Source: Enterobacteria phage vB_EcoM_IME340. From it: DNA of 64,000 nucleotides. Made by a program: the position numbers and the translations under genes. The stretch lies in sequence record MH051916; one strand, given 5' to 3'. Positions within the stretch are counted from its first letter, which is position 1, and the number at the start of each line of letters is the position of its first letter. The notes under the pieces were generated by a model. That model was not told the DNA's origin, did not search any database, and saw only the letters and a program-made list of their open reading frames with translations. Below, piece after piece: positions 1 through 64,000 of the stretch.

Positions 1-204
1 ATGAAATCATATAAAGTAAATTTAGAACTTTTTGATAAAGCAGTTCATCGAGAATATAGAATCATTCAACGCTTTTTCGATATGGGAGAAGCTGAAGAGT
101 TTAAAAACCGCTTTAAGGATATTAGAGATAAAATTCAATCCGACACCGCAACTAAAGATGAACTACTAGAAGTTGCTGAAGTTATTAAACGCAATATGAA
201 TTAA
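1..204 (+). CDS. small protein immediately upstream of rIIA (rIIA.1-like)
   Basis: 67-aa ORF ending 10 nt before rIIA start; position matches T4 rIIA.1. Confidence 0.5.
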
Positions 205-214
205 TGAGGAAATT

Positions 215-2392
215 ATGATTATCACCACTGAAAAAGAAACAATTCTTGGTAATGGTTCTAAATCAAAAGCATTTAGCATCACAGCATCTCCTAAAGTATT
301 TAAAATTCTGTCATCTGATTTGTATACAAATAAAATTCGCGCAGTAGTCCGTGAATTGATTACTAATATGATTGATGCCCATGCTCTTAATGGAAATCCT
401 GAAAAATTTATCATACAAGTTCCAGGACGATTAGATCCGCGATTTGTTTGTCGAGATTTTGGTCCGGGTATGAGCGATTTTGATATTCAGGGTGATGATA
501 ATTCTCCTGGGTTGTATAATTCATACTTCAGTTCATCTAAGGCTGAATCCAACGATTTCATTGGCGGATTTGGTTTAGGTTCTAAATCTCCGTTTAGTTA
601 TACTGATACATTTAGTATTACTTCGTACCATAAAGGTGAAATTCGCGGTTATGTAGCTTATATGGATGGTGACGGTCCGCAGATTAAACCTACATTCGTA
701 AAAGAAATGGGTCCAGACGATAAAACTGGTATTGAAATCGTAGTTCCAGTTGAAGAAAAAGACTTTAGAAACTTTGCTTATGAAGTTTCTTACATCATGC
801 GACCGTTCAAAGATTTGGCTATCATTAATGGTCTTGACCGCGAAATTGATTATTTTCCGGATTTTGATGATTATTACGGCGTAAATCCAGAAAGATACTG
901 GCCAGATCGTGGTGGATTGTATGCTATCTATGGTGGTATTGTTTATCCTATTGATGGTGTTATTAGAGACCGTAACTGGTTAAGCATCCGCAATGAAGTG
1001 AATTATATTAAGTTTCCAATGGGTTCACTTGATATTGCTCCATCACGCGAAGCTCTTTCATTAGATGATCGTACTCGTAAAAATATTATTGAGCGTGTTA
1101 AAGAGCTTAGTGAGAAGGCATTCAATGAAGATGTAAAACGATTTAAAGAATCTACATCTCCTCGTCATACATACCGTGAATTGATGAAGATGGGATATTC
1201 TGCTCGAGATTATATGATTAGTAATTCGGTCAAATTCACGACTAAAAATCTGTCATATAAAAAGATGCAGAGCATGTTTGAGCCTGATAGTAAGTTATGC
1301 AATGCAGGGGTTGTGTATGAAGTAAATCTTGACCCTCGACTGAAACGCATTAAACAAAGTCATGAAACTTCAGCCGTTGCATCAAGTTATCGTCTGTTTG
1401 GTATTAACACAACAAAAATTAATATCGTTATTGATAATATTAAAAATCGTGTTAATATTGTCCGTGGATTAGCACGTGCATTAGATGATAGTGAATTTAA
1501 TAACACTTTGAATATTCATCACAATGAGCGTCTTCTGTTTATTAATCCGGAAGTAGAATCGCAGATTGATTTGCTTCCTGATATTATGGCAATGTTTGAA
1601 AGTGATGAAGTTAACATTCATTATCTGTCAGAAATTGAGGCTTTAGTTAAAAGTTATATTCCAAAGGCAGTAAAAAGTACAGCTCCTCGTCCTAAAACTG
1701 CCACTGCATTTAAGTTTGAAATTAAAGACGGGCGCTGGGAAAAAGAGGAATTGTTTACACTCACGTCAGAAGCAGATGAAATTACTGGTTATGTAGCGTA
1801 TATGCATCGTTCTGATATTTTCTCTATGGATGGTACTACATCGCTTTGTCATCCATCTATGAATATTTTGATTCGTATGGCTAATCTTATTGGCATTAAT
1901 GAATTTTATGTTATTCGTCCGCTTTTACAGAAAAAGGTAAAAGAACTCGGTCAGTGCCAATGTATTTTTGAAGCTTTGCGTGATTTATATGTAGATGCTT
2001 TTGATGATGTAGATTATGATAAGTATGTAGGTTATTCAAGTTCAGCTAAACGATATATTGATAAAATTATCAAGTATCCTGAGTTAGATTTTATGATGAA
2101 GTACTTCAGTGTAGATGAAGTTTCTGAAGAATATACACGACTCGCTAATATGGTTAGTTCATTACAGGGTGTATATTTCAACGGTGGAAAAGATACCATC
2201 GGTCATGACATCTGGACAGTAACTAATCTTTTTGATGTATTATCAAATAATGCTTCAAAAAACAGTGATAAAATGGTTGCTGAGTTTACCAAGAAATTCC
2301 GTATTGTTTCCGACTTCATCGGTTATCGCAACTCTTTAAGTGATGATGAAGTTTCCCAAATCGCTAAAACTATGAAGGCCCTTGCGGCCTAA
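215..2392 (+). CDS. rIIA: rIIA membrane-associated protein with N-terminal GHKL-like ATPase motifs
   Basis: 725 aa as in T4 rIIA; motifs [22 protein letters not shown]; followed by rIIB. Confidence 0.93.
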
Positions 2393-2403
2393 TAAGGAAA
2401 ATT

Positions 2404-3342
2404 ATGTACAATATTAAATGCCTGACCAAAAACGAACAAGCTGAAATTGTTAAACTGTATTCAAGTGGTAATTATACTCAGCAGGAATTGGCTGATTGGC
2501 AAGGTGTATCGGTTGACACAATCCGTCGTGTTTTGAAAAATGCTGAAGAAGCTAAACGCCCTAAAGTTACTATTAGCGGTGATATCACAGTTAAAGTTAA
2601 TAGCGATGCAGTTATTGCTCCAGTTGCTAAATCTGACATTATTTGGAATGCATCTAAAAAATTCATTTCAATTACTGTTGACGGTGTAACTTATAACGCA
2701 ACTCCTAATACTCATTCAAACTTCCAGGAAATTCTTAATCTGCTTGTAGCGGATAAGCTGGAAGAAGCGGCACAAAAAATTAATGTTCGTCGCGCTGTTG
2801 AAAAATATATTTCCGGTGATGTTCGAATTGAAGGTGGAAGCCTGTTCTATCAAAATATTGAATTGCGGTCTGGTTTAGTTGATCGTATTCTCGATTCGAT
2901 GGAAAAAGGTGAAAACTTTGAATTTTATTTTCCGTTCTTGGAAAATCTGCTGGAAAACCCGAGTCAAAAAGCGGTATCTCGACTCTTTGATTTCTTGGTA
3001 GCAAACGATATTGAAATTACAGAAGACGGTTACTTCTATGCTTGGAAAGTAGTTCGCAGCAATTACTTTGACTGTCACTCAAATACCTTTGATAACAGTC
3101 CTGGTAAAGTAGTTAAAATGCCACGTACTCGTGTGAATGACGATGATACACAAACTTGTTCTCGCGGTCTGCATGTGTGTTCTAAATCTTATATTCGTCA
3201 CTTTGGCAGTTCAACCAGCCGAGTTGTAAAAGTTAAAGTACATCCTCGCGATGTAGTATCAATTCCGATTGATTACAACGATGCTAAAATGCGTACCTGC
3301 CAATACGAAGTAATTGAAGACGTTACTGAACAATTTAAATAA
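2404..3342 (+). CDS. rIIB: rIIB protein
   Basis: 312 aa as in T4 rIIB; directly downstream of rIIA with strong SD. Confidence 0.9.
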   Translation: MYNIKCLTKNEQAEIVKLYSSGNYTQQELADWQGVSVDTIRRVLKNAEEAKRPKVTISGDITVKVNSDAVIAPVAKSDIIWNASKKFISITVDGVTYNATPNTHSNFQEILNLLVADKLEEAAQKINVRRAVEKYISGDVRIEGGSLFYQNIELRSGLVDRILDSMEKGENFEFYFPFLENLLENPSQKAVSRLFDFLVANDIEITEDGYFYAWKVVRSNYFDCHSNTFDNSPGKVVKMPRTRVNDDDTQTCSRGLHVCSKSYIRHFGSSTSRVVKVKVHPRDVVSIPIDYNDAKMRTCQYEVIEDVTEQFK

Positions 3343-3370
3343 GGGCTTCGGCCCTTAACTAAGGAAAATT

Positions 3371-3565
3371 ATGTTAGGTTATCAAGCACGAGTAAAAGAA
3401 GAATACGATCAATTAATGCTCAAAATTAATGCACTGAGCAAATTTTTAGAAAGCACAAAGTTTCTAACGATTAATGAAGTTGAGCAAGAACTGTTGCTTT
3501 CACAATTTATCTCAATGAAATCTTACGCAGATTGTTTAGAGAAAAGAATTGCACAATTCAAATAA
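3371..3565 (+). CDS. hypothetical small protein (D region)
   Basis: 64-aa ORF with SD AAGGAAAATT, followed by terminator hairpin. Confidence 0.45.
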   Translation: MLGYQARVKEEYDQLMLKINALSKFLESTKFLTINEVEQELLLSQFISMKSYADCLEKRIAQFK

Positions 3566-3567
3566 AT

Positions 3568-3590
3568 AAGGGCTTCGGCCCTTTTGTTTT
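3568..3590 (+). terminator. intrinsic terminator, GGGC-UUCG-GCCC hairpin plus U-run
   Basis: UUCG tetraloop hairpin followed by TTTTGTTTT. Confidence 0.6.
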
Positions 3591-3651
3591 AAGGAAAAAT
3601 TATGATTTATTGTATGAATATCGGTGATTCCGACATAAAAGGAAAGTCTAA

Positions 3652-4209
3652 ATGCAGAAAACGAATCCGGGTTTACAGAGACTATTTCAGATTCCGACAT
3701 TTACCCTATCGAACAGTGACTTGACTAGTGAAATGAAGGTCAAAATTGCTGATACTGCAAGATACTCTTTAAAACAGAACCCAAATCAGGATAAGTCAGA
3801 AGTTATCGAAAGATGCCGTATCGCTGTGTACGCAGAGTTTTTTGTGGCAGATTGGCTAAGCGGATATGTCAATAAAGGCCAAGAAGATGTCGATGATCCG
3901 TACACATATGCATGGGATGTTTTAGCACATCCAAAATACTGCGGGCTTCGTGTAGAAGTTAAGACACATCAAACTGACTCACGTTGGATTTCGGTAACAA
4001 CAGGATGCAGCGGAGAGTATCCATATGGTTCTGGAATAAATCTAGGGCCCATTCTAAATCATCAAGTCGCTGACTGTATAATTATATTCAACACTAAAGA
4101 AATTCATCCAGGTGTCATCCAGTACACTCCGAAATTCATCGGTGATAGAGAAGACCTTCGTAAGGTTGTAAGAAAAAGCAACTACAATGGATGGTATCTT
4201 TCCATTTAA
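3652..4209 (+). CDS. denB: endonuclease IV (dC-DNA specific)
   Basis: 185 aa, matches T4 DenB length and position between rIIB and ndd. Confidence 0.8.
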   Translation: MQKTNPGLQRLFQIPTFTLSNSDLTSEMKVKIADTARYSLKQNPNQDKSEVIERCRIAVYAEFFVADWLSGYVNKGQEDVDDPYTYAWDVLAHPKYCGLRVEVKTHQTDSRWISVTTGCSGEYPYGSGINLGPILNHQVADCIIIFNTKEIHPGVIQYTPKFIGDREDLRKVVRKSNYNGWYLSI

Positions 4210-4227
4210 AAATTTTTTCACAAAACG

Positions 4228-4258
4228 GTTTACATACCACAAGGACTGTGGTAATATA
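4228..4258 (+). promoter_or_regulatory. T4-type early (sigma70) promoter
   Basis: AT-rich UP region, GTTTAC -35, TAATAT -10; near-identical cassette recurs at 7641 and 24256. Confidence 0.55.
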
Positions 4259-4503
4259 CAACTATCAACTGATACGGATTTGGAGAATGAAATGAAAATC
4301 GCTGAGATTGAACTATGAGTTCACTGTGGTGGTGTTTTGTTTGGTTAATTAGTATTCCAGTAATTTGTTTAACATTTACTTTTGTGATGAGGTTATTATG
4401 AAAATTTTGAATTCCGTACTTATTGCTTGTGCGTGGTGGGTTGCGCAAGTTTCGGCGGTAGTGATTGGTATTCACATTTATTACGAATATTTTTAAAAAA
4501 GTT

Positions 4504-4533
4504 GTTTACAAGACTGTTCTTCCGTGGTACTAT
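4504..4533 (+). promoter_or_regulatory. T4-type early promoter
   Basis: GTTTAC, 18-nt spacer, TACTAT; upstream of SD GGAGG and small ORF. Confidence 0.5.
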
Positions 4534-4561
4534 TACCCTATCAACTACGGAGGAACAGAAA

Positions 4562-4675
4562 ATGAAAAAGATTATTAAAGCTATATGGAATGTAGTTATA
4601 ATACTAATAGTTTTGAGTATATTCCCAATCGTTTTAATGATTGATGTATTAAACGCTTACTTTGGATTTATGTGA
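4562..4675 (+). CDS. small hydrophobic membrane peptide (ndd.x-like)
   Basis: 37-aa ORF after GGAGG SD; predicted single TM helix. Confidence 0.35.
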   Translation: MKKIIKAIWNVVIILIVLSIFPIVLMIDVLNAYFGFM

Positions 4676-4682
4676 GGAAAAT

Positions 4683-4880
4683 ATGAAGCGTAAACGTAGT
4701 GCTTTTACATTTATTGAATGGTTTTTCGATAATATTTTTCCGGCTTTATTCATTTTCATGCTGATTTTTGCCTTAGGTTCAGTTGTAGTTGGAATCTATT
4801 TGATGACAGTAGTCGGAATTGATATTCATCAAAATGGTTTAAAATCCGTAGTTGAAACAATTTGGAATGGTGCAAAATGA
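4683..4880 (+). CDS. small hydrophobic membrane protein (ndd.x-like)
   Basis: 65-aa ORF after GAGGAAAAT SD; two hydrophobic segments. Confidence 0.4.
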   Translation: MKRKRSAFTFIEWFFDNIFPALFIFMLIFALGSVVVGIYLMTVVGIDIHQNGLKSVVETIWNGAK

Positions 4881-4995
4881 TGAATTTGCTGAGCGGTTGG
4901 TTTTATATTCTTATGTTTTACATTGGTGCAAATTTTCCATATTGGATGGGATGGTCAACAACTGCATTCGGATTTTATACTCCTTGAGGTGAATT

Positions 4996-5211
4996 ATGAA
5001 AATTTTTAAAGATGTAAAAGTTGGTGAAATTTTTTGTTTAGATAACGGTGATCAGTTAATTCGTATTTCACCTCTTAAGAGCACCAGCGAGAAAATGACA
5101 GTTAACGCTACTTTAGCAAATAACAGTAATGAACGTTTCTGTATTGAAAATGATACTGAAACTTATACCGTAGAAGAGTTTTGGGAATTGAGCGTCGACT
5201 GCGACGATTAA
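4996..5211 (+). CDS. hypothetical protein
   Basis: 71-aa ORF with GAGGTGA SD. Confidence 0.4.
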   Translation: MKIFKDVKVGEIFCLDNGDQLIRISPLKSTSEKMTVNATLANNSNERFCIENDTETYTVEEFWELSVDCDD

Positions 5212-5270
5212 TTTAATGGCCGTGTGTATTCATGCGGCCTTGGAGTAGAAAATAATTAGAGGAAATTAAT

Positions 5271-5726
5271 ATGAAATATATGACTGTTACTGATCTGAAC
5301 AACGCAGGCGCAACTGTTATTGGTACAATCAAGGGCGGTGAATGGGTTTTTGGAACTCCGCATAAAGACATTTTGTCTAACCCTGGATTTTACTTTTTAG
5401 TGAGTAAATTTGGTGGTCCATTTGATAGTCCGTGTGTATCTGCGCGATTTTATGTAGGTAATCAGCGTTCTAAGCAAGGATTCAGTGCAGTTCTAAGTCA
5501 TATTCGTCAGCGTCGGTCCCAGCTCGCGCGTACTATTGCAAATAACAATGTTCCATACACAGTATTTTATCTACCTGCTTCTAAGATGAAACCTCTGACG
5601 ACAGGATTTGGAAAGGGTCAGTTAGCTTTAGCGTTTACTCGTAATCATCATTCTGAGTATCAAACACTTGAAGAAATGAACCGTATGTTGGCTGATAACT
5701 TTAAATTTGTTTTGCAGACATATTAA
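5271..5726 (+). CDS. ndd: nucleoid disruption protein
   Basis: 151 aa as in T4 Ndd; synteny denB-ndd-stp-ac. Confidence 0.8.
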
Positions 5727-5806
5727 TGAGTAATTTCCATAACGAACACGTGATGCAGTTCTATCGTAACAATCTTAAAACTAAAGGCGTCTTCGGACGC
5801 CAGTGA
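5726..5806 (+). CDS. stp: Stp peptide (activator of PrrC anticodon nuclease / anti-restriction peptide)
   Basis: 26-aa [29 protein letters not shown], matches T4 Stp as I recall it; start overlaps ndd stop (TAATG). Confidence 0.8.
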
Positions 5807-5813
5807 GGAAAAT

Positions 5814-5972
5814 ATGAATATTGCAAAATTATTAGGAGTTATTTCATTTATTTGTTGGATAGTAGCATGTGTTTTAACTATCTGTATCGATGCTAGCAGT
5901 GTGTTTTCACAAGCTTTAGCCCAGGGTATGTGTGCATATTTAACATTTGTGTTGTTATCTACTAATGATTAA
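5814..5972 (+). CDS. ac: acriflavine sensitivity membrane protein
   Basis: 52-aa hydrophobic ORF directly after stp, as in T4. Confidence 0.65.
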   Translation: MNIAKLLGVISFICWIVACVLTICIDASSVFSQALAQGMCAYLTFVLLSTND

Positions 5973-6105
5973 GAAAATCTTGGGCTACTCGGTAGCCCTT
6001 GCTATTTTATTGATAGCGCTATATTATGGAGTAATGTTCGGATTAATTCAAGTCGTGCTTTTCATTTCTGATGTTATTATGGCACTACATTCACTAGTAT
6101 GGTAA
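5965..6105 (+). CDS. small membrane protein (52.1 position)
   Basis: 46-aa hydrophobic ORF overlapping ac stop, ends 5 nt before gene 52. Confidence 0.35.
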   Translation: MIKKILGYSVALAILLIALYYGVMFGLIQVVLFISDVIMALHSLVW

Positions 6106-6109
6106 ATTT

Positions 6110-7438
6110 ATGCAACTGAATAATCGTGATTTAAAAAGTATCATTGATAATGAAGCATTGGCTTATGCTATGTACACGGTTGAAAATCGTGCTATTCCAA
6201 ATATGATTGATGGATTTAAGCCAGTTCAACGATTTGTTATCGCTCGAGCTCTTGATTTGGCACGGGGAAATAAAGATAAGTTTCACAAACTCGCTTCTAT
6301 TGCAGGTGGTGTAGCTGACCTTGGATATCATCATGGCGAAAACTCCGCACAAGATGCGGGGGCTTTGATGGCTAACACTTGGAATAATAACTTTCCTTTG
6401 TTAGATGGTCAAGGAAACTTTGGTTCTCGTACTGTTCAAAAAGCAGCGGCAAGTCGTTATATTTTTGCTCGTGTAAGTAAAAATTTCTATAACGTATATA
6501 AAGATACTGAATATGCTCCGGTACATCAAGATAAAGAACACATTCCGCCTGCTTTCTATTTGCCTATTATTCCTACTGTTCTTCTTAATGGTGTTTCCGG
6601 TATTGCAACTGGTTATGCAACTTACATTCTTCCTCATAGTGTTTCTTCTGTCAAGAAAGCTGTACTACAAGCTCTTCAAGGAAAGAAAGTAACTAAACCG
6701 AAGGTAGAATTCCCAGAATTTCGTGGTGAAGTCGTTGAAATTGATGGCCAATATGAAATTCGTGGAACGTACAAGTTTACTTCACGAACCCAAATGCATA
6801 TCACTGAGATTCCATATAAGTATGATCGTGAAACTTATGTGAGTAAAATCTTAGACCCGCTTGAAGATAAAGGCTTCATTACATGGGATGATGCTTGTGG
6901 TGAGCATGGTTTTGGCTTTAAAGTTAAATTCCGCAAAGAATACTCTTTGAGCGATAACGAAGAAGAACGCCATGCAAAAATCATGAAAGACTTCGGGTTG
7001 ATTGAGCGTCGTTCTCAGAATATTACAGTCATTAACGAGAAAGGAAAGCTGCAAGTTTATGACAACGTAGTTGATTTAATCAAAGACTTCGTTGAAGTTC
7101 GTAAAGATTATGTCCAAAAACGAATTGATAACAAAATCAAAGAAACTGAATCAGCATTTCGTTTAGCCTTTGCCAAGGCGCATTTCATTAAGAAAGTAAT
7201 TTCAGGTGAAATTGTTGTGCAGGGTAAAACTCGTAAAGAACTGACCGAAGAACTTTCTAAAATTGATATGTATTCTTCTTATGTTGATAAACTAGTCGGA
7301 ATGAATATTTTTCATATGACTTCTGATGAAGCAAAGAAACTTGCTGAAGAAGCTAAAGCTAAGAAAGAAGAAAACGAATATTGGAAAACTACTGATGTAG
7401 TTACCGAATACACTAAAGATTTAGAGGAAATCAAATGA
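6110..7438 (+). CDS. 52: DNA topoisomerase II medium subunit
   Basis: 442 aa as in T4 gp52; GyrA-like N-terminus (PVQRFV motif). Confidence 0.9.
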   Translation: MQLNNRDLKSIIDNEALAYAMYTVENRAIPNMIDGFKPVQRFVIARALDLARGNKDKFHKLASIAGGVADLGYHHGENSAQDAGALMANTWNNNFPLLDGQGNFGSRTVQKAAASRYIFARVSKNFYNVYKDTEYAPVHQDKEHIPPAFYLPIIPTVLLNGVSGIATGYATYILPHSVSSVKKAVLQALQGKKVTKPKVEFPEFRGEVVEIDGQYEIRGTYKFTSRTQMHITEIPYKYDRETYVSKILDPLEDKGFITWDDACGEHGFGFKVKFRKEYSLSDNEEERHAKIMKDFGLIERRSQNITVINEKGKLQVYDNVVDLIKDFVEVRKDYVQKRIDNKIKETESAFRLAFAKAHFIKKVISGEIVVQGKTRKELTEELSKIDMYSSYVDKLVGMNIFHMTSDEAKKLAEEAKAKKEENEYWKTTDVVTEYTKDLEEIK

Positions 7439-7584
7439 GTCCATTCATAGGTATTACAAGCGCGGCATTAGTATCTGGTAGCATTTTACTGGCGGGTTTA
7501 GGTGTTGTTCCAGCCGTAGCAGGAGGTCTTCTTGCGTTCGGAATTCAACGCGTTATCATGACAGTTATCACAGTCATGCAGTAA
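7435..7584 (+). CDS. small hydrophobic protein (motA.1 position)
   Basis: 49-aa ORF, ATGA overlap with gene 52 stop. Confidence 0.35.
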   Translation: MSPFIGITSAALVSGSILLAGLGVVPAVAGGLLAFGIQRVIMTVITVMQ

Positions 7585-7589
7585 TTTTA

Positions 7590-7620
7590 GGGAGAGCCTC
7601 GGCTCTCCCTTTTTTTATTT
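7590..7620 (+). terminator. intrinsic terminator
   Basis: GGGAGAGCC-TC-GGCTCTCCC hairpin followed by T8. Confidence 0.7.
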
Positions 7621-7640
7621 TAAAATTTTTTCACAAAACG

Positions 7641-7670
7641 GTTTACAACCAAAGCATACTGTGGTACTAT
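7641..7670 (+). promoter_or_regulatory. T4-type early promoter upstream of motA
   Basis: TTTTTTCACAAAACGGTTTACA ... TACTAT cassette. Confidence 0.6.
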
Positions 7671-7711
7671 ACAACTATCAACTACTGATACAGAATTACG
7701 GAGATTAGAAA

Positions 7712-8347
7712 ATGTCTAAAGTAACTTACATCATCAAAGCTTCTAACGATGTTCTGAATGAAAAAACTGCTGCGATTTTAATTACCATTGCTAAGAAAGA
7801 TTTCATTACAGCTGCAGAAGTTCGTGAGGTGCATCCAGATTTAGGTAACGCAGTAGTTAATAGTAATATTGGGGTATTGATTAAAAAAGGCCTGGTGGAG
7901 AAATCTGGTGATGGATTAATCATTACTGGTGAAGCTCAGGATATTATTTCAAATGCAGCAACTTTATACGCACAGGAAAACGCTCCTGAACTGTTGAAAA
8001 AACGAGCAACACGTAAAGCTCGCGAGATTACTTCCGATATGGAAGAAGATAAAGACTTCATGTTAAAACTTTTAGATGAAAATGGATTTGTTCTTAAAAA
8101 AGTTGAAACTTATCGTAGTAACTATCTCGCTATTTTAGAAAAACGCACTCACGGAATTCGTAATTTTGAAATTAACAACAATGGAAATATGCGAATTTTT
8201 GGATACAAAATGATGGAACATCATATTCAGAAATTTACTGATATCGGAATGTCATGTAAAATCGCTAAAAATGGTAATGTGTATCTTGACATTAAACGCT
8301 CGGCAGAAAACATTGAAGCTGTAATCACCGTAGCATCTGAACTGTGA
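7712..8347 (+). CDS. motA: middle-transcription activator MotA
   Basis: 211 aa as in T4 MotA. Confidence 0.9.
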   Translation: MSKVTYIIKASNDVLNEKTAAILITIAKKDFITAAEVREVHPDLGNAVVNSNIGVLIKKGLVEKSGDGLIITGEAQDIISNAATLYAQENAPELLKKRATRKAREITSDMEEDKDFMLKLLDENGFVLKKVETYRSNYLAILEKRTHGIRNFEINNNGNMRIFGYKMMEHHIQKFTDIGMSCKIAKNGNVYLDIKRSAENIEAVITVASEL

Positions 8348-8357
8348 GGAATAAATA

Positions 8358-8687
8358 ATGAACAAGTTAGAAATTATCAATGAACTTCGTCGTTGTGCAG
8401 AACCCACTCAAGAGGGGTGGGATATCTGGTACCACGGAGCTTATCTTGGAACTATCGTAAAGATTAAGACTGGCAAATACATGATTATTCGTGAAAGTAA
8501 AGATGCTCCAGTAGGTATTCGCAATAATTTCATGGCAGCGATAAGTTCCTTTACAGATTCAGCTTACGAAATTTACCTTGCTGATTATAAAGAATTCCAG
8601 GAATCTCAACCAGTTATTCGCTCAATTGGTGTTAACAAAGCTCAACAGAAAACTTTGTGGCAACGTATTAAAGGATGGTTTAAATGA
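8358..8687 (+). CDS. hypothetical protein (arn.x position)
   Basis: 109-aa ORF, translationally coupled to next ORF. Confidence 0.45.
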
Positions 8688-9145
8688 ATCCATTTATTAA
8701 TCGTTTAAAAATGCTGAATGTTCCTTTATCTCGTGAAACTCCAGAAAGTCTTGTTGAAAAATTTAAAGCGCATGGTTATAAATGCGCAGAAGAAGATATT
8801 CTTGCAGAAGTTCCTGAAATTTGTTGGCAGACTGCATACTGGGATGAAAACCAAAAGTACCAACGACGAATTGTTTGCGCAGCCAATCGTTTTAAATTAA
8901 AAGATGGACGAACTCTTGTTATTCCAGGTGCTCGTCATTATTCTAAAGATATGGCAGCAGTTTTAGATGTAGTTAAACCCCAATTAGTTACTCAGCAAGT
9001 TTGTGATGATGACCAAGGGTTTATTGACCAATATAGTAATTATTGGACACGTGAAGAAGCAATGATTATTGCAACTTACGCTGGACAAGTACGTGTTGAA
9101 CGTGGTGGTAGTGAAAAAGAACTTTACTCTGAGGACCTTTACTAA
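8684..9145 (+). CDS. hypothetical protein (arn.x position)
   Basis: 153-aa ORF with ATGA overlap to upstream ORF. Confidence 0.45.
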
Positions 9146-9441
9146 TGAATATTAAAAAGTTTCAAATTGATGGAATTACTAATCAAATCCAGGCATTGGA
9201 ATATGCCAATAAAATGATGTCAACCAATTGGGGAATTTATACTAATGAACCCGCATTTCAGTTTTGTGATATGGAATTAACTAAAAAGCTTGTAGGAAAA
9301 GATTATGTATGTCCATTTAGTTCTCCAGTAAATGGAATGTTAAAACCTGCTTTACGCGATCTTTATATTGCGATGAACGAAGAAATGATAAAAGAACTAA
9401 AACGTCAACTGAAGGTGATTCAATTTGGCCAGGGAAATTAA
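9145..9441 (+). CDS. hypothetical protein (arn.x position)
   Basis: 98-aa ORF, TAATG overlap. Confidence 0.45.
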   Translation: MNIKKFQIDGITNQIQALEYANKMMSTNWGIYTNEPAFQFCDMELTKKLVGKDYVCPFSSPVNGMLKPALRDLYIAMNEEMIKELKRQLKVIQFGQGN

Positions 9442-9643
9442 TTCAAAATCCGATTATTTTAACTCTCTCAATGATAAAGATAAAAATCTAATACGGCATT
9501 TTATTGTTGAGATGGGATATACTGATACACGTGATTTAAGAGAACATATATTTGAATGTGGTGTAGCTAAAAAGTTTTCATTCACGTGCAAATGTTTGAG
9601 AGAGGTAATTCAGCACTATGAACAATTTAGTCGCAAAACATAA
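9425..9643 (+). CDS. hypothetical protein, start uncertain
   Basis: open frame begins at TTG; first ATG at 9512 would give 43 aa. Confidence 0.3.
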   Translation: MAREINSKSDYFNSLNDKDKNLIRHFIVEMGYTDTRDLREHIFECGVAKKFSFTCKCLREVIQHYEQFSRKT

Positions 9644-9726
9644 TTTTAATAGAGCTTCTGTCCATAAAGATAAGAAGAAAGCGTTTAAAGAATCTAATCG
9701 CAAACAGAAACATAAGGGGAAGGTCT

Positions 9727-10005
9727 ATGATTATTGATTCTCAATCTGTAGTTCAATATACAATAAAAATTGATATTCTAGAAAAGCTATATAAGTTTCT
9801 ACCAAATTTATACCACTCAATTGTTAATGAATTAGTTGAAGAACTACATCTCGAGAATAATGATTTCTTGGTTGGAACTTATAAAGATAACTCAAAGGCG
9901 GGATATTTTTACATAATTCCAGCTCCAGGAAAAAGTATTGATGATGTATTAAAAACTATAATGATTTATGTCCATGATTACGAAATTGAAGATTATTTCG
10001 AATGA
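9727..10005 (+). CDS. arn: anti-restriction nuclease inhibitor Arn (acidic DNA-mimic-like)
   Basis: 92 aa, acidic, position between motA region and asiA as in T4. Confidence 0.5.
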   Translation: MIIDSQSVVQYTIKIDILEKLYKFLPNLYHSIVNELVEELHLENNDFLVGTYKDNSKAGYFYIIPAPGKSIDDVLKTIMIYVHDYEIEDYFE

Positions 10006-10154
10006 GTCATAATCTTGAAATGGTAATCGAGCATAATATAGCTCAGGAACGTGAGTCGTTCAAGGAATTCGTAGAAAAAATTTTTGAAGAAAACAACACA
10101 GATCAGTTTACAAATCAAGCGTCTGATGATATTATAATAAAGTCAACTAATTGA
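10002..10154 (+). CDS. small acidic hypothetical protein
   Basis: 50-aa ORF, ATGA overlap with arn stop. Confidence 0.3.
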   Translation: MSHNLEMVIEHNIAQERESFKEFVEKIFEENNTDQFTNQASDDIIIKSTN

Positions 10155-10166
10155 GTGGTATAGTTA

Positions 10167-10439
10167 ATGAATAAAAACATTGATACAGTTCGTGAAATTA
10201 TTACTGTTGCATCTATTTTGATTAAATTTTCCAGAGAAGATATTGTTGAGAATCGTGCTAATTTTATTGCATTTCTGAATGAGATTGGAGTAACGCATGA
10301 AGGTAGAAAGTTAAATCAGAATTCATTCCGTAAAATTGTTTCTGAATTAACCCAAGAAGATAAGAAAACCCTCATCGACGAATTCAACGAGGGTTTTGAG
10401 GGTGTATATCGATATCTAGAGATGTATACAAACAAATAA
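10167..10439 (+). CDS. asiA: anti-sigma70 factor AsiA
   Basis: 90 aa as in T4 AsiA. Confidence 0.85.
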   Translation: MNKNIDTVREIITVASILIKFSREDIVENRANFIAFLNEIGVTHEGRKLNQNSFRKIVSELTQEDKKTLIDEFNEGFEGVYRYLEMYTNK

Positions 10440-11096
10440 TTATTTAGCCCTTCCTAATATTCTGGCCGCCTGAGAACATATTGATTCAAGGCGGTCATTA
10501 CTTATATGATCATTTCTATACCAGTACATGGTTATCGTTCCAGCATAGATATTATCCAAATTAAAATATGGACAACTGTACATGTAGTTTATTTCGGGAG
10601 TAGGCTTTTTAGTTGGTAAAAAAGCAAATTTTGAGTTGGAATAATAATGACGTCCATTTAAATGAACTGTATATTCATCCATAGTTTTATCAACAGGATA
10701 TCCTCCAAGTGATTTTTCGCTTATTGTTGAAGGTAATTTTCCTTCATATGCTATAATATCAACAAAATAGTTTAAGTTTTTAGGGCGGAAAGAATACACC
10801 GCACTAAAGTCTGCCTCAGATGATATATGAACTATCTGGAGTTGTTCCAGGGCGACAGATTCAAAGCGTGCATTTCTTTCCTTTTCAATAATTTCACTGT
10901 ATGTTTCATACTTTGATTGCTTATAGTACTCAAAGAAACTATCTCCCCTATACCAAACAATCGCCATTATAAACAAAAGAATTACGACAGCTACTCGGGA
11001 AGCAAGAACCTTCCCGGTAGCGTTATCTTTGAACAAGCGATCTAGAACACCCAACAGAATATCAGAGGGCGAAAATGATATTCTAGGTGCTGCCAT
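10440..11096 (-). CDS. t: holin T
   Basis: 218 aa, N-terminal TM segment plus large periplasmic domain, as T4 holin. Confidence 0.9.
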   Translation of the reverse strand: MAAPRISFSPSDILLGVLDRLFKDNATGKVLASRVAVVILLFIMAIVWYRGDSFFEYYKQSKYETYSEIIEKERNARFESVALEQLQIVHISSEADFSAVYSFRPKNLNYFVDIIAYEGKLPSTISEKSLGGYPVDKTMDEYTVHLNGRHYYSNSKFAFLPTKKPTPEINYMYSCPYFNLDNIYAGTITMYWYRNDHISNDRLESICSQAARILGRAK

Positions 11097-11126
11097 AGAC
11101 CCTCCTTTTAAGGATATTTATTCAAA

Positions 11127-11906
11127 TTATACTCTTGGACCATATATTGCTCCAACGTTTTGCCATGTCGGTGTAGACCCTATGACGGCATAACCAGCAG
11201 CACCACCGTTATATTCTGTACCGTTCCCATGAATATTACATCTACCTCCTGCTGAGCCAACTTCACCGCCATTCCCGCCTGTATATACCCAAAGAGACCC
11301 CTCACCGACAGATCCTGCACCCGGAGCGGAAATGGTGCCAGCGGTTGCACCAGCACCCATATGAGAGGAAGACCCGCCAGCACCGAATGGGCGACCACCA
11401 CCACCACCAAATGATAGTCTACCGTAGTTACCGCCGCCGCCGCCACCGCCGCCGCCTGCAATAGCTCCACCATTATTAATTCTTAGTCTCCCACCAATAT
11501 CGTTTTGAATACAATGACCTCCAGCTGAGCCAGGACTATTGCTACCGCCATTACCGCCACGTCCATACATCGTTACGCCGTGTATATTCAACTGAACATA
11601 TTCATTCGGTGTATCTCCGTACATGAAGAATAAAGGAACATCTTTAGAATATGATACTAAATCTCCAGTGATATTAAACACTATAGGTGTACTACCTGCC
11701 TCAAAACATCTATCTCGGAACCATTGACCATTGAAGTTATGGTCTGCTCCAAGTGTATGAATAATTTCTCTTGAGCGACCTGCAAATTGACTCATCCAGC
11801 AAGGAACACCCAATCTTAATTGACCAGCTGCTTGACTCATCCAGCGCTGACCCGTTTCATTTACGGCTGAACTTCCAATCCAGCCAGGAACTCCAACTAC
11901 TGCCAT
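11127..11906 (-). CDS. 38: gp38 receptor-binding adhesin, T2-type, with glycine-rich motifs
   Basis: 259 aa with poly-Gly tracts ([23 protein letters not shown]) typical of T2/K3/S16-type gp38 adhesins; not the 183-aa T4 chaperone type. Confidence 0.85.
11398..11457 (-). repeat. GGN codon triplet repeat encoding poly-Gly tract in gp38
   Basis: + strand reads (CCA)4...(CCG/CCA)9, near-perfect trinucleotide repeat. Confidence 0.7.
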
Positions 11907-11942
11907 AATTTATACTCCAAAGGGGGCATTTCCCCCTTGTTG

Positions 11943-14900
11943 TTAGAATTTAAAATATTTACTAATTTTGCGAGCAATTTTAGTAAAGAGAGGCGTTTTC
12001 AATTCTTTAATTTCTTCACTCATTTCCTGAATAGCCTTAATTAAAAGAGCATTCACTGTAGAGTTAGAAATTGTTAAAATCTCTTCTGGGTTATCAAGAG
12101 ATCCGACATTAGAAGTGCTAACAGCTTCCGGTAAAATTTCTTGTAAATCCTGCGCGATAATACCAATCTCATGTGCGATGACTTCTCGGTCAGAAAGAGA
12201 CTTAACTTTATCGTAGGTTTTAACTTTTAGTTTATTTACCTTATCTACCGCATTTTCTTCGTAGTCTTCAACGTTAATTTTCAGACGACGGTCGGAACGA
12301 ATATAAACATCGTTACAGTAAACCGACGCACTAGATGTGAAATCACCATTTGCAGCCCATGAATACCAGCCGCCTTTGTTCATATGCATCATTACGGTAG
12401 CTTGACCACCGCCAGCATGAACACCCATTGCCGCAAGATGATCAACACCCCAATGAGTTGCTTTCCAAATTGAATATGCTCGGGTATGTGAATCCTGACA
12501 ATCTAAGAGAATACCAGCAGGACGGTTGCGCCAGTCATCCCAAGCACCACCAAAAACATCACCACGGATAAGAGCGTATTCACTATTATAAGGAACTTGC
12601 TCTCCCGCTTTAATCATTGCACCCTGGAAGTGATGACTAAATGAACCCCCATGATTATTTCGTATATGTAAAATACCCTCATCTGTAGCCCAGATAACAG
12701 CCTTTTCTGCATCGCTATCATCTCTAAACCAGATATGGCGAGCACCAGTTGAGTTTTTGATGGTTATTCCGCTAGGTCCATGCACGGTCAAAGAACCAGC
12801 AACATCAAACATCAAACTGTTATCTGTCCTGCGTTCAGCATAGAAGTGATAACCTTTTGAATCGCCGACTTCCAATACTGCCGCGCGACCAACTTCTGAA
12901 TTTCCCCAATTGTTGATAGAGAATCGTTCAGAGCTATTATTCATCTGATTTAGGTATAATGTACCATCAGTGAATGTTTCGCCAAAGAAACGAGTTTTAA
13001 TTGCACCTGTCGCTAAAGTACGTTCAGTGGAAAAATGGGCGCCTTGACTATCTTCTAACTGGATGATGTTATCACGAGCGTTATTGCTATCACCCCAATG
13101 GTTAAATTTAAAATAATCTCGTGATCCTAAACGTCCGGCGTCAAAAGTCATCAAGCCTTTCATGTTAATATCACCGCCGACCAGAACGTTATCCGGGAAG
13201 TTAACTGTACCATCAGCATTAAATCTTGATGTATGGCCCTGTGTTCCATCTTCTTTGATATGGTGTATCACGAATGTACCTGAATTAATTTCAGTACCTA
13301 AAGACCAAACTGCTTTACCTTGAAGGTATTTTTGCTTAACAATCGGATAATATTTGTTTACAGCATCATCATCGATTTCCTGGAAAATAGGAGCCGCTTG
13401 AACATATTGAATATCATAACCACCAGCGCCAGCGCCATGACCAACAAATTTAATATAGCCGTTCGCAGCGAACGTATTGTAACTTGATTGTAAATCTGGA
13501 ATAGTAACTTTACCGGTATCTAAAGCCATACTAAACGGGCGAAGTGGACCGATATCGCCATGTTTACCTTCACCATAAGCAGTTGGAATAATATGAAGAC
13601 TGCCTTCTGAACGTCTAAAAATAGCTCCATAATCTGCGTTCCAAATGCGAAGACCATTTACAGCATTTGTCGCGATTTCACCGGCTGCGCTGATTGTACC
13701 GTCAAATGTAGCATTTTTTACTACTGTAAAGTTTTCATTAACAATCTGGGTGCCATTTATAACCGATTCGATTTTACCCGCAGTTGTTCGTTGAATATAA
13801 TGCATCCATCCAATATCATCAGAAATTTCCATGACATTTTTACGGGTGCCTTCACTTGGATTAGTAAAAGTATTTCCCCAAACAGCTATATACATGTTAT
13901 CAACGGAGCTTTGACCCATGGTATAGCCTTTAAACATTAAAGTTGAATTATTATTTCTACCATCAATATTAACCGAACCACCAATAACGTCAATATTGCC
14001 TGGAGTAACTAACAAACCGCCATGAGTATTAATGTTTGTGGTACCCTTACCGCGGAAATAGTGATGATAGTTACCGCCTTGATAATATCCTAAAAGAGTT
14101 TGACCGTCACCATACGCGTTATTATCATGGTAAGTAACAACAGTGGCTAATGCATAGTTTTCTGTCGGTGGCGTTGTCATAAGAATCCCATCCGGAGAAT
14201 AACCCATAACCATTTTTCTAAGGCTTTGTGTTTCCGCAGGACCGTAAATGAAAGTTCTTGTTCCGTTGTTTACTGCATGAAAATATCCGTCCTGATGCCA
14301 TTTAAATCCGGTATCATTATCGCCAATAGCAATAGAACCTTTACCTAAGGCTGAATATGTCATAGGACTTGATTCCATACCTACTGCAATTGAATGGCCT
14401 GCTTGAAGCCCACCGGAATAAGAAAATGACAACATGTAATCAGTAGGGGTTGAACCAGAATACCAACTGATGCCGTTATTTTCACAAATTTCATGGAGCA
14501 TTGCGGCCGCTGGGTCGGTACGTACAATGCGCAAATAGTTTTTATCTGTGTCAGAATTATTATTTGCTAATGAAGATATATCATAATCGCCCGTCTTCTT
14601 CCCATCTGTAATAACTTTATCGGTCAGAATTTGTGGAGACGAAATAGATTTCCATGCTGATACTTCAGGTGAAGTAAATAGGCCACTGCCTGAAAATGCA
14701 TAGGTGCTTTCATCACCAGCGGCGTAGTCTTGAACCCTGATATTAAGTACTTGTGTAGTTAATCCATCATTAGCCGGGGCATAAATTATTCCGCGTTCGC
14801 GGTTATTGCCATCGAAAAAACGAACATGCGCTGTACCTGAACTTTTTGTAATAAGTTCTCCGCCCTCAGTCATAATCTGCCCGGCGGCAATAATATCGCG

Positions 14901-15185
14901 AGTTACTCGAGCAATACCAGTTAAATTAAAATTACCTGTCTGAGTGAAAGCGCCATTTAAAGTATAATCACCAGTTTGATTATAGTTTCCTATATGAATA
15001 ACATTCCCGTCAATGCTACCGCCCTTAGCAAAACCAAGATCAATGATATTTCCTTGGTCGTCTTTAGTAAAAAGTACGCGGTCTTTTAAGTTTATAGCCA
15101 ATTCACCTTCGGCTAATACTGAAGCGGCAGGACGTGCTCCTGCAGTTTTGCTTCTTTTAAATTGTATTTGTTTTAAAGTAGCCAT
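11943..15185 (-). CDS. 37: long tail fibre distal subunit gp37 with C-terminal intramolecular-chaperone (S74-like) domain
   Basis: 1080 aa; conserved T-even gp37 N-terminus (MATLKQIQFKRSK); C-terminal ~117 aa begins SDRRLKINVEDYE, resembling self-cleaving chaperone domains. Confidence 0.88.
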   Translation of the reverse strand: MATLKQIQFKRSKTAGARPAASVLAEGELAINLKDRVLFTKDDQGNIIDLGFAKGGSIDGNVIHIGNYNQTGDYTLNGAFTQTGNFNLTGIARVTRDIIAAGQIMTEGGELITKSSGTAHVRFFDGNNRERGIIYAPANDGLTTQVLNIRVQDYAAGDESTYAFSGSGLFTSPEVSAWKSISSPQILTDKVITDGKKTGDYDISSLANNNSDTDKNYLRIVRTDPAAAMLHEICENNGISWYSGSTPTDYMLSFSYSGGLQAGHSIAVGMESSPMTYSALGKGSIAIGDNDTGFKWHQDGYFHAVNNGTRTFIYGPAETQSLRKMVMGYSPDGILMTTPPTENYALATVVTYHDNNAYGDGQTLLGYYQGGNYHHYFRGKGTTNINTHGGLLVTPGNIDVIGGSVNIDGRNNNSTLMFKGYTMGQSSVDNMYIAVWGNTFTNPSEGTRKNVMEISDDIGWMHYIQRTTAGKIESVINGTQIVNENFTVVKNATFDGTISAAGEIATNAVNGLRIWNADYGAIFRRSEGSLHIIPTAYGEGKHGDIGPLRPFSMALDTGKVTIPDLQSSYNTFAANGYIKFVGHGAGAGGYDIQYVQAAPIFQEIDDDAVNKYYPIVKQKYLQGKAVWSLGTEINSGTFVIHHIKEDGTQGHTSRFNADGTVNFPDNVLVGGDINMKGLMTFDAGRLGSRDYFKFNHWGDSNNARDNIIQLEDSQGAHFSTERTLATGAIKTRFFGETFTDGTLYLNQMNNSSERFSINNWGNSEVGRAAVLEVGDSKGYHFYAERRTDNSLMFDVAGSLTVHGPSGITIKNSTGARHIWFRDDSDAEKAVIWATDEGILHIRNNHGGSFSHHFQGAMIKAGEQVPYNSEYALIRGDVFGGAWDDWRNRPAGILLDCQDSHTRAYSIWKATHWGVDHLAAMGVHAGGGQATVMMHMNKGGWYSWAANGDFTSSASVYCNDVYIRSDRRLKINVEDYEENAVDKVNKLKVKTYDKVKSLSDREVIAHEIGIIAQDLQEILPEAVSTSNVGSLDNPEEILTISNSTVNALLIKAIQEMSEEIKELKTPLFTKIARKISKYFKF

Positions 15186-15193
15186 AAGTCCTC

Positions 15194-15850
15194 TTAATAA
15201 TAGCCGAAATCTTGAACAGAATCCTTAATAACAATTTGATCAAATCGTGGAACATGTGAAGGTTGAGATGCAGGATTCTGCGAAAAAAGGTTTGGCGCAG
15301 TTAAATTTCCTGTCATAGTATCTCCAGAGCGTAATACCCTAGAGTTTGCGTTTGCTGTAACAATATTTATTGCTCCATCAACATAATCTTTCCGTGTAAG
15401 GTCATAATTATTTACTGGAGATAATGAAGTTGCGCGTATTTGTGATGCTTCAATTACACCCTTTGAGCTAATATCTCCATTTCGCGTGTTAATTACTACA
15501 GTTCTACCCGCTGAACCCTGTGATGATTTAAAACCAATACCATACCACGAAACAATATCCATATTTGTAGTATCATATGTGGCATTATCACCAGGACCAG
15601 CAAAAATACCGTTGTCACCTGACCCTGCACCAGGAACAGTCATTCCTTTATTAAAAATTACTTTATTTAAATACGTACCACCGTTAGCTTTAGAAACGAA
15701 ATCGTTATCAGCAGCTTGTGGCTTATTATATTCTGAATATATTTTAAATGATTTATAGAGTACATCGTCACCGGCTGGATTCAATGGAAAATTTCCTTGA
15801 TGCCAAATGACAGAGCCTCCAGTTGTTGAACCTACTTTTAAATCAGCCAT
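15194..15850 (-). CDS. 36: long tail fibre hinge/distal connector gp36
   Basis: 218 aa, position between 35 and 37. Confidence 0.8.
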   Translation of the reverse strand: MADLKVGSTTGGSVIWHQGNFPLNPAGDDVLYKSFKIYSEYNKPQAADNDFVSKANGGTYLNKVIFNKGMTVPGAGSGDNGIFAGPGDNATYDTTNMDIVSWYGIGFKSSQGSAGRTVVINTRNGDISSKGVIEASQIRATSLSPVNNYDLTRKDYVDGAINIVTANANSRVLRSGDTMTGNLTAPNLFSQNPASQPSHVPRFDQIVIKDSVQDFGYY

Positions 15851-15873
15851 TGTATGCCCCTTTATTTTAATAG

Positions 15874-15881
15874 TATTTATA
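15874..15881 (-). promoter_or_regulatory. late promoter (TATAAATA) for genes 36-37-38
   Basis: + strand TATTTATA about 25 nt upstream of gene 36 start. Confidence 0.6.
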
Positions 15882-15907
15882 AAGAAAAAGGGAACCCGAA
15901 GGCTCCC
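15880..15907 (-). terminator. UUCG-tetraloop hairpin and U-rich tract after gene 35
   Basis: on - strand GGGAGCC-UUCG-GGUUCCC then CUUUUUCUUU. Confidence 0.55.
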
Positions 15908-15912
15908 TCAAT

Positions 15913-17031
15913 TTATACTTCTCTAAATTCTTGCCCAAATACTTTACCAGCTTTAGACGATGCTTGCGTAGGAAGTACCATTATATCCGGAGGTGAAGCA
16001 GATTCACAGATATAATTAACACGAATGCCGTTGATACCAAATTCAGCAGGTTTCGAAATACTTCCATTTCTTGACACTTCCGAAAAGCTTAAATTCCTCA
16101 TGCCACCTTGACCAGCTTGAGCAGTTCTTTGTGCATATATCGTAAATCCTACTGCATTTTCTGGAATAACTACATAATCTTCCTTTAATTCCCATGACCC
16201 AGCTTGTCCAGTAAACTCAGCATGTGTTGAAGAAATATATCCATTTGATGCATCATAAAAACGAATGGATATATTTGTAGTTCCAAGATCAAGTAAATCA
16301 GCATCAGCATATAACTGTGCTTTAAGATAAAGAACATCACCAGGAATTAAATTATAATCAGATAGTTTACTTATAGCAGCTGAAGTTGGTAATCGCGCAA
16401 TTTCGTTATTAGTTCCACCAACTGCTGACATAAATTGCTCGACACTTTCATATGTTCTTTTAGGAAATCCTGTAGCTCCGACGTCTTCTAAACTATCAAA
16501 TACAACATCTAAAATAGTTTGATAGTCATCTGTGCTTTTTCTATTACTTAGTTTAACATGTTCCAATGCAATAGCTCTTTTAGAAGAAGTATAAAAGGCA
16601 GCATATGATACGTCAAATCTTGACAATACAGAATCAGATGGAAAAGCAGACGTTCCTGCGGTTCTTATCCAAGATACTACCTCAGGAGGAAAATTAACTT
16701 TTCCGTTAGTTAATATAGCAACAAGTCTATTATTCGTCAAAGAGTTCATGAAACCAACAAAAGCAGCTGATGTAGTATCATTTGAAGCCGAAAAAGCATA
16801 TGACTTACTATCAACTAATGCTCCTGTAGAAGGGTCAAAAACTCTTAAATGAAGTCCTGCGCTAAATGTTTGACTTCCAACAGGATTATCCTGAAATTTA
16901 ACGTATGGTCCTTCTGCAGTAGAAAGCGGGCAAGAACCCGCTATACTTATTTTATATCTTACTGAATTGCTTTCCGATAAAAATGGCGTTTGGACATATC
17001 CTTGTCCAAACTCTGCCATAAATTTTTCCAT
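15913..17031 (-). CDS. 35: long tail fibre hinge protein gp35
   Basis: 372 aa as in T4 gp35. Confidence 0.8.
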   Translation of the reverse strand: MEKFMAEFGQGYVQTPFLSESNSVRYKISIAGSCPLSTAEGPYVKFQDNPVGSQTFSAGLHLRVFDPSTGALVDSKSYAFSASNDTTSAAFVGFMNSLTNNRLVAILTNGKVNFPPEVVSWIRTAGTSAFPSDSVLSRFDVSYAAFYTSSKRAIALEHVKLSNRKSTDDYQTILDVVFDSLEDVGATGFPKRTYESVEQFMSAVGGTNNEIARLPTSAAISKLSDYNLIPGDVLYLKAQLYADADLLDLGTTNISIRFYDASNGYISSTHAEFTGQAGSWELKEDYVVIPENAVGFTIYAQRTAQAGQGGMRNLSFSEVSRNGSISKPAEFGINGIRVNYICESASPPDIMVLPTQASSKAGKVFGQEFREV

Positions 17032-17039
17032 AATACCTC

Positions 17040-20000
17040 TTATTCAACCCATTCAAATTTAACCGTTTTATTCACTGGGTCAGGAATAATGCGAACATTA
17101 CCAATTCGTAAGAAATCACGAATAGTAAGATTCCCCATTATAGCATTATCAGATGGTAAAGCACCGATATCAGATGGCTGAGGAGGGTTACCTCCATCAA
17201 ATACCTGAACAAAGCTTGACCAAGAATTTTTGGTTTTCTGCCATGTGCGTGTCCAGCGAGTGGTGCGCGCTTCTGGGGTCGTTGGATAAGTAATCCAATC
17301 TTGATAAAGCGAATCGAGTGTGTTACCAAACTGAGTCAATGTACCAGGAGATTTAACTTCTTCGCCACGTTCTAAGTATGGAAGTCCAGTCACTTCATTA
17401 GTCTTTTCAACCATTTTAAAATAACCCGGGAACTGGTTATAAGTGGCTGAATCATTAATATCGATTGACCAGAATCCTACAGTATCAGATGTTGGCGCAC
17501 GGGTATATAAATCAGAGGTTTTAGTACCCTGAGAACGAATTCTCGAGTTAACAGTTAAACCACCTGAAGTTATAGTAGCACCTTTGGCAATGATTAAGCT
17601 TTCACCAATTGTAACCTGACCAGATTGATTATTAATTGATAATGGACGTAATCCATTAAACCCACCAGTCTGATCACCAGATGCAGTAAGCATAAAATAG
17701 GTGTTAGCACCATCATTACGAATAAAGAATCCGTAATCACCATTTATTGCTCTAAAAGCATTCGACGATTTACTGATAAATTCGCCATTAGCAGTAACTG
17801 AACTACCGAATGTTGCAACGCCATTCGCATTCAATGTTCCTGAAGCATTCACATTTATCGGTGTTACTGTACCATTGATATTAAATGTTATATTACCAGC
17901 TTTATTGCGCTGAGAATAAAAGTGACTAGACGTTTCATCACTAACTTCAAATACAGTAGAACGCGTTGTGTCTGATTCACCACTAAATTGATTTCCCCAC
18001 ACTTTGACTGTCATCGTTTGAGCCGGGTTCGTTCCAGTTTGAGGTCCTTTCTCAAAAATCAGACGAGTTGCTGTTCCAGTATTAGAAATGGTTAGTGTAC
18101 TATTTGCTGAAACTGATCCACCGAACGTAGCAGTACTAGATGATACAAGAGGGGCACTCAGATTCGTTTGTTGGGTTAAGGTTAGTGAACCATTAACCGT
18201 TTGTGCAATATCCCTACGAATGAACTGAGATGAATCTAGACCATCCAGTAAATTACTATCTACAGCTTTTGCTTTTAACGGCAAATAATTTGCTAATACA
18301 CGGTTTAATTCGTATGGCGATACTGCATAACTATTTTTCTCGTACAATTCTAATGACTGTGTTGAACCAACTGTATCATTACCAACGAATGTAATTGAAC
18401 CAGATGAAGTTTTAACAAAACCTCTTACCAGAGTAGTAGCTGCCCAAGTAGGTTCACTCTGCACAATCCATTTTAAATTTTTTGGAGATACAGCAGTATT
18501 TGCTGACGTTCCAGTTACAGTTTCAGACTGAGTTGCAACTTTAATAACGCCTTCCTGCGCTTCAGTAGATTTAGTACCTAAAAGCTTTTTAGGAGTTATT
18601 AGAACATTATCTAATGTTCCTGCAGCAGCTTCAACTTGCGTAGCTACACGAAGTGTACCACGTTGTGTCTCATTTGCTTCAAGAATATTGAGGGTATAAT
18701 GGTCCCAGAGAGTTCCTGATTCAACTAATCCAGATAGAGCAACAACAGAAGTACGATCAGTACTGTTAAATCTGGTTTTAATTTTTAATGGTGTAGAGAT
18801 ACGAGTATCGTCGACGCCTGCGTCGAATTCAACTTGTGTAGCAATTTCAGCTATACCACTTAAACTTTCAGTTGCTCTACGGTCATTTAAAGTTTTAGGA
18901 GTGACTGCACGGGTATAATCAGTTCCTGTATTAACTTCACTTTGCGTAGCAATTTCAATTAAACCAATTCTTGCATCAGTTGATGTCTTTTTATGTAACG
19001 TTTCTGGCGTTACAACCGCATTTGCCCATCCTTCTTGACTCTGTCCAGCAATTACTTCACTTTCAACTGCTAAAATTACTGCACCTTGTTGGGTTGGAGT
19101 AGCTTTATACTGATCCAAAGCTTTAGGCGAAACAACTAAATTATTAGTGTTTTTATTATAAACGTTTGTACCATTTAATTCACGGCTAGAAGCTGGAGTA
19201 GCTCCTGTAGTAGATACAAAGGTTACAATACCAGATAATGATTCAGAACCTTGTCGAGCTTGAAGCTTTTTAGGAGTGATGATTGTAGTATCATCAGTAC
19301 CTGCGTTAGTTTCTTGCTGCGTCGCAATTTCAGCAACGCCTCTACGAGTTTCTGTGGCAGTTCTTTCATTCAGCTTTTTAGGAGTGACGATAATATCATC
19401 AGCAAAAGAGAATGTAGTATCCTGGTTCACTTGGGCAGTAGTTGCTATTCTTGCGATACCTCTACGAGTTTCTGTAGCAGTACGGTTAGCTAATGTTTCT
19501 GGAGTAATTGCTAATTCTTTTTGCGGAGAATTTTCTAAATCAGCATTTGCTTGAGCTTGTGTAGCTAAAGCAATTACGCCTAATCTTGCTCTAGTAGAAT
19601 CATTTAAAGAATCAACTCTTTCAACTGTTGGCACGTTTTGCTGCACCACCCAGTATTTTCCATCAGAATCTTCTATATAAGCAAGCTGTAAAACTGGAAC
19701 ATAATTGGTTTCGCCGTTAAAAACTAATTCTTGAACAGTCACCCATTCAGCTTCAGGTGGATATTCTGAACGTTTTGGGAATTGCAGCAATTGAACTGAA
19801 GAAGCAATTTTATCTTCACCAGCAGCTTTGATTTTAACTGTTTGTCCTTTTCTCATATAATTCATGGAAATTTTAACAGTATCACCAATGGAAATATCGG
19901 TTGGAAGCTGAAGTTCAATTGTTTGGGTTGTTCCGTTATTCGCTCCAAATACCATAACTTCTTCATTTGGACGAATACTAGAATTAGTTGTTATAATACG

Positions 20001-20909
20001 TAAACGTGCTTTACTATCCCCGTCAAACAATCTCCACAATTTTTCATTATCATCATACATCAAGAAACCATCAATCGATGTACGGCCTTCAATGGAATGA
20101 GTTCCAACTTCTTGCACTGAAGTTGTTTCATCGTATGTAGTAACAATTGTATGATAAAGTGGATTTAATTTGTCTAAATCGACGAAATTAATAATATCGC
20201 CATGATTAGCAAATCTCGGAAGTTTAATATTAATCGCCGCGGCTGAAGTAAATCTGCGCACGATAAAATCGTTAGATTGCGCCTGATAGAGACTTGCCGG
20301 TGTTACAACTACAGCTTCTCTGCTATAATCAGCAACATACATTTGCCACAGACGATTACTAAAAATTAAAACTATCTGTGATTTTGGATGAGTCATTAGT
20401 ACTGAACGTACTTGCTGACCTCTAAAATTTACAATGCTTTGTACCGGAGCTGTAATTAAAACTTGGTTAACTCCAGGTTTTCCTCCAATGTCTTGGAGAA
20501 CGATAGTATCACCGTCAATTGGAGTAGATGGTAAAGTAAATGTAATGTCATTACCAGCTGCAGTATCAACTGAAATTGATTCACCTGACTTTAATTGATA
20601 AGGTCCTGATGAAACAGTTGTCCAGTTTGCATCGGTACGTAACGCTCTCCATCGTACGCTATTAAAAGCTCCTGCTGGTTTTGGAATATCATTTATAGCA
20701 GCCCAAAAGCGGTTATCATAAATGATTACAAAATCTTTTAAATATCCACGAGTTGGATCGTATTGTTGAACTGTGTTTTCTTGAATTAAGTAATCAACGT
20801 TAACACCGTCAGTTCCTACGGCACGATCAGCTAAAGCTACGTTGATTATTTTATCGCCACCTGCGTCCAGACCGTCTTCTGCTCTGAACTTTCTTTTAAT
20901 CTCGGCCAT
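17040..20909 (-). CDS. 34: long tail fibre proximal subunit gp34
   Basis: 1289 aa as in T4 gp34; internal repeated TPKKL-x-TATETRRG beta motifs. Confidence 0.9.
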   Translation of the reverse strand: MAEIKRKFRAEDGLDAGGDKIINVALADRAVGTDGVNVDYLIQENTVQQYDPTRGYLKDFVIIYDNRFWAAINDIPKPAGAFNSVRWRALRTDANWTTVSSGPYQLKSGESISVDTAAGNDITFTLPSTPIDGDTIVLQDIGGKPGVNQVLITAPVQSIVNFRGQQVRSVLMTHPKSQIVLIFSNRLWQMYVADYSREAVVVTPASLYQAQSNDFIVRRFTSAAAINIKLPRFANHGDIINFVDLDKLNPLYHTIVTTYDETTSVQEVGTHSIEGRTSIDGFLMYDDNEKLWRLFDGDSKARLRIITTNSSIRPNEEVMVFGANNGTTQTIELQLPTDISIGDTVKISMNYMRKGQTVKIKAAGEDKIASSVQLLQFPKRSEYPPEAEWVTVQELVFNGETNYVPVLQLAYIEDSDGKYWVVQQNVPTVERVDSLNDSTRARLGVIALATQAQANADLENSPQKELAITPETLANRTATETRRGIARIATTAQVNQDTTFSFADDIIVTPKKLNERTATETRRGVAEIATQQETNAGTDDTTIITPKKLQARQGSESLSGIVTFVSTTGATPASSRELNGTNVYNKNTNNLVVSPKALDQYKATPTQQGAVILAVESEVIAGQSQEGWANAVVTPETLHKKTSTDARIGLIEIATQSEVNTGTDYTRAVTPKTLNDRRATESLSGIAEIATQVEFDAGVDDTRISTPLKIKTRFNSTDRTSVVALSGLVESGTLWDHYTLNILEANETQRGTLRVATQVEAAAGTLDNVLITPKKLLGTKSTEAQEGVIKVATQSETVTGTSANTAVSPKNLKWIVQSEPTWAATTLVRGFVKTSSGSITFVGNDTVGSTQSLELYEKNSYAVSPYELNRVLANYLPLKAKAVDSNLLDGLDSSQFIRRDIAQTVNGSLTLTQQTNLSAPLVSSSTATFGGSVSANSTLTISNTGTATRLIFEKGPQTGTNPAQTMTVKVWGNQFSGESDTTRSTVFEVSDETSSHFYSQRNKAGNITFNINGTVTPINVNASGTLNANGVATFGSSVTANGEFISKSSNAFRAINGDYGFFIRNDGANTYFMLTASGDQTGGFNGLRPLSINNQSGQVTIGESLIIAKGATITSGGLTVNSRIRSQGTKTSDLYTRAPTSDTVGFWSIDINDSATYNQFPGYFKMVEKTNEVTGLPYLERGEEVKSPGTLTQFGNTLDSLYQDWITYPTTPEARTTRWTRTWQKTKNSWSSFVQVFDGGNPPQPSDIGALPSDNAIMGNLTIRDFLRIGNVRIIPDPVNKTVKFEWVE

Positions 20910-20943
20910 TCTCCCGGGCTCCTATTGTGTTTTCAATAATAAG

Positions 20944-20951
20944 TATTTATA
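20944..20951 (-). promoter_or_regulatory. late promoter (TATAAATA) for gene 34
   Basis: + strand TATTTATA ~35 nt upstream of gene 34 start. Confidence 0.6.
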
Positions 20952-20954
20952 CTT

Positions 20955-20984
20955 GTTTACTTTAAGATTTGGATAGTATATAAT
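20955..20984 (+). promoter_or_regulatory. early promoter for rnh
   Basis: GTTTAC, 18-nt spacer, TATAAT. Confidence 0.6.
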
Positions 20985-21013
20985 AGAAATCTCACTAATT
21001 GAACGAGGTTCAT

Positions 21014-21931
21014 ATGGATTTAGAAATGATGCTGGATGAAGATTACAAAGAAGGAATTTGCTTAATTGACTTTAGTCAAATTGCGCTTTCAACTGCTCTA
21101 GTAAACTTTCCAGATAAAGAAAAAATTAATTTATCAATGGTTCGTCATTTGATATTGAACTCAATTAAGTTTAATGTCAAAAAAGCAAAAACTCTTGGAT
21201 ACACTAAAATTGTACTGTGTATTGATAATGCGAAATCTGGATATTGGCGTCGTGATTTTGCTTATTATTATAAGAAAAACCGTGGAAAAGCACGAGAAGA
21301 ATCTACTTGGGACTGGGAAGGTTATTTTGAATCCAGTCATAAAGTTATAGATGAATTAAAAGCTTATATGCCATACATTGTTATGGATATTGATAAGTAT
21401 GAAGCAGATGACCACATTGCTGTTCTTGTTAAAAAATTCTCTTTAGAAGGACATAAGATTTTAATCATTTCGTCGGATGGTGACTTTACTCAACTTCACA
21501 AATATCCAAATGTTAAGCAATGGTCACCGATGCATAAGAAATGGGTTAAAATTAAAAGCGGTTCTGCTGAAATTGATTGCATGACTAAAATCCTTAAAGG
21601 CGACAAAAAGGATAACGTTGCTTCAGTTAAAGTACGATCTGACTTTTGGTTTACTAGAGTTGAAGGTGAACGAACTCCTTCAATGAAAACATCTATTGTT
21701 GAAGCTATTGCTAATGACCGTGGGCAAGCTAAGGTGCTTCTCACTGAATCTGAATATAATCGATATAAAGAAAATTTAGTTCTAATTGACTTTGATTATA
21801 TTCCTGATAATATTGCTTCAAACATTGTGAATTACTATAATTCATATAAATTACCACCGCGTGGCAAAATTTATTCATATTTTGTAAAAGCGGGTCTTTC
21901 TAAATTAACTAATAGCATTAATGAATTTTGA
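21014..21931 (+). CDS. rnh: RNase H / 5'-3' flap endonuclease
   Basis: 305 aa from MDLEMMLDEDYKEG, matches T4 RNase H; open frame extends 5 codons upstream. Confidence 0.92.
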   Translation: MDLEMMLDEDYKEGICLIDFSQIALSTALVNFPDKEKINLSMVRHLILNSIKFNVKKAKTLGYTKIVLCIDNAKSGYWRRDFAYYYKKNRGKAREESTWDWEGYFESSHKVIDELKAYMPYIVMDIDKYEADDHIAVLVKKFSLEGHKILIISSDGDFTQLHKYPNVKQWSPMHKKWVKIKSGSAEIDCMTKILKGDKKDNVASVKVRSDFWFTRVEGERTPSMKTSIVEAIANDRGQAKVLLTESEYNRYKENLVLIDFDYIPDNIASNIVNYYNSYKLPPRGKIYSYFVKAGLSKLTNSINEF

Positions 21932-21939
21932 GGTGAATA

Positions 21940-22209
21940 ATGGCTAAAAAAGAAATGGTTGAATTTGATGAAGCTATCCACGGCGAAGACTTGGCTAAAT
22001 TTATTAAAGAAGCATCTGATCATAAACTGAAAATTTCTGGTTATAATGAATTGATTAAAGATATTCGAATTCGCGCCAAAGATGAACTTGGCGTTGATGG
22101 AAAGATGTTTAATCGTCTATTAGCTTTGTATCATAAAGATAACCGTGATGTGTTTGAAGCTGAAACTGAAGAGGTAGTTGAACTTTATGACACAGTTTTC
22201 TCTAAATGA
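21940..22209 (+). CDS. dsbA: dsDNA-binding protein DsbA (late transcription enhancer)
   Basis: 89 aa as in T4 DsbA. Confidence 0.8.
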   Translation: MAKKEMVEFDEAIHGEDLAKFIKEASDHKLKISGYNELIKDIRIRAKDELGVDGKMFNRLLALYHKDNRDVFEAETEEVVELYDTVFSK

Positions 22210-22525
22210 TATTCGTCCGGTCGATGAGGCCGGGCTTTCAGAAAAAGAACTTTCCCTTAAAAAGGAAAAAGATGAAATCGCAAAGCTTCTTGATCGACAA
22301 GAAAATGGATTTATTATTGAAAAAATGGTAGAAGAGTTTGGAATGAGTTATCTTGAAGCTACGACAGCATTCTTGGAAGAAAACTCTATTCCTGAAACTC
22401 AATTTGCTAAATTTATTCCTTCGGGTATAATTGAAAAAATTCAGTCAGAAGCTATTGACGAAAATCTTTTACGTCCTTCTGTTGTTCGTTGTGAAAAAAC
22501 TAATACATTAGATTTTCTGCTATGA
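22187..22525 (+). CDS. 33: late transcription co-activator gp33
   Basis: 112 aa from ATG at 22187 (ORF track start is TTG). Confidence 0.8.
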   Translation: MTQFSLNDIRPVDEAGLSEKELSLKKEKDEIAKLLDRQENGFIIEKMVEEFGMSYLEATTAFLEENSIPETQFAKFIPSGIIEKIQSEAIDENLLRPSVVRCEKTNTLDFLL

Positions 22526-23175
22526 TTAAACTCCGCATGCCTGCTGGTGGTGAAAGATACATTGATGGTAAATCAGTTTATAAATTATACTTAATGATAA
22601 AACAGCATATGAATGGAAAGTATGATGTAATTAAGTATAATTGGTGCATGCGGGTGTCTGATGCCGCTTATCAAAAGCGAAGGGATAAGTATTTTTTCCA
22701 GAAGTTATCAGAAAAATATAAATTAAAGGAACTTGCTTTAATTTTTATAAGTAATTTGGTTGCTAACCAAGATGCTTGGATTGGCGACATCTCTGACGCT
22801 GATGCACTTGTGTTTTATCGTGAATATATCGGACGCTTAAAGCAAATTAAATTTAAGTTTGAAGAAGATATTCGCAATATTTACTATTTTAGTAAAAAAG
22901 TTGAAGTTTCTGCTTTTAAAGAAATCTTTGAATATAATCCAAAAGTTCAATCAAGTTATATTTTTAAACTACTTCAATCGAATATAATTTCGTTTGAAAC
23001 GTTTATCTTGCTTGATTCGTTTTTAAATATAATTGATAAACATGATGAACAGACTGATAATTTAGTCTGGAATAATTATTCTATAAAGTTAAAGGCTTAT
23101 AGAAAAATTTTAAATATTGATTCACAGAAAGCTAAAAGTGTTTTCATTGAAACTGTGAAATCTTGTAAGTATTAA
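22522..23175 (+). CDS. 59: helicase loader gp59
   Basis: 217 aa as in T4 gp59. Confidence 0.85.
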   Translation: MIKLRMPAGGERYIDGKSVYKLYLMIKQHMNGKYDVIKYNWCMRVSDAAYQKRRDKYFFQKLSEKYKLKELALIFISNLVANQDAWIGDISDADALVFYREYIGRLKQIKFKFEEDIRNIYYFSKKVEVSAFKEIFEYNPKVQSSYIFKLLQSNIISFETFILLDSFLNIIDKHDEQTDNLVWNNYSIKLKAYRKILNIDSQKAKSVFIETVKSCKY

Positions 23176-23183
23176 TTGCTTAT

Positions 23184-23191
23184 TATAAATA
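23184..23191 (+). promoter_or_regulatory. late promoter TATAAATA upstream of gene 32
   Basis: exact TATAAATA. Confidence 0.5.
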
Positions 23192-23208
23192 AATTATAAT
23201 TATCTCAC

Positions 23209-23274
23209 TGACCAGCTATGAGGTCATACATCGTCATAGCACCAACTGTTAATTAAATTAAAAAGGAAATAAAA
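23209..23274 (+). promoter_or_regulatory. gene 32 autogenous translational operator (pseudoknot plus unstructured AU-rich leader)
   Basis: TGACC-AGCTATGA-GGTCA...TCATAGC pseudoknot pairing, then UUAAAUUAAAAAGGAAAUAAAA before ATG. Confidence 0.75.
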
Positions 23275-24183
23275 ATGTTTAAACGTAAATCTACTGCTGA
23301 ACTCGCTGCACAAATGGCTAAACTGGCTGGAAATAAAGGTGGTTTTTCTTCTGAAGATAAAGGCGAGTGGAAACTGAAACTCGACAATGCGGGTAACGGT
23401 CAAGCAGTAATTCGTTTTCTTCCGTCTAAAAATGATGAACAAGCACCATTCGCAATTCTTGTAAATCACGGTTTCAAGAAAAATGGTAAATGGTATATCG
23501 AAAATTGTTCATCTACCCACGGTGATTACGATTCTTGCCCAGTATGTCAATACATCAGTAAAAATGATCTGTACAACACTGATAATAAAGAGTACAGCCT
23601 TGTTAAACGTAAAACTTCTTACTGGGCTAACATTCTTGTTGTAAAAGACCCGGCTGCTCCAGAAAACGAAGGTAAAGTATTTAAATACCGTTTCGGTAAG
23701 AAAATCTGGGATAAAATCAATGCAATGATTGCGGTTGATGTCGAAATGGGTGAAACTCCGGTTGATGTAACTTGCCCGTGGGAAGGTGCTAACTTTGTAC
23801 TGAAAGTTAAACAAGTTTCCGGATTTAGTAACTACGATGAATCTAAATTCCTGAATCAATCTGCGATTCCAAACATTGACGATGAATCTTTCCAGAAAGA
23901 ACTGTTCGAACAAATGGTTGACCTTTCTGAAATGACTTCTAAAGATAAATTCAAATCGTTTGAAGAACTGAATACTAAATTCGGTCAAGTTATGGGAACT
24001 GCTGTGATGGGCGGTGCCGCTGCAACTGCTGCTAAGAAAGCTGATAAAGTTGCTGATGATTTGGATGCATTCAATGTTGATGACTTCAATACAAAAACTG
24101 AAGATGATTTTATGAGCTCAAGCTCTAGCAGTTCATCTAGTGCTGATGACACGGACCTGGATGACCTTTTGAATGACCTTTAA
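23275..24183 (+). CDS. 32: ssDNA-binding protein gp32
   Basis: 302 aa, zinc-binding region [10 protein letters not shown], acidic C-terminus. Confidence 0.95.
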
Positions 24184-24205
24184 TAGATTATATTACTAAT
24201 TAATT

Positions 24206-24232
24206 GGGGACCTCTAGGGTCCCCTTTTTTAT
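24206..24232 (+). terminator. intrinsic terminator after gene 32
   Basis: GGGGACC-TCTA-GGGTCCCC then T6. Confidence 0.7.
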
Positions 24233-24255
24233 TTCAAAAATTTTTTCACAAAACG

Positions 24256-24285
24256 GTTTACAAGCATAAAGCTTTATGGTACTAT
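24256..24285 (+). promoter_or_regulatory. T4-type early promoter
   Basis: TTTTTTCACAAAACGGTTTACA ... TACTAT cassette. Confidence 0.6.
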
Positions 24286-24328
24286 ACAACTATCGGCAAT
24301 ACTGCTGATGATTAAAGAGGAAAATAAT

Positions 24329-24556
24329 ATGGCTAAAATTGATATTGATGTTGTTGATTTTGAATATATTGAAGAAATTATTCGTAATCGTTATCCTGAA
24401 CTTAGTATCATAAGCGCACTAAATGATCCTAATTGTAATGTTTCAGTTGTTATTGAAGGTCCTTTAAATCGTCTTAAACAGTTTATGGTTAATGAATACT
24501 GCGACGGTATGGATGCTGAAGATGTAGAATTTTACACAGGATTTATTGAACAGTAA
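24329..24556 (+). CDS. hypothetical protein (frd.x position)
   Basis: 75 aa from ATG with AAAGAGGAAAA SD. Confidence 0.4.
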
Positions 24557-24601
24557 TTATCAAGGGGCTATTATAGCCCCTATTAAAATGAGGAAAACAC
24601 A

Positions 24602-24961
24602 ATGTATATCGGTAAAAAGTATGAACTTGTTCCAAGACTTATTGATACATTTATTAATTATCGTCCACGTTCTAATTCAGCAATAGTTAAAATTATTCAA
24701 GAAAATGGCGGATGGTTTGAAGTTAAAGAAGCTTTCTTTGTTGATGGATTTAGAGTAATAAAACACATTGAATGCGCAAATGGAAAGCATTTTTACTTTA
24801 ACGTTTGTGAAGACGAATTTCATTGTTTTCGTGAGTATAAAGAACCGACTTCTGAAGAAGACGAATACCTAGTTTCTGGCGTAACGAAAATTCACTGCAT
24901 TGTAGACGAAAACAATGTAGATGAAATTATTGAACTTTTGCGAAAAACTTTCAAAAAGTAG
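24602..24961 (+). CDS. hypothetical protein (frd.x position)
   Basis: 119-aa ORF with GAGGAAA SD. Confidence 0.45.
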   Translation: MYIGKKYELVPRLIDTFINYRPRSNSAIVKIIQENGGWFEVKEAFFVDGFRVIKHIECANGKHFYFNVCEDEFHCFREYKEPTSEEDEYLVSGVTKIHCIVDENNVDEIIELLRKTFKK

Positions 24962-25015
24962 TTTACAGTAGGGTAGTAGTGTGATACTATTACCCTATCA
25001 ACTAAGGAGAATAAA

Positions 25016-25258
25016 ATGAGATTACAACGCCAGAGCATCAAAGATTCGGAAGTTAGAGGTAAATGGTATTTTAATATCATCGGTAAAGATTCTGAACTTG
25101 TTGAAAAAGCTGAACATCTTTTGCGTGATATGGGATGGGAAGATGAATGTGATAGATGCCCTCTTTATGAGGATGGAGAAAGCGCAGGATTCTGGATTTA
25201 CCATTCTGACGTCGAGCAGTTTAAAGCTGATTGGAAAATTGTGAAAAAGTCTGTTTAA
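25016..25258 (+). CDS. hypothetical protein (frd.x position)
   Basis: 80-aa ORF with AAGGAG SD and early promoter upstream. Confidence 0.45.
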   Translation: MRLQRQSIKDSEVRGKWYFNIIGKDSELVEKAEHLLRDMGWEDECDRCPLYEDGESAGFWIYHSDVEQFKADWKIVKKSV

Positions 25259-25268
25259 GGAAAATAAT

Positions 25269-26095
<827 letters not shown>

Positions 26096-26115
26096 AATAA
26101 CGCGTGGCGGAAAAT

Positions 26116-26463
26116 ATGAACTTTAATTATTACCCTATTCTATTAGAAAAAGACGCGAAACAACCAAAATGGCAGGGTCCTCAGTTTATTAAAGGCGTCT
26201 ATCAATTAGTAGTTCCTAAAGACAAGATTTATAGCAGTTGTTTCACTGAATCCGCTTGCAGTATTTTCGGTAATAGTTCTCCGTATTGGAATTTTGATAT
26301 AAAGCTGGATAGAAATATCGATATTTGGTTGAAAGCTATGGATATTGGCAATATCACGTTTGATGAGAATAATTATCATATTATTGGTCGTTTTTCCAAA
26401 CGTGGTAAAGAATTATATTTCACGCCTGAAATTGAAAGAAAATTTGACGCTAAACCGTATTGA
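26116..26463 (+). CDS. hypothetical protein encoded by insert between frd and td
   Basis: 115 aa from ATG (ORF track 26104 start is GTG); no recognisable motif. Confidence 0.5.
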   Translation: MNFNYYPILLEKDAKQPKWQGPQFIKGVYQLVVPKDKIYSSCFTESACSIFGNSSPYWNFDIKLDRNIDIWLKAMDIGNITFDENNYHIIGRFSKRGKELYFTPEIERKFDAKPY

Positions 26464-26508
26464 TTATTTAGCTTCATAAAATGTATTATAATTTATATAA
26501 GGTACTAA

Positions 26509-27057
26509 ATGAAACAATACCAAGATTTAATTAAAGACATTTTTGAAAATGGCTATGAAACTGATGACCGAACAGGCACAGGAACAATTGCTTTGTTCGG
26601 TACTAAATTACGCTGGGATTTAACTAAAGGTTTTCCTGCAGTAACAACTAAGAAGCTCGCCTGGAATGCATGCATTGCTGAGCTACTTTGGTTTTTATCA
26701 GGAAGCACAAATGTCAATGATTTACGATTAATTCAGCATGATTCATTAATTCAAGGCAAAACAGTCTGGGATGAAAATTACGAAAATCAAGCAAAAGATT
26801 TAGGATACCATAGCGGTGAACTTGGTCCAATTTATGGAAAACAGTGGCGTGATTTTGGTGGTGTAGACCAAATTATAGAAGTTGTTGATCGTATTAAAAA
26901 ACTGCCAAATGATAGGCGTCAAATTGTTTCAGCATGGAATCCAGCTGAACTTAAATATATGGCATTACCGCCTTGTCATATGTTCTATCAGTTTAATGTG
27001 CGTAATGGCTATTTGGATTTGCAGTGGTATCAACGATCAGTAGATGTTTTCTTGGGT
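26509..27057 (+). CDS. td: thymidylate synthase, exon 1
   Basis: 183 codons ending ...VDVFLG at a U before in-frame TAA; classic TS motifs. Confidence 0.92.
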
Positions 27058-28073
27058 TAATTGAGGCCTGAGTATAAGGTGACTTATACTTGTAATCTAT
27101 CTAAACGGGGAACCTCTCTAGTAGACAATCCCGTGCTAAATTGTAGGACTGCCCTTTAATAAATACTTCTATATTTAAAGAGGTATTTATGAAAAGCGGA
27201 ATTTATCAGATTAAAAATACTTTAAACAATAAAGTATATGTAGGAAGTGCTAAAGATTTTGAAAAGAGATGGAAGAGGCATTTTAAAGATTTAGAAAAAG
27301 GATGCCATTCTTCTATAAAACTTCAGAGGTCTTTTAACAAACATGGTAATGTGTTTGAATGTTCTATTTTGGAAGAAATTCCATATGAGAAAGATTTGAT
27401 TATTGAACGAGAAAATTTTTGGATTAAAGAGCTTAATTCTAAAATTAATGGATACAATATTGCTGATGCAACGTTTGGTGATACATGTTCTACGCATCCA
27501 TTAAAAGAAGAAATTATTAAGAAACGTTCTGAAACTGTTAAAGCTAAGATGCTTAAACTTGGACCTGATGGTCGGAAAGCTCTTTACAGTAAACCCGGAA
27601 GTAAAAACGGGCGTTGGAATCCAGAAACCCATAAGTTTTGTAAGTGCGGTGTTCGCATACAAACTTCTGCTTATACTTGTAGTAAATGCAGAAATCGTTC
27701 AGGTGAAAATAATTCATTCTTTAATCATAAGCATTCAGACATAACTAAATCTAAAATATCAGAAAAGATGAAAGGTAAAAAGCCTAGTAATATTAAAAAG
27801 ATTTCATGTGATGGGGTTATTTTTGATTGTGCAGCAGATGCAGCTAGACATTTTAAAATTTCGTCTGGATTAGTTACTTATCGTGTAAAATCTGATAAAT
27901 GGAATTGGTTCTACATAAATGCCTAACGACTATCCCTTTGGGGAGTAGGGTCAAGTGACTCGAAACGATAGACAACTTGCTTTAACAAGTTGGAGATATA
28001 GTCTGATCTGCATGGTGACATGCAGCTGGATATAATTCCGGGGTAAGATTAACGACCTTATCTGAACATAATG
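27058..28073 (+). ncRNA. self-splicing group I intron of td (1016 nt)
   Basis: starts TAATTGAGGCCTGAGTATAAGG after exon GGGT, ends ...ACATAATG (terminal G); exon 2 resumes in frame; length equals T4 td intron. Confidence 0.88.
27189..27926 (+). CDS. I-TevI: GIY-YIG homing endonuclease I-TevI (intron-encoded)
   Basis: 245 aa, GIYQIKN...VYVGSA GIY-YIG motif, C-terminal zinc finger and DNA-binding domain. Confidence 0.92.
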   Translation: MKSGIYQIKNTLNNKVYVGSAKDFEKRWKRHFKDLEKGCHSSIKLQRSFNKHGNVFECSILEEIPYEKDLIIERENFWIKELNSKINGYNIADATFGDTCSTHPLKEEIIKKRSETVKAKMLKLGPDGRKALYSKPGSKNGRWNPETHKFCKCGVRIQTSAYTCSKCRNRSGENNSFFNHKHSDITKSKISEKMKGKKPSNIKKISCDGVIFDCAADAARHFKISSGLVTYRVKSDKWNWFYINA

Positions 28074-28385
28074 CTACCGTTTAATATTGCATCATATGCT
28101 ACGTTAGTTCATATTGTAGCTAAGATGTGTAATCTTATTCCAGGAGATTTGATATTTTCTGGCGGTAATACTCATATCTATATGAATCACGTAGAACAAT
28201 GTAAAGAAATTTTGCGTCGTGAACCTATGGATTTATGCGAATTACAATTAAAATTTCCAGATGAATTTGATGAATGGGACACAGAATCACAGGTATTTTG
28301 GTTGAGTCAATTCGCAAAGCCGCATAATTTTGTTCTTAACAACTATGTATCTCACCCGCCAATTAAAGGAAAGATGGCGGTGTAA
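28074..28385 (+). CDS. td: thymidylate synthase, exon 2
   Basis: LPFNIASYATLVH... continues TS frame; total 286 aa. Confidence 0.92.
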   Translation, partial: LPFNIASYATLVHIVAKMCNLIPGDLIFSGGNTHIYMNHVEQCKEILRREPMDLCELQLKFPDEFDEWDTESQVFWLSQFAKPHNFVLNNYVSHPPIKGKMAV

Positions 28386-28408
28386 TTTTAATTTAATTGA
28401 GAGGATAT

Positions 28409-28672
28409 ATGATTTTACGATTTAAAGATACTTCTGGTGTAGTTCTTTTTACACTTCCTAACCCAAGCGAGTTAGAAGTTCCAGGACCAAATCAGCCTAT
28501 TATCATTTATGGCAAAAAATATTATACTCATAAAATGACTCGTGAGTATTTTGATAATAAAATTTCCACAGTTAAAACTTCTTCTGATTGTTACTATGAT
28601 ATTACTGTTTTAACGGAAAAACAATATGACGAATTATCACCGCGCGGGCCGTCTATGCCAGGTAGTGAATAA
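28409..28672 (+). CDS. hypothetical protein (nrdA.x position)
   Basis: 87 aa from ATG with GAGGA SD. Confidence 0.4.
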
Positions 28673-28952
28673 ATATAAATCCGACTTTGATGTTAATATT
28701 CACCGTGGTACATTTTGGGGAAATTACGTCGGTAAAGATGCTGGCAGCCGGGAGGCTGCCATTGAATTATTCAAAAAAGATTTTATACGTCGAATTAAAT
28801 CCGGAGAAATAACTAAAGCACATTTAGAGCCTTTACGTGGAATGAGGCTAGGATGCACATGTAAACCAAAGCCGTGTCATGGTGATATAATAGCTCATAT
28901 AGTTAACCGATTGTTTAAAGACGATTTTCAAGTTGAGGACTTATGCAATTAA
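28626..28952 (+). CDS. hypothetical protein (nrdA.x position)
   Basis: 108-aa ORF overlapping neighbours; Cys/His-containing C-terminus. Confidence 0.4.
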
Positions 28953-31207
28953 TTAATGTTATCAAAAGTAGTGGTGTTTCTCAAAGCTTTGACCCGCAAA
29001 AAATTATTAAAGTTTTATCTTGGGCAGCTGAAGGAACATCTGTAGATCCTTATGAATTATATGAAAATATTAAATCATATCTCCGTGATGGAATGACCAC
29101 TGATGACATTCAAACCATTGTAATTAAGGCTGCTGCGAATTCTATTTCAGTTGAAGAGCCTGATTATCAATATGTAGCTGCACGCTGTTTAATGTTTGCT
29201 CTTCGTAAGCATGTTTACGGTCAGTATGAACCACGTTCATTTATTGACCATATTTCTTACTGTGTAAATGAAGGTAAATACGACCCTGAATTGTTGTCAA
29301 AATATTCTGCAGAAGAAATTACATTTTTAGAATCAAAAATTAAGCACGAGCGGGATATGGAATTTACTTATTCCGGGGCGATGCAATTAAAAGAAAAATA
29401 TCTCGTTAAAGACAAAACCACCGGTCAAATTTATGAAACTCCACAGTTTGCATTTATGACTATTGGAATGGCATTGCATCAAGATGAACCTGTTGACAGA
29501 TTAAAACATGTTATTCGTTTTTATGAAGCAGTATCTACTCGACAGATTTCATTGCCAACTCCTATTATGGCTGGATGTCGTACTCCAACTCGGCAATTTA
29601 GTTCATGCGTTGTTATTGAGGCAGGTGATTCGCTGAAGTCTATCAATAAGGCTTCTGCTTCAATTGTTGAGTATATTTCTAAACGAGCTGGAATCGGCAT
29701 TAACGTTGGTATGATTCGTGCCGAAGGTTCTAAGATTGGCACAGGTGAAGTGCGTCATACTGGTGTTATTCCTTTTTGGAAACATTTTCAGACTGCTGTT
29801 AAATCATGCTCACAGGGTGGAATTCGTGGCGGCGCTGCTACTGCTTATTATCCTATTTGGCATTTGGAAGTTGAAAATCTTCTCGTTTTGAAAAATAACA
29901 AAGGCGTAGAAGAAAACCGTATCCGTCATATGGATTATGGTGTCCAGCTGAATGATTTGATGATGGAACGTTTTGGAAAGAACGATTACATTACTTTGTT
30001 TAGTCCACATGAAATGGGTGGCGAACTTTATTATTCTTATTTTAAAGACCAAGACCGTTTCCGTGAATTATACGAAGCAGCAGAAAAAGATCCTAATATT
30101 CGTAAAAAGCGTATTAAAGCCCGTGAACTATTTGAATTGCTCATGACTGAACGCTCAGGAACAGCAAGGATTTATGTACAGTTCATTGATAATACGAATA
30201 ACTATACTCCGTTTATTCGTGAAAAGGCACCTATTCGTCAGAGTAACTTGTGTTGTGAAATTGCTATTCCAACAAATGATGTAAATAGTCCTGATGCTGA
30301 AATTGGATTGTGTACTCTCTCTGCATTCGTACTAGATAATTTTGACTGGCAAGACCAAGATAAAATTAATGAATTGGCAGAAGTTCAAGTTCGTGCTCTT
30401 GATAATCTTTTGGATTACCAAGGATATCCAGTTCCTGAAGCAGAAAAAGCTAAAAAGCGTCGTAACCTCGGTGTAGGTGTTACCAACTATGCAGCTTGGC
30501 TGGCAAGTAACTTTGCTTCTTATGAAGATGCTAACGATTTAACACATGAACTATTTGAGAGATTACAGTATGGACTCATTAAAGCATCCATTAAGCTCGC
30601 CAAAGAAAAAGGACCTTGCGAATATTATTCAGACACTCGTTGGTCTCGAGGCGAATTACCTATCGACTGGTACAATAAAAAGATTGACCAAATCGCAGCT
30701 CCAAAATACGTTTGTGACTGGTCGTCGCTGCGGGAAGACCTTAAGCTCTTTGGCATCCGTAATAGCACATTATCAGCACTTATGCCATGTGAGTCATCTT
30801 CCCAAGTTTCTAACAGTACAAACGGCATCGAGCCTCCACGTGGACCGGTAAGTGTTAAAGAATCAAAAGAGGGCTCCTTTAATCAAGTCGTGCCCAATAT
30901 TGAGCATAACATAGACCTCTATGATTATACATGGAAATTAGCTAAGAAAGGTAATAAACCTTATCTTACTCAGGTAGCTATTATGCTGAAATGGGTATGT
31001 CAATCAGCTTCAGCGAATACATATTATGACCCGCAGATTTTTCCAAAAGGAAAGGTTCCAATGTCTGTAATGATTGATGACCTTTTGTATTTTTGGTATT
31101 TTGGCGGAAAAAATTTCTATTATCATAATACCCGTGATGGTTCTGGTACTGATGATTATGAAATAGAAACTCCAAAAGCTGAAGATTGTTCATCCTGTAA
31201 ATTATGA
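28943..31207 (+). CDS. nrdA: ribonucleotide reductase large subunit
   Basis: 754 aa as in T4 NrdA; ATP-cone N-terminus, active-site region NLCCEIA. Confidence 0.95.
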   Translation: MQLINVIKSSGVSQSFDPQKIIKVLSWAAEGTSVDPYELYENIKSYLRDGMTTDDIQTIVIKAAANSISVEEPDYQYVAARCLMFALRKHVYGQYEPRSFIDHISYCVNEGKYDPELLSKYSAEEITFLESKIKHERDMEFTYSGAMQLKEKYLVKDKTTGQIYETPQFAFMTIGMALHQDEPVDRLKHVIRFYEAVSTRQISLPTPIMAGCRTPTRQFSSCVVIEAGDSLKSINKASASIVEYISKRAGIGINVGMIRAEGSKIGTGEVRHTGVIPFWKHFQTAVKSCSQGGIRGGAATAYYPIWHLEVENLLVLKNNKGVEENRIRHMDYGVQLNDLMMERFGKNDYITLFSPHEMGGELYYSYFKDQDRFRELYEAAEKDPNIRKKRIKARELFELLMTERSGTARIYVQFIDNTNNYTPFIREKAPIRQSNLCCEIAIPTNDVNSPDAEIGLCTLSAFVLDNFDWQDQDKINELAEVQVRALDNLLDYQGYPVPEAEKAKKRRNLGVGVTNYAAWLASNFASYEDANDLTHELFERLQYGLIKASIKLAKEKGPCEYYSDTRWSRGELPIDWYNKKIDQIAAPKYVCDWSSLREDLKLFGIRNSTLSALMPCESSSQVSNSTNGIEPPRGPVSVKESKEGSFNQVVPNIEHNIDLYDYTWKLAKKGNKPYLTQVAIMLKWVCQSASANTYYDPQIFPKGKVPMSVMIDDLLYFWYFGGKNFYYHNTRDGSGTDDYEIETPKAEDCSSCKL

Positions 31208-31258
31208 TATAATTTGACTCACGGACGAGTCACTATCTATTAACTAAGCGGAAAATTT

Positions 31259-32437
31259 ATGAGCACAGTTTTTAATACAAATCCAGTTGATGTTTTAAAA
31301 GAACCTATGTTCTTCGGATCAGGTCTTGGTATTGCGCGTTATGATATTCAACGTCATAAAGTTTTTGAAGATTTAACCGAAAAGCAGTTGTCATTTTTCT
31401 GGCGTCCTGAAGAAGTAAACTTAATGATGGATGCTGCACAATTTAACAAGCTTCCTCAGTATCAGCAAGATATTTTTACTAATAACCTGAAGTATCAATC
31501 ACTTCTAGATAGCATTCAGGGTCGTGCACCGTCTGCTGTACTTATGTCATTAATTTCAGACCCAAGTCTTGATACATGGGTTGCTACATGGACTTTTAGC
31601 GAAACTATTCACAGCCGTTCATATACTCATATCATGCGAAATCTTTATACTGACCCATCAAAGGTATTTGATGAGATTGTATTAGATGAAGATATTATGA
31701 AACGCGCTGAGTCCATTGGTCGCTATTACGATGATGTTCTTAAGAAGACCCGTGAATGGGAAAATGCTAAAGAATTTGTAGAACTAGCTAAAGAATCTCC
31801 TGATGCTGATTTTCGTTTAAATCGAGCTATTAAACAAGAAGCCGAAGCTAAACGAGCACTAATGAAATCTCTTTATCTTTGCCTTCATGTAATCAATGCA
31901 TTGGAAGCTATTCGTTTTTACGTATCTTTCGCCTGTACCTTTAACTTCCATAAGAACATGGAAATCATGGAAGGTAATGCTAAGATTATGAAGTTCATTG
32001 CACGTGATGAACAACTTCACCTTAAAGGCACCCAATATATTATTCGTCAACTTCAACTTGGTACTGATGGTGATGAATGGGTTAAAATTGCTCAAGAATG
32101 TGAACAAGAAGCAGTTGATATTTTCATGGAAGTTAACCGCCAAGAAAAAGACTGGGCAGTTCATTTATTTAAAGATGGCGATGTTCCTGGATTAAATACA
32201 AATAGCATGTGGAGCTTTATTGATTACTTAACTGTATCTCGTATGAAACAGTGCGGTCTTCCATGCCCAATTACCGATGCTCCGGTTAAACATCCATATC
32301 CTTGGATTCGTGAATACCTTAATTCTGATAATGTTCAATCCGCGCCGCAAGAAGTAGAACTGTCATCTTACCTTGTTGCACAGATTGATAATGATGTTGA
32401 TGATAAAGTTATGATGAGTTTTAAAAAATATTTTTAA
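31259..32437 (+). CDS. nrdB: ribonucleotide reductase small subunit (uninterrupted, no intron)
   Basis: 392-aa continuous ORF with di-iron/tyrosyl-radical motifs. Confidence 0.93.
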   Translation: MSTVFNTNPVDVLKEPMFFGSGLGIARYDIQRHKVFEDLTEKQLSFFWRPEEVNLMMDAAQFNKLPQYQQDIFTNNLKYQSLLDSIQGRAPSAVLMSLISDPSLDTWVATWTFSETIHSRSYTHIMRNLYTDPSKVFDEIVLDEDIMKRAESIGRYYDDVLKKTREWENAKEFVELAKESPDADFRLNRAIKQEAEAKRALMKSLYLCLHVINALEAIRFYVSFACTFNFHKNMEIMEGNAKIMKFIARDEQLHLKGTQYIIRQLQLGTDGDEWVKIAQECEQEAVDIFMEVNRQEKDWAVHLFKDGDVPGLNTNSMWSFIDYLTVSRMKQCGLPCPITDAPVKHPYPWIREYLNSDNVQSAPQEVELSSYLVAQIDNDVDDKVMMSFKKYF

Positions 32438-32464
32438 GGAGTGGGCCGCAAGGCCCATTTTATT

Positions 32465-34052
<1,588 letters not shown>

Positions 34053-34055
34053 GCT

Positions 34056-34085
34056 GTTTACAAGTCCCTCGTGTTGTGTTACAGT
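34056..34085 (+). promoter_or_regulatory. early promoter and conserved leader upstream of alc
   Basis: GTTTAC ... TACAGT; ~55-nt element repeated at 49733. Confidence 0.5.
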
Positions 34086-34116
34086 AGTCTTACTGACATA
34101 ACATGAGGACTTTATG

Positions 34117-34620
34117 ATGGATTTGCAGCTTATTACTACTGAAATGGTCGTTGAAGCATACGGTGATACTACAGATGGGATTTCTGTATTTAAAGGAAAT
34201 CGTCGAGTTGGATATATCACCGATCTTAAGAAAGATTTAGCTAAGCAAGTTAAGCGGAAAACGACCATCAAAGAATATCGAAATCGTCGTCTTGAGCAAG
34301 CTCGTGATATGCTTCCTGATGCGGTCGAGGAGATGAAAGTCTTTTTAGAAAATCAGCTTGTGAAATATGATTGTGATGTGTTCATTAATCAGACTCAACC
34401 TAATGTTCACATTAATAGCTGTAAATGCTACATCATCGTTAATCCTTTGACGGGAAAACATCGTCTTGGAATTAGTAATCCAAATCGTAGTGCATCAGAT
34501 ATGGCAGAAGATGTTGAGGCATGCTTTAAAATTTCTAAATCTCCAGCTGAACATCATATTTTAATTAACGGTCTTTCTCAAGACGATATTGTAGAGGTTA
34601 TTAAAACTTTATGCATGTAA
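34117..34620 (+). CDS. alc: Alc, inhibitor of host transcription on dC-DNA
   Basis: 167 aa from second ATG, as T4 Alc. Confidence 0.85.
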   Translation: MDLQLITTEMVVEAYGDTTDGISVFKGNRRVGYITDLKKDLAKQVKRKTTIKEYRNRRLEQARDMLPDAVEEMKVFLENQLVKYDCDVFINQTQPNVHINSCKCYIIVNPLTGKHRLGISNPNRSASDMAEDVEACFKISKSPAEHHILINGLSQDDIVEVIKTLCM

Positions 34621-34964
34621 GTAATTTTACAGCTGGATTGCTATTACTTGTAATAGCATTTGGCGGAACATCTATTATTTTAAAAAATAAGGTAGAAAGA
34701 TTAGAAACGTCGGTTACTGAAATTACAAAAACGGCCAATGAAAACGCTTTAGCATTAGATAATTTGCGAATTCAGTATAATTATATTGATGCGATGAATA
34801 ATAAAAATCGTGAGGCAATTGCTGCTATTGAGCGTGAAAATGAAAAACTGCGCAAAGATGCAAAGAAGGCGGATGTGGTGGCTCATAAGCCAGGATTGGT
34901 TGAAAAACAAATCAACAACTCCTTCAACAAGTTCGCAGAAGACATCCAGGACCTTTCTAAATGA
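34611..34964 (+). CDS. i-spanin (Rz-like; pseT.3 position)
   Basis: 117 aa, N-terminal TM helix then coiled-coil periplasmic domain. Confidence 0.6.
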   Translation: MHVSNFTAGLLLLVIAFGGTSIILKNKVERLETSVTEITKTANENALALDNLRIQYNYIDAMNNKNREAIAAIERENEKLRKDAKKADVVAHKPGLVEKQINNSFNKFAEDIQDLSK

Positions 34965-35260
34965 TTAAACTATCAGCAGTAATATTATCTATTGGTCTTC
35001 TAGTTGGTTGTTCGACAAAGCCTCTAGAAGTAAAGAAAGAAACAGTTCATCCTAATTGGCCTGTGCAAATAAAGTCATATGACGAAGCTAAACTATCTTG
35101 GCAAGTTAAAGTTATTGATGGTAAAGCTTGGGTCGGTATGCCATTTGAAGATTCCCAGGAATTTCGCATTTGGCTTAATGATGTAAAACGATATGTACAT
35201 GACCAGAAAACTATGATATGTTATTATCGTCAAGAGCTAAAAGAGGATAAATGTAAATGA
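34961..35260 (+). CDS. o-spanin lipoprotein (Rz1-like; pseT.2 position)
   Basis: 99 aa, signal peptide with lipobox LLVGC-S. Confidence 0.6.
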   Translation: MIKLSAVILSIGLLVGCSTKPLEVKKETVHPNWPVQIKSYDEAKLSWQVKVIDGKAWVGMPFEDSQEFRIWLNDVKRYVHDQKTMICYYRQELKEDKCK

Positions 35261-35483
35261 TTTCATGGCATCAATTTGAACATCTCAAAGGATTGATTTA
35301 TGAATCTGAGATGGCTGCAATGATTTATGGACGCCAGATTCAACGATTAGAATCTTTACCTCCAACTAATGATGTTTTATTAGCTCAATCTCGTGCTAAT
35401 CTTAAAAATGAATACCAAAATAAGTGGGGTAAAGCATCTAAAGACCTACATGATTATATTCAATCATTGGTTGAGAAAAATAA

Positions 35484-35487
<4 letters not shown>
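35257..35487 (+). CDS. hypothetical protein
   Basis: 76-aa coupled ORF. Confidence 0.4.
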
Positions 35488-36687
<1,200 letters not shown>

Positions 36688-36688
<1 letters not shown>

Positions 36689-36885
36689 TGGCTTTGCATC
36701 ATGAAACTTGGGCTATTGTTATTGTAAACAGTGGTTTAGTTGGTACTAGTAATGGGCAATTTTGTATATTCACTAGTGAATACAGAGCTTGGGAGGAATG
36801 TCTTAAATTAAGAGAAAAGAATCCTGATGTTGAACTAACAGTAAAGAAAACTAAACTGCCTTTACCATGGAAAACTTATGAATAA
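36688..36885 (+). CDS. hypothetical protein (cd.x region)
   Basis: 65-aa coupled ORF. Confidence 0.35.
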
Positions 36886-37078
36886 TCTAGAAAAGATTTA
36901 TCGTCTTTGTGATAAAATTGAAAAAGAAAAGAAATACTTATTTTGTCTATGGCCTATTGTTGACGGAAGAGTGGGTTTAGATGTTCTTGATTATGAAACA
37001 GAAGACAAAGTAGATGGTTCAACTTTTGATAATGCGTTGGATGTTATTGATTGGCTTGAAGAAAATTATGTGAGGTAA
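36878..37078 (+). CDS. hypothetical protein (cd.x region)
   Basis: 66-aa ORF. Confidence 0.35.
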   Translation: MNNLEKIYRLCDKIEKEKKYLFCLWPIVDGRVGLDVLDYETEDKVDGSTFDNALDVIDWLEENYVR

Positions 37079-37080
37079 AT

Positions 37081-37356
37081 ATGTTTCCGACTTATTCTAA
37101 AATCGTAGAAGTAGTGTTTAGTCAAATTATCGCTAATAACATGTTTGAAAAGCTTGATAATGCAGCTGAGCTTCGAATTCATGCTCAAGTGACTCACGTA
37201 TTGAACGCTTTGCTTCCAGACCAAGTTGATTCTATTGCAATTACGCTGTATCCAGGTTCTGCGCATATCATTGTCGTATTTGGTCTTGATGCTGAGCTAG
37301 TTATCAAAGGCGATATTCGTTTTGAATCGCAGACATCAGAATTCAAAGCAATTTAA
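37081..37356 (+). CDS. hypothetical protein (cd.x region)
   Basis: 91-aa ORF. Confidence 0.35.
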   Translation: MFPTYSKIVEVVFSQIIANNMFEKLDNAAELRIHAQVTHVLNALLPDQVDSIAITLYPGSAHIIVVFGLDAELVIKGDIRFESQTSEFKAI

Positions 37357-37418
37357 TAGTTTACTTTACGGTAGAGTTGTGATATTATAGCTCTACCAAA
37401 ACAAATGAGGAAATTGAA

Positions 37419-37946
37419 ATGAGCGAATGGTTTGAAGAAGGTAAGGTTTATCGCTTTAAAGCTGGATATAAAGATATTTTTAATGAAACTTGCGGGGCTA
37501 ATAAACGAATTGCCCAGTTTATTGGGGAAAATTCATTTAAAGTAAAAATAGATCCTGCGAAAAATGTTATTAGCATTAAACGCGAAATTGATGATTGTTG
37601 GTATAAAGCTGTTGATGTAATGGGTGAATCCTATAAAGTTAGCCCGTTATTTTCAATTGCTTATATGTTAGAATATTCTTTTTTCGAAGAAGTTCAAAAA
37701 GATGATTCTACAAGTAAATTTGAAATTAAAACTGATAAAGAAATTAAGTGGAAAGTAGTAGGTATTACTGGTTGTATGTTCTATATCTATGCTCAAACTG
37801 ATACGAAGGAAGAAGCTAAAAAGAAAGCTCTAGAATATCTTGAAGAGTATGAAGAAGGTCCGGTAATGATTACCCGAGATGCTGAATTAGTTTCTGTCAA
37901 ATTAGTTAAAAACGTTGAAAGTAAGGAGCTAGGATCAACATGCTAA
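37419..37946 (+). CDS. hypothetical protein (cd.x region)
   Basis: 175-aa ORF with early promoter and SD upstream. Confidence 0.45.
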   Translation: MSEWFEEGKVYRFKAGYKDIFNETCGANKRIAQFIGENSFKVKIDPAKNVISIKREIDDCWYKAVDVMGESYKVSPLFSIAYMLEYSFFEEVQKDDSTSKFEIKTDKEIKWKVVGITGCMFYIYAQTDTKEEAKKKALEYLEEYEEGPVMITRDAELVSVKLVKNVESKELGSTC

Positions 37947-38176
37947 GCGAAAAACCAATTACTGTTAAAGAATTTCAAGAAAAAGTTAAACTATTTGCTC
38001 AGGAATTGGTAAATAAGGTTTCTGAACGATTTCCAGAAACATCAGTTCGTGTTATTACCGAAACTCCTCGTTCAGTATTAGTAATTGTGAATCCAGGTGA
38101 TGGTGACCAAATAACACATCTTAAACTGGATTTTGATGGATTAGTTGAAGCACAAAGGGTGTATGGCGTACTATGA
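37940..38176 (+). CDS. hypothetical protein (cd.x region)
   Basis: 78-aa ORF. Confidence 0.4.
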   Translation: MLSEKPITVKEFQEKVKLFAQELVNKVSERFPETSVRVITETPRSVLVIVNPGDGDQITHLKLDFDGLVEAQRVYGVL

Positions 38177-38511
38177 TGAATTTAACTGATATAATTGATA
38201 ATTGTCTTGAAAATGATACTGGCGATCATAGAGCGCTTGATTCTGAAACAGCACAGTTCATTAGAATAACTTTAATGAATGATACTCTAGTGAATAGTAT
38301 TCATCCTTCTGTGTATGATGCTATTATTGTGACGAAGTATCCAGTTGAGCTTCACAAAAAGATGGCTGGTGCAATTTTCATTGATAAGAAAAACCGCTTT
38401 AAAGATGGGCAGAATATAATTAGTTCTGTTATTAAAAGTATAACTAAACTTCGTCACGAAATTTATCGTGTTGAAACTGCTAAATCTGCTTATCTGGTGA
38501 TTATGAAATGA
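38173..38511 (+). CDS. hypothetical protein (cd.x region)
   Basis: 112-aa ORF. Confidence 0.4.
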   Translation: MMNLTDIIDNCLENDTGDHRALDSETAQFIRITLMNDTLVNSIHPSVYDAIIVTKYPVELHKKMAGAIFIDKKNRFKDGQNIISSVIKSITKLRHEIYRVETAKSAYLVIMK

Positions 38512-39089
38512 AAGCGAGTACAGTACTTCAAATTGCATATTTAGTATCACAAGAATCCAAATGTTGCTCCTGGAAGGTAGGAGCAGTAATTGAAAAGAAT
38601 GGACGTATTATTTCTACCGGATATAATGGTTCGCCTGCAGGCGGTGTGAATTGCTGTGATTATGCTGCTGAGCAAGGTTGGTTGCTGAATAAGCCTAAAC
38701 ATACTATCATTCAAGGTCATAAGCCCGAATGTGTATCATTTGGTTCAACTGATCGTTTTGTCTTAGCGAAAGAACACCGTAGTGCTCACTCTGAATGGTC
38801 GTCTAAAAATGAAATTCATGCTGAACTAAATGCGATTTTGTTTGCTGCACGAAACGGTTCTTCAATTGAAGGTGCTACTATGTATGTAACACTTTCTCCT
38901 TGCCCAGATTGTGCAAAAGCGATAGCTCAATCTGGAATTAAAAAGCTGGTTTATTGCGAAACATACGATAAAAATAAACCTGGCTGGGATGATATTCTGC
39001 GAAATGCGGGTATTGAAGTGTTTAATGTTCCTAAGAAAAACTTGAATAAGTTAAACTGGGAAAATATCAACGAATTCTGTGGTGAATAA
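38508..39089 (+). CDS. cd: dCMP deaminase
   Basis: 193 aa; zinc-binding HAELNA...PCPDC motifs. Confidence 0.9.
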   Translation: MKASTVLQIAYLVSQESKCCSWKVGAVIEKNGRIISTGYNGSPAGGVNCCDYAAEQGWLLNKPKHTIIQGHKPECVSFGSTDRFVLAKEHRSAHSEWSSKNEIHAELNAILFAARNGSSIEGATMYVTLSPCPDCAKAIAQSGIKKLVYCETYDKNKPGWDDILRNAGIEVFNVPKKNLNKLNWENINEFCGE

Positions 39090-39325
39090 TGAAATTTCGT
39101 TTGGTACAACTCACAGCAATTAGTTCTTATTCCAACGAGAACATTTCATTTGCTGTAGAGTATAAGAAGTATTTTTTCTCTAAATGGAAGCAGTATTATA
39201 AAACTGATTGGACTAGTATTGATAGACCGTATAGTTGGAAATCTGATTTAGAAAAATGCCAAAAACTGCTTTCCACTCTTAAAGAACGTGGAACAACTCA
39301 TATTAAAACTGTGATAGGTAAATAA
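39089..39325 (+). CDS. hypothetical protein (31.x position)
   Basis: 78-aa ORF. Confidence 0.4.
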   Translation: MKFRLVQLTAISSYSNENISFAVEYKKYFFSKWKQYYKTDWTSIDRPYSWKSDLEKCQKLLSTLKERGTTHIKTVIGK

Positions 39326-39634
39326 ATGAAACTGACGACTGAACAGAAAGTAGCAATTCGTGAAATTTTGAAAACTAAATTGTCCATGGGTATTTCAAAC
39401 GTAGTTTTTGAAAAGTCTGATGGTACTATTCGTACTATGAAAGGTACTCGTGATGCAGACTTTATGCCAACCATGCAAACCGGTAAATTGACTGAATCTA
39501 CTCGGAAAGAATCTACTGATATGATTCCAGTATTTGATGTTGAGCTTGGTGCATGGCGAGGTTTTTCTATTGACAAATTGATTTCCGTTAATGGTATGAA
39601 AGTTGAGCATTTGCTTCAATTTATTGGTAAATAA
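39326..39634 (+). CDS. hypothetical protein (31.x position)
   Basis: 102-aa ORF. Confidence 0.4.
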   Translation: MKLTTEQKVAIREILKTKLSMGISNVVFEKSDGTIRTMKGTRDADFMPTMQTGKLTESTRKESTDMIPVFDVELGAWRGFSIDKLISVNGMKVEHLLQFIGK

Positions 39635-39660
39635 ATGCTTTAAGAATTATTTGTTATTAT
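39633..39660 (+). promoter_or_regulatory. middle promoter (MotA box) for gene 31
   Basis: AAATGCTTTA MotA box, 12-nt spacer, TATTAT -10. Confidence 0.5.
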
Positions 39661-39690
39661 TAATTCATCTGTTAACAAAAAGGAAAAACA

Positions 39691-40026
39691 ATGTCTGAAG
39701 TACAACAGCTACCAATTCGTGCTGTCGGTGAATTTGTTATTTTAGTTTCTGAACCTGCGCAAGCTGGTGATGAAGAAGTTACAGAATCAGGACTCATTAT
39801 CGGTAAACGTGTTCAAGGTGAAGTTCCTGAACTGTGTGTAGTTCACTCTGTTGGTCCTGATGTTCCTGAAGGTTTCTGCGAAGTTGGTGATTTGACTTCT
39901 CTTCCAGTTGGTCAAATTCGAAATGTTCCGCATCCTTTTGTAGCTCTGGGTCTTAAGCAGCCAAAAGAAATTAAACAAAAATTCGTAACATGTCATTATA
40001 AAGCTATTCCATGTCTTTATAAGTGA
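39691..40026 (+). CDS. 31: co-chaperonin gp31 (GroES analogue)
   Basis: 111 aa as in T4 gp31. Confidence 0.85.
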
Positions 40027-40173
40027 TATAAATAATAATATGAATTGGGTGTCGGAATAATAAGTTAACCGAACAATTCTACGTGGTAGTCTACAACTGA
40101 GAGATCTGTCGAAAGAAGATGAAATTCAGAAGAACGTGACTACCGAGTTTTAATCTCTAACGAGAATTTTTAA

Positions 40174-40422
40174 ATGATTAAACAATTACAACACGCTCTT
40201 GAACTGCAACGAAACGCATGGAATAATGGTCACGAAAACTATGGCGCATCTATTGATGTTGAAGCCGAAGCTCTTGAAATCCTGCGTTATTTCAAACATC
40301 TGAATCCTGCTCAAACTGCATTAGCTGCTGAGCTTCAGGAAAAAGATGAACTTAAGTATGCTAAGCCTCTGGCTTCTGCTGCACGAAAAGCAGTTCGTCA
40401 CTTTGTGGTAACACTGAAGTAA
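40174..40422 (+). CDS. rIII: rIII lysis inhibition accessory protein
   Basis: 82 aa as in T4 RIII. Confidence 0.8.
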   Translation: MIKQLQHALELQRNAWNNGHENYGASIDVEAEALEILRYFKHLNPAQTALAAELQEKDELKYAKPLASAARKAVRHFVVTLK

Positions 40423-40541
40423 TTATGTTGACGAGGTTTATGGTTATCCTGTCGGTAAATATTCAAAACCTAAGTACCCCTTGAGGGCTTTCGCAGGCAA
40501 TGCCAATAAGTCCTGCATTTTCATTTAAAAGAGAATTTATA

Positions 40542-40718
40542 ATGGCAAAACAAGCTAAAGCAAAGAAAGCAGTTGAAAAGAAAGTTGGTGATTCTAAACG
40601 CGCTGGTTACAAGCGTGGGTCGAACTCTCGTATCAATCAAACTGTTGAGAAGATCATGCGCCGAGCACGTGCGGTTCTTCGAGATGATGCTTCTCGTTTT
40701 GGTAAGCAGAAAGCATAA
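40542..40718 (+). CDS. small basic hypothetical protein (30.9 position)
   Basis: 58 aa from internal ATG; Lys/Arg-rich. Confidence 0.35.
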   Translation: MAKQAKAKKAVEKKVGDSKRAGYKRGSNSRINQTVEKIMRRARAVLRDDASRFGKQKA

Positions 40719-40721
40719 GTT

Positions 40722-40750
40722 GAGGACTCCTTCGGGAGTCCTTTTTTATT
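40722..40750 (+). terminator. intrinsic terminator
   Basis: GGACTCC-TTCG-GGAGTCC then TTTTTTATTTT. Confidence 0.7.
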
Positions 40751-40828
40751 TTCCAAAGATTGCACAAAGTTGTTTACAGTATGGTTCCTTTGTGATAGTA
40801 TTATCTTACACAAACAAAGGAGAATAAA

Positions 40829-41161
40829 ATGAAAACGATTAATCTGAACGCTGCGGTTAAAACTAAATGCTTCAATGGTAAATATGATGAAACTATGTGG
40901 TTCTTAATGGCAGTTGAAGGTGATATTGTTGAAGTAGAAACAACAGAAGGTATGGGAACAGATTTCACCTTTACAATTCAAGTTCATAATTTCTTTACTG
41001 GTTGGATTTATGAATTGAATACAGTAATCGTTGGAAAAATTGAACAAAATGAATTAGGTGAATGGTATTATGTTACAGCTCGCCAACGTGCCGAACGCTT
41101 AATTGAGAAGATGAAAAAAGTTGGTAAACTTGACATGCAGCACTGGAAAGTAGTAAAATAA
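40829..41161 (+). CDS. hypothetical protein (30.8 position)
   Basis: 110-aa ORF, early promoter and AAGGAG SD upstream. Confidence 0.4.
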   Translation: MKTINLNAAVKTKCFNGKYDETMWFLMAVEGDIVEVETTEGMGTDFTFTIQVHNFFTGWIYELNTVIVGKIEQNELGEWYYVTARQRAERLIEKMKKVGKLDMQHWKVVK

Positions 41162-41216
41162 TTGTTTACTTTGGTACAGGATATGATATTATATACCTGT
41201 ACCGCAATTAAACATC

Positions 41217-41594
41217 TTGGAGAATAAAATGAACTACATCAACTTTGAACGTAAATATGTTTCTAACGGTATTGCAGGTTCTATTGATACTATCTGCCTT
41301 TGGAAACATCAAAATGGATCAGTATGCGAAATTGAACAATATATGACTCCTAACTACGTTTATATGCGATTTGAAAATGGCATCACGGTTTCAATCACGA
41401 AAGAAGGTTCTTCTTTTAAAATCGCATTAGATGATGATTTCCGTCAACGTGATTTAGGTACTCATCCTTGTTGGAATGGCGTCAATCGCAAGCTTCTGGT
41501 TAAAACTTGGATTCGTCATATTCTGAGTAACAGAGCTAAACCTGAGCATCTTGAAGCAATCTTTGATGTAGTTCTTAATGAATTTGATATTTAA
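41217..41594 (+). CDS. hypothetical protein (30.7 position)
   Basis: 125-aa ORF. Confidence 0.4.
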   Translation: MENKMNYINFERKYVSNGIAGSIDTICLWKHQNGSVCEIEQYMTPNYVYMRFENGITVSITKEGSSFKIALDDDFRQRDLGTHPCWNGVNRKLLVKTWIRHILSNRAKPEHLEAIFDVVLNEFDI

Positions 41595-41634
41595 AATAAA
41601 ATAGGGGCTTCGGCCCCTTACTGAGGAAAATACT

Positions 41635-41922
41635 ATGTTTATGACTACTTATTTTGATACTCGTAAAAATTTTTGCGAAGTAGTTTTCTCTAAGGCGCCT
41701 AAAGACCTTCCTGCTCATTTGCAGCCTACCAGTGAATCGATTAAAAACTATGTTAATGCAGTCTGCCCTTTAGAGTTCCGTACTGTAAATGGGCGTGATA
41801 CTCTAGCTATCGCTAAACTCAATCGTGAAATTGACATTGACCCTTCAATTGCGCGTGAAATTAACATTTCTGATATTGACGGCGGTAATGTTAAATCGCA
41901 TGGTTTTCAGATGAGGTTCTAA
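41635..41922 (+). CDS. hypothetical protein (30.6 position)
   Basis: 95-aa ORF. Confidence 0.4.
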   Translation: MFMTTYFDTRKNFCEVVFSKAPKDLPAHLQPTSESIKNYVNAVCPLEFRTVNGRDTLAIAKLNREIDIDPSIAREINISDIDGGNVKSHGFQMRF

Positions 41923-42119
41923 TGAAATTCTTTTTGGGTCAAACTGTTGAATTAAAGGGAGTCGGTATACCTGGATTAATTTCTAAGGTTCTACCTCCAT
42001 TTAAATGGAGTGGTATTCAAATAAAAGAGGCTTATATTGTTTCCTGGGTAGATGGAAATGAAGACCTTCGTATGGGTGATGAATTATCTCCTATCTATGG
42101 ATTAAAGGAATTAGTATGA
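41922..42119 (+). CDS. hypothetical protein (30.5 position)
   Basis: 65-aa coupled ORF. Confidence 0.35.
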   Translation: MKFFLGQTVELKGVGIPGLISKVLPPFKWSGIQIKEAYIVSWVDGNEDLRMGDELSPIYGLKELV

Positions 42120-42322
42120 ATATAATTAATAAGATTTTTGGAATTCAGTACATTAAGGTCACATATAAAGTAACGTATAAAGGTCCGTATACCGATGAAC
42201 ATGAAGAACCACAAGTTAAGTCTATTATATTAGAAAAGGACCCTAACTGGCCAGTTGAATTTCGTCTTCCTTGCTATGGTCATTGGGCTGATGTTGAAAT
42301 TATAAGTATTGAAAATGTTTGA
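42116..42322 (+). CDS. hypothetical protein (30.4 position)
   Basis: 68-aa coupled ORF. Confidence 0.35.
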   Translation: MNIINKIFGIQYIKVTYKVTYKGPYTDEHEEPQVKSIILEKDPNWPVEFRLPCYGHWADVEIISIENV

Positions 42323-42773
42323 GCTAGAGATAAGAAGTAATTTTAGATGGCCATCATGTGCATTAAGTAATTTCGCCCAATGGCCTTTTGTTATGGATGG
42401 TATCCAATTTGGAGGTCTCGAAGGATTCCTCCAAGGATGTAAGGTGAAAAGTGTTGAACAGCAAAGACGTATATTTGGGATGTCTGGGCTTGCCGCCCAA
42501 CAAGCTGGAAGGTCTTATGCTAGAGCTCAGGACCGTGGCACGTTGTTCTGGCTTGGAACACCATTTTCAAGATACTCTCCAGCGTGGAAAGAATTATACA
42601 CAAATGCATATTTTGAAGCAGCGATCCAAAACAGGGGTTTTCGTGATGCATTACAAGCCTCGAAAGGAAAAGTTTTGAAGCACAGCATGGCTAGTGGTCT
42701 AACAAAAGATGATACAATACTAACCGAAGCTGAATTTATTGATGTGTTAAACCTATTAAGAGACTCTCTATGA
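42309..42773 (+). CDS. NADAR / YbiA-like domain protein (30.3 position)
   Basis: 154 aa; LSNFAQWPFVMDGIQF resembles the YbiA/NADAR signature (FSNFAAWP..DG). Confidence 0.55.
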   Translation: MKMFELEIRSNFRWPSCALSNFAQWPFVMDGIQFGGLEGFLQGCKVKSVEQQRRIFGMSGLAAQQAGRSYARAQDRGTLFWLGTPFSRYSPAWKELYTNAYFEAAIQNRGFRDALQASKGKVLKHSMASGLTKDDTILTEAEFIDVLNLLRDSL

Positions 42774-43615
42774 AGCCAACTATTTTGACTGATATTGATG
42801 GAGTATGTTTAAGCTGGCAATCAGGCCTTCCTTATTTTGCTCAGAAATATAATCTTCCATTAGAACATATTTTAAAAATGATCCAAGATGAGAAATTTAT
42901 TTCTCCAGGTAAACTCTTTAATTGTGACGAAGAACTTGGCGTCAAGTTAATTGAAAAATACAATCGTTCAGATTTTATTCGTTACTTGTCTCCGTATAAA
43001 GATGCCCTGTGTGTAATTAACAAATTAAAAGAAGATTATAATTTTGTAGCTGTTACAGCATTGGGTGATTCTATTGATGCTCTATTAAATCGTCAATTTA
43101 ATTTGAATGCTCTTTTTCCTGGTGCCTTTTCAGAAGTAATGATGTGTGGTCATGATTCTTCAAAAGAAGAGTTGTTCAAAAAGGCAAAAGAGAAATATAA
43201 CGTAATTTGTTATATTGACGATCTCGCTCATCACTGCGATCATGCGAGTGAAATATTAAATGTTCCTGTTTATTGGATGGCTCGAGGAGAACGTGACAAT
43301 ATTCCAAAAACTGCTCAGCGAGTTTATACATGGAATGATGTAGAAAATAAGCTTTTTTCACCAAAGGAAAATAAAGAAAGTTTTGATAGTGAAAAAGCTA
43401 TAAAAGATGTAATTGAGAAGATGGTTAAAAACGATTCTTTTCCTTGGAATACTACCTGGAGAACGCCTGGATTTAATCCTTATAATCCATATTATCTATA
43501 TCATCCATATCAGACACATCCGTTTCAGACATGGAACTATATTAAACCTGGTGGCATAGAGTATTTGTATAATAGACCTACTAGTGGTGATAATATTTTT
43601 CAAGGAGCATTCTAA
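42770..43615 (+). CDS. HAD-superfamily hydrolase-like protein (30.2 position)
   Basis: 281 aa; N-terminal ILTDIDGV HAD motif I. Confidence 0.5.
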   Translation: MKPTILTDIDGVCLSWQSGLPYFAQKYNLPLEHILKMIQDEKFISPGKLFNCDEELGVKLIEKYNRSDFIRYLSPYKDALCVINKLKEDYNFVAVTALGDSIDALLNRQFNLNALFPGAFSEVMMCGHDSSKEELFKKAKEKYNVICYIDDLAHHCDHASEILNVPVYWMARGERDNIPKTAQRVYTWNDVENKLFSPKENKESFDSEKAIKDVIEKMVKNDSFPWNTTWRTPGFNPYNPYYLYHPYQTHPFQTWNYIKPGGIEYLYNRPTSGDNIFQGAF

Positions 43616-43884
43616 TGTTTGTTGTTCATACTATTTATGAAAATGAAGGTAATACTACACGTGATTACGGTCACGTAAATCAATTTTTTAGATGCAATCC
43701 AGAATTCCGTGCTCAAAAAGACGAACGAATTTTTAAAAAATGTGTAGAACAAGGTTTCATTTACGTCAAGCACTGGATGCAAGGAAATAAAGTTAGAACT
43801 ACATATCATAAGTCTTTGCCTGAGCTTAATGATGAATTGATTTATAATAGAAATGTAAATCAAACTCTGAAGGATGAACAATGA
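43615..43884 (+). CDS. hypothetical protein (30.1 position)
   Basis: 89-aa ORF coupled at both ends (ATGA overlaps). Confidence 0.4.
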   Translation: MFVVHTIYENEGNTTRDYGHVNQFFRCNPEFRAQKDERIFKKCVEQGFIYVKHWMQGNKVRTTYHKSLPELNDELIYNRNVNQTLKDEQ

Positions 43885-45341
43885 TTCTTAAAATTCTGAA
43901 TGAAATAGCATCTATTGGATCAACTAAGCAGAAGCAAGCAATTCTTGAAAAGAATAAAGATAATGAATTGCTTAAACGAGTATATCGTCTGACTTATTCT
44001 CGTGGGTTACAGTATTATATCAAGAAATGGCCTAAGCCTGGTATTGCTACCCAGAGTTTTGGAATGCTGACTATTACCGATATGCTTGACTTCATTGAAT
44101 TCACGTTAGCTACTCGGAAATTAACTGGCAATGCAGCAATTGAGGAATTAACTGGATATATCACCGATGGTAAAAAGGATGATGTTGAAGTTTTGCGTCG
44201 AGTTATGATGCGAGACCTTGAATGCGGTGCTTCAGTATCTATTGCAAACAAAGTTTGGCCAGGTTTAATTCCTGAACAACCTCAAATGCTTGCAAGTTCT
44301 TATGATGAAAAAGGCATTAGTAAGAATATCAAGTTTCCAGCCTTTGCGCAGTTAAAAGCAGATGGAGCTCGGTGTTTTGCTGAAGTCCGAGGCGATGAAT
44401 TAGATGATGTTCGTCTTTTATCGCGAGCTGGTAATGAATATCTAGGATTAGATCTTCTTAAGGAAGAGTTAATCAAAATGACTGCTGAAGCCCGCCAGAT
44501 TCATCCAGAAGGTGTGTTAATTGATGGCGAATTGGTATACCATGAGCAAGTTGAAAAGGAACCAGAAGGCCTAGATTTTCTTTTTGATGCTCCTGAAATC
44601 AGTAAAGCTAAAGAAGTCGCCGAAGTAGCTGAATCACGCACTGCTTCTAATGGAATCGCCAATAAATCTTTAAAGGGAACTATTTCAGAAAAAGAAGCCA
44701 AATGCATGAAGTTTCAGGTCTGGGATTATGTTCCGTTAGTAGAAATATACGGTCTTCCGGCGTTTCGTTTAAAATATGATGTACGTTTTTCTAAACTAGA
44801 ACAAATGACATCAGGATATGATAAAGTAATTTTAATTGAAAACCAAGTAGTAAATAACCTAGATGAAGCTAAGGTAATTTATAAAAAATATATTGACCAA
44901 GGCCTTGAAGGTATTATTCTCAAAAATACCGATGGATTGTGGGAAAATGCTCGTTCAAAAAATCTCTATAAATTTAAAGAAGTAATTGATGTTGATTTAA
45001 AAATTGTAGGAATTTATCCTCACCGTAAAGACCCTACTAAAGCGGGTGGATTTATTCTTGAATCAGAGTGTGGAAAAATTAAAGTAAATGCAGGTTCAGG
45101 CTTAAAAGATAAAGCTGGCGTAAAATCACATGAACTTGACCGTACTCGCATTATGGAAAACCAAAATTATTATATTGGAAAAATTCTAGAGTGCGAATGC
45201 AATGGTTGGTTAAAATCTGATGGCCGCACTGATTACGTTAAATTATTTCTTCCGATTGCGATTCGTTTACGTGAAGATAAAACTAAAGCTAATACATTTG
45301 AGGATGTATTTGGTGATTTTCATGAGGTAACTGGTCTATGA
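43881..45341 (+). CDS. 30: ATP-dependent DNA ligase
   Basis: 486 aa; adenylation motif KADGAR; matches T4 DNA ligase. Confidence 0.95.
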   Translation: MILKILNEIASIGSTKQKQAILEKNKDNELLKRVYRLTYSRGLQYYIKKWPKPGIATQSFGMLTITDMLDFIEFTLATRKLTGNAAIEELTGYITDGKKDDVEVLRRVMMRDLECGASVSIANKVWPGLIPEQPQMLASSYDEKGISKNIKFPAFAQLKADGARCFAEVRGDELDDVRLLSRAGNEYLGLDLLKEELIKMTAEARQIHPEGVLIDGELVYHEQVEKEPEGLDFLFDAPEISKAKEVAEVAESRTASNGIANKSLKGTISEKEAKCMKFQVWDYVPLVEIYGLPAFRLKYDVRFSKLEQMTSGYDKVILIENQVVNNLDEAKVIYKKYIDQGLEGIILKNTDGLWENARSKNLYKFKEVIDVDLKIVGIYPHRKDPTKAGGFILESECGKIKVNAGSGLKDKAGVKSHELDRTRIMENQNYYIGKILECECNGWLKSDGRTDYVKLFLPIAIRLREDKTKANTFEDVFGDFHEVTGL

Positions 45342-45526
45342 AAGCTTACTTAGAAACAATTGTCGTGGCTCAAAAAGAAGGTGGAGATGTTTCTACTTCT
45401 GTATCACAAATCGTTCTCGAATTTGTAGATGCATATGCTTATAATAAATTTACAGAAACATTTGATGCCTACGAAAAAGGTCCAAAGTTTGAAATATATC
45501 GTACTCTCTTACCACTAGATTATTAA
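45338..45526 (+). CDS. hypothetical protein
   Basis: 62-aa coupled ORF. Confidence 0.35.
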   Translation: MKAYLETIVVAQKEGGDVSTSVSQIVLEFVDAYAYNKFTETFDAYEKGPKFEIYRTLLPLDY

Positions 45527-45547
45527 AGGCCTTCGGGCCTTTAATTT

Positions 45548-45555
45548 TATAAATA
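45548..45555 (+). promoter_or_regulatory. late promoter TATAAATA upstream of alt genes
   Basis: exact TATAAATA ~25 nt before alt start, just after a UUCG hairpin (45525-45543). Confidence 0.55.
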
Positions 45556-45578
45556 GAATAAACACTAGAGAGGATATG

Positions 45579-47672
45579 ATGGAACTTATTACAGAATTAT
45601 TTGACGAAGATACTACTCTTCCGATTACAAACTTAAATCCAAAGAAGAAAATACCGCAAATTTTTTCAGTTCATGTTGATGACGCAATTGAACAACCAGG
45701 CTTTCGTTTATGTACCTATACATCTGGAGGTGATACTAATCGCGATTTAAAGATGGGCGATAAAATGATGCATATTGTTCCTTTTACATTAACTGCTAAA
45801 GGTTCAATTGCTAAATTAAAAGGTCTCGGTCCAAGCCCAATTAATTACATCAATTCAGTTTTTACTGTTGCAATGCAGACGATGCGTCAGTATAAAATTG
45901 ATGCCTGTATGCTTCGTATTCTTAAGTCTAAAACTGCTGGTCAAGCTCGACAAATTCAAGTTATTGCTGATAGACTTATCCGTAGTCGTTCAGGTGGCAG
46001 ATACGTCCTTCTTAAGGAACTCTGGGATTATGATAAAAAGTACGCATATATTCTTATACATCGCAAAAATGTATCACTAGAAGACATTCCAGGAGTTCCT
46101 GAAATTAGTACCGAGCTCTTTACTAAGGTTGAATCGAAAGTCGGCGATGTTTATATCAATAAAGATACTGGAGCTCAAGTAACTAAAAATGAGGCAATTG
46201 CAGCATCTATTGCACAAGAAAATGATAAACGCTCTGACCAAGCTGTTATCGTTAAAGTTAAAATTTCCCGTAGAGCAATTGCACAAAGTCAGTCATTAGA
46301 ATCTTCTAGATTTGAAAGCGAATTATTCCAGAAATATGAATCTACCGCAGCTAATTTCAATAAACCTGCTACAGCTCCTTTAATTCCCGAAGCAGAAGAA
46401 ATGAAGCTTGGAATTAATTCATTAGCTTCTAAAACTAAGGCAGCAAAAATTATTGCCGAAGGAACCGCAGATGAACTTCACTATGACTATAAATTCTTTT
46501 CAAAAAGTGAGGTTAATGAAGTTTCTGAAAAAATTAAAGATGTAATTCTTAATGCGATTAAAAATGAACCAACTACTTCAATAAAATGTTTAGAGAAATA
46601 CGCAGCAGCTGTTAATCAATTATTTGAAGAATATAAAGATAATTGGCTTGATAAACATAATAAAACTCGTAAAGGGCAGCCAGATGAAGTCTGGGAAGAA
46701 ATAACTAAAAATTCCTGGAACGCAGCAAAAACTAAATTCCTCAAACGAATGATTTATAGCTTTTCTGGAATTGGTGCAGGTCCAATGATTGATATTACCA
46801 TTGCACGTGATGGTTCTAAATATACTCCATCACAAAAGCGCGGCATTAGAGAGTATTGTGGATCAGGATATACTGACATCAATAATCTTCTTTTAGGCCG
46901 CTACAATCCAGAACGATATGATGTAATGAGTGAAAAAGAAATTGAATCTGCGATAAATAATTTAGATTCAGCCTTTGAAAATGGTGACCGTATACCAGAA
47001 GGCATTACAGTTTATCGTGCTCAAAGCATGACTGCTCCTATATACGAAGCATTAGTTAAAAATAAAGTATTCTATTTCAGAAATTTTGTATCTACTTCTT
47101 TAACTCCTATCATTTTTGGACGTTTTGGAATTACACATGCTGGTATTGGTCTTTTAGAACCAGAAGCTCGTAATGAATTGACAGTTGATAAAAATGAAGA
47201 AGGAATAACTATTAATCCAAACGAAATAAGAGCGTATAAAGAAAATCCTGAATACGTTAAAGTTCAAATAGGATGGGCAATTGATGGAGCTCATAAAGTT
47301 AATGTTGTATATCCAGGAAGTCTCGGAATAGCAACAGAAGCTGAAGTTATTCTACCACGCGGATTGATGGTCAAAGTTAATAAAATAACTGATGCTTCTA
47401 ATAATGATGGAACAACATCTAATAATACAAAACTCATTCAAGCTGAAGTTATGACTACGGAAGAACTCACCGAATCAGTCATTTATGACGGTGACCGTCT
47501 AATGGAAACCGGCGAAGTAGTTGCAATGACAGGTGATATTGAAATAGAAGACAGAGTTGACTTTGTATCATTTGTTTCATCAAATGTTAAACAGAAAGCA
47601 GAATCATCTCTCGGAATTATTGCGTCTTGCATAGATATTACAAACATGCCTTACAAGTTCGTTCAAGGATAA
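45579..47672 (+). CDS. Alt-family ADP-ribosyltransferase, paralogue A
   Basis: 697 aa from MELITELFD; R-S-E ART motif (YRAQ, FVSTSL, EAEVILPRG). Confidence 0.8.
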   Translation: MELITELFDEDTTLPITNLNPKKKIPQIFSVHVDDAIEQPGFRLCTYTSGGDTNRDLKMGDKMMHIVPFTLTAKGSIAKLKGLGPSPINYINSVFTVAMQTMRQYKIDACMLRILKSKTAGQARQIQVIADRLIRSRSGGRYVLLKELWDYDKKYAYILIHRKNVSLEDIPGVPEISTELFTKVESKVGDVYINKDTGAQVTKNEAIAASIAQENDKRSDQAVIVKVKISRRAIAQSQSLESSRFESELFQKYESTAANFNKPATAPLIPEAEEMKLGINSLASKTKAAKIIAEGTADELHYDYKFFSKSEVNEVSEKIKDVILNAIKNEPTTSIKCLEKYAAAVNQLFEEYKDNWLDKHNKTRKGQPDEVWEEITKNSWNAAKTKFLKRMIYSFSGIGAGPMIDITIARDGSKYTPSQKRGIREYCGSGYTDINNLLLGRYNPERYDVMSEKEIESAINNLDSAFENGDRIPEGITVYRAQSMTAPIYEALVKNKVFYFRNFVSTSLTPIIFGRFGITHAGIGLLEPEARNELTVDKNEEGITINPNEIRAYKENPEYVKVQIGWAIDGAHKVNVVYPGSLGIATEAEVILPRGLMVKVNKITDASNNDGTTSNNTKLIQAEVMTTEELTESVIYDGDRLMETGEVVAMTGDIEIEDRVDFVSFVSSNVKQKAESSLGIIASCIDITNMPYKFVQG

Positions 47673-47675
47673 ATC

Positions 47676-49733
47676 ATGGAACTTATTACAGAATTATTTG
47701 ACGGCGCTTCGGCGCCGATTGTTAACTTAAATCCTAAGCATAAAATACCTCAAATTTTTGCTATTCAAGCCGGTGAAGAAAGCGTGCTTCCTGGATTTAG
47801 ATTTTGTACATACACCTCTGGCGGTGATACAAATAAAAACGTTAAGCCAGGCGATAAAATGATGCATATCGTAATGATAGGTGTTAATGAGAAACTATCA
47901 TTAGTTAAACTTAAAAACTTGGGTGGAAATCCAATTGGTGTCATTAATGCGGTTTTTGATACTGCTCTTCAGACAATGAAACAATACAAAATTGACGCAT
48001 GCTTATTCCGCGTACTAAAGAGTAAAACAAATGGTGCAGCTCGTCAAATGCAAGTTATTGCCGACCGTTTAGTACGTACTAAAGGAGCAGGTCGATATGT
48101 TCTTTTAAAGGAAATCTGGGATTACGATAAAAAGTACGCATATATTATGGTTTACCGTAAAAATGCTAATTTAGAAGACACTCCAGGTGTACCTCCTATT
48201 TCAACTGAGTTATTCACAAAAGTTGAATCAAAGGTTGGTGATGTTTATGTAGATGTTAAAACCGGTAATGCTGTTCCTAAAGCTGTTGCTGTTGCTGCTT
48301 CTATTGCTTTAGAAAACGATAAGCGCACGGATCAAGCTGTTATTCAGAAAACTAAAATTAGTCGTCGGTTAGCAGCACAAGCTCAATATTCTACTGTCGA
48401 TGCTTCACTTCAGGGTGATAGCTTCGCTGCTAAGAAATATCAAGAGTTTGAATCTAAAGTTCCGGTATATAAAGCAGAAGGACCAATGAACTCTGGCGTT
48501 ATTCAGGTTGGTTCAAACTTCAGCAAAGGAGCTATCGGTGGTATGAGAAGTGCTTCCCGTTTTAAATCTAGTGATTATGAATTAGAAAGCTTCCGAAATC
48601 ATATTGCATTGGCTCATGCGCGTTTACGTGATCCATCTATCAAGTTACAGAGCGATATATCATATCAAGGTTCTCAAGAATATTTAAAGAATAAAGAATT
48701 TTTTGATTATAAAACTGATAAAATTTTAAGCGATCTTGCTGACATTAATATTTCTAATAGCTTTGATGTTATTAAGAAAATTATCAATGATTTAGTTAAA
48801 GGTTCTAAAGCTACGCCAGATGAAAAGACAGCTATTATTCAATTTGTCATGAATGGCATTTATAAATTGATTAATGAATCTGCTGCCCAGGCATATGAAT
48901 ACGCAAGCATCGAAGTAACTCCAAAAGAACTGACCCAGGCTGAGTCTGATGTGATTGAAGATTATTGTGCAGATTCATATGTTGAAATGAACTCGTTCCT
49001 TTTGGGTAAACCAGATTCTACCCGTGAAGAATACATGGAACGAGCTATTAAACACATCGAGACGCTGGATTCTGCCTTTGCCAAAGGATCAGTTCTTCCT
49101 CCAGGAACTACACTTTACCGTGGACAAGAAGTTACCTTTAAAACTTTGCGTCATAACATTGAAAATAAAATGTTCTATTTCAAGAACTTCGTATCCACAT
49201 CGCTTAAACCAAATATCTTCGGTGAGCATGGTAAAAACTATATGGCTCTAGATGATTCCGGCGCAGTATTTTCTGGTGAAGGAGAAGGTTCCGTTGATAC
49301 AGAAGATTTGATGCATATGGGTAGTCATTCTACATATGCTAATGAAGATGCTGAAACTAGCGTGGGTATGGTAATTAAAGGAGCTGAGCGAATCAAAGTT
49401 ATCGTTCCAGGTCATTTATCAGGATTTCCATCAGAAGCTGAAGTTATTCTACCGCGTGGAATTTTACTGAAGATTAATAAAGTAAGTACGTACTTTATGA
49501 AAGAAACTGCTTATAACAAGTATCTAATCGAAGGTACAATCGTTCCTCCTTCTGAACAATTAGAAGAATCAGTATATGATGGCGACCATCTAATGGAAAC
49601 TGGTGAAGTTCGTCCAATGGCTGGATTTAATCAATTCCTTGTAGAAGAATCAAAAGAAGAGGAAAATGAAGTTTCTCAAATCTTAGCTTCTTTGGTTAAC
49701 ATCAACGGAATGTCTAAAAAGTTCAAAATGTAG
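47676..49733 (+). CDS. alt: Alt-family ADP-ribosyltransferase, paralogue B
   Basis: 685 aa; same N-terminus and R-S-E motif (YRGQ, FVSTSL, EAEVILPRG); closer to T4 Alt length (682). Confidence 0.8.
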   Translation: MELITELFDGASAPIVNLNPKHKIPQIFAIQAGEESVLPGFRFCTYTSGGDTNKNVKPGDKMMHIVMIGVNEKLSLVKLKNLGGNPIGVINAVFDTALQTMKQYKIDACLFRVLKSKTNGAARQMQVIADRLVRTKGAGRYVLLKEIWDYDKKYAYIMVYRKNANLEDTPGVPPISTELFTKVESKVGDVYVDVKTGNAVPKAVAVAASIALENDKRTDQAVIQKTKISRRLAAQAQYSTVDASLQGDSFAAKKYQEFESKVPVYKAEGPMNSGVIQVGSNFSKGAIGGMRSASRFKSSDYELESFRNHIALAHARLRDPSIKLQSDISYQGSQEYLKNKEFFDYKTDKILSDLADINISNSFDVIKKIINDLVKGSKATPDEKTAIIQFVMNGIYKLINESAAQAYEYASIEVTPKELTQAESDVIEDYCADSYVEMNSFLLGKPDSTREEYMERAIKHIETLDSAFAKGSVLPPGTTLYRGQEVTFKTLRHNIENKMFYFKNFVSTSLKPNIFGEHGKNYMALDDSGAVFSGEGEGSVDTEDLMHMGSHSTYANEDAETSVGMVIKGAERIKVIVPGHLSGFPSEAEVILPRGILLKINKVSTYFMKETAYNKYLIEGTIVPPSEQLEESVYDGDHLMETGEVRPMAGFNQFLVEESKEEENEVSQILASLVNINGMSKKFKM

Positions 49734-49762
49734 TTTACAAGTTCCTTATGTTGTGTTATAGT
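49733..49762 (+). promoter_or_regulatory. early promoter and conserved leader (copy of 34056 element)
   Basis: GTTTAC ... TATAGT; ~50/55 nt identical to the alc leader. Confidence 0.5.
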
Positions 49763-49793
49763 AGTCTTACTGACATAACATGAGGAACACAAA

Positions 49794-50084
49794 ATGAAAT
49801 CTTCTTTGCGCTTTTTAGGTCAAGAACTTGTAGTTGAAGGCGTTATTCCTGCTGATAATGCTTTTAATGAAGCAGTTTACGACGAATTTATCAAAATTTT
49901 TGGAACAGATAAAAAGTTCGGAATTTTTCCTTCTGAAAATTTTTCAAAGCCAGAACAGACTGAAAGCATTTTCCAAGGTGTAGTAACAGGTAAATTTGAG
50001 TCAGAAGCTCCGGTAAAAATTGAAGTTTATATTGAAGACAGTTTAGTTGCTTCAGTTGCTGCTTTTATTTCATTCCGTAAATAA
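49794..50084 (+). CDS. hypothetical protein
   Basis: 96-aa ORF with GAGGAA SD. Confidence 0.45.
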   Translation: MKSSLRFLGQELVVEGVIPADNAFNEAVYDEFIKIFGTDKKFGIFPSENFSKPEQTESIFQGVVTGKFESEAPVKIEVYIEDSLVASVAAFISFRK

Positions 50085-50090
50085 AAATAT

Positions 50091-50108
50091 GGGGACCTTT
50101 CGGTCCCC
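50091..50108. terminator. bidirectional terminator hairpin between convergent genes
   Basis: GGGGACC-TTTC-GGTCCCC flanked by A/T runs. Confidence 0.6.
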
Positions 50109-50112
50109 ATTG

Positions 50113-51078
50113 TTATATTGCTCCTAATATTTTACTTTGCGAGTTGACAATTCCCGTCATAGTATTAATGTTTGAAATGCTTCCAGCAGTTCCTCCTAAT
50201 CTACTAAGTCGTGAAAGCGAATTAGATAGTCCAGTAACGCCTCCGCTATTTCCGAGAACGCTTTGAATACCGTTTATAGCAGCGGATTCAAGCCATTCAA
50301 GCGCAGCTTGTCTATCAACTGCTCCAGCCTGCATGACTCTATACGCAAAAGTAACATCAAATGTAGTTATTTGGTTATCTCCATCATATGATAACTCAGG
50401 AGCGCTCACTGACACTGGAATGCATCCGGTGAACATCACAGCAGTATGAGGTAATCCATTACGAGCATGAAGATTAACCTGAATGTCTGCCTCGACATCT
50501 TGTGGCAAAGCGCGTAATCCAGTTACTGGGTCTTGAACAGCGTTAACCCAGTCTTGCATCGCACGATAATTACATGCTTCTGAATCCATTCTAAATGAAA
50601 TAACCAAAGGGTCTAATTCTCTCCCAGTTATACGAATATTAGGAGAATTATAGTTCCAGTCAGTTTCATAGGATAATCTATTCTCTGGCATTTTTACGGA
50701 ATATATCATCAATCCAGATGAGTTATATGCCATGTTAAAGAAGTCAATTAAATATGTACCAACTGTAAATGAGCCCAATAAACTTTGAACTGTACGTTGA
50801 CTCATGGCACCAATAAGATATTTACTAACCCCTGATTTTCTTATCAGTTTTTGTGTGCCAGCTGTAATTAGCGTGGTAATTCCCTGATTAATATCACCTT
50901 GAGTCAATCCTAACCAATCTGAATTTAGGCCCAAGTTATTATAAGAAAAGTTGCTAATTGAACTTATCAACGAAGAGCTTTTAGTTGATGGAGTTGTCGC
51001 AAAAACGCAACTAAACATATTATTACGTTGGAAATCTGCGTTTATTGCTTGATTATTAAATTCCTCTAAAGAATACAT
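50113..51078 (-). CDS. 54: baseplate tail-tube initiator gp54
   Basis: 321 aa, T4 gp54 length and position. Confidence 0.85.
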   Translation of the reverse strand: MYSLEEFNNQAINADFQRNNMFSCVFATTPSTKSSSLISSISNFSYNNLGLNSDWLGLTQGDINQGITTLITAGTQKLIRKSGVSKYLIGAMSQRTVQSLLGSFTVGTYLIDFFNMAYNSSGLMIYSVKMPENRLSYETDWNYNSPNIRITGRELDPLVISFRMDSEACNYRAMQDWVNAVQDPVTGLRALPQDVEADIQVNLHARNGLPHTAVMFTGCIPVSVSAPELSYDGDNQITTFDVTFAYRVMQAGAVDRQAALEWLESAAINGIQSVLGNSGGVTGLSNSLSRLSRLGGTAGSISNINTMTGIVNSQSKILGAI

Positions 51079-52172
51079 TAAAAAGTCCCCGCATATAAAG
51101 AAGCACGGTTTAACGTGATAATTTCTCTCATAGTAATCTCAAGAGTAAATGTACTAGGGAGGTTTGGAGCAATAGCTAATCCGTTAAAGTTACCATTAGG
51201 CGTTTTATCAAATCTGATGCTTTGTATTTGGCATGGACCAAATATTTCAGTTTTTCCATCAAACTTAGATGTTGCACCAAAGTTTTTCACCATCCAAATT
51301 GTCGGGTTTGAAACTACTAGGACGTTAGTTAAACTCGATGTCATTTTCTCAAATAGTGTTTTATTTTTAGCTGCGTCTTCCGGAGATAAAGGTTCAATTA
51401 ACGTAGAACGATACCAATCATCTAAATACCCCTTTATTTCAGCAGCATATTGAGATTTACCCGTTTCACCATAAGAAAAATAGTTAAAATATTGATAGAT
51501 ATTAATAATAGCCATTAAATCTTCTGTTGAACGTGGAGTCAAATCCCATGTAAACACTTTAGTTCTATTCTCAGCACCACCATACATACTTCTGGCTGTA
51601 GTATAAATCTGTTCATTATTATCAGCCATTATACCTTGTGTTATACTTTCCAGTGCTCCAAATACTGCAGTTGAAGCAATATTACTTAGCACACCAGTAG
51701 CAGTTCCTCCGCCTCTACTGATAAGACTTTCTTGAACATCATTAAATCTATGTGATGATGTATCAACGTCAGATTTAGATCTCGGTAAAAGAATGTTTGC
51801 CACAGGAGCTTTACTTATTGTTCCTGAATTATTATCTGATATTAATCCATTTGACAGTTTTGATACTGTATTACTGATAGTGTTTCTGGCTGTACGTAAA
51901 ATACTCGAAGATGAAGAAGAGTAGTTAGATCTCATCGATCTAAGACTTCCAGAATCCCTAGATGACATATTGTATGCAGTAAATAATAATCCATTCTTAT
52001 ATAGATCTGTTACCTGGAAGTCCCCTGTAGTGTCATTACCACTAGCACGCCCAGTTGGAAACTGGGCAGTGTATGTTTTAGTTCCTACTTCTGATTTAGT
52101 ACTCTGTCCGGCTGAAATTTTCTCACCGGACTTTTTAATTAAATCAGCAGTTATTTCTTTAACAATTGCCAT
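51078..52172 (-). CDS. 48: baseplate tail-tube cap gp48
   Basis: 364 aa as in T4 gp48. Confidence 0.85.
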   Translation of the reverse strand: MAIVKEITADLIKKSGEKISAGQSTKSEVGTKTYTAQFPTGRASGNDTTGDFQVTDLYKNGLLFTAYNMSSRDSGSLRSMRSNYSSSSSSILRTARNTISNTVSKLSNGLISDNNSGTISKAPVANILLPRSKSDVDTSSHRFNDVQESLISRGGGTATGVLSNIASTAVFGALESITQGIMADNNEQIYTTARSMYGGAENRTKVFTWDLTPRSTEDLMAIINIYQYFNYFSYGETGKSQYAAEIKGYLDDWYRSTLIEPLSPEDAAKNKTLFEKMTSSLTNVLVVSNPTIWMVKNFGATSKFDGKTEIFGPCQIQSIRFDKTPNGNFNGLAIAPNLPSTFTLEITMREIITLNRASLYAGTF

Positions 52173-52180
52173 ATTATTCC

Positions 52181-53953
52181 TTAATTAACTCCAGTCGCGT
52201 CAAATACACCGGGAGCAGTTGTACTCGTAACAGGTGTCATATTATGAACGACAGTATTTTTCTTAATAACATTATTAGTATTATTGATCGAAGGAGATGC
52301 TTGTTGAACAGGAGCTTGCTGTGCTTTGTTCTTTTCTATTACCTGGACTTGTTTTGCTTCTGGCGATTTAGCAGAAGTTTCAGGTTTGGCATTAGGTTGA
52401 TTTTTCTTTAGTTCTTGATAAGTAGCATCAATTTTAGAAAATCTAGCAGCAAGTTCTTTTTTAACTGCCGGTGAATTATTTAAATCCGGGTCATCCATCC
52501 GTTTTTTAAGGTCTTCATAGGCAGCTTCAACTGATTTAACTGTTGAGTCTTTACTCATATCAGCTGAATCGGCATATTGATCAAAACGATTCATAGCAGC
52601 ACGAGCTTCATTAGCTTTCATTAAAGCAATTTTAGCTTCCTCCGGAGAAAGTTGCTTTAATTTTTCTTCTTCCTCTTCTCTCTCTTCATCAGTCGTTAGT
52701 GCTTCTTTATTATCAACACCACGAATCCAGTTAGATGCGCGAGTTTTCCAGTTCGCAATTTTGTCTAGTCCTTTTGCTATCGGACCAAGTTCTCCATTCA
52801 TTCTTTTATATTGATAATTTGCAACTTTTTCTTGGTCTTCTTTGCTAAGAGAAGCATTTGTAGTATTTTGGAAATTTTCTAGTGCTCTTCCTTCTACATC
52901 ATCAGCGGTATCCTTCATACCAGGAATAACTCGAAGAATTGCCGCAGATAATTTAGCCATTCCAAGCTGAATAAGTTCACCTAAATTATAAAGAACCTTT
53001 CCAAGCCCTTCTACAATAGCTACCGTCAAACCACCCCAATCTCCCGCTTCCCAGAATTTTTTAATTTCATCGATAGAACCAAAGATGCTCTGTAATAAAG
53101 GACCCCATGTTCCGGTTTCGCTAGAGAATTTAGTAAAGTCTGTACTAAACAAATCCCAAGCCTGTGAAAATTTATCTGACCAATATTTAAAATGAACCAT
53201 CAACAGGTCTATTCCAACAACAACAGCCAATATCATTGCAGTCATTTTAGCAGCTTCAATAGCAGCACTGACGGTGTACTTAAATAACATGCTTGATATT
53301 TTATCAGTAATTGAAATGGATTTCTTAAATCCAAAATCAACAGTCTTTGTTAATTTATCTAAAGCTTGAGATAATTTTAAGTTAAATGCGTCTTTTTTCT
53401 GTTTTTCTTCTGGTGATTCTTGTTTGGGTTCAACTGGCTGAGGGGTAGGGAAAAAATCAGCATCAGGATCATTATTAACTGCTTCAGGAGCCGGTAATAA
53501 AGGACCCACAGATTCAGCTGTATCGTCCTCAACAACTTTAACAGGAATAGCGCTTTCAACCGTAGCTAAACTAGTTCCTGTTTGTTGAATTCCGGCTGTC
53601 TGAATTTTTTGCTCTAGTAAACTTGTTAATTTATCTAATTTGCTCCCGAGTGATTCACCGATTTCTTTATTAATATTGTTGCCAATTTCGACAGTTTCAG
53701 CAATTAACTCAGAACCAGCAGTAGTATCACTCACTGCGCTTTCTACATTATCAATTGCTCCAACTATTTCATTCGATTTTTCTTCGACAGTTTGAGCAAT
53801 TAATTCAGAAGCAGCTTGAGCATCATCCAATTTCGTAGATATATCGTTAAGTCCAGATAAAGTGTTGGAAGCGGATTTAGCCGCTTCCTGCGTTGGTTTA
53901 TTATCTGAAATAACTTTTCTACGCATCGTTTGCATTTCTTGTGGCTTTTTCAT
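52181..53953 (-). CDS. 29: baseplate hub / tape-measure protein gp29
   Basis: 590 aa as in T4 gp29. Confidence 0.85.
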   Translation of the reverse strand: MKKPQEMQTMRRKVISDNKPTQEAAKSASNTLSGLNDISTKLDDAQAASELIAQTVEEKSNEIVGAIDNVESAVSDTTAGSELIAETVEIGNNINKEIGESLGSKLDKLTSLLEQKIQTAGIQQTGTSLATVESAIPVKVVEDDTAESVGPLLPAPEAVNNDPDADFFPTPQPVEPKQESPEEKQKKDAFNLKLSQALDKLTKTVDFGFKKSISITDKISSMLFKYTVSAAIEAAKMTAMILAVVVGIDLLMVHFKYWSDKFSQAWDLFSTDFTKFSSETGTWGPLLQSIFGSIDEIKKFWEAGDWGGLTVAIVEGLGKVLYNLGELIQLGMAKLSAAILRVIPGMKDTADDVEGRALENFQNTTNASLSKEDQEKVANYQYKRMNGELGPIAKGLDKIANWKTRASNWIRGVDNKEALTTDEEREEEEEKLKQLSPEEAKIALMKANEARAAMNRFDQYADSADMSKDSTVKSVEAAYEDLKKRMDDPDLNNSPAVKKELAARFSKIDATYQELKKNQPNAKPETSAKSPEAKQVQVIEKNKAQQAPVQQASPSINNTNNVIKKNTVVHNMTPVTSTTAPGVFDATGVN

Positions 53954-54483
53954 TCAAATAATCCAATAATATTGCCAATTCCGGTTATTGGACCATTAGG
54001 GCCAGGAATTGCTAAAGTTGTAAAAATATCATTTGCCCATTTTAAAACGAATGCTGGCATCTCAAGAAAATTAATTTCTTTAACTTCATCATTGACCTTA
54101 AGCAAGCATTTGGATAACATATCGCTCACAGTTAAAAATTGTTCAAATTTTCCAGGAGGTCTAAAATAAAATGTATTTCCTTGGTATTGAAATTCTAATC
54201 TTTGGCATACATAAACATCATTAATGTCATAAGTATAACCATCTATTTCTTTACGAGATTTAATCTTTCCATTAAATTCCAATAAATGAATAGAAACGAA
54301 ATCAACTTCTGCCGGTGATAAATTCGGACAAATAGAATCAATAAGAAGTTTTAAATTTTCATCAGGACCTTTAACATCTTTTAAAATGTTATAATGTTTA
54401 AGACCCATTTTAGGAATAGAAACTTCTTTATTGCTTATTGGAAGAACTACTTTCTTCAGTGGTAGTATCAGATTTAAATTCAT
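53950..54483 (-). CDS. 28: baseplate hub distal subunit gp28
   Basis: 177 aa as in T4 gp28. Confidence 0.75.
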
Positions 54484-55603
54484 TTTTAACCTTAACTGGG
54501 TCTATTGTTTCCAGTTTCGTTGCATTAGTGAACATATATAGATGAGTTACTGAATTATTATTGGATAATTCATGGATGACTTCATCAACGTAAAATTCTG
54601 TTTTAAATTGGTTTTTACTATCATTAAAAATAATTTTAACGCCAGGTGTCAAGTTAAAATTACCGACAGTAGAACATTTAGCATAGCCATCGTATTGCGC
54701 CATAGTTTGAAGACGAATAGCTTCTTCATATCCATTCCTATAAGTCATTTCAGAATAAGCACCTGACCTTGACACTACAATAGAGTTTTCGCCCTTTCCT
54801 GTAGTAATCATTGGCAATGAAGAATCTAAAAATGAATGAGCATAGATAGTAGCGTTTTTCATTGGGTCACGTTTGTGAGGATTCGATTTAGTCAACCAAA
54901 CGAAATCATATGCCAATGGATATTTTAATTCTTGGATGAATTGACCTATTAAAGATGGCTCACCGACAATCATTGGATACGGTTCTTGATTTATCATCAT
55001 ATCATAGTCCATCATGTTAACTCCCATGATGTCTTGCCATACAAATACAAATTTGTCACTTCCTACAGCTAGAGCAACTTCTCTGACATATGACAAATAG
55101 TTTTCAAATGTACTAGTCCACGGAATATCAGGAACATAAGCATTTATAGCATTTATTGCTGGAGTCAATAGCGTACGGTCTTGATAAATGACGCCAAGCA
55201 TTTCCTTTATAGATTCACCTGCATCAGGAAAAAACGGTCTGCCAAATTTAAGATTTTCTATAGAATGAATAGTTCCCAATTCAATAGCAATGATGTTATC
55301 ACCTTTTGAATCTACTGACACGGAAAAATGCTTACATCCATAAATTCTTGTTTTAACATTATTAATATCGTTTGCATTAGCTACAGAAATCTGAATTATT
55401 TCATTTCCATCCATTTTTGTATGGATGTTTTTAGAATCATAAAACTGCAGCATTCCTTCATTTCGGCCATAAAGAGAATCCCGCATAGTTAATGTGGTAA
55501 TAGTAGCAGCTAATTCAACAAATCTATTATTACTCCAAGCGTCGTAGCTATCAAATAATTTAACGCTGAGATTTGGATATCCTGGGCGTTGCAACATACT
55601 CAT
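54428..55603 (-). CDS. 27: baseplate hub subunit gp27
   Basis: 391 aa as in T4 gp27. Confidence 0.85.
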
Positions 55604-56352
55604 TATTGTTTATCCTTCTCAATCAGTTTTAATACGAATCCGCGCTCGGCAGGAATCATTTTCATTATTGAATTTAAGCTATAATTACTTTTTACGAGTG
55701 TGTGATTAATTTGATAAAAAGTAAATATTTCATCTGGGTTAACTAATAGCTTAAACACATCTACTATATCAGTGTATTTTTTTACATACTTATCACAGCA
55801 GGACATATGTAGCGTTAAATTAATAGGATTCATTGCATCGAGAATTTTTTCTAATGTTTCTATCTCGATGGCATCAACAAGTTCTATTTGGCTTGATTCA
55901 CTAATTTCCTTCCAATCATACCATGTTTCATCTACTTGAACAGAATGAATATTTTCAGTAATCATCTTTGCTTTATTTTCATAAAACTCAGAAGGAAACT
56001 TTAATTTAATTTTAACATTAGCTACATCAAAAACAGGTTCCTTTAATTCTTTTTGATATATTTCAAATGGAACTGTCTTTTCTTTTTTACATTTTGGACA
56101 TACAAATGTGACCGGTACTTTAGTTTTACCTATTGATCCTACAAATACCTGCAAAAATATAAATGGTTGCCAAGTCTTCGGATAGTCTCCAAAATAATCG
56201 GCAATTAAATCAGCAATTATTTCTTTTTGTTCTTGTGGTGACCGATGTTCTATATCGTTTCGAACTAACAAAAAATCTCGATAATCTTCTACCGTAAATG
56301 GTTTAAAACGATGAACACCATCTGGTAATTTACAACGAATAATGTTTGCCAT
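55603..56352 (-). CDS. 51: baseplate hub assembly catalyst gp51
   Basis: 249 aa as in T4 gp51. Confidence 0.75.
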
Positions 56353-56369
56353 AGATGCTCCTTTTATTC

Positions 56370-56381
56370 TATTTATAAATA
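56370..56381. promoter_or_regulatory. divergent overlapping late promoters (TATTTATAAATA) for 51 operon (-) and gene 26 (+)
   Basis: TATAAATA readable on both strands within a 12-nt palindrome. Confidence 0.6.
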
Positions 56382-56402
56382 TGATAAATAAAGGAGCTAA
56401 AT

Positions 56403-57029
56403 ATGTATGAATACAAATTTGACGTGAGAGTTGGTTCTAAAATAATCAACTGTCGTGCATTTACTCTTAAAGAATATCTAGAACTTATTACTGCTAAAAA
56501 GAACGGTTCAGTCGAAGAAATTGTTAAAAAGCTAATTAAAGACTGTACAAACGCAAAAGATTTAAACCGCCAAGAATCAGAACTATTGTTGATTCATTTA
56601 TGGGCGCATTCTCTTGGAGAAGTTAATCATGAAAACTCCTGGAAGTGCACCTGTGGAACTGAAATACCAACCCATATAAATCTATTACATACACAAATAG
56701 ATGCACCAGAAGACCTCTGGTATACACTGGGTGACATTAAAATTAAGTTCCATTACCCTAAAATTTTTGATGATAAAAATATAGCCCACATGATAGTATC
56801 ATGCATAGAAACGATTCATGCTAACGGGGAAAGCATTCCAGTTGAAGACTTAAATGAAAAGGAACTGGAAGATTTATATTCTATCATCACAGAGTCAGAT
56901 ATTGTAGCTATAAAAGATATGCTTTTAAAGCCTACTGTTTATTTGGCTGTTCCAATTAAGTGCCCAGAGTGTGGAAAAACTCATGCTCATGTAATAAGAG
57001 GACTCAAAGAATTCTTTGAGCTATTGTAA
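56403..57029 (+). CDS. 26: baseplate hub subunit gp26
   Basis: 208 aa as in T4 gp26. Confidence 0.75.
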
Positions 57030-57427
57030 TGGCAAATATTAATAAGCTTTATTCTGACATTGACCCAGAAATGAAAATGGATTGGGACAAAGACGTTTCC
57101 AGATCTCTTGGATTAAGGTCAATTAAAAATAGCCTTTTAGGAATTATTACAACCAGAAAAGGGTCGAGACCTTTTGACCCAGAATTTGGATGCGATTTAT
57201 CTGATCAGCTTTTTGAGAATATGACTCCTCTTACTGCTGATACAGTTGAGCGTAACATCGAAAGCGCAGTAAGAAACTATGAGCCGCGTATTGATAAATT
57301 AGCAGTTAATGTAATACCAGTTTATGATGATTATACTCTTATAGTAGAAATACGCTTTTCTGTCATCGATAACCCTGATGATATTGAGCAGATAAAACTG
57401 CAATTGGCTTCCAGTAATAGAGTATAA
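57029..57427 (+). CDS. 25: baseplate wedge / sheath initiator gp25
   Basis: 132 aa as in T4 gp25. Confidence 0.85.
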   Translation: MANINKLYSDIDPEMKMDWDKDVSRSLGLRSIKNSLLGIITTRKGSRPFDPEFGCDLSDQLFENMTPLTADTVERNIESAVRNYEPRIDKLAVNVIPVYDDYTLIVEIRFSVIDNPDDIEQIKLQLASSNRV

Positions 57428-57493
57428 TGCTTCACGTATAAACGTGGTATAATGAATCTAAGTCCATCCAATAACAATTGAATAGAGAACAAT

Positions 57494-57907
57494 ATGAAAT
57501 TAGAAGATCTTCAAGAAGAATTGAAGAAAGATGTGTTTATAGATTCGACTAAATTACAGTATGAAGCAGCTAATAATGTGATGTTATATAGTAAATGGCT
57601 TAATAAGCATTCAAGTATTAAAAAGGAAATGCTTAGAATTGATGCACAGAAAAAAGTTGCTCTTAAAGCTAAATTAGACTACTACTCGGGACGAGGAGAT
57701 GGTGATGAATTTAGTATGGATCGTTACGAGAAATCAGAAATGAAGACAGTTCTATCAGCTGATAAGGATGTTTTAAAAGTTGATACTTCATTACAATATT
57801 GGGGAATTTTATTAGATTTCTGTGGCGGAGCTCTTGATGCTATTAAATCACGTGGATTTGCTATTAAGCATATTCAAGACATGCGAGCATTTGAGGCTGG
57901 AAAATAA
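57494..57907 (+). CDS. uvsY: recombination mediator UvsY
   Basis: 137 aa as in T4 UvsY. Confidence 0.88.
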   Translation: MKLEDLQEELKKDVFIDSTKLQYEAANNVMLYSKWLNKHSSIKKEMLRIDAQKKVALKAKLDYYSGRGDGDEFSMDRYEKSEMKTVLSADKDVLKVDTSLQYWGILLDFCGGALDAIKSRGFAIKHIQDMRAFEAGK

Positions 57908-58131
57908 TGAAATATAGCATTGATGATGCTTTTAATTATGAAGAAGAATTCGAAACGGAAATTCAATTCTTAATGAAAAAGTATAATCTCAAGCGTCAGG
58001 ATATTCGTATCCTGGCCGACCACCCATGCGGTGAAGATGTACTTTATGTTAAAGGAAAATTTGCCGGATATCTTGATGAATATTTTTATTCTAAAGATAT
58101 GGGCATTGATATGCATATGAGAGTTATATAA
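57907..58131 (+). CDS. hypothetical protein (uvsY.-1 position)
   Basis: 74-aa coupled ORF. Confidence 0.4.
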   Translation: MKYSIDDAFNYEEEFETEIQFLMKKYNLKRQDIRILADHPCGEDVLYVKGKFAGYLDEYFYSKDMGIDMHMRVI

Positions 58132-58159
58132 ATAGATATATAATTTAGAGGAGACAATC

Positions 58160-58327
58160 ATGTCAGATAAGATTTGTGTTGTCTGTAAAACTCCAATCGA
58201 TTCTGCATTGGTTGTTGAAACAGACAAAGGTCCTGTACATCCTGGGCCTTGCTATAATTACATTAAAGAACTACCAGTTTCAGAAAGTTCTGAAGAACAA
58301 TTAAATGAAACACAACTTTTGCTATAG
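58160..58327 (+). CDS. small Cys-containing hypothetical protein
   Basis: 55-aa ORF with GAGGAGA SD; CVVC...PGPC. Confidence 0.3.
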   Translation: MSDKICVVCKTPIDSALVVETDKGPVHPGPCYNYIKELPVSESSEEQLNETQLLL

Positions 58328-58350
58328 TGTGACCTTTAGTCTATAGTTTT

Positions 58351-58380
58351 GGCCCTTCCTTTTTGGTTGGGCCTTTTTTA
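58351..58380 (+). terminator. terminator hairpin with T-run
   Basis: GGCCC...GGGCC stem followed by TTTTTTAATTT. Confidence 0.5.
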
Positions 58381-58382
58381 AT

Positions 58383-58625
58383 TTAAAAGCTTTCTTCTAC
58401 TTCATCGTCTGAATCTTCTAATTCAGCTCTTTTTCCTGCCAAAGCATCTCTCACAGAGATGTCATCAGTATCTTTTAATTCAGTTTCTTTAACTCTTTTC
58501 TTATAATAAGCTTCAAGTTCTTCTAGACCTTCTAATGTTTGGCATGATGCAATTTTACCCATAAATTCATCAATAGAAGCTTCATAAAGAAATTGTTTAA
58601 ATTCTAGTAACATCTTTTTCTCCAA
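58383..58625 (-). CDS. acidic small protein downstream of uvsW (uvsW.1-like)
   Basis: 80-aa ORF directly after uvsW on - strand. Confidence 0.5.
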   Translation of the reverse strand: MEKKMLLEFKQFLYEASIDEFMGKIASCQTLEGLEELEAYYKKRVKETELKDTDDISVRDALAGKRAELEDSDDEVEESF

Positions 58626-58638
58626 AGGGCCGAAGCCC

Positions 58639-60150
58639 TTATAAATTAACTGTTTTCATTACGTAATTAAATTTTTCATCTGCGTAGCGCTGAATACGAT
58701 CAATGCCGTGTTTTAAAAGATAGTTCAAATGAACGTATTTCTTTTTCGTATTAGCAGATTTTGGCTTAACACCGCAATCATCTATGAGGTCCCAGACCGT
58801 TGCGATTGTTTTAGAACCATGCTTACGTAATACGCGACCTATTGTTTGCAATACAATAATTTTAGATTTAACACCGTGCGCTAAAACAACGTGATGCAGA
58901 TTTTTAACTGAAATACCAGTAGAAAATACACCATAACTAGCTACTATAATTATTCCTTTACCGTTTTCAGCTAAGGTTTTCATTACATTGCGTGTTTCAG
59001 TATCAACTTCCCCTGATACGTAATAAACTTTATCGTATTCATTTTTAATTAAATCGAAAATAGCTTTACCATGTGATACATGCTTAAACATGACAAAAGC
59101 GTTTTCATCTTTTTGCGCAAGCTTAATAGCTAATTTAGCGATCCATTTATTTCTTTTACTGAGCCCAGTAATAATTTTTATTTCTTCTTGGTAAGTTTTT
59201 CCCTTTAATTTAGTAGTGAACTCATCGGGATAGCGAAGAAAAATACTATTAATTTTTAGCTCAGTTACTTGTCCATCTTCCATTAATTTAGAAGTCGTTA
59301 CTGGCTTAAATATTTCACCAAACATTCCAACATACTGCATGATATTAGCTTTGCCATCACGTAATGAACCCGATAGACCAAATTTGAACATGCAGTTATT
59401 TAAACCTGATATGATAGATGAAATACTTTTTCCTGTGGCAAGATGGCATTCATCATTCATCATCATTCCAAACTGTGAGAACCATTCTTTTGGTTGTTTT
59501 ACTACAGTTTGCCATGTACCAACAATTACCGGTGCATCATTTTTATATTTATCATCTTTTGATGCTCCGCCGCCAATTTTCTTTATCATTGCATGACTGA
59601 ATAAACGATAGTCAACAAAGTCATCAGCCATCTGAGTTGTCAGAGCAGTTGTTGGAACAATGATAAGAATTTTACCTTCATAATTTTCCAAATAATAACG
59701 TGCAAGCAAAGCTTGAATTAAGGATTTACCTGCGGATGTTGGAAGATTAAGAATTCTACGACGATTAACTAATCCTTCGAACACTGCATCTTTTTGATAC
59801 CAGTGTGGTTCAATTCTTTTATTTCCTGAATAGATTTCTAACTTAGAAAGCCATTCATCAAAATCTTTTCTTGATAATTCTTCTTTTTCGTTAATTTGCG
59901 GGTCAATCCAAGCTTTATAGCCAAAGTTATCGCAGAACTTTTTAATTTGCCCGACTAAGCCGAATGGAAGAAGACGATTATAATCTAAAAGACGGATTCG
60001 TCCATCCCAGTGACCATATTTGTATTTCGGATTAAAACGATACCCATCAGCTTCAAAGCTAAAGAAATCACGGAGTTCATGAAATGTACTTTCTTCACAA
60101 TCAATTCTCACGTGACTAAAATCATAAAAATGTACTTTAATGTCAGTCAT
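58639..60150 (-). CDS. uvsW: SF2 DNA/RNA helicase UvsW
   Basis: 503 aa; Walker A PTSAGKS, DECH box. Confidence 0.9.
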   Translation of the reverse strand: MTDIKVHFYDFSHVRIDCEESTFHELRDFFSFEADGYRFNPKYKYGHWDGRIRLLDYNRLLPFGLVGQIKKFCDNFGYKAWIDPQINEKEELSRKDFDEWLSKLEIYSGNKRIEPHWYQKDAVFEGLVNRRRILNLPTSAGKSLIQALLARYYLENYEGKILIIVPTTALTTQMADDFVDYRLFSHAMIKKIGGGASKDDKYKNDAPVIVGTWQTVVKQPKEWFSQFGMMMNDECHLATGKSISSIISGLNNCMFKFGLSGSLRDGKANIMQYVGMFGEIFKPVTTSKLMEDGQVTELKINSIFLRYPDEFTTKLKGKTYQEEIKIITGLSKRNKWIAKLAIKLAQKDENAFVMFKHVSHGKAIFDLIKNEYDKVYYVSGEVDTETRNVMKTLAENGKGIIIVASYGVFSTGISVKNLHHVVLAHGVKSKIIVLQTIGRVLRKHGSKTIATVWDLIDDCGVKPKSANTKKKYVHLNYLLKHGIDRIQRYADEKFNYVMKTVNL

Positions 60151-60179
60151 GTCTAAATACCATGTAATAAATATATCTA

Positions 60180-60187
60180 TATTTATA
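60180..60187 (-). promoter_or_regulatory. late promoter (TATAAATA) for uvsW
   Basis: + strand TATTTATA ~30 nt upstream of uvsW start. Confidence 0.55.
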
Positions 60188-60200
60188 CTGAGGAAATATT

Positions 60201-60881
60201 ATGATAGATAAAGATTATATTGCAGAGCTGAAGGCTCTTGATGATAATAAAGAAGCTAAAGCTAAATTAGCTGAATATGCTGAACAGTTTGGTATAAAGG
60301 TCAAAAAGAATAAATCTTTTGATAATATCGTTGTTGATATTGAAGAAGCCCTCCAGAAGCTCGCTAGTGAACCTATGCCAGAGACTGATGGGTTATCTAT
60401 TAAAGACTTAATCAATGCTGCTGATGCTGCAGAGGGATTAAAATATGACGATGAAGAAGTCAATCCAGAGGCAGCACTTCTGATTGATTCTCCGGTTAAA
60501 TCTGATATTAAAATTGAAGTAGTCGAAACGGATAAAATTCCTGAAAATACCGATGTTTTGATTGAAGATACTCCTTTTGTTGAAGAAAAATTCGAACAGG
60601 CTGTAGCTGAGATTATTGAATCTGAAAAGCCGTCTGTATTTACTCTTCCGGAAAACTTTAGTCCGAATCTTCAGCTGATTGGAAAAAATCCAGGATTCTG
60701 CACTGTTCCTTGGTGGATTTACCAGTGGATTGCTGAAACTCCGGATTGGAAATCTCACCCAACTAGTTTTGAACACGCGTCGGCACATCAAACTTTATTT
60801 AGCTTAATTTACTACATTAACCGTGACGGATCAGTTCTAATTCGTGAAACACGCAACTCTTCTTTCGTAACATTAAAATAA
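60201..60881 (+). CDS. inh: acidic protein at inh position (prohead protease inhibitor)
   Basis: 226 aa, position between uvsW and hoc as T4 inh. Confidence 0.6.
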   Translation: MIDKDYIAELKALDDNKEAKAKLAEYAEQFGIKVKKNKSFDNIVVDIEEALQKLASEPMPETDGLSIKDLINAADAAEGLKYDDEEVNPEAALLIDSPVKSDIKIEVVETDKIPENTDVLIEDTPFVEEKFEQAVAEIIESEKPSVFTLPENFSPNLQLIGKNPGFCTVPWWIYQWIAETPDWKSHPTSFEHASAHQTLFSLIYYINRDGSVLIRETRNSSFVTLK

Positions 60882-60890
60882 GGATAACTT

Positions 60891-62309
60891 ATGGCTTTTA
60901 CAGTTGATATAACTCCTAAAACACCTACTGGAGTTATAGATCAGACTCAGCAGTTTACTGCTACACCCAGTGGTCAAACTGGAGATGGACCTATTACATA
61001 TGCTTGGACTGTAGATGATGTTCCACAGGAAGAAACATCTGCAACTTTTAGTTATGTACTAAAAGGACCTGCTGGTCAAAAAACTATTAAAGTAGTTGCA
61101 ACAAACCCAGTTCCAGATACTGATGCTGAAACAGCTGAAATTAGTACAACTATCACAGTTCAAAATAAGACACAGACAACTACCTTAGCTGTAACTCCTA
61201 ATAGTCCTCCAGAAGGAGTAATCGGAACAGCCGTTGAATTTACTGCTGCCTTAGCTTCACAGCCATCGGGCGCATCTGCTACGTATCAATGGTACGTTGA
61301 CGGTTCTCCTGTGAGCGAAGCAACTTCTGCTACATTCAATTATACTCCTACTACAAGCGGAGTTAAAAAAATTAAGTGTGTAGCTCAAGTAACTGCGACA
61401 GATTATGATGCATTGAGCGTTACTTCCAATGAAGTATCATTAACGGTTAATAAAAAGACGCAGACAACTACCTTGGCAGTAACTCCTGCTAGTCCTGCTG
61501 CTGGAGTAATTGGAACCCCGGTTCAATTTACTGCTGCCTTAGCTTCTCAACCTGATGGAGCGTCTGCCACGTATCAGTGGTATGTAGATGATTCACAAGT
61601 TGGTGGAGAAACTAACTCTACATTTAGCTATACTCCAACTACAAGTGGAGTAAAAAGAATTAAATGCGTAGCCCAAGTAACTGCAGAAAATTACAATGAA
61701 AAGGAAGTTACTTCTAATGAAGTATCATTAACGGTTAATAAGAAGACAATGAATCCACAGGTTACATTGACTCCTCCTTCTATTAATGTTCAGCAAGACG
61801 CTTCGGCTACATTTACCGCTAATGTCACTGATGCTCCAGAAGAAGCACAAATTGCGTATTCATGGAAGAAAGATTCTTCTCCTGTAGAAGGGTCAACTAA
61901 TGTATATACCGTTGATACCTCATCTATTGGAAGCCAAACTATTGAAGTTACTGCAACTGTTACTGCTGCTGATTATGATAGCAAAACTATTACGGTAGAA
62001 GGTCAAGTTCAGGTAACTGATAAAGTTGCTCCAGAACCAGAAGGTGAATTACCTTATGTTCATCCTCTTCCACATCGTACTTCAGCTTACATCTGGTGCG
62101 GTTGGTGGGTTATGGATGAAATCCAAAAAATGACTGAAGAAGGTAAAGATTGGAAAACTGAAGATCCAGATAGTAAATACTACCTGCATCGTTACACTCT
62201 TCAGAAGATGATGAAAGACTATCCAGAAGTTGATGTCCAAGAATCGCGTAATGGATACATCATTCATAAAACTGCTTTAGAAACTGGTATCATCTATACC
62301 TATCCATAA
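60891..62309 (+). CDS. hoc: Hoc outer capsid decoration protein with an extra tandem Ig-like domain
   Basis: 472 aa (T4 Hoc 376 as I recall); tandem ~96-aa Ig-like repeats; conserved capsid-binding C-terminus. Confidence 0.85.
   Translation: MAFTVDITPKTPTGVIDQTQQFTATPSGQTGDGPITYAWTVDDVPQEETSATFSYVLKGPAGQKTIKVVATNPVPDTDAETAEISTTITVQNKTQTTTLAVTPNSPPEGVIGTAVEFTAALASQPSGASATYQWYVDGSPVSEATSATFNYTPTTSGVKKIKCVAQVTATDYDALSVTSNEVSLTVNKKTQTTTLAVTPASPAAGVIGTPVQFTAALASQPDGASATYQWYVDDSQVGGETNSTFSYTPTTSGVKRIKCVAQVTAENYNEKEVTSNEVSLTVNKKTMNPQVTLTPPSINVQQDASATFTANVTDAPEEAQIAYSWKKDSSPVEGSTNVYTVDTSSIGSQTIEVTATVTAADYDSKTITVEGQVQVTDKVAPEPEGELPYVHPLPHRTSAYIWCGWWVMDEIQKMTEEGKDWKTEDPDSKYYLHRYTLQKMMKDYPEVDVQESRNGYIIHKTALETGIIYTYP
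61164..61736 (+). repeat. tandem direct repeat (2 x ~285-288 bp) inside hoc
   Basis: units starting AATAAGACACAGACAACTACCTTAGC (61164) and AATAAAAAGACGCAGACAACTACCTTGGC (61449) are highly similar. Confidence 0.85.
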
Positions 62310-62314
62310 TCATA

Positions 62315-62341
62315 AGGGGCTTCGGCCCCTTTCTTCATTTT
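62315..62341 (+). terminator. intrinsic terminator after hoc
   Basis: AGGGGC-TTCG-GCCCCT then TTCTTCATTTT. Confidence 0.6.
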
Positions 62342-62398
62342 GAAAGCACACAAAACATAATCAGAAAATGATGTATATAATGGCACCAACTCGATAAC

Positions 62399-62614
62399 AT
62401 GAGATTGATTATGAGAACTGAGGTTGTGGTGTTTACTCTTCATGAGTCTGGAAAGTCATTCATTGAAATTGCTCGTGAATTAAACTTACAGGCAAAAGAA
62501 GTGGCTGTATTATGGGCTCGAGCTATGACTGCTAAGAATAAATTTGAAACTCGAGAAAAAGTTGTCTATAGAAAAAGACATATCAATAAAAAGGTGAAAA
62601 ATGGAACAGTATGA
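62399..62614 (+). CDS. hypothetical protein (24.x position)
   Basis: 71-aa ORF. Confidence 0.4.
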   Translation: MRLIMRTEVVVFTLHESGKSFIEIARELNLQAKEVAVLWARAMTAKNKFETREKVVYRKRHINKKVKNGTV

Positions 62615-62879
62615 TCTTTATGAAAATGAATCTTTTGCTAATCAATTACGCGAAAAAGCATTCAAAAGTAAACAGTTTAAGCTAGAGTGTTTTATTAAAG
62701 ATTTTTCGGAACTTGCTAATAAAGCAGCTGAACAAGGTAAAACATATTTTAGTTATTATTGTACTGCTCGCGATAAATTGATTACAGAAGAAATTGGTGA
62801 TTGGCTGAGAAAAGAAGGATTCAGCTTTAAAGTCAATAGTGATCAGCGTGATGGTGATTGGTTAGAAATTACATTTTGA
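62601..62879 (+). CDS. hypothetical protein (24.x position)
   Basis: 92-aa ORF. Confidence 0.4.
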   Translation: MEQYDLYENESFANQLREKAFKSKQFKLECFIKDFSELANKAAEQGKTYFSYYCTARDKLITEEIGDWLRKEGFSFKVNSDQRDGDWLEITF

Positions 62880-62888
62880 GGATTAATT

Positions 62889-63896
62889 ATGTTTAAAAAG
62901 TATAGCAGTCTTGAAAATCATTACAACTCTAAATTTATTGAAAAACTTTATAGCTTGGGATTGATTGGCGGCGAATGGGTAGCTCGTGAAAAGATTCACG
63001 GCACAAATTTCTCGTTGATTATTGAGCGTGATAAAGTGACTTGCGCTAAACGCACTGGTCCTATTCTTCCAGCAGAAGATTTTTATGGCTATGAAATAGT
63101 ACTCAAAAAGTATGATAAAGCTATTAAAGGCGTTCAAGAAGTCATGGACAGTATTTCAACTTCAGTGCCGGTGACATATCAAGTCTTTGGTGAATTCGCT
63201 GGTGGTGGAATTCAGAAAGGTGTTGACTACGGTGAAAAAGATTTCTATGTATTCGATATCATCATAAACACGGAAAGCGGTGATACTTATTACATGAGTG
63301 ATTACGAAATGCAAGATTTCTGTAATACGTTTGGTTTTAAAATGGCACCAATGCTTGGACGTGGAACATTTGATGCTCTTATCATGATTCCAAACGACCT
63401 TGATTCCGTCTTAGCCGCTTATAACGTTACGGCATCGGAAGACCTTGTCGAAGCAAATAATTGTGTATTTGATGCTAATGTTATTGGTGATAATACTGCA
63501 GAAGGTTATGTTCTGAAGCCTTGTTTCCCTAAATGGCTGCCAAACGGTGCTCGTGTAGCGATTAAATGCAAGAACTCTAAATTTAGTGAAAAGAAAAAGT
63601 CTGATAAGCCTATTAAAGCTAAAGTTGAACTATCAGAAGCTGATAACAAATTGGTTGGAATTTTAGCTTGTTACGTTACACTAAACCGCGTAAATAACGT
63701 TATTTCTAAAATTGGCGAAATTGGTCCAAAGGATTTTGGAAAGGTGATGGGGCTAACTGTTCAAGATATTTTGGAAGAAACTTCTCGTGAAGGTATTACT
63801 CTAACTCAAGCAGATAATCCTTCTTTGATTAAAAAGGAATTAGTTAAAATGGTACAAGATGTACTTCGTCCAGCTTGGATTGAGTTGGTGAGCTAA
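62889..63896 (+). CDS. rnlB: RNA ligase 2
   Basis: 335 aa; adenylyltransferase motif EKIHGTN. Confidence 0.9.
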
Positions 63897-63900
63897 ATAA

Positions 63901-63930
63901 AAAGGGACCTTTCGGTCCCTTTGTTTTATT
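63901..63930 (+). terminator. intrinsic terminator after rnlB
   Basis: AAAGGGACC-TTTC-GGTCCCTTT then GTTTTATT. Confidence 0.65.
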
Positions 63931-64000
63931 CATCAATAATAATTTTTGGTAATTTAACACCTAATAAAACAGACAAATCTGAACGACCCGCCATTTTATC

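Follow-up and report, generated by a model that had tools for sequence, protein, structure and literature searches.

Two questions are raised by the distal long-tail-fibre locus of Enterobacteria phage vB_EcoM_IME340: which kind of receptor-recognition tip it encodes, and how that tip came to stand in its present backbone. They were addressed in a 64,000-nucleotide stretch of sequence record MH051916, referred to below as the window, for which a first-pass annotation had proposed a T2-type module, gp38 adhesin plus self-cleaving gp37 tip, exchanged as a cassette into a T4-colinear backbone. We hold with high confidence that the region encodes the distal long-tail-fibre tip of a Tequatrovirus (T-even phage) in the common T2-type form, together with the mechanism of that form. 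The tip is an ordinary, well-described one among T4-like coliphages, with near-identical modules already in GenBank; several published studies have described the T2-type architecture, no evidence against it came to light here, and the finding is already known.

Gene layout of the locus

The open reading frames lie at the coordinates, and on the minus strand, at which the first-pass annotation had placed them (Table 1), and the gene order t-38-37-36-35-34 is that of the phages LYE-01 (PQ303785) and vB_EcoM_NBG2 (MH243439 / NC_054925). Gene 38 stands between 37 and t, as it does in T2, T6, NBG2, and EV240. Locus and flanking genes are also those of T4, with gp34, gp35, and t 94–99% identical to their T4 counterparts. 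That the flanking genes have T4 lengths holds for t, 35, and 34 (218, 372, and 1289 aa in T4), but not for 36 (218 vs 221 aa); gp36 is partly diverged, with 80.5% aa identity to T4 and 61% to T6. At the level of sequence comparison, chance is excluded as the source of the gene and domain assignments by the Pfam matches to GP38 (5e-69), Gp38_N (1.1e-20), Peptidase_S74 (2.9e-14), and Phage_holin_T (8e-118).

Boxes of the TATAAATA type are not more frequent in the window than expected by chance, and assignment of the one upstream of gene 36 as a promoter rests on its position. A terminator-like hairpin, for which NBG2 carries a terminator annotation, follows gene 35 at 15909–15888.

Table 1. Coordinates of genes, domains, signals, and exchange limits at the fibre-tip locus (positions in the window).
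Feature	Position	Strand	Description
Gene t (holin)	10440–11096	minus	218 aa; PF11031 Phage_holin_T 8.4e-118 (Pfam); 98.6% aa identity to T4 t; conserved left flank
Gene 38	11127–11906	minus	259 aa; T2-type gp38, receptor-recognising adhesin by Pfam and PDB sequence matches
gp38 receptor-binding region (aa 116–259)	11130–11561	minus	Gly-rich motifs alternate with hypervariable loops
gp38 N-terminal attachment domain (aa 1–42)	11781–11906	minus	PF21721; W9, W22, W37; T6-like subtype; would dock onto the gp37 trimer tip
Short GC hairpin GGGGGAAATGCCCCC	11922–11935	minus	putative element in the 36-nt spacer between genes 37 and 38, followed by the gene 38 Shine-Dalgarno sequence
Gene 37	11943–15185	minus	1080-aa precursor; distal long-tail-fibre subunit, annotated so in NBG2 (99.1% DNA identity)
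gp37 C-terminal intramolecular chaperone / Peptidase_S74 (aa 964–1080, 117 aa)	11946–12296	minus	PF13884; auto-cleavage predicted
Predicted cleavage site R963↓S964 (DVYIR↓SDRRLKI)	12294–12299	minus	predicted from likeness to S16 and fPS sites
Conserved gp37 N-terminus (~aa 1–62)	15000–15185	minus	would join gp36; right-hand limit of the block without T4 homology
Gene 36	15194–15850	minus	218-aa distal connector; PF03903 7e-30 (Pfam)
Late promoter box, T4-type, TATAAATA	15874–15881	minus	upstream of gene 36; would drive genes 36-37-38
Gene 35	15913–17031	minus	372 aa
Gene 34	17040–20909	minus	1289 aa
Block without T4 DNA homology except one 65-nt patch	11122–14998		gene 38 and gene 37 from codon ~63 to its end
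7.1-kb recent-exchange footprint	10121–17246		5 positions differ from LYE-01; flanks differ by 2–4% (mismatch map)

Gene 38 encodes a glycine-rich adhesin

The reading of gp38 as a glycine-rich adhesin of 259 aa is borne out by its domain matches and composition. The protein matches PF05268 (GP38) over aa 47–259 with 232.9 bits, covering profile positions 1–218 of 218, and PF21721 (Gp38_N) over aa 1–42 with 73.8 bits, the Pfam curated cut-off being 25 bits for both. Among PDB sequences it matches 9V85, the receptor-binding domain (RBD) of PP01 gp38 (5.3e-78), and 6F45_D, gp38 of S16 (3.1e-53). Glycine makes up 25% of the whole protein and 35% of aa 116–259, with runs of nine at 151–159 and of five at 167–171, and the GGN codons are reflected in a GC content of 0.50 in 11000–11499. 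An alignment of 12 sequences places conserved Gly blocks on both sides of the variable loops, and homology to 9V85 and 6F45_D predicts a polyglycine-II sandwich fold. The S16 tip (PDB 6F45; Dunne et al., 2018) shares the attachment domain and the polyglycine-rich RBD, but differs in its loops.

The N-terminus is identical to that of T6 and EV240 (T4_ev240) and differs from the T2/FL12 subtype. Its W9, W22, and W37, all within the Gp38_N match, are kept in T2, T6, EV240, FL12, and FL20, and the S16 structure has revealed the role of these three residues (PMC6851490, PMC7917993). No similarity to the 183-aa T4 gp38 was found by blastp at E<1e-3, so that gp38 is not of the T4 chaperone type. A T4-type tip, consisting of a gp38 chaperone and a gp37 needle, was rejected on this ground and because the Collar and fibre-repeat Pfam domains of T4 gp37 are absent from gp37 of the window.

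The gp37 fibre ends in a Peptidase_S74 domain

From S964 onward gp37 contains SDRRLKINVEDYEE, with 117 residues left to the C-terminus, and the earlier suggestion that this part resembles self-cleaving chaperones of the peptidase S74 type proved sound: PF13884 is matched over aa 964–1022 with 53.5 bits (curated cut-off, 22 bits), and the intramolecular chaperone (IMC) of S16 gp37 (6F45_A) with 1.7e-10. A sequence profile of the C-terminus also reaches the auto-processing domain of MYRF (7DC3, 1.6e-5) and the tail fibre 8JOV. Of the chaperone structures to which likeness was sought, S16, MYRF, and 8JOV were thus reached, but no endosialidase or T5 pb1 chains were matched when the profile was run against the PDB. 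The domain shares with the endosialidase, T5 pb1, and MYRF C-terminal domains a Ser-x4-Lys start, a GxIAQ..LP core, and a C-terminal helix; unlike in the endosialidase and pb1 systems, it sits on a T-even long-tail-fibre shaft. T2 and T6 also carry a C-terminal S74 domain in gp37 (3.3e-15 and 6.6e-10, respectively) and a GP38 adhesin gene, whereas T4 gp37 lacks S74 and bears Collar and fibre-repeat domains instead.

The remainder of gp37 is patchy in its affinities. The N-terminus (~aa 1–62) is conserved in T4 and is 77% identical to T6, aa 1–642 are 35% identical to T4 gp37, and a Gp34_trimer-like domain lies at aa 446–552. Beyond aa ~642, blastp found no T4 similarity except one 30-aa patch. 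Over its full length the protein is 86% identical to FL33 gp37; aa 668–1080 are 89% identical to the C-terminal 413 aa of EV240 gp37, the N-terminal 640 aa of which are unrelated to gp37 of the window. T2 gp37, of 1341 aa, is ~31–33% identical.

Exchange and ancestry of the module

The limits of the exchange are directly visible. In blastn comparisons with T4 (NC_000866), homology ends at 11121 and restarts at 14999, a mapping of breakpoints that had been suggested earlier; DNA similarity to T2 and T6 restarts at 15039 and 15031, respectively. The backbone described as T4-colinear agrees with T4 in locus and flanking genes, but it is equally near T4, T2, and T6, at 95.9/95.6/96.1% on the left and 93.4/93.8/93.7% on the right. 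Likewise, the label T2-type stands for the architecture, but not for the sequence, gp38 sharing 50% of its residues with T2 and 82.5% with T6.

A second, more recent pattern emerges from the closest relatives. Over the 4059-nt module, DNA identity is 99.9% to LYE-01 and 99.1% to NBG2, which is already annotated with a 'long tail fiber distal subunit' and a 'tail fiber adhesin gp38'; both phages are ~97% identical to the window outside the footprint at 10121–17246. This footprint spans the 3′ part of asiA, genes t, 38, 37, 36, and 35, and the last ~70 codons of 34, and for its flanks no deposited phage exceeds 97% identity. By sequence identity, then, the whole t-to-35 block has recently been shared with the LYE-01/NBG2 lineage. 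Identical runs of 1.0–1.9 kb are in addition common, separately, to FL33, JE01, and pSe_SNUABM_01. Recombination has made the module a mosaic of three or more pieces, among them the loop half of gp38, the gp38 N-terminus with the gp37 C-terminus, and the gp37 shaft, each of which other phages carry in different combinations. Thus, the exchange of a host-range module is seen both in the T4 breakpoints and in the step in identity to LYE-01, but not as the exchange of one cassette.

The contrast with T4 can be read without any import into the present phage, and this is on balance probable: the adhesin/S74 tip would be ancestral and vertically inherited, and the T4 lineage would have replaced its own tip, gaining a lambda-Stf/Tfa-like gp37 end and a gp38 chaperone. 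The adhesin form predominates in the T4 superfamily, and most T-even phages carry it (PMC3157838, PMC6851490), so that T4 is the exception, an atypical lineage, and the phage considered here is not a hybrid. Homologues of the gp38 adhesin in 813 phage records, the equidistant backbone, and the S74 architecture common to T2 and T6 point the same way. However, vertical inheritance accounts for the T4 contrast and not for the LYE-01/NBG2 step (5 differences in 7.1 kb, vs 2–4% in the flanks), and it leaves the identical runs shared with FL33, JE01, and pSe_SNUABM_01 unexplained. The identity step and the shared runs call for recent recombination among adhesin-type phages. Vertical ancestry of the tip and recent recombination explain different patterns and are therefore compatible rather than exclusive.

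Receptor prediction

Among related phages, S16 has Salmonella OmpC as its receptor, T2 gp38, with its other attachment subtype, binds OmpF/FadL, and T6 gp38, which has the attachment subtype of the window, carries loops of the Tsx type; the T4 receptor is bound by gp37 itself. For gp38 of the window, OmpA is the most probable receptor, a prediction drawn from loop-length class and sequence and held with somewhat better than even confidence, with a contribution of LPS possible. Gp38 of EV240, FL12, and FL20 is likewise 259 aa long and is 96.1%, 90.7%, and 93.1% identical overall. EV240 uses OmpA, as found by RB-TnSeq, and swapping in its gp38 moved the OmpA specificity; FL12 and FL20 are also OmpA-dependent. 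Aligned with these three OmpA binders, the binding half shows 0 gap columns and 89–94% identity (93.5% to EV240), compared with 9–10 gap columns and 78–82% for Tsx binders and 14–21 gap columns for the T2, SQ17, and pSe types. Loop lengths are those of the OmpA class: the HVS after the G9 run is 5–6 residues shorter than in Tsx binders, and a 4-residue GEGS insertion is present as in the OmpA class, at which Tsx binders differ.

It is less probable, though a serious contender, that this allele does not use OmpA, or not OmpA alone, but another porin, a carbohydrate of the LPS, or a particular loop variant of OmpA that K-12 lacks. At four loop sites it has Y161, S193, W206, V207, and I225, where all three OmpA binders have R, Y, S, A, and T; S193 and I225 are the residues of Tsx binders, and overall identity to Tsx binders such as JK23 and KarlGJung is 88.6%. 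A single HVS substitution (Q206L) is on record as changing the receptor from OmpF to OmpW. Furthermore, phage SP1, the gp38 of which is 100% identical, as are those of LYE-01 and JE01, gave no receptor in a screen of K-12 (Keio) mutants, and its adsorption was sensitive to periodate and insensitive to proteinase K (preprint). The preprint does not state which mutants were screened or whether SP1 plates on K-12, and a short-tail-fibre/LPS step could account for the periodate sensitivity. In the short HVS behind the G9 run, and in the GEGS insertion, the allele still matches the OmpA class. In intact cells the OmpA barrel is protease-resistant, so that the proteinase K result is weak evidence against OmpA. 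Taking the four loop differences and the SP1 result together, OmpA is likely, but not certain.

Predicted cleavage and assembly of the tip

Cleavage of gp37 is predicted from homologues. The catalytic-type residues S964 and K969 lie in an SDxxxK motif (S964-D-R-R-L-K969), which aligns with the SDRRIK of S16, where the IMC has the same S-D-R-R-x-K start and the last ~113 residues are auto-cleaved (PMC7917993). The predicted site matches those of S16 (DLNVS↓SDRRIKK) and of the fPS phages (DVYIR↓SDGRLKI; PMC7917993), although S16 has DLNVS before the cut in place of DVYIR. Across 7 diverse gp37 C-termini DVYIRSD is invariant, as are the S, D, R, L, and K of the motif. That the domain is instead a degenerate S74 remnant, remaining attached as a purely structural cap, is very improbable: cleavage of this particular gp37 is inferred and a single-sequence AF2 model of the domain predicts helices unreliably (pLDDT 41), but the Pfam model is matched at positions 1–57 of 58 with Ser and Lys intact, DVYIRSDxRLK does not vary across diverged gp37s, auto-cleavage occurs in the homologous domain of S16, PMC3157838 cites proteolytic processing of gp37 in T2/T6 (T2 case, Drexler et al., 1986), and an uncut domain would leave gp38 without a docking surface.

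With cleavage as the preferred reading, assembly may be pictured as follows. Late transcription of genes 36-37-38 would start from the TATAAATA box 5′ of gene 36, and gp37 would first appear as a precursor of 1080 aa that ends in the 117-residue Peptidase_S74 intramolecular chaperone. This domain would help the beta-helical end of the fibre to trimerise and fold, and would then release itself by cutting the R963–S964 bond with an S964/K969 dyad, exposing DVYIR as a flat tip. A single gp38 would dock there by the three helices of its N-terminal domain (W9, W22, W37), and the hypervariable loops of its C-terminal half, a predicted polyglycine sandwich, would touch the outer-membrane receptor.

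A possible specificity variant

In the phages examined, the Y161/S193/W206-V207/I225 allele occurs only in LYE-01, SP1, and JE01 and, near-identically, in Pu-Krd-SF1; NBG2 gp38 has the EV240-like residues R161, Y193, S206/A207, and T225. We suggest, tentatively and as something rather unlikely, that the allele is a natural specificity variant of an OmpA-class adhesin that may have shifted to an LPS sugar, to another outer-membrane protein, or to a different loop variant of OmpA. If true, this would explain why the receptor of SP1 was missed with K-12 mutants, and why pig-associated or ETEC E. coli are the main source of phages bearing the allele.

Identity of the gp38–gp37 module

The distal tail-fiber module of vB_EcoM_IME340, comprising genes 38 and 37, had been described in the first-pass annotation as a T2-type pair (gp38 adhesin plus self-cleaving gp37 tip) among flanking genes of T4 length. 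The minus-strand ORF map (Table) agrees with that layout, the one slip in the lengths being gp36, which has 218 aa here and 221 aa in T4. Translation likewise shows gp38 to be glycine-rich in its C-terminal half, and the gp37 product contains ...CNDVYIRSDRRLKINVEDYEE..., with S964 lying 117 residues from the C-terminus.

Genes, promoter boxes and shared runs of the tail-fiber region, with protein identity to T4
Feature	Position	Strand	Size or content	Identity to T4
t	10440-11096	minus	218 aa	99%
gene 38	11127-11906	minus	259 aa	
gene 37	11943-15185	minus	1080 aa	35% (gp37 aa 1-642)
gene 36	15194-15850	minus	218 aa	80.5%
gene 35	15913-17031	minus	372 aa	95%
gene 34	17040-20909	minus	1289 aa	94%
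TATAAATA late-promoter box	15874-15881	minus	upstream of gene 36, by position	
TATAAATA late-promoter box	20944-20951	minus	upstream of gene 34, by position	
Run identical to JE01	10400-12047		t, gp38 and last ~46 aa of gp37; breaks only at 11442-11448 and 11754-11757	
Run identical to FL33 (OmpF phage)	11691-12782		gp38 aa 1-72 and gp37 aa ~802-1080	
Run identical to Salmonella phage pSe_SNUABM_01	about 13087-14948		gp37 aa ~80-700; three single mismatches	

Pfam matches far above the curated cut-offs were obtained for t (Phage_holin_T), for the 259-aa protein (GP38, 5e-69; Gp38_N, 1e-20), for gp37 (Peptidase_S74, 2.9e-14, aa 964-1022, model positions 1-57 of 58), and for gp36 and gp34, which belong to the expected fiber families. 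The gp38 protein is 100% identical in Escherichia phage LYE-01, vB_EcoM_SP1, and vB_EcoM_JE01, and the 4059-nt region spanning both genes is 99.9% identical to LYE-01 and 99.1% identical to vB_EcoM_NBG2, whose record labels the genes "long tail fiber distal subunit" and "tail fiber adhesin gp38". Among PDB entries, gp38 matched 9V85 (5e-78), confirmed as the PP01 gp38 receptor-binding domain (PMC12892980), and S16 gp38 (6F45_D, 3e-53), while the gp37 C-terminus matched the S16 gp37 chain of the 6F45 complex (1.7e-10); weaker matches were to the MYRF auto-processing domain and to one further phage tail-fiber chain, with SDxxxK and GxIAQ..LP kept.

T2 and T6 gp37 carry the Pfam S74 domain, as does gp37 here, whereas T4 gp37 has Collar and fiber-repeat domains in its place and T4 gp38 is unrelated. 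Thus, the tip is indeed T2-type—a term in use in the field (PMC12892980)—and not T4-type. The gp37 C-terminus resembles chaperone domains and gp38 does not resemble the T4 chaperone, so that the original identification was right and, at the level of sequence, is settled by its hits in Pfam, PDB, and GenBank. Earlier work has already described the two genes together, the S74 chaperone and the adhesin with its glycine-rich motifs, as well as prediction of the receptor from the loops and recombination mediated by motifs; with a sequence virtually identical to GenBank entries, the finding is an ordinary one.

A 97-aa alternative-frame ORF in gene 38 (11180-11473) and antisense ORFs at 15013-15228 and 15486-15758 were set aside as reading-frame artefacts in long genes. 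Within or near the module, no matches came from Rfam (gathering thresholds) or from scans for tRNAs and tandem repeats. Residues 59-127 of gp35, the tail-fiber hinge protein, matched PF15711, "Interleukin-like EMT inducer" (ILEI; E = 1.2e-07, 32.6 bits against a cut-off of 27), an unexpected label for this protein.

Predicted maturation of gp37 and docking of gp38

In S16, gp37 ends in an intramolecular chaperone of 113 residues, which cuts itself off at DLNVS↓SDRRIKK once the protein has trimerized and so uncovers a docking surface for gp38, and an equivalent site, DVYIR↓SDGRLKI, has been proposed for Yersinia T4-like phages (PMC7917993). T2 and T6 gp37 are proteolytically processed and then capped by gp38 (PMC3157838, citing Drexler et al., 1986), with three conserved Trp residues of the gp38 N-terminal helices entering pockets on the gp37 tip (PMC6851490). 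Because the site found here (DVYIR↓SDRRLKI), the DVYIRSD-RLK motif invariant across seven diverged gp37 C-termini, and W9, W22, and W37 of gp38 match this published mechanism, gp37 would by homology be cut between R963 and S964, a 117-aa fragment would be released, and one gp38 would dock on the exposed tip.

A single-sequence AlphaFold model of the S74 domain was of low confidence (pLDDT 41, pTM 0.24). A PDB profile search with the seven C-termini matched S16 gp37, MYRF, and 8JOV, and not endosialidase or T5 pb1 chains; the putative tie of the domain to the latter two is drawn through Pfam PF13884 only.

Receptor prediction

The receptor can be predicted from similarity of the gp38 loops (Lutz et al., 2025; PMC12032242), as also found in a 2026 RB-TnSeq preprint, in which EV240 was shown to use OmpA and transfer of its gp38 into phage CM8 changed the receptor of CM8 from Tsx to OmpA. 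Over the receptor-binding half (aa 105-259), gp38 of vB_EcoM_IME340 aligned with the OmpA binders EV240, FL12, and FL20 with no gap columns (93.5%, 94.2%, and 89.0% identity), with the Tsx binders KarlGJung and T6 with 9-10 gap columns (82.5% and 78.3%), and with T2 with 17 gap columns (about 50%). Two Tsx phages, JK23 and KarlGJung, nevertheless have gp38 proteins 88.6% identical overall to this one; thus, overall identity is a poor guide, and the classes are separated by loop architecture. From the loops, OmpA is the best-predicted receptor and somewhat favored to be the actual one.

This prediction is tempered by three considerations. At positions 161, 193, 206/207, and 225 the allele has Y, S, W/V, and I, against R, Y, S/A, and T in every one of the three validated OmpA binders; the receptor can switch by one substitution in a hypervariable segment (2026 RB-TnSeq preprint); and, among the phages with identical gp38 (LYE-01, SP1, and JE01), receptor experiments were found for SP1 only and are negative or ambiguous, a K-12 mutant screen having yielded no receptor and adsorption being periodate-sensitive. 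In view of the negative SP1 data, the five allele-specific loop residues may alter the receptor. LYE-01, SP1, and JE01 are not among the phages listed with the 2026 preprint on receptor prediction.

Recombination and backbone

DNA homology to T4 breaks off in the spacer between t and 38 (11121) and restarts at 14999 (gp37 codon ~62). The T4 homology of the flanks, proposed as a T4-colinear backbone, is present but is not peculiar to T4: against T4, T2, and T6, respectively, the left flank is 95.9%, 95.6%, and 96.1% identical and the right flank 93.4%, 93.8%, and 93.7%; neither flank is more than about 97% identical to any deposited phage. Since the adhesin form is in the majority in the T4 superfamily (PMC6851490; PMC3157838), the polarity suggested by a T2-type module within a T4 backbone probably runs the other way, with T4 as the exception.

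Comparison with LYE-01 is direct evidence of recent exchange: only five sites differ across 10121-17246, three of them synonymous and in poly-Gly codons, and the flanks are 2-4% mismatched. Exchange as such, postulated at the outset, is therefore visible, but not as a single cassette. Different partners share different identical runs (Table), which makes the module a mosaic of three or more segments that circulate independently. The N-terminus of gp38 and the C-terminus of gp37 move together, as predicted by the lock-and-key pairing of the two proteins (Trojet et al.; PMC3157838). Natural junctions fall near gp38 aa ~72-118 and, in gp37, at the N-terminus as well as near aa ~650-700 and ~1046. 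Sub-gene recombination in T-even tail-fiber loci was reportedly described by Tetart in 1998. It is also documented by Trojet (2011) and the 2025-2026 gp38 papers.

The LYE-01 differences at 11442, 11445, and 11448 are third-position changes in consecutive codons of the gp38 G9 run (a poly-Gly stretch); the poly-GGN tract may have undergone slippage or gene conversion, or the sequencing may be ambiguous here. Gene 34 is patchy (17247-17500, 17701-18300, and 20401-20700), with 12 mismatches to LYE-01 clustered at 17247-17499 before near-identity resumes to about 18400, and with patches just 75-88% identical to T4, T2, and T6; this suggests more recombination junctions within the proximal fiber gene.

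Regulatory context and other loci

The TATAAATA late-promoter boxes are not enriched in the window (9 observed, 9.6 expected), and only the two 5′ of genes 36 and 34 were interpreted, on position alone. Gene 35 is followed by a terminator-like hairpin. A perfect 5-bp GC hairpin at 11922-11935 (GGGGG-AAATG-CCCCC on the coding strand) lies within the 36 nt that separate the stop codon of gene 37 from the ribosome-binding site of gene 38, and may be an element acting in RNA stability or translation. The layout of promoter boxes and hairpins is presumably that of T4.

Elsewhere, td (thymidylate synthase; 26509-28385) is seemingly split into exon-like ORFs at 26509-27060 and 28071-28385, with an insert carrying a 245-aa ORF (27189-27926) of I-TevI size and position; this insert, missing in T2 (gap 27055-28080), matches T4 and T6 at 98.5-100% identity, and Rfam gave no group I intron hit for td at its gathering threshold. 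The T4 homing-endonuclease gene segG, between 59 and 32, is missing at 23177-23211, the T4 match leaping from locus position 8543 to 7919 over 35 window nt; T2 and T6 show the same arrangement. Backbone identity is lowest 3′ of gene 32 (24301-24900; frd.3/frd.2 area), at 78-93% against all references, LYE-01 included; the stretch resembles a small-ORF patch with local hypervariability.

Significance

Beyond correct annotation, the finding matters little. For users of the phage, the module shows that host range is set by the gp38 loops, makes OmpA the first receptor to consider, and, through its natural junctions, marks where engineered swaps would be tolerated. Overall, the locus is one more clean natural case of sub-gene recombination in T-even tail-fiber loci, a process already documented.

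Follow-up and report, generated by a model that had tools for sequence, protein, structure and literature searches.

The frd–td junction of the window, the whole 64,000-nucleotide stretch of Enterobacteria phage vB_EcoM_IME340 (record MH051916) that was analyzed, contains ORF115, a real accessory gene of the PHROG 1928 family that is maintained by selection. In the history that we favor, with a probability of about 0.6, a T-even ancestor lost this gene, a later lineage regained it from a Kanagawavirus-like phage in an event that stranded a td start codon behind frd, and the new allele then spread, the gene being co-expressed with frd and td and perhaps encoding a basic binding protein. The variation at the junction is the ordinary accessory-gene plasticity of the periphery of T4-like genomes, and no new kind of system. 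On this history the junction would be a worked example of gene loss, of re-acquisition by recombination, and of a start codon left stranded.

Layout of the frd–td junction

The window belongs to a Tequatrovirus (T-even phage) genome, and its gene order is 59, 32, frd.3, frd.2, frd.1, an 81-aa ORF, frd, ORF115, td with its I-TevI intron, and nrdA. The frd gene (25514–26095, + strand), which was defined from the list of ORFs and from frd in annotated matching records, encodes a dihydrofolate reductase of 193 aa that is 96% identical in amino acid sequence to T4 Frd and ends with ...VYK-TGA, the TGA codon lying at 26093–26095 inside ATGAAATAA. The frd stop is overlapped by a mini-ORF, ATG AAA TAA (26092–26100, + strand), which is read directly from the sequence, and which the outgroup junctions described below suggest to be a relic. 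After a left spacer of 20 nt follows ORF115 (26116–26463, + strand; alias RB32ORF229c), defined by the ORF list, an HMM match and an AlphaFold model. Its product is a β-rich protein of 13.6 kDa with a pI of 8.5, which has 115 aa when translated from the ATG, or 119 aa with the GTG at 26104 as the start. A GGCGG sequence (26106–26110, + strand), located 5 nt upstream of the ATG, resembles a Shine–Dalgarno sequence and could serve as one. The right spacer of 45 bp (26464–26508, + strand) holds promoter-like motifs and the td Shine–Dalgarno sequence AAGG, and it leads to exon 1 of the thymidylate synthase gene td (26509–27060, + strand), which starts with ATGAAACAATAC and was defined from the ORF list and from the same split annotation in JK08 and T4. 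The exon-1 ORF extends into the group I intron that encodes I-TevI (27189–27926), while exon 2 is located at about 28074–28385. The sequence details given in the original prediction, which were the frd stop with its ATG AAA stopped at once, the 115-aa ORF and the restart of td at 26509, all hold.

The overlap of frd and td in T4, which that prediction had cited, was also correct, as the two genes overlap by 4 nt (ATGA) in NC_000866, and M12742 is among the records with the T4-type junction. This overlap is said to have been known since the T4 frd–td sequences of Purohit and Mathews in the J Biol Chem of 1984. The window and T4 have in common the 3′ end of frd (...GTaTATAAATGA) and the 5′ end of td (ATGAAACAATACC), but in the window these ends are parted by 417 bp with ORF115, and the ATG over the frd stop opens only a two-codon mini-ORF.

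The segment missing from T4-type junctions was delimited with a T4/T2 alignment and a table of junctions as 26098–26514 (+ strand), although its boundaries slide by 9 bp within a repeat, so that 26089–26505 is equivalent. A three-way alignment of the window, T2 and T4 showed that the 417 bp are present in the window and in T2, and exactly missing from T4. Hence, the extra DNA of about 410 bp that was predicted to lie exactly at the frd/td junction corresponds to 417 bp bounded by two exact copies of TAAATGAAA. The left copy of this 9-bp direct repeat (26089–26097, + strand) consists of the frd stop and two td-like codons and matches the frd/td junction of T4, AnYang, VR26 and RB69, while the right copy (26506–26514, + strand) holds the functional td start. 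The length of the repeat alone is not significant, because TAAATGAAA is a common gene-start motif, with 12 copies in the window versus 3.6 expected, and because a second exact direct repeat of 9 nt occurs by chance within the same 480 bp. The weight of the duplication comes instead from its position and from the comparison with outgroups.

Alleles of the junction in Tequatrovirus

ORF115 is 100% identical in amino acid sequence to a T2 ORF that has the same position and the same flanking repeats, and the nucleotide differences between the two are only synonymous. The T2 record AY310907 from 2003 leaves this ORF unannotated, later records list it as hypothetical protein RB32ORF229c, and the annotations of hundreds of genomes already include it as a hypothetical protein. 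The original prediction described the ORF as unknown, which is right as far as a known function is concerned, but the gene is not new, given the identical T2 ORF in the same place, its assignment to PHROG 1928 and its name RB32ORF229c. Of the finding that the prediction said would refute it, a matching ORF of known function at this position in close relatives, the match and the position are thus true, but the known function is not.

Three alleles are present at this junction in Tequatrovirus. The T2-type allele with ORF115 was found in about 354–361 Tequatrovirus records (361 phage records carry ORF115 at an amino acid identity of at least 90%), which is about two-thirds of the sequenced T4-type coliphages, or about 70% within Tequatrovirus. 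The second allele, with a share of about one-quarter (~135 records, including JK08 and pSs-1), carries an unrelated 68-aa ORF, ORF68 (PHROG 9550), which is ATGA-coupled to both neighbors. The overlap without an insert makes up about 6% (~31 records: T4 isolates, RB55/59, vB_EcoM_112, HY03, SG1, G28, JEP6 and F1), and is mostly confined to T4 and phages closely related to it. The frd/td overlap that textbooks describe for T4 is thus a minority state among close relatives, most natural T-even phages hold there a strictly conserved small gene whose predicted fold is unmatched, and about one-quarter hold another gene. Both ORF115 and ORF68 would be reasonable and inexpensive choices for phenotyping by knock-out and knock-in in T2 and T4.

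ORF68 (3059–3265 of the JK08 locus, L005) encodes a protein with a pI of 10.3, which is 81% identical to the product of orfC in a metagenomic Kanagawavirus-like array (L009, 3670–3879), and this points to an exchange like that of ORF115. Its other homologs are in Klebsiella T4-like phages (79%) and in Phapecoctavirus (43%), an unrelated myovirus group, and therefore ORF68 moves between unrelated groups of myoviruses. In the record of Shigella phage SH7 two places match ORF68; the one at 140071–140226 of NC_054942.1 is a partial match to residues 16–68 (79%) where the record annotates no feature, and this alternative cargo gene may have decayed there. In REP1 and Ge15, which have ORF115, the spacer before td is only 15 bp long, with about 30 bp gone (~26467–26496 in window coordinates; locus L008, 1129–1145).

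Expression signals around ORF115

ORF115 would be read together with frd and td in an early or middle transcription unit of nucleotide-metabolism genes, and its homologs in other genera are translationally coupled to frd/td. The original prediction also gave td a promoter-like sequence of its own, which is a weak claim. The σ70-like sequence in the spacer, TTGATT (26460–26465) and TATTAT (26484–26489) separated by 18 nt, is a weak match that agrees with the consensus at 9 of 12 positions, and 12 such sites were counted in the region versus 6.1 ± 2.8 in shuffled sequences. The spacer also contains AGCTTCA (26470–26476) followed 12 nt later by TAATTT (26489–26494), which would be MotA-box-like by the T4 middle-promoter consensus. 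A td-proximal promoter would be optional at best, because the piece of about 30 bp with these motifs is missing in REP1. A search of the region for terminator-like sites found none.

Homologs in the frd–td interval of other genera

Genes of PHROG 1928 are located between frd and td in Kanagawavirus IME523 (two genes), Jiaodavirus Mineola, Winklervirus CHI14 (two genes) and Tegunavirus phiR1-RT, and the metagenomic contigs L009 and L010 carry frd-A-B-C-td arrays with genes of this family. More distant genera have one to three genes of the family between frd and td, which are often ATGA-coupled, and the tblastn matches of ORF115 have DHFR and TS annotated under or beside them. PHROG 1928 is thus a native occupant of the frd–td interval in many Tevenvirinae genera, rather than arbitrary cargo. 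In Kanagawavirus, Winklervirus and the metagenomic contigs the family is present as tandem overlapping A and B paralogs that are about 25–30% identical (L003, 2498–3176; L009, 3001–3673; L014, 2084–2780), a sign that the gene was duplicated in tandem at the frd–td locus long ago. The B-type paralog of IME523 also matches the PHROG 1928 profile (4.9e-36), and no paralog of ORF115 was found within the window.

The arrays of IME523, L009 and L010 occupy the same locus as ORF115, and their orfA is its closest homolog, with 63%–66% amino acid identity to ORF115. They differ from the window in that their genes are packed with ATGA overlaps, they include a B paralog and their Frd is extended at the C terminus, whereas ORF115 stands alone between spacers.

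The ORF115 protein and its possible roles

The HMM of PHROG 1928 matched ORF115 with E = 8.4e-36, residues 4–111 aligning to profile positions 2–125 of 126. The family is small, with only 17 cluster representatives in a HMMER all-against-library comparison, all of them from T4-like phages. Selection on the gene was assessed in five loci with four distinct sequences, and the pairs of alleles (window, T2, AugustSocin, REP1) differed by 4–15 synonymous and 0 nonsynonymous substitutions. These counts indicate that ORF115 is under strong purifying selection. The invariant residues of the family are Q16, W19, G27, G91, K95 and G97, with a conserved IIGRFxKxG hairpin containing the basic GRFxKxG, and no catalytic-type residues are among the invariant positions.

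AlphaFold2 with the family alignment predicted eight strands and one helix with a pLDDT of 90.9 and a pTM of 0.84. The model had no structural match in the PDB, and its matches in BFVD were only uncharacterized proteins from T4-like phages of Pectobacterium, Serratia, Erwinia and Aeromonas. The similarity to OB folds was below significance. The protein sequence matched nothing in Pfam (E ≤ 10), in NCBIfam, or in a profile search of PDB sequences. We suggest, with low confidence, that ORF115 could be a small, basic, nonenzymatic protein with a β-barrel-like fold that probably binds nucleic acid, a nucleotide or another protein. It is read as nonenzymatic because of the missing Pfam/NCBIfam match, the invariant residues that are not of catalytic type, and the pI of 8.5. 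As T4 is without the gene, ORF115 is dispensable in the laboratory. The long-term synteny would favor an accessory role in nucleotide-precursor metabolism, and the allelic polymorphism, dispensability and horizontal exchange would favor a role in host interaction or anti-defense.

ORF115 could also be cargo for anti-defense or superinfection exclusion, as the original prediction suggested, or for another host interaction, with the frd/td junction serving as an accessory hotspot under varying host selection. This explanation, which is compatible with the insertion proposed below, is possible though rather unlikely. It would account for three alleles at one junction in a single genus, for the presence of ORF68 in the unrelated Phapecoctavirus, which is typical of mobile accessory genes, and for a protein that is small, dispensable, horizontally acquired and yet strongly conserved, and whose fold is without a known relative. 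On the other hand, the gene is stable, syntenic and often translationally coupled between two nucleotide-metabolism genes in many genera, and its family is seen only in T4-like phages. The protein is not acidic, and so it is not a DNA mimic, and it has no similarity to solved anti-defense proteins in the PDB. Searches with Pfam, PDB profiles and structures detected no similarity of ORF115 to known phage anti-defense proteins that have Pfam models or solved structures, such as Ocr, Arn, Tad1/2, Acb1/2 and Dmd, and no literature was found that studies ORF115 or ties it to any defense system.

The more specific proposal that the junction is a recombination hotspot of exchanged cargos, at which ORF115 would be an anti-defense or inter-phage competition factor of a new fold that binds a nucleotide-derived signal or nucleic acid, we consider speculative and unlikely. 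If true, such a role would explain why ORF115 is strictly conserved in about 70% of the T-even phages isolated from nature, although T4 can do without it.

Direction of change at the junction

The nearest genera by Frd are Dhakavirus (AnYang, 81% identical to the window), Gaprivervirus (VR26, 65%) and Mosigvirus (RB69/TP13, 58%), and in all of them frd and td overlap as in T4, with the junction sequence GT(A/G)TA(T/C)AA-ATG-AAA. Because the overlap is common to these three genera, the ATG-AAA-TAA of the window is most simply explained as a relic of a td start. Frd ends with ...VYK in T4, AnYang, VR26, RB69/TP13 and the window, while it has a longer C terminus where the family gene is native.

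The identities of orfA and Frd across pairs of phages were 79/81%, 50/61%, 38/59% and ~30/45%, which shows that orfA normally evolves faster. The order is reversed between the window and L009/L010, with 63%–66% for orfA versus 47%–48% for Frd. In the neighbor-joining tree of orfA the window groups with the two contigs as (window,(L009,L010)) with 100% bootstrap, whereas in the tree of Frd the grouping is (IME523,(L009,L010)) with 99%, and the window is placed inside the T-even clade with 100%; both trees are built from few taxa and short proteins. The window, L009 and IME523 are equally distant from the outgroups Mineola and CHI14, and therefore an acceleration of rate is not the cause of this pattern. 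These comparisons support a phylogeny of ORF115 that is incongruent with that of Frd, as expected of horizontal acquisition. The prediction of a cassette inserted at the junction, behind a stranded td start, is thus supported by the T4-like overlap shared by the nearest genera and by the conflict between the orfA and Frd trees.

In the history that we propose, the ancestor of Tequatrovirus, Dhakavirus, Gaprivervirus and Mosigvirus would have lost the gene once, which would have shortened Frd to ...VYK and created the ATGA overlap of frd and td. Later, recombination with a T4-type phage resembling Kanagawavirus would have brought an A-type copy back into a Tequatrovirus lineage. The right crossover would lie in or at the conserved 5′ end of td and the left join just past the second td codon, so that ATG-AAA was stranded behind frd, where it now reads ATG AAA TAA, and TAAATGAAA was duplicated. 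The ORF115 allele would then have spread through Tequatrovirus by homologous recombination, and the outcome would be the three present alleles, ORF115, the unrelated 68-aa ORF, and nothing. The spread was probably helped by recombination, and possibly proceeded via co-conversion with the nearby homing of I-TevI and SegG. The junction of T4 itself may have kept the ancestral state or may have arisen secondarily by deletion between the repeats, the latter because the T2-type allele is the majority in Tequatrovirus and the T4-type is rare.

Several observations bear on the age and the source of the acquired copy. No donor with more than 66% amino acid (68% nucleotide) identity to ORF115 was found outside, which counts against the acquisition history. 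The GC content of ORF115 (33%) and its GC3 (29%) are ordinary for Tequatrovirus and carry no compositional trace of a transfer. Since the best outside match is at 68% nucleotide identity and the composition is normal, the acquisition would not be recent. No convincing alignment was obtained when the 45-bp spacer was compared with orfB and orfC, and the 20-nt left spacer with the 3′ end of frd, for remnants of a donor. If the insertion is true, the donor is expected to have ...TAACGCGTGGCGGAAAAT upstream of orfA, which would mark the left breakpoint.

It is quite unlikely that ORF115 was instead inherited vertically from the ancestor of Tevenvirinae, and that T4, Dhakavirus, Gaprivervirus and Mosigvirus each deleted it between TAAATGAAA repeats, recreating the ATGA overlap. 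Many genera do have the family at this locus, most Tequatrovirus records carry the T2-type allele, with the T4-type found mainly in T4 and its close kin, the 9-bp direct repeats, one copy of which is kept in T4, are just what a microhomology deletion requires, and ORF115 shows no anomaly of composition. However, this course of events needs four independent deletions that all yield the same junction, it leaves unexplained why Frd ...VYK-ATGAAA is already present in T2-type phages, and it conflicts with the nesting of the window in the Kanagawavirus-like clade in the orfA tree (100% bootstrap) as against the Frd tree. A simple deletion in T4, which the Kanagawavirus and Jiaodavirus homologs alone would suggest, is less likely in view of the overlap in RB69/TP13/VR26/AnYang and of the orfA/Frd incongruence.

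Comparison with other mobile and optional genes

The nearest known counterpart of the junction is that of T2/RB32, where RB32ORF229c is the same gene in the same position with the same flanking repeats; the window, unlike T2, also has the I-TevI intron in td. The seg and mob homing endonuclease genes are likewise optional genes located between core genes, with presence or absence varying among close relatives, but ORF115 has neither a nuclease domain nor a nuclease fold, and its family is a long-term resident of the locus that does not roam.

Two records of the BASEL collection (MZ501052, MZ501066) and a Klebsiella phage record label the protein a "putative homing endonuclease", according to which ORF115 would be a free-standing or degenerate endonuclease gene that inserted itself. 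This we regard as very improbable. The site between two conserved genes recalls seg/mob insertions, and the GVY...IYS string in ORF115 is superficially similar to such enzymes, but the alignment of the family shows no conservation of these residues, no GIY-YIG, HNH or LAGLIDADG domain was matched in Pfam at E ≤ 10 nor any family in NCBIfam, and the insert is without terminal inverted repeats. The label was rejected, as no nuclease domain was detected by sequence and no nuclease fold in the predicted structure.

Insertion of a transposon or IS-like element was also rejected, because the ends of the insert are without terminal inverted repeats; ORF115 showed no similarity to transposases in PHROGs and Pfam. 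The 9-bp duplication could be a short target-site duplication, but the motif is that of a common gene start and chance repeats of equal length are nearby.

Although AT-rich phage DNA gives many spurious ORFs, the idea that ORF115 is a chance open frame in a noncoding spacer can practically be dismissed in view of the 0 nonsynonymous versus 9–15 synonymous differences between alleles, the homologs in other genera down to 26%–32% identity, and the confident fold prediction.

Polymorphisms in neighboring genes

Other differences from relatives were observed close to the junction. Gene 59 of the window (22522–23175) is directly followed by gene 32 (23275–24183), with no segG between them, unlike in T4. 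The td gene contains a group I intron (27058–28073) with the I-TevI ORF (27189–27926), as in T4. An Rfam search of 25900–28500 at gathering thresholds reported no RNA family, including Intron_gpI for td, and the miss of the td intron is presumably due to its interruption by I-TevI. T2 has ORF115 but an uninterrupted td, which means that the intron and ORF115 assort independently. Between frd.1 and frd, the window has an 81-aa ORF (PHROG 3183; 25269–25514, + strand) that is ATGA-coupled to the frd start. This ORF is present in T2, JK08 and pSs-1 and missing from T4 (71-bp gap) and from RB69, and it is a second presence/absence polymorphism flanking frd.

Follow-up and report, generated by a model that had tools for sequence, protein, structure and literature searches.

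Gene adfN (T4 gene 30.3) of Enterobacteria phage vB_EcoM_IME340 is predicted to encode a NADAR enzyme that reverses guanine ADP-ribosylation of phage DNA

The open reading frame between genes 30.4 and 30.2 in the 64,000-nucleotide stretch of Enterobacteria phage vB_EcoM_IME340 analysed here (record MH051916; hereafter the window) is, judged by its sequence, the Tequatrovirus gene adfN (gene 30.3 of T4), and its product is a bare NADAR core fold. We consider it very probable (roughly 93%) that this NADAR enzyme, as in T4, reverses the guanine ADP-ribosylation which the host toxin DarT1 places on phage DNA. With equal confidence we expect the window allele to act like T4 AdfN, given 96% identity, the predicted fold and the conservation of the catalytic residues. 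Both the NADAR assignment and the counter-defence function are already known, having been published and experimentally proven for the near-identical T4 protein, and the window adfN adds no new knowledge to that available in print on T4, T2 and related phages. Hereby, a reading made from the sequence alone recovered a true and only recently proven function, namely that of an orphan antitoxin-like enzyme in a lytic phage which repairs ADP-ribosylated DNA.

The adfN frame occupies positions 42309-42773 on the + strand and yields 154 amino acids when read from a TTG codon at 42309-42311, the start chosen in the initial annotation, or 152 amino acids plus stop when read from an ATG codon at 42315 (CDS 42315-42773). 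While the frame itself is borne out by the signature LSNFAQWPFVMDGIQF at 42363-42410 and by a Pfam match to PF08010 (E=3.4e-69), the TTG is probably not the true start, as indicated by the T4 length and the starts of the homologues. The ATG at 42315 is the likely start codon, because T4 30.3 is annotated with 459 nt and 152 amino acids, because the close relatives all begin M-S/F-E-L-E-I, and because no other start fits the published residue numbers E36 and K43. The opposite strand carries many stop codons. On the upstream side, the final eight bases of gene 30.4 (up to 42322) already belong to 30.3, and the adfN stop overlaps the start of 30.2 in an ATGA at 42770.

Compared to T4 gp30.3/AdfN, the window product is identical at 146 of 152 positions (96%) without gaps. 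The differences comprise six conservative substitutions (S2F, N46S, L56M, V82T, K107R and I124M), none of which falls in a conserved column of a 60-sequence family alignment; in this alignment I124M brings back the family consensus. A functional difference between the two alleles is thus not to be expected from these substitutions. The PF08010 (Phage_30_3) match scores 231 bits against a gathering cut-off of 36 and spans profile positions 1-138 of 138. Relatives of 30.3 are encoded in 1509 phage records, and a megablast search with positions 41900-43900 returned 686 phage records, nearly all of them Escherichia, Shigella or Yersinia Tequatrovirus (best identity 97.9%). The gene order in the window, pseT, cd, 31, rIII, 30.9 to 30.1, 30 (ligase), alt.1 and alt, is that of T4 and of phage NBG2, with adfN placed between 30.4 and 30.2 in the window as well as in T4. 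In PHROGs, 30.3, 30.2 and 30.1 are all listed as 'unknown function', and NCBIfam holds no model for any of the three.

The peptide LSNFAQWPFVMDGIQF (residues 17-32 counted from the ATG) had been described as close to the YbiA/NADAR signature, and this resemblance is confirmed by two alignments: both hmmsearch and hhalign place it opposite 'SNFAAWPIKVDGKTW' of YbiA. The underlying family alignment comprises 60 sequences, with relatives down to about 34% identity. Its profile matches E. coli YbiA (PDB 2b3w) over the signature region with E=0.0025, while hhalign of the family alignment against YbiA of E. coli K-12 gives a probability of 94.4% (E=9e-8, 91 columns). The Pfam NADAR family PF08719 is matched individually by 8 of the 60 family members (best E=1.5e-7). 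The window protein itself yields no direct match to PF08719 at E<=1; the NADAR link is therefore one of profile and fold level. Likewise, a phmmer search of the window protein against PDB sequences returned only a chance-level match (an ATP pyrophosphatase, E=1.3), so that the family profile is required to reach YbiA. An AlphaFold2 model, calculated from the family alignment without the T4 row, reached a pLDDT of 93.5 and a pTM of 0.89 and displays the alpha+beta fold of NADAR/YbiA proteins, with core helices and small beta-hairpins at the flanks. Taken together, the YbiA profile match, the hhalign result, the PF08719 matches and the AlphaFold2 model make the fold assignment secure, and the NADAR membership proposed initially holds by profile search and by structure prediction alike.

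Invariant columns of the 60-sequence alignment are P13, L17-S18-N19-F20, F25, E36-G37-F38, Q40, H123 and T134-x-L136-T137, and K43 is conserved in at least 90% of the sequences. In the window, Glu36 is encoded by GAA at 42420-42422 and Lys43, a phosphate-coordinating catalytic residue, by AAG at 42441-42443; substitution of either (E36A, K43A) impairs T4 AdfN (PMC11825919). Their counterparts are E43/K50 in the P. nicotianae NADAR (PnNADAR) and E88/K95 in the E. coli C7 NADAR (PMC11543638), and the 7-residue spacing of the characterised NADARs is retained within an N-terminal signature of the form SNF...E-x6-K. The last strand carries His in gp30.3-type, Glu in YbiA-type and Asp in DarG1-type proteins (PMC11125620, PMC11543638, PMC12945103). 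Hereby, the hallmark His of the gp30.3 clade is present in the window protein as His123 (CAC, 42681-42683), next to a strand which the model places at residues 120-122. The C-terminal helix (residues 138-152, positions 42726-42770; helical at 138-151 in the model) is intact, since the frame reads through to residue 152, and the last 28 residues are identical to those of T4.

For the T4 orthologue the function has been established directly, and published work shows adfN to be both necessary and sufficient for DarTG1 resistance of T-even phages. Recombination with RB69, a sensitive phage, traced the DarTG1 resistance of T2 and T4 to 30.3, which was then renamed adfN (PMC11825919, Johannesman et al., Nat Commun 2025). 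T4 and T2 no longer form plaques on DarTG1 cells once adfN is deleted, RB69 is rescued when adfN is expressed ectopically, and purified AdfN, but not its E36A variant, strips ADP-ribose from DarT1-modified DNA; rescue is weaker with E36A, K43A or an RB69-like truncation (all PMC11825919). RB69 itself is DarTG1-sensitive and carries an adfN frameshift by which the last 15 residues, and with them the C-terminal helix, are lost (PMC11825919). In line with these data, insertions in 30.3/adfN were lost specifically on DarTG1 hosts in an independent transposon screen, HIDEN-SEQ (bioRxiv 10.1101/2025.11.20.689424). The counter-defence role against ADP-ribosylating host toxins suggested for the window gene is thus the one by which its orthologue, 96% identical, counters DarT1 (PMC11825919). 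With regard to the substrate, guanine or thymine in DNA had been considered initially; of the two, the T4 NADAR cleaves guanine-ADPr and leaves thymine-ADPr intact (PMC11125620; guanine also PMC12945103), and T4 AdfN gives no protection against DarTG2 (PMC11825919).

Based on these findings the following mechanism would most likely apply to the window protein. When the host defends itself with the toxin-antitoxin system DarTG1, its toxin DarT1 would put ADP-ribose on guanines of the phage DNA, and the modified guanines would block phage replication. AdfN would then hydrolyse the N-glycosidic bond between guanine and ribose, whereby the unmodified guanine would be regained and replication could proceed. 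Catalysis is predicted to involve Glu36 and Lys43 of the N-terminal signature (LSNF...EGFLQGCK), with His123 of the last strand probably taking part as well, and should require the C-terminal helix.

The action of AdfN appears to depend on its context. Against DarT1 in uninfected cells T4 AdfN has no neutralising effect (PMC11125620, PMC11825919), and it rescues T5 and Bas25 only weakly (PMC11825919); therefore, the enzyme alone is insufficient to explain the phenotype. A further T-even factor needed by AdfN has accordingly been postulated by the authors of that study (PMC11825919). The identity of this factor is the one question on which the window touches, by offering candidate neighbours for the role. 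One such candidate is gene 30.2 (42770-43615, + strand), whose start overlaps the adfN stop and whose product is 97% identical to T4 gp30.2. It is composed of a HAD-fold phosphatase-like domain (residues 1-197, mostly with pLDDT above 90 in the AlphaFold model) and a disordered tail. All four HAD motifs (DxD, S/T, K and DD) are present together with a Rossmann-like HAD fold; among 53 relatives the residues D8, D10, G11, K132, D150 and D151 never vary, and T96 is kept in at least 90%. A Foldseek search with the model gave 112 PDB matches at E<=0.001, the best 50 of which all belong to the HAD superfamily. The best match is the 5'(3')-deoxyribonucleotidase 2jao (E=1.6e-8), to which a weak profile match (E=0.038) was obtained as well. 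Motifs, fold and 2jao matches thus show that the gene was correctly called a HAD-like hydrolase; judged by its model, gp30.2 is a genuine HAD-fold protein nearest to the 5'(3')-deoxyribonucleotidases.

The tail of gp30.2, for which disorder is predicted over residues 221-281 (about 43430-43612 in the window), is rich in Tyr, Pro and Asn (…PGFNPYNPYYLYHPYQTHPFQTWNY…). Its length and sequence are highly variable among phages, and it is missing in many, for which the alignment is confined to the first ~68% of the protein. If gp30.2 were the factor missing outside T-even infection, where AdfN is not fully active, it might localise or stabilise AdfN via the disordered tail, or might process the reaction product. 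We regard such a role as improbable, however: the coupling of the two genes is tight only in some lineages and gives way to distances of ~55 kb in others, and the preprint text on the DarTG1 screen names adfN alone (bioRxiv 10.1101/2025.11.20.689424). A literature search for 'gp30.2' returned nothing.

Downstream of 30.2 follow gene 30 (43881-45341, + strand) for an ATP-dependent DNA ligase (PF01068, E=2.2e-32), annotated as DNA ligase in T4 and close relatives as well, and two Alt ADP-ribosyltransferase genes in tandem. Hereby, the first Alt gene (45576-47672, + strand; PF03496, E=1.6e-37) encodes a protein with 70% overall identity to T4 Alt by BLASTP, and the second, intact paralogue (47676-49733, + strand; PF03496, E=2.6e-20) one with 41% identity. 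The initial placing of a ligase and two Alt transferases about 3 kb from adfN is accurate, the Alt genes beginning 2.8 kb downstream. The first Alt is a mosaic with respect to the T4 protein: residues 1-247 and the last ~100 residues are nearly identical, whereas the centre including the transferase domain is much diverged. At the position of the second Alt, where an intact tandem paralogue is found here, T4 retains only the short remnants alt.-1 and alt.-2. A small open reading frame between ligase and alt (45338-45526; alt.1 in T4) matches PF24647, 'Phage blade protein' (E=1e-29).

This neighbourhood had been read as a possible offence-and-repair toolkit for ADP-ribosylation. Under a rival explanation of this kind, AdfN would have co-evolved and act in concert with gp30.2, the ligase and both Alt proteins, and might, for instance, reverse or proofread the phage's own Alt-type marks. 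Such a reading draws on the arrangement of the genes, as all of them share one strand and fit into 7.5 kb, and as each gene from 30.5 to 30 overlaps the next with its stop codon. Furthermore, the + strand showed no terminator-like site in a scan of positions 41900-45576, up to the alt genes; genes 30.5 to 30 could accordingly be transcribed together, with the qualification that the promoter-like and terminator-like scans performed no better than shuffled controls and are of descriptive use only. Early expression of T4-like NADARs together with ARTs is also on record, and an earlier publication already pointed out that T4-like NADAR genes lie close to the ARTs (PMC9503650). Further upstream the same descriptive scans found a strong terminator-like hairpin at 40722-40743 on the + strand (9 bp stem, GAGGACTCC…) after an open reading frame at 40500-40718, and, at 41130-41159 on the + strand, where 30.8 has its 3' end, the sequence of this region that comes nearest to a sigma-70 promoter (11/12). 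Annotated features of NBG2 lie at both places.

To evaluate the synteny, 80 viral loci encoding 30.3 relatives were searched within +/-10 kb for the neighbouring genes of the window, among them 30.2, 30.1, ligase and Alt, by single-sequence tblastn (E<=1e-4), a search that could miss very divergent Alt homologues. The order 30.3-30.2-ligase(-Alt) is kept in close relatives with at least 84% AdfN identity and at a few more distant loci, namely L016-L018 (with Alt), L058, L060, L076 and L077; with Alt included it occurs in Tequatrovirus/Mosigvirus-like phages and in some Acinetobacter-type T4-like phages (L016-L018). One further locus, L040, showed a single HAD match at 25% identity. At ~67 of the 80 loci, however, comprising nearly all distant ones, 30.2, ligase and Alt are absent from the +/-10 kb searched, and in phiR1-RT 30.3 lies at 75.4 kb and 30.2 at 130.4 kb, with a similar separation of about 54-58 kb in fHe-Yen9-01 and EcS1. 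On the basis of these 80 loci and the phiR1-RT-type genomes, a conserved toolkit module is therefore rejected. Thus, the 30.3-30.2-ligase-Alt arrangement is inherited, lineage-specific synteny of one part of the T4-like genome and not a conserved functional cluster.

The chemistry of the neighbours points in the same direction. The window ligase is of the ATP-dependent type (PF01068) and not NAD-dependent, and therefore does not involve NAD chemistry. The targets of Alt are protein arginines, as a note in the T4 record likewise states. The NADAR activities described in PMC11125620, PMC11543638 and PMC12945103, in contrast, all act on nucleobase N-glycosidic bonds, and our literature search found no published test tying NADARs to Alt-type protein-arginine ADP-ribosylation. 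Moreover, 30.3/adfN is the one gene reported for DarTG1 in the text on the T4 screen (bioRxiv 10.1101/2025.11.20.689424). We thus consider a co-evolved toolkit of this kind highly unlikely, and this part of the initial annotation does not stand.

Least likely of all is that the protein mainly serves, instead of DNA repair, to break down small soluble compounds derived from ADP-ribose, be they immune signals or toxic metabolites, or reactive riboflavin intermediates as YbiA does: YbiA-type NADARs are indeed N-glycosidases of riboflavin intermediates (PMC9503650, PMC11543638), but the T4 orthologue has been shown directly to remove ADP-ribose from DNA (PMC11825919), its phenotype is DarTG1-specific (PMC11825919 and bioRxiv 10.1101/2025.11.20.689424), the gp30.3 clade has His where YbiA has its defining Glu, and this clade groups closest to the DarG1 antitoxins and not to YbiA (PMC11825919). 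A second activity of AdfN besides DNA repair is possible. NADARs also remove guanine-ADPr from RNA in vitro (PMC12945103); therefore, DNA may not be the sole physiological substrate of AdfN.

Several annotation features of the locus and its relatives deserve mention. Within adfN, a second frame of 75 codons at 42451-42678 (+ strand) corresponds to T4 30.3', which the T4 annotation describes as 'internal translation, in a different reading frame'; its start codon is GTG in the window and ATG in T4. Among relatives with 84% AdfN identity or more, most keep this frame open over 76 codons, but distant ones do not. In phage NBG2 (NC_054925, 97.5% identical) the RefSeq 30.3 starts from an internal Met and comprises 126 amino acids (6489-6869 of locus L001), which cuts off the LSNF catalytic signature, and the same length of 126 amino acids recurs in several metagenomic gene calls of 30.3 relatives. 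A real N-terminal truncation in NBG2 is rejected, because the full 152-codon frame is open. The 126-residue annotations seem to result from a wrongly assigned start codon, which would conceal the NADAR signature. In Klebsiella phage Roth17 (PQ657791.1) the region under the 30.3-homologue match, 65848-66285, is annotated as 'anti-CBASS protein acb1'; probably, this is a mis-annotated NADAR-family gene or the label stems from a neighbouring gene. Finally, the T4 NADAR construct is given as 'gp30.3; residues 1-208' in Methods 4.2 of PMC11125620, a range that compares with 152 amino acids for T4 gp30.3; a tag, another phage or a typing error may account for the difference.

Among known systems, the window protein resembles T4 gp30.3/AdfN most closely, sharing 96% identity over 152 residues, the same gene neighbours, E36, K43, H123 and the C-terminal helix. 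The DarG1 NADARs, such as the Geobacter lovleyi NADAR (8bat) and the E. coli C7 NADAR, have an N-terminal extension, whereas the window protein consists of the core domain only, and they carry Asp in the last strand in place of His. DarG1 is furthermore the partner of an adjacent DarT1 toxin gene, while neither such an extension nor a neighbouring DarT gene is found for the window adfN; nor can DarG1 be replaced by T4 AdfN in uninfected cells (PMC11125620, PMC11825919). E. coli YbiA (2b3w; PF08719) differs from the phage clade by Glu instead of His; it has a housekeeping role as N-glycosidase of riboflavin intermediates, and its gene belongs to an operon under LexA control (PMC11125620). AdfA (T4 61.2 family) and AdfM (T4 tk.4 macrodomain) serve the same purpose as AdfN, i.e. 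the defeat of DarTG in T-even phages, with folds that are both unrelated to the NADAR of AdfN. Hereby, the R164H variant of RB69 AdfA acts by direct association with DarT1 and not enzymatically, unlike AdfN (PMC11825919), and AdfM is a macrodomain directed against the thymine-modifying DarTG2 (bioRxiv 10.1101/2025.11.20.689424).

Follow-up and report, generated by a model that had tools for sequence, protein, structure and literature searches.

The two adjacent alt genes found in the window, the 64,000-nucleotide stretch of Enterobacteria phage vB_EcoM_IME340 (MH051916) that was analysed, are best regarded as the two-gene alt array that is standard among T-even phages, a reading to which a probability of roughly 0.8 is given together with the mechanism proposed for it. 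Most T-even phages have two copies, which are already annotated, and the array is not new. According to the proposed mechanism, both copies would be made late from one transcript, which would start at the promoter at 45548, take in alt.-3 and end at the hairpin (50089-50110), and the N-terminal module that they share would lead to both being built into the prohead core. The gp21 prohead protease would then trim both proteins at ITE-6 and at an L-x-E site just before SV(I)YDGD, with predicted products of ~70 kDa (copy 1) and ~69 kDa (copy 2). Both would be injected with the DNA and would modify host proteins by ADP-ribosylation of arginines as soon as infection begins. The expected targets of copy 1 are those of T4 Alt, namely RNA polymerase alpha and others; copy 2 would have different or overlapping targets, its choice of substrate depending on the divergent helical centre and ADP-ribosyltransferase (ART) cassette.

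Layout and predicted expression signals of the alt locus

The two adjacent open reading frames of 697 and 685 aa put forward in the original prediction are present (Table 1) and are separated by 3 nt. Copy 1 starts at the second of two adjacent in-frame ATGs, and would be 698 aa long if counted from the ATG at 45576. The gene order ligase, alt.1, copy 1, copy 2, alt.-3 and, on the opposite strand, 54 is that of T4, T2, T6 and PP01, and the alt.-3 gene is annotated under the same name in T4, PP01 and T2.

Table 1. Coordinates of genes and putative signals at the alt locus, numbered from the first letter of the window
Feature	Position	Strand	Remarks
Stem-loop, 10-bp stem, UUCG loop, then U-rich stretch	45522..45545	+	Candidate terminator
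Late promoter, T4-type, TATAAATA (putative)	45548..45555	+	28-31 nt 5' of copy 1 start; exact consensus match
alt copy 1	45579..47672	+	697 aa plus stop; ortholog of T4 alt
Ribosome-binding site of copy 2, AAGGA (putative)	47665..47669	+	Within final codons of copy 1; ATG follows after 6 nt
alt copy 2	47676..49733	+	685 aa plus stop; intact form of T4 alt.-1/alt.-2 gene
Left 9-bp repeat, CTAAAGAGT	48015..48023	+	Left edge of segment missing in T4
Right 9-bp repeat, CTAAAAAGT	49714..49722	+	Right edge of 1,699-nt segment missing in T4
Sigma-70/T4-early-like promoter candidate, TTTACA-17 nt-TATAGT (with TG)	49734..49762	+	Before alt.-3
alt.-3	49794..50084	+	96 aa, DUF5498 (Pfam PF17602, E 1.4e-64); last gene of rightward unit
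G+C-rich hairpin, 9-bp stem	50089..50110		Between convergent alt.-3 and 54

Pairwise alignment of the two proteins, the check proposed for the prediction, gave 41% identity from end to end by BLASTP (E 6e-158). A shared N-terminus had been claimed and is present, but "near-identical" is too strong a description, with the first 9 residues identical and the first 235 aa 68% identical. The claimed divergence of the central and C-terminal regions was borne out, in that the centre (about aa 240-410) can hardly be aligned and the ART part shows ~30-40% identity; the effector parts of the two copies within one genome are 29-38% identical. Even where the two genes are most alike, their DNA identity is ~68%.

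The exact TATAAATA before copy 1 is the single occurrence on the + strand between 44000 and 51000, from a total of five on the + strand and four on the - strand of the whole window, and the sequence is found at the equivalent position in T4 and T6. Promoter activity at 45548 is predicted from the T4 late-promoter consensus. A late promoter of its own for copy 2 was considered and rejected; no exact match precedes this gene and matches within the genes all carry one mismatch, so a late promoter at the first copy only, as had been proposed, is retained. In T6 one exact TATAAATA lies inside the array, and because the window does not have this site it was treated as a chance occurrence. No terminator was found between copy 1 and copy 2, and the suggested co-transcription of the pair would fit one late promoter, the short intergenic gap and the AAGGA site embedded in the end of copy 1.

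The stem-loop directly before the late promoter (RNA fold -13.5 kcal/mol; z = -2.76 versus shuffles) is likely to end the upstream gene 30/alt.1 unit. At the other end of the array, the hairpin between alt.-3 and 54 has a terminator score on both strands, with a clear T run after the - strand copy only. The promoter candidate before alt.-3 had the top score of the scan (10/12 matches); promoter-like sites in the region are in total no more numerous than in shuffles, and the site is therefore regarded as a consensus match only.

The N-terminal module and the catalytic domain

Alt proteins consist of a ~235-aa N-terminal alpha/beta module, a ~230-aa helical centre and the ART part. T4 Alt, a host-modifying enzyme that enters the cell together with the phage DNA, is present at ~40 copies per head (PMC9026906), and its cleavage sites for the gp21 prohead protease are ITE-6 and LTE-619 (PMC5694885). 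By motif match, putative gp21-type sites are found at ITE-6 and LTE-632 in copy 1 and at ITE-6 and LEE-631 in copy 2, the C-terminal L-x-E site lying directly before SV(I)YDGD in both. It has to be considered whether copy 2 may be an active ART that is neither packaged nor injected and that acts late inside the producing cell, like ModA and ModB, since expression from the predicted late promoter would make it available there late in infection, packaged or not. This is, however, unlikely. ModA and ModB of T4, which act from within the cell, are small proteins that are not known to have the Alt N-terminal module, whereas copy 2 has kept the whole 235-aa module of packaged Alt at 68% identity, and with it the ITE-6 and L-x-E sites, which would be purposeless outside the prohead.

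Both genes encode Alt-family arginine-type (R-S-ExE) mono-ADP-ribosyltransferases, with an activity that is putative and read from sequence. The ART fold is recognised in the Alt copies, and both match Pfam PF03496 (ADPrib_exo_Tox) well above its curated cut-off of 23.4 bits (copy 1, E 1.6e-37, 129.2 bits; copy 2, E 2.6e-20, 73.0 bits). Full-length Alt, represented by PHROG 802, is matched by residues 1-696 of copy 1 (E 3.7e-272) and 1-685 of copy 2 (E 1.2e-254), and T4 Alt is matched end to end by BLASTP with 70% and 41% identity, respectively. NCBIfam contained no model for either copy, and a PDB sequence search with copy 2 gave no match at E up to 0.01. The catalytic residues are R480, S505-T506-S507 and E587-A-E589 in copy 1 and R482, S507-T508-S509 and E587-A-E589 in copy 2. 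These R, STS and ExE motifs do not vary among copy 1, copy 2 and T4 Alt or within a 16-sequence alignment, and the predicted R-S-E signature is thus confirmed in both reading frames, neither having lost its catalytic Glu or Arg. An ExE motif is a sign of arginine-specific ART enzymes.

The R-S-E toxins of bacteria (C3, Vis, Certhrax, iota-CDTa and VIP2) share 14-25% sequence identity with the Alt proteins and are devoid of both the N-terminal module and the helical centre. Delivery from the phage head also distinguishes T4 Alt from these toxins (PMC5512222). MuF-ART fusions and polyvalent proteins are alike in design, in that there, as in Alt, a constant N-terminal head-associated module is joined to a fast-varying effector that genomes exchange (PMC9503650, PMC5512222). 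A MuF (Phage_Mu_F) head-morphogenesis domain preceding the effector was not found in the Alt copies.

A change in the chemistry of copy 2, either to the modification of a nucleic acid or to the use of NAD-capped RNA as by ModB, is very improbable. The copies do differ strongly in the 75 residues that separate STS from ExE, and T4 ModB, a related R-S-E ART, has reportedly been shown to RNAylate proteins; moreover, ARTs that modify RNA exist, CmdT being an example (PMC11618068). Nevertheless, copy 1 and copy 2 differ neither in ExE nor anywhere in the EAEVILPRG strand that includes it, the best match by structure is Vis, an arginine-specific ART, and no sequence feature points specifically to nucleic-acid binding.

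The second copy in T4 and in other phages

T4 Alt (682 aa, NP_049811) is the ortholog of copy 1 and likewise lies between alt.1 and alt.-3/gene 54. It shares an identical late promoter and start context with copy 1, it has the same R-S-ExE, ITE-6 and LTE motifs, and its N-terminal 235 aa and last ~100 aa are essentially identical. Beyond the N-terminal 235 aa, the two proteins are 57% identical, and an internal cassette at about aa 244-595, comprising the helical centre and most of the ART domain, is about 50-57% identical; this divergent cassette between identical flanks indicates that T4 has a different alt allele.

The original prediction named a single Alt of 682 aa in T4; this length is right, and T4 has in addition a remnant of a second copy. 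When the T4 reference was searched for a second alt-like reading frame, a decayed copy 2 was found as alt.-1 (NP_049810) and alt.-2 (NP_049809), which represent the same gene as copy 2 and start 3 nt after alt; alt.-1 corresponds to residues 1-56 of copy 2 (93% identity) and alt.-2 to residues 62-116 (98% identity), the parts that are also matched by PHROGs 23015 and 15247. The T4 RefSeq note already names alt.-1/alt.-2 as an old alt duplication. The T4 gene carries a frameshift, due to the loss of 1 nt from an A-run (near window position 47835), and also a 1,699-nt deletion between 9-bp repeats, with which the centre, ART domain and C-terminus are gone; the window gene is intact. The T4-type deletion is common to 91 database records, as counted with an 80-nt junction-spanning query; a 431-nt T4 query was unsuited to counting, because 90% of it also matches intact copy 2. 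Being absent in its intact form from T4 and these 91 records, copy 2 is dispensable.

Loss through frameshift plus deletion, together with the fact that alt itself is non-essential in T4 (PMC9026906), could suggest that copy 2 is generally a decaying duplicate with no function of its own, heading towards a T4-like pseudogene. This is highly unlikely, and is largely ruled out by a copy 2 dN/dS of 0.04-0.08, at dS up to 0.25, and by its intact catalytic motifs, which do not vary. In addition, the window, T2, T6, PP01 and JE01 all have an uninterrupted frame of 685 codons, and the copy 2 effector has a counterpart in copy c of the JS10-like Dhakavirus KIT01 (54% identity, 100% bootstrap), which means that it has been retained since before the split of the two genera. 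Purifying selection is strong on both copies (dN/dS 0.03-0.08 overall, and 0.03-0.05 for copy 1) and, given this selection and the counterparts across genera, copy 2 is very likely functional.

Intact copy 2 is present in T2, T6, PP01, HY01, RB27 and ~400 phage database records. The second "Alt-like RNA polymerase ADP-ribosyltransferase" of T2, T6, PP01, HY01, RB27, SHFML-11/6phi13 and others is this gene; its product is 95-99% identical to the copy 2 protein, and the gap of 3 nt and the flanking genes are shared as well. There is no material difference between the window and these two-copy phages, and it is one more example of the majority type. Relatives thus routinely carry both reading frames, a finding that the original prediction had itself named as grounds for its rejection, and the implied unusualness of two copies does not hold. 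It is T4 that is the exception among T-even phages, because most of its second copy has been deleted. The alt paralogs have been described in papers of 2006 and 2026 (PMC1524935; PMC13600099), the latter giving a pair with 43.3% identity and already inferring "functional divergence" (PMC13600099). That the duplication is an assembly or reading artefact is refuted by the same arrangement in hundreds of independently sequenced genomes and by the divergence of the copies, since collapsed or expanded repeats are impossible at 41% (protein) and ~68% (DNA, most similar part) identity.

Tandem alt copies as proposed injected effectors

In Dhakavirus KIT01, three tandem alt copies occupy the same slot, with 3-nt gaps. 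The effector of copy a is the counterpart of that of copy 1 (49% identity), copy c corresponds to copy 2 as described above, and copy b is a third copy with its own effector type. Among themselves the KIT01 N-terminal modules share 67-87% identity, and with those of Tequatrovirus they share only 42-47%. No exact TATAAATA was found in the ~250 nt scanned upstream of the KIT01 array. Across the phages compared, the N-terminal module clusters by phage lineage and the ART cassettes cluster by copy type across genera.

Different target specificities of the two copies, as suggested in the original prediction, are plausible in view of 29-38% effector identity combined with purifying selection. Literature searches found no proteomics or biochemistry of copy 2 or of a second Alt. 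A wider reading, put forward tentatively and considered somewhat less probable than even, is that the alt locus may be a small array holding between one and three injected effectors that are interchangeable, in which each genome has a uniform, lineage-specific N-terminal head-packaging module, and old ART cassettes (copy 1, copy 2 and the third Dhakavirus type) have been retained or exchanged across genera, with a host target of copy 2 that differs from that of T4 Alt. Should the array reading be true, the target of copy 2 might be a defence or stress protein, which would have been overlooked because Alt biochemistry is centred on T4, the phage that deleted copy 2.

As a finding, the two-copy locus adds little, in that hundreds of records annotate both genes as Alt-like ARTs and the inference of divergence is published. 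An N-terminal module that stays constant while the ART cassettes vary nevertheless suggests a host-phage arms race in the first seconds of infection. Since T4 has lost its second ART, the Alt targets derived from T4 may not describe those of T2, T6 and most natural Tequatroviruses.

The alt locus and its expression signals

The window is a segment of a Tequatrovirus (T4-like) genome, collinear with T4 positions 108.5-168.9 kb in the opposite orientation, and its alt locus is matched best by vB_EcoM_NBG2 (97.8%). The coordinates and lengths originally predicted for the two tandem Alt-family ADP-ribosyltransferase (ART) genes, copy 1 and copy 2, were exact. Their products are 41% identical over the full length (E 6e-158). 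Both pass the cut-off for PF03496 (ADPrib_exo_Tox, the Pfam family of R-S-E ADP-ribosyltransferases), and PHROG 802 ('Alt-like RNA polymerase ADP-ribosyltransferase') spans the whole length of each. A 16-sequence alignment, like the comparison of both copies with T4 Alt, shows the catalytic Arg, Ser-Thr-Ser and Glu-x-Glu motifs to be invariant, bearing out the R-S-E catalytic signature that had been proposed for the pair.

Coordinates of genes and open reading frames in the window
Feature	Position	Description
ORF	26104-26463	119 aa; between frd and td; no T4 counterpart at position
ORF	35484-35786	100 aa; directly upstream of pseT; no T4 counterpart at position
ORF	37419-37946	175 aa; between cd.2 and cd.3 positions; no T4 counterpart at position
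DNA ligase gene 30	43881-45341	
alt.1	45338-45526	62 aa
Copy 1	45579-47672	697 aa
Copy 2	47676-49733	685 aa
alt.-3	49794-50084	96 aa, DUF5498
Baseplate genes 54 and 48		beyond alt.-3, convergent

Copy 1 has an exact T4-type late promoter, TATAAATA, at 45548 (28-31 nt upstream of its start), the only exact + strand match in 44000-51000, and T4 and T6 have the same promoter and start context. A stable hairpin directly 5' of this promoter (45522-45545; -13.5 kcal/mol, z -2.76) probably marks the end of the upstream transcription unit. Copy 1 begins with two adjacent in-frame ATGs (45576-45581). Their spacing from a GAGAGG ribosome-binding site (45568-45573) is 2 and 5 nt, respectively; the second ATG agrees with the T4 annotation and with the reported ITE-6 cleavage numbering. 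The copy 2 start follows the copy 1 stop after 3 nt, its AAGGA ribosome-binding site falls within the final codons of copy 1, and no terminator was found between the two. Given the promoter before copy 1, the short gap and the lack of an intervening terminator, the simplest reading is that both genes would be co-transcribed from the late promoter. Downstream, alt.-3 is preceded by a good sigma-70/early-type promoter (TTTACA-17-TATAGT, 49734-49762) and followed by a hairpin (50089-50110).

Among the neighbouring genes, alt.1 matches Pfam PF24647 ('Phage blade protein', E 1e-29), and the name 'siderophore-interacting protein' given to this gene in the T6 RefSeq record looks like an erroneous annotation carry-over. 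In T4, mutants with a C-terminal extension of Alt.-3 evade the CmdTAC defence system (PMC11618068); alt.-3 in the window has the usual length. Elsewhere, the window is without the T4 mobile elements segG, mobE (with nrdB.1), the nrdB intron (I-TevIII) and segE (positions 23176-23212, 31203-31259, 31932-31935 and 60144-60164), and the td region aligns continuously with the intron-containing td of T4. The stretch that corresponds to gene 38 and the distal portion of tail-fibre gene 37 (11121-14999) has no nucleotide match to T4, as expected for T2/T6-type adhesins.

Distribution, loss and maintenance of the second gene

The original observation is confirmed and its gene-level interpretation is sound; the unusualness of the pair that it implied does not hold, as relatives routinely carry both ORFs. 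A search with the divergent part of copy 2 (residues 235-685) gave 400 phage records with at least 95% identity, T6 and RB27 among them, in a collection that includes some GenBank/RefSeq duplicates. The T6, JE01, PP01 and T2 loci, inspected directly, contain the same two full-length genes with a 3-nt gap. In the Dhakavirus KIT01, an Escherichia phage, three tandem alt genes, a, b and c (695, 681 and 707 aa, with 3-nt gaps; positions 1147-7410), are likewise flanked by alt.1 and alt.-3 in the same slot, and exact TATAAATA is absent from the approximately 250 nt scanned upstream of this array. Alt paralogs of T4, RB49 and 44RR were recorded in 2006 (PMC1524935), and the same pair was described in 6phi13/SHFML-11 in 2026, with 43.3% identity and a suggestion of functional divergence (PMC13600099). 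The paired arrangement is the ordinary annotated T-even state, already in the literature.

The length of 682 aa given for T4 Alt was correct, but T4 also retains remnants of copy 2, namely alt.-1 (61 aa; 93% identity with residues 1-56 of copy 2) and alt.-2 (67 aa; 98% with residues 62-116). T4 Alt itself is the ortholog of copy 1, since it is 70% identical overall to copy 1 and 41% to copy 2. In the DNA alignment with intact copy 2, an A-run near window position 47835 is one base shorter in T4, which splits the frame, and T4 has a 1,699-nt deletion with its edges in a 9-bp direct repeat, CTAAA(G/A)AGT (48015-48023 and 49714-49722). According to the T4 RefSeq record, alt.-1 and alt.-2 go back to an ancient duplication of the initial portion of alt. 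As copy 2 is intact in the window, the comparison shows that the original duplication was full-length, with most of copy 2 subsequently lost in T4.

When the T4-type deletion was counted with an 80-nt junction-spanning query at 80% or more coverage, the junction was present in 91 of 482 matching records, including Pu-Krd-SF and AV121 phages; full-length matches to the T4 remnant included T4 strains, RB55, RB59, ACG-C40 and vB_EcoM_112. In sampled rows of the other approximately 390 records, the match was restricted to sequence beyond the junction, as an intact copy 2 predicts. On these counts, both genes are present in roughly four fifths of sequenced relatives, placing T4 in the minority. By the Nei-Gojobori method, pairwise comparisons of the window, PP01, T6 and JE01 yielded dN/dS ratios of 0.03-0.05 (copy 1) and 0.04-0.08 (copy 2), and dS reached 0.25. 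Copy 2 is therefore under strong purifying selection, which rules out the alternative that it is a decaying duplicate.

Protein architecture and predicted processing

The N-termini had been described as near-identical; residues 1-9 are identical, but residues 1-235 as a whole are 68% identical. The centre (about 240-410) is scarcely alignable, and identity over the rest is about 30-40%. AlphaFold predicts for copy 2 (pLDDT 74.3, pTM 0.67) an alpha/beta N-terminal domain reaching to about residue 235, followed by an all-helical centre (about 240-470) and the ART domain (about 475-625), with both ends disordered. The N-terminal module (residues 1-240 searched) matched no family in the local Pfam library, and neither a convincing structural relative nor a MuF domain was found. 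Precomputed matches in a large protein database list PF26846.1 beside PF03496 on both proteins; this entry, which the local Pfam library lacks, may represent a new family that covers the N-terminal module of Alt.

T4 Alt is a prohead-core protein, present at about 40 copies per head and injected with the DNA (PMC9026906), and is trimmed by the prohead protease gp21 at ITE-6 and LTE-619 (PMC5694885). ITE-6 is kept in both window copies, and an L-x-E site (LTE-632 and LEE-631 in copies 1 and 2) lies immediately N-terminal to a conserved SV(I)YDGDxLMETGE motif, giving predicted mature sizes of 70.1 and 69.2 kDa, respectively. The low-confidence segments of the copy 2 model (1-10 and 630-685) overlap the predicted propeptides, and together with the kept gp21 sites this supports, short of proof, the packaging and processing of copy 2. 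No report was found in the literature on copy 2 injection or its modification targets.

A constant N-terminal module and variable ART cassettes

Separate bootstrapped neighbour-joining trees of residues 1-235 and of residues 236-630 conflict. Residues 1-235 group by phage lineage, the Tequatrovirus-type and Dhakavirus-type copies separating with 100% support each, and identities are 68% between window copies 1 and 2, 67-87% among KIT01 a, b and c, and 42-47% between genera. In contrast, over residues 236-630, comprising the centre and ART domain, copies of one type cluster irrespective of genus: copy 2 of the window and T6 joins JS10 and KIT01 copy c (100%), and copy 1 of both, together with T4 Alt, joins KIT01 copy a (100%). 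Here identities are 49% between copy 1 and KIT01 a, 54% between copy 2 and KIT01 c, and 29-38% within a genome.

T4 Alt is essentially identical to window copy 1 over the first 235 residues and 57% identical beyond; the flanks are identical around an internal cassette (46296-47490, residues 240-637) of about 50-57% identity, a pattern that resembles exchange of alleles or cassettes within alt. Across phages, identity to the variable part of copy 1 forms discrete classes: 95% or more in 315 records, 80-90% in 34 and below 60% in all the others. These classes and the conflicting trees indicate that the effector cassettes are old and/or exchanged between phages. Within each lineage the N-terminal module has been homogenised, either through gene conversion between tandem copies or through co-evolution with a phage-specific prohead partner.

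Follow-up and report, generated by a model that had tools for sequence, protein, structure and literature searches.

How old is the tandem repeat in the hoc gene of Enterobacteria phage vB_EcoM_IME340 (sequence record MH051916), and is it a peculiarity of this phage? A preliminary description of the locus had read two consecutive segments of the encoded protein as the outcome of a recent duplication of one Ig-like domain, clean, little diverged and prone to recombination. Here, the repeat is characterized within the window (the whole 64,000 nt stretch of DNA that was analysed), and compared with the hoc genes of related phages.

The hoc gene and its repeated domain

The window is Tequatrovirus (T4-like) phage DNA, and its final 24 kb are 97.0% identical to Tequatrovirus genomes (e.g., BF15 and NBG2). 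The hoc gene lies on the forward strand (positions 60891–62309), between inh and 24.3, in the T4-type gene order. Judging by annotated relatives, the open reading frame (ORF) upstream of hoc (226 aa) is inh and the small downstream ORFs are 24.3 and 24.2; the order inh–hoc–24.3–24.2 is annotated in the aligned regions of SA20RB, AR1 and RB3. Neighbours of hoc in the window carry the Pfam domains UvsW_N and T4_Rnl2_C, with uvsW and rnlB nearby.

Several signals surround the gene. A putative Shine-Dalgarno-like motif, AAGGA (60880–60884, forward strand), is read 6 nt before the hoc ATG, where it overlaps the inh stop codon (60879–60881); inh and hoc are tightly packed here (60879–60893). At the other end, a consensus scan places a terminator-like GC hairpin, AAGGGGCTTCGGCCCCTT, with a T-run behind it, 5 nt downstream of the end of hoc (62314–62331, forward strand), and terminators are annotated at the matching site 3' of hoc in SA20RB and G4507. 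A scan for sigma-70 promoters around hoc returned 7 sites, against 7.8 expected. On the reverse strand, a 61-aa ORF lies inside the C-terminal region of hoc (62082–62267), and AR1 has a similarly placed 'hypothetical' antisense coding sequence, without database match, just beyond the 3' end of its hoc; both antisense ORFs are probably spurious.

As the preliminary description had it, hoc is one intact ORF of 472 aa plus a stop codon. Its product matches T4 Hoc in the PDB (chain 5vf3_Z; phmmer, E = 6.9e-214), residues 189–472 aligning with residues 93–376 of the chain. In Pfam, the PKD family scores above cut-off (E = 5.5e-11), while Ig_2, Ig_3 and I-set give weaker matches that fall under the curated cut-offs. 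All 40 of the best megablast matches to the gene are single 1419 nt alignments with 93.9–95.8% nucleotide identity, and are labelled Hoc, 'PKD domain protein' or 'capsid and scaffold protein'.

In the encoded protein, four Ig-like domains precede a C-terminal capsid-binding domain, all on the forward strand. In order, these are (i) Ig-like domain 1 (D1; 60891–61166, aa 1–92), with 77% amino acid identity to D1 of T4 Hoc and an all-beta predicted structure (mean pLDDT of 84–94 per block), (ii) repeat unit 1 (61167–61454, aa 93–188), a copy of Ig-like domain 2 (D2) that we call type A, (iii) repeat unit 2 (61455–61742, aa 189–284), a copy of the same domain that we call type B, (iv) domain 3 in the T4 numbering (D3; 61743–62018, aa 285–376), which is the fourth Ig-like domain here and is 88% identical in amino acid sequence to D3 of T4, and (v) the capsid-binding domain (62019–62306, aa 377–472), which aligns with residues 281–376 of T4 Hoc. 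The Ig_3/I-set match covers residues 289–373, and domain 3 is all-beta in the structural model. The C-terminal 96 aa are almost invariant in an alignment of 26 homologues.

The additional Ig-like domain is thus a tandem copy of domain 2. T4 Hoc (376 aa; PDB 5vf3 chain Z and 8t1x) is the product of the same gene in the same genomic position, and its D2 is 94% identical in amino acid sequence to unit 2; the protein encoded in the window differs in having a further 96-aa unit, of type A, between D1 and the T4-like D2.

Independent searches recovered the repeat at the nucleotide level. A direct-repeat search of the window returned two 288 nt copies with a spacing of 288 nt and 77% identity (61155–61442 and 61443–61730), while Tandem Repeats Finder reported a period of 288 nt, 2.0 copies and 78% matches (score 726; 61167–61748). 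The two consecutive segments of ~96 aa that had been described are therefore a real head-to-tail repeat, and the location first given for them (61164–61736) is essentially right, being 3–6 nt off the units in the protein register (KTQTTTLAVTP...VSLTVNK, 96 aa each).

What does not hold is the accompanying statement that the copies are nearly identical at the protein and DNA levels. The two units share 224 of 288 nucleotides (77.8%) and 75 of 96 amino acids (78.1%); identity is retained at 83, 82 and 59 of the 96 first, second and third codon positions, respectively. Forty-nine codons differ, of which 28 are synonymous and 21 change the amino acid. The first 33 nt and the last ~40 nt of the units are nearly identical, and the longest identical runs measure 26, 22 and 14 nt (unit nt 262–287, 71–92 and 7–20). 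The similarity is nonetheless unusual for this protein: the other pairs of Ig-like domains in Hoc (D1/unit 1, D1/unit 2, D1/D3, unit 1/D3 and unit 2/D3) share 33–40% of their amino acids, as compared with 78% for the two units, and the objection that the repeat might be no more alike than any other two Hoc domains fails on these figures. Units 1 and 2 are the youngest pair of Ig-like domains within hoc.

The divergence of the units also bears on how the term 'recombination-prone' is to be understood. If it refers to an unstable phage stock, it is unlikely to apply, because the identical runs are at most 26 nt long at 78% overall identity; recombination in T4 reportedly falls steeply below about 50 bp of homology. 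If it refers to exchange over evolutionary time, it agrees with the mosaic units described below.

Age of the pair and its spread among phages

We compared the divergence between the two units with that between phages. Between units 1 and 2, the Nei-Gojobori method gives dS = 0.79, dN = 0.15 and dN/dS = 0.19, and both units are under purifying selection. Unit-to-unit dS values in five other two-copy hoc genes are of the same order (0.70–1.23). Over domain 3 and the C-terminal part, the dS between the window and eight other phages (T4, RB3, SA20RB, HP3, G4507, PinkRuby, PhiZZ23 and HX01) is 0.07–0.28; the divergence between units is 3–10 times deeper.

Comparison of individual units leads in the same direction. 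When 19 units from 12 phages are compared pairwise at the nucleotide level, identity is 83–92% among first units and 85–99% among second units, whereas units 1 and 2 of one and the same gene are 72–82% identical; that is, each unit is closer to its orthologues elsewhere (83–99%) than to its immediate neighbour. Unit 1 of the window is 83–92% identical to the first units of other phages and 87% identical to the single D2 of HX01. Unit 2 is 97%, 95% and 92% identical to the single D2 of RB3, PhiZZ23 and T4, respectively. Since first units resemble first units, and second units resemble second units, across phages, two positional types can be distinguished; the units group by position (A first, B second) rather than by phage, and the split between types A and B is older than the divergence of the sampled hoc alleles. 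Both units lie equally far (54–55% at the amino acid level) from domain 2a of the Hoc of Mosigvirus LNA2, and the A/B split therefore postdates that divergence.

The spread of the two-copy form was estimated from (i) record span and number of alignment pieces in evenly sampled rows, (ii) a junction probe, and (iii) protein clusters at 90% identity. With the whole gene as query, 594 records by megablast and 549 by tblastn reach a coverage of ≥80%, but these counts are unusable as a census, because in single-copy genes two pieces on one subject unit get joined; T4, for example, reaches 100% coverage over a span of 1131 nt. Among 60 records sampled at even spacing from the 655 that match, 14 have a long, single-piece hoc, and the remainder, including T4, T6 and RB3, span about 1131 nt. 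The junction probe consists of 288 nt (the 3' half of unit 1 joined to the 5' half of unit 2), only half of which is matched by single-copy genes such as that of T4. It is covered to at least 80% in 238 records, 27 of 31 sampled records being single-piece; a few single-copy records (H189 and H199–H201) still reach this coverage, as two pieces. From the sampled rows, we estimate that true A-to-B junctions are present in about 200 phage records. A three-unit hoc (1707 nt, 568 aa) is matched over its full length, in one piece, by at least 14 records, with ESh36, YUEEL01, T4_ev151 and UGKSEcP1/2 among its carriers.

Protein clusters give a similar picture of stepwise lengths. In a collection of 5.8 billion proteins, 889 match Hoc at E ≤ 1e-20. 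Among the best 120 clusters, Hoc is 376 aa long in 77, 472 aa in 29, 468 aa in one and 567–570 aa in nine; the 472/468-aa class comprises about 444 member sequences. The comparison of Hoc lengths across relatives that had been suggested thus reveals genuine variation (376 aa in T4; 376, 472 or 567–570 aa overall), and within Tequatrovirus length changes in steps of 96 aa (376, 472, 568).

These data can be set against a recent duplication in this phage or its immediate ancestors, which predicts barely diverged copies and length heterogeneity in the stock. The excess similarity of the two units over the other Ig-like domains of Hoc, and the single unit of T4, would fit such an event. A young duplication should, however, leave copies that are near-identical at synonymous sites and that are each other's closest relatives, and neither is the case: 64 of 288 nucleotides differ at a dS of 0.79, orthologues in the same position in other phages are 83–99% identical, about 200 records share the junction, and no identical run exceeds 26 nt. 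The two-copy genes in the databases differ from each other by 4–14%, which excludes that they are copies of one recent event. We consider a recent origin very improbable; neither the word 'recent', nor the impression of a feature peculiar to this phage (29 of the best 120 clusters are 472 aa long), survives the comparison.

An error of assembly, by which a single D2 unit was wrongly expanded to two, can also be dismissed. Tandem repeats can be mis-assembled, but reads from these units would be placed unambiguously because the units differ at 22% of positions. Furthermore, the hoc reading frame is intact, and many laboratories have independently obtained the A-B arrangement in their assemblies, which number in the hundreds.

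Taken together, we consider it highly probable (about 0.88) that hoc in the window is the common two-copy allele of an Ig-like domain whose copy number varies in Tequatrovirus, and that its A and B types are old.

Unit types, mosaic units and the origin of the pair

Types A and B are distinguished by 31 diagnostic nucleotide sites. Unit 1 of the window carries the A state at 30 of these, and unit 2 the B state at all 31. Single-copy genes fall on either side or in between: HX01 (a Mosigvirus whose hoc resembles that of Tequatrovirus) has one type-A unit, the single units of RB3 and PhiZZ23 are of type B, and the single D2 of T4 begins as B (as far as nt 213) and continues as A (nt 233 onwards). 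Hence, the domain 2 of T4 itself resembles a recombinant between the two types. In the ESh36 triple, the middle unit is likewise B-then-A, and switches in the same interval (nt 213–233) as the D2 of T4. Patches of type A are also found in the second unit of HP3 and the third unit of ESh36.

At the protein level, the types differ in two variable patches, at about residues 45–55 and 77–84 of the unit, and all four A/B combinations of these patches occur among single-copy clusters. Among two-copy clusters, the arrangement of the window, AA-BB, is the commonest (16 clusters), and nearly all multi-copy clusters have a first unit of type A; these counts are approximate, because splitting of the units by regular expression mis-assigned variant linkers (KKEQTT; clusters P0031 and P0004). 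Whole-unit length alleles, and chimeric units of the kind predicted for crossover products, are what is expected of a copy-number-variable, in-frame repeat, and both are present.

A route by which units could be gained and lost is suggested by the boundaries between domains. All three Ig-Ig junctions of Hoc read N or K followed by K-T, encoded as AA(T/A/G) followed by AAGAC(A/G). Unequal crossing-over at these conserved linkers, or at the conserved unit ends, would lengthen or shorten the gene by exactly 288 nt without disturbing the frame, and a B-then-A middle unit would be the expected product of an unequal crossover between two A-B genes. Ig domain 2 thus exists as two old types, and a gene may hold one (376 aa), two (472 aa) or three (567–570 aa) units; purifying selection maintains both copies of the two-unit form, and most of their differences fall in predicted loops. 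As to the direction of change, the second unit may have been present from the start and lost in some lineages, or it may be a later gain.

A different account of the pair is that A and B diverged as single-copy D2 alleles in separate lineages, and were only then joined by unequal recombination at the linkers during mixed infection. Single-copy genes of type A (HX01), of type B (RB3 and PhiZZ23) and of chimeric type (T4) do exist, the variable patches occur singly in every combination, and a type-A unit has been placed after D1 in a Mosigvirus-like Hoc (cluster P0048). The dS between A and B (0.79) is also deeper than that of the flanking parts of hoc (0.07–0.40). The single A and B forms, however, could equally well have arisen when an A-B pair lost sequence by deletion across its conserved ends, and the predominance of type A in the first position of multi-copy clusters is compatible with one common ancestor under either model. 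Duplication followed by divergence and losses, and the merger of already diverged alleles, are both possible histories; on balance, we regard the merger as the less probable, though worth serious consideration.

The P0048 chimera just mentioned (567 aa, 24 members) combines D1 of Tequatrovirus and a type-A unit with domains 2a, 2b and 3 of a Mosigvirus (LNA2-like) Hoc, and suggests domain shuffling between genera.

The predicted fibre and other hoc records

An AlphaFold2 model of the product, built with 26 homologues, contains four all-beta domains over residues 1–376, with mean pLDDT values of 84–96 in 10-residue blocks as far as residue 370, and with pLDDT below 50 in the C-terminal domain. 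In a Foldseek search of the PDB, the top matches consist of four consecutive Ig domains, namely Sidekick-2 Ig1–4 (E = 4.4e-13), ICAM-5 D1–D4 and Dscam1. Of the 21 amino acid differences between units 1 and 2, 15 lie outside the predicted strands (Fisher p = 0.014), and they cluster at unit residues 46–58 and 78–84. Given that the differences are mostly outside strands, the two units have a core in common and unlike surfaces.

Differences that cluster in loop patches of a surface-exposed, Ig-like domain raise the question of whether the two copies serve as template and variable repeat in a system of targeted diversification, for instance a diversity-generating retroelement. There is next to no chance of this. 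The mismatched positions of unit 1 comprise 19 A, 17 C, 16 T and 12 G, and this spectrum, in which adenine bias is absent, rules out the domain as a retroelement target. In addition, transitions and transversions are equally frequent (32 each), over half of the differing codons (28 of 49) are synonymous, both units are coding and in frame, and the patches recur as discrete A and B haplotypes across phages. T4-type phages are not known to carry a reverse transcriptase.

T4 Hoc has three Ig domains in 376 aa (PMC9958956; PMC10385173) and forms a 180 Å fibre, the Ig domains being followed by a C-terminal anchor (PMC10385173). Because the C-terminal anchor is unchanged in the window, its Hoc is expected to occupy the same seat as T4 Hoc, so that each fibre would be held at the centre of a capsid hexamer; binding would be to the centre of gp23 hexamers in the mature head, with one molecule per hexamer. 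Assuming the linear domain arrangement of T4 and RB49, the fibre would be one Ig domain, or roughly 40–50 Å, longer than that of T4, and would present domain 2 in two versions whose surfaces differ. The longer capsid fibre proposed in the preliminary description is, to this extent, a fair expectation from one extra Ig-like domain.

It is conceivable, but in our view rather doubtful, that domain 2 is more than a passive length polymorphism and acts as a cassette system, in which one to three in-frame units reassort A and B loop patches (about unit residues 45–58 and 77–84) in every combination. If true, phages could in this way tune or broaden the binding of the fibre (to mucin glycans or cell surfaces), or escape antibodies, Hoc being an immunodominant protein; the two-copy A-B form might then be kept for showing both loop sets together.

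Several relatives share the arrangement of the window. The 472-aa Hoc proteins of PinkRuby, SA20RB, AR1, HP3, G4507, ime09, phiD1 and PP01 have the same five domains in A-B order, the closest being those of PinkRuby (97.0% amino acid identity) and SA20RB (95.8% nucleotide identity); Tequatrovirus proteins of this length differ from that of the window only by point differences and small mosaic patches, while AR1 has a T4-like D1 sequence that is 2 aa longer. The 568-aa Hoc of ESh36, YUEEL01, T4_ev151 and UGKSEcP1 is built from the same unit family, linker and flanking domains, and has one more 96-aa unit. In ESh36 (a Shigella phage; ON528746.1), the three-unit hoc occupies 10–1716 of the examined locus and encodes 568 aa.

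More distant phages have arrived at additional domains in other ways. The Hoc of Klebsiella phages W14-4 and PMBT63 (468 aa; PMC13435897) has, like that of the window, one Ig domain more than T4. In the Jiaodavirus W14-4 (PP312927.1, 301–1704 of the examined locus), the tandem pair spans aa 189–281 and 282–374, with about 77% amino acid identity between copies, and the protein as a whole is about 48–50% identical to the Hoc of the window; this duplication is an independent event, since it is domain 3, and not domain 2, that is paired. Serratia phage Muldoon has a 1174-aa Hoc with 10 Ig domains (PMC10385173), which shares the string of Ig domains of variable number on a conserved C-terminal anchor, but has far more domains and is 38.7% identical over the aligned parts. 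The Hoc of Mosigvirus LNA2 (471 aa; MZ311865.1, 301–1713 of the examined locus) also has four Ig domains; the two in the middle share no more than 43% identity, so its extra domain is older or of separate origin.

Variation in the number of Hoc Ig domains is already published. Fokine et al. (2023) surveyed 650 Hoc homologues, most of which retain the string of Ig domains, 1 to 10 in number (PMC10385173), and a 2026 paper describes the 468-aa Klebsiella phage Hoc with its additional Ig domain, noting that domain number varies widely (PMC13435897). In the literature searched, we found no explicit account of the A/B cassette pattern, or of the series of one, two and three units, in Tequatrovirus; the A/B pattern is a refinement of what has been described, and not a new kind of feature.

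For the window itself, the repeat has little significance: the allele to which it belongs is well populated and annotated, Hoc is a decoration protein that is dispensable and has been studied in depth, and the arrangement is ordinary because the copies are 78% alike and the old allele is common to roughly 200 phages. More generally, the steps of 96 aa in Hoc length bear on phage display and vaccine scaffolds, and on comparisons of mucus adherence among T-even phages, including therapeutic phages. The locus is also a convenient natural series of one, two and three units for asking how adhesion depends, if at all, on the length of the fibre or the type of loop.

Some other hoc records deserve mention. 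In phage T2 (LC348380.1), the hoc region measures 1117 nt (301–1417 of the examined locus), as compared with 1131 nt, and contains two short hypothetical coding sequences (428–781 and 859–1284), the longest frame being 172 aa. Given the short region, the split coding sequences and the short longest frame, the T2 hoc looks disrupted; T2 virions are reported to be without Hoc. T4-type hoc genes with 89–95% identity are found in records named 'Staphylococcus phage SAJK-IND' (32 kb) and 'Pseudomonas phage vB_PSGBLB0006', the RefSeq taxonomy line of HP3 reads Rosemountvirus, and a cluster of 472-aa Hoc (P0030) is named 'endonuclease [Shigella sonnei]'; the labels on MG010123.1, PV654520.1, NC_041919.1 and P0030 look wrong. 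Finally, many Hoc clusters bear the name 'PKD domain-containing protein [Escherichia coli]', and Hoc sequences labelled as Escherichia coli presumably represent phage DNA in bacterial assemblies.
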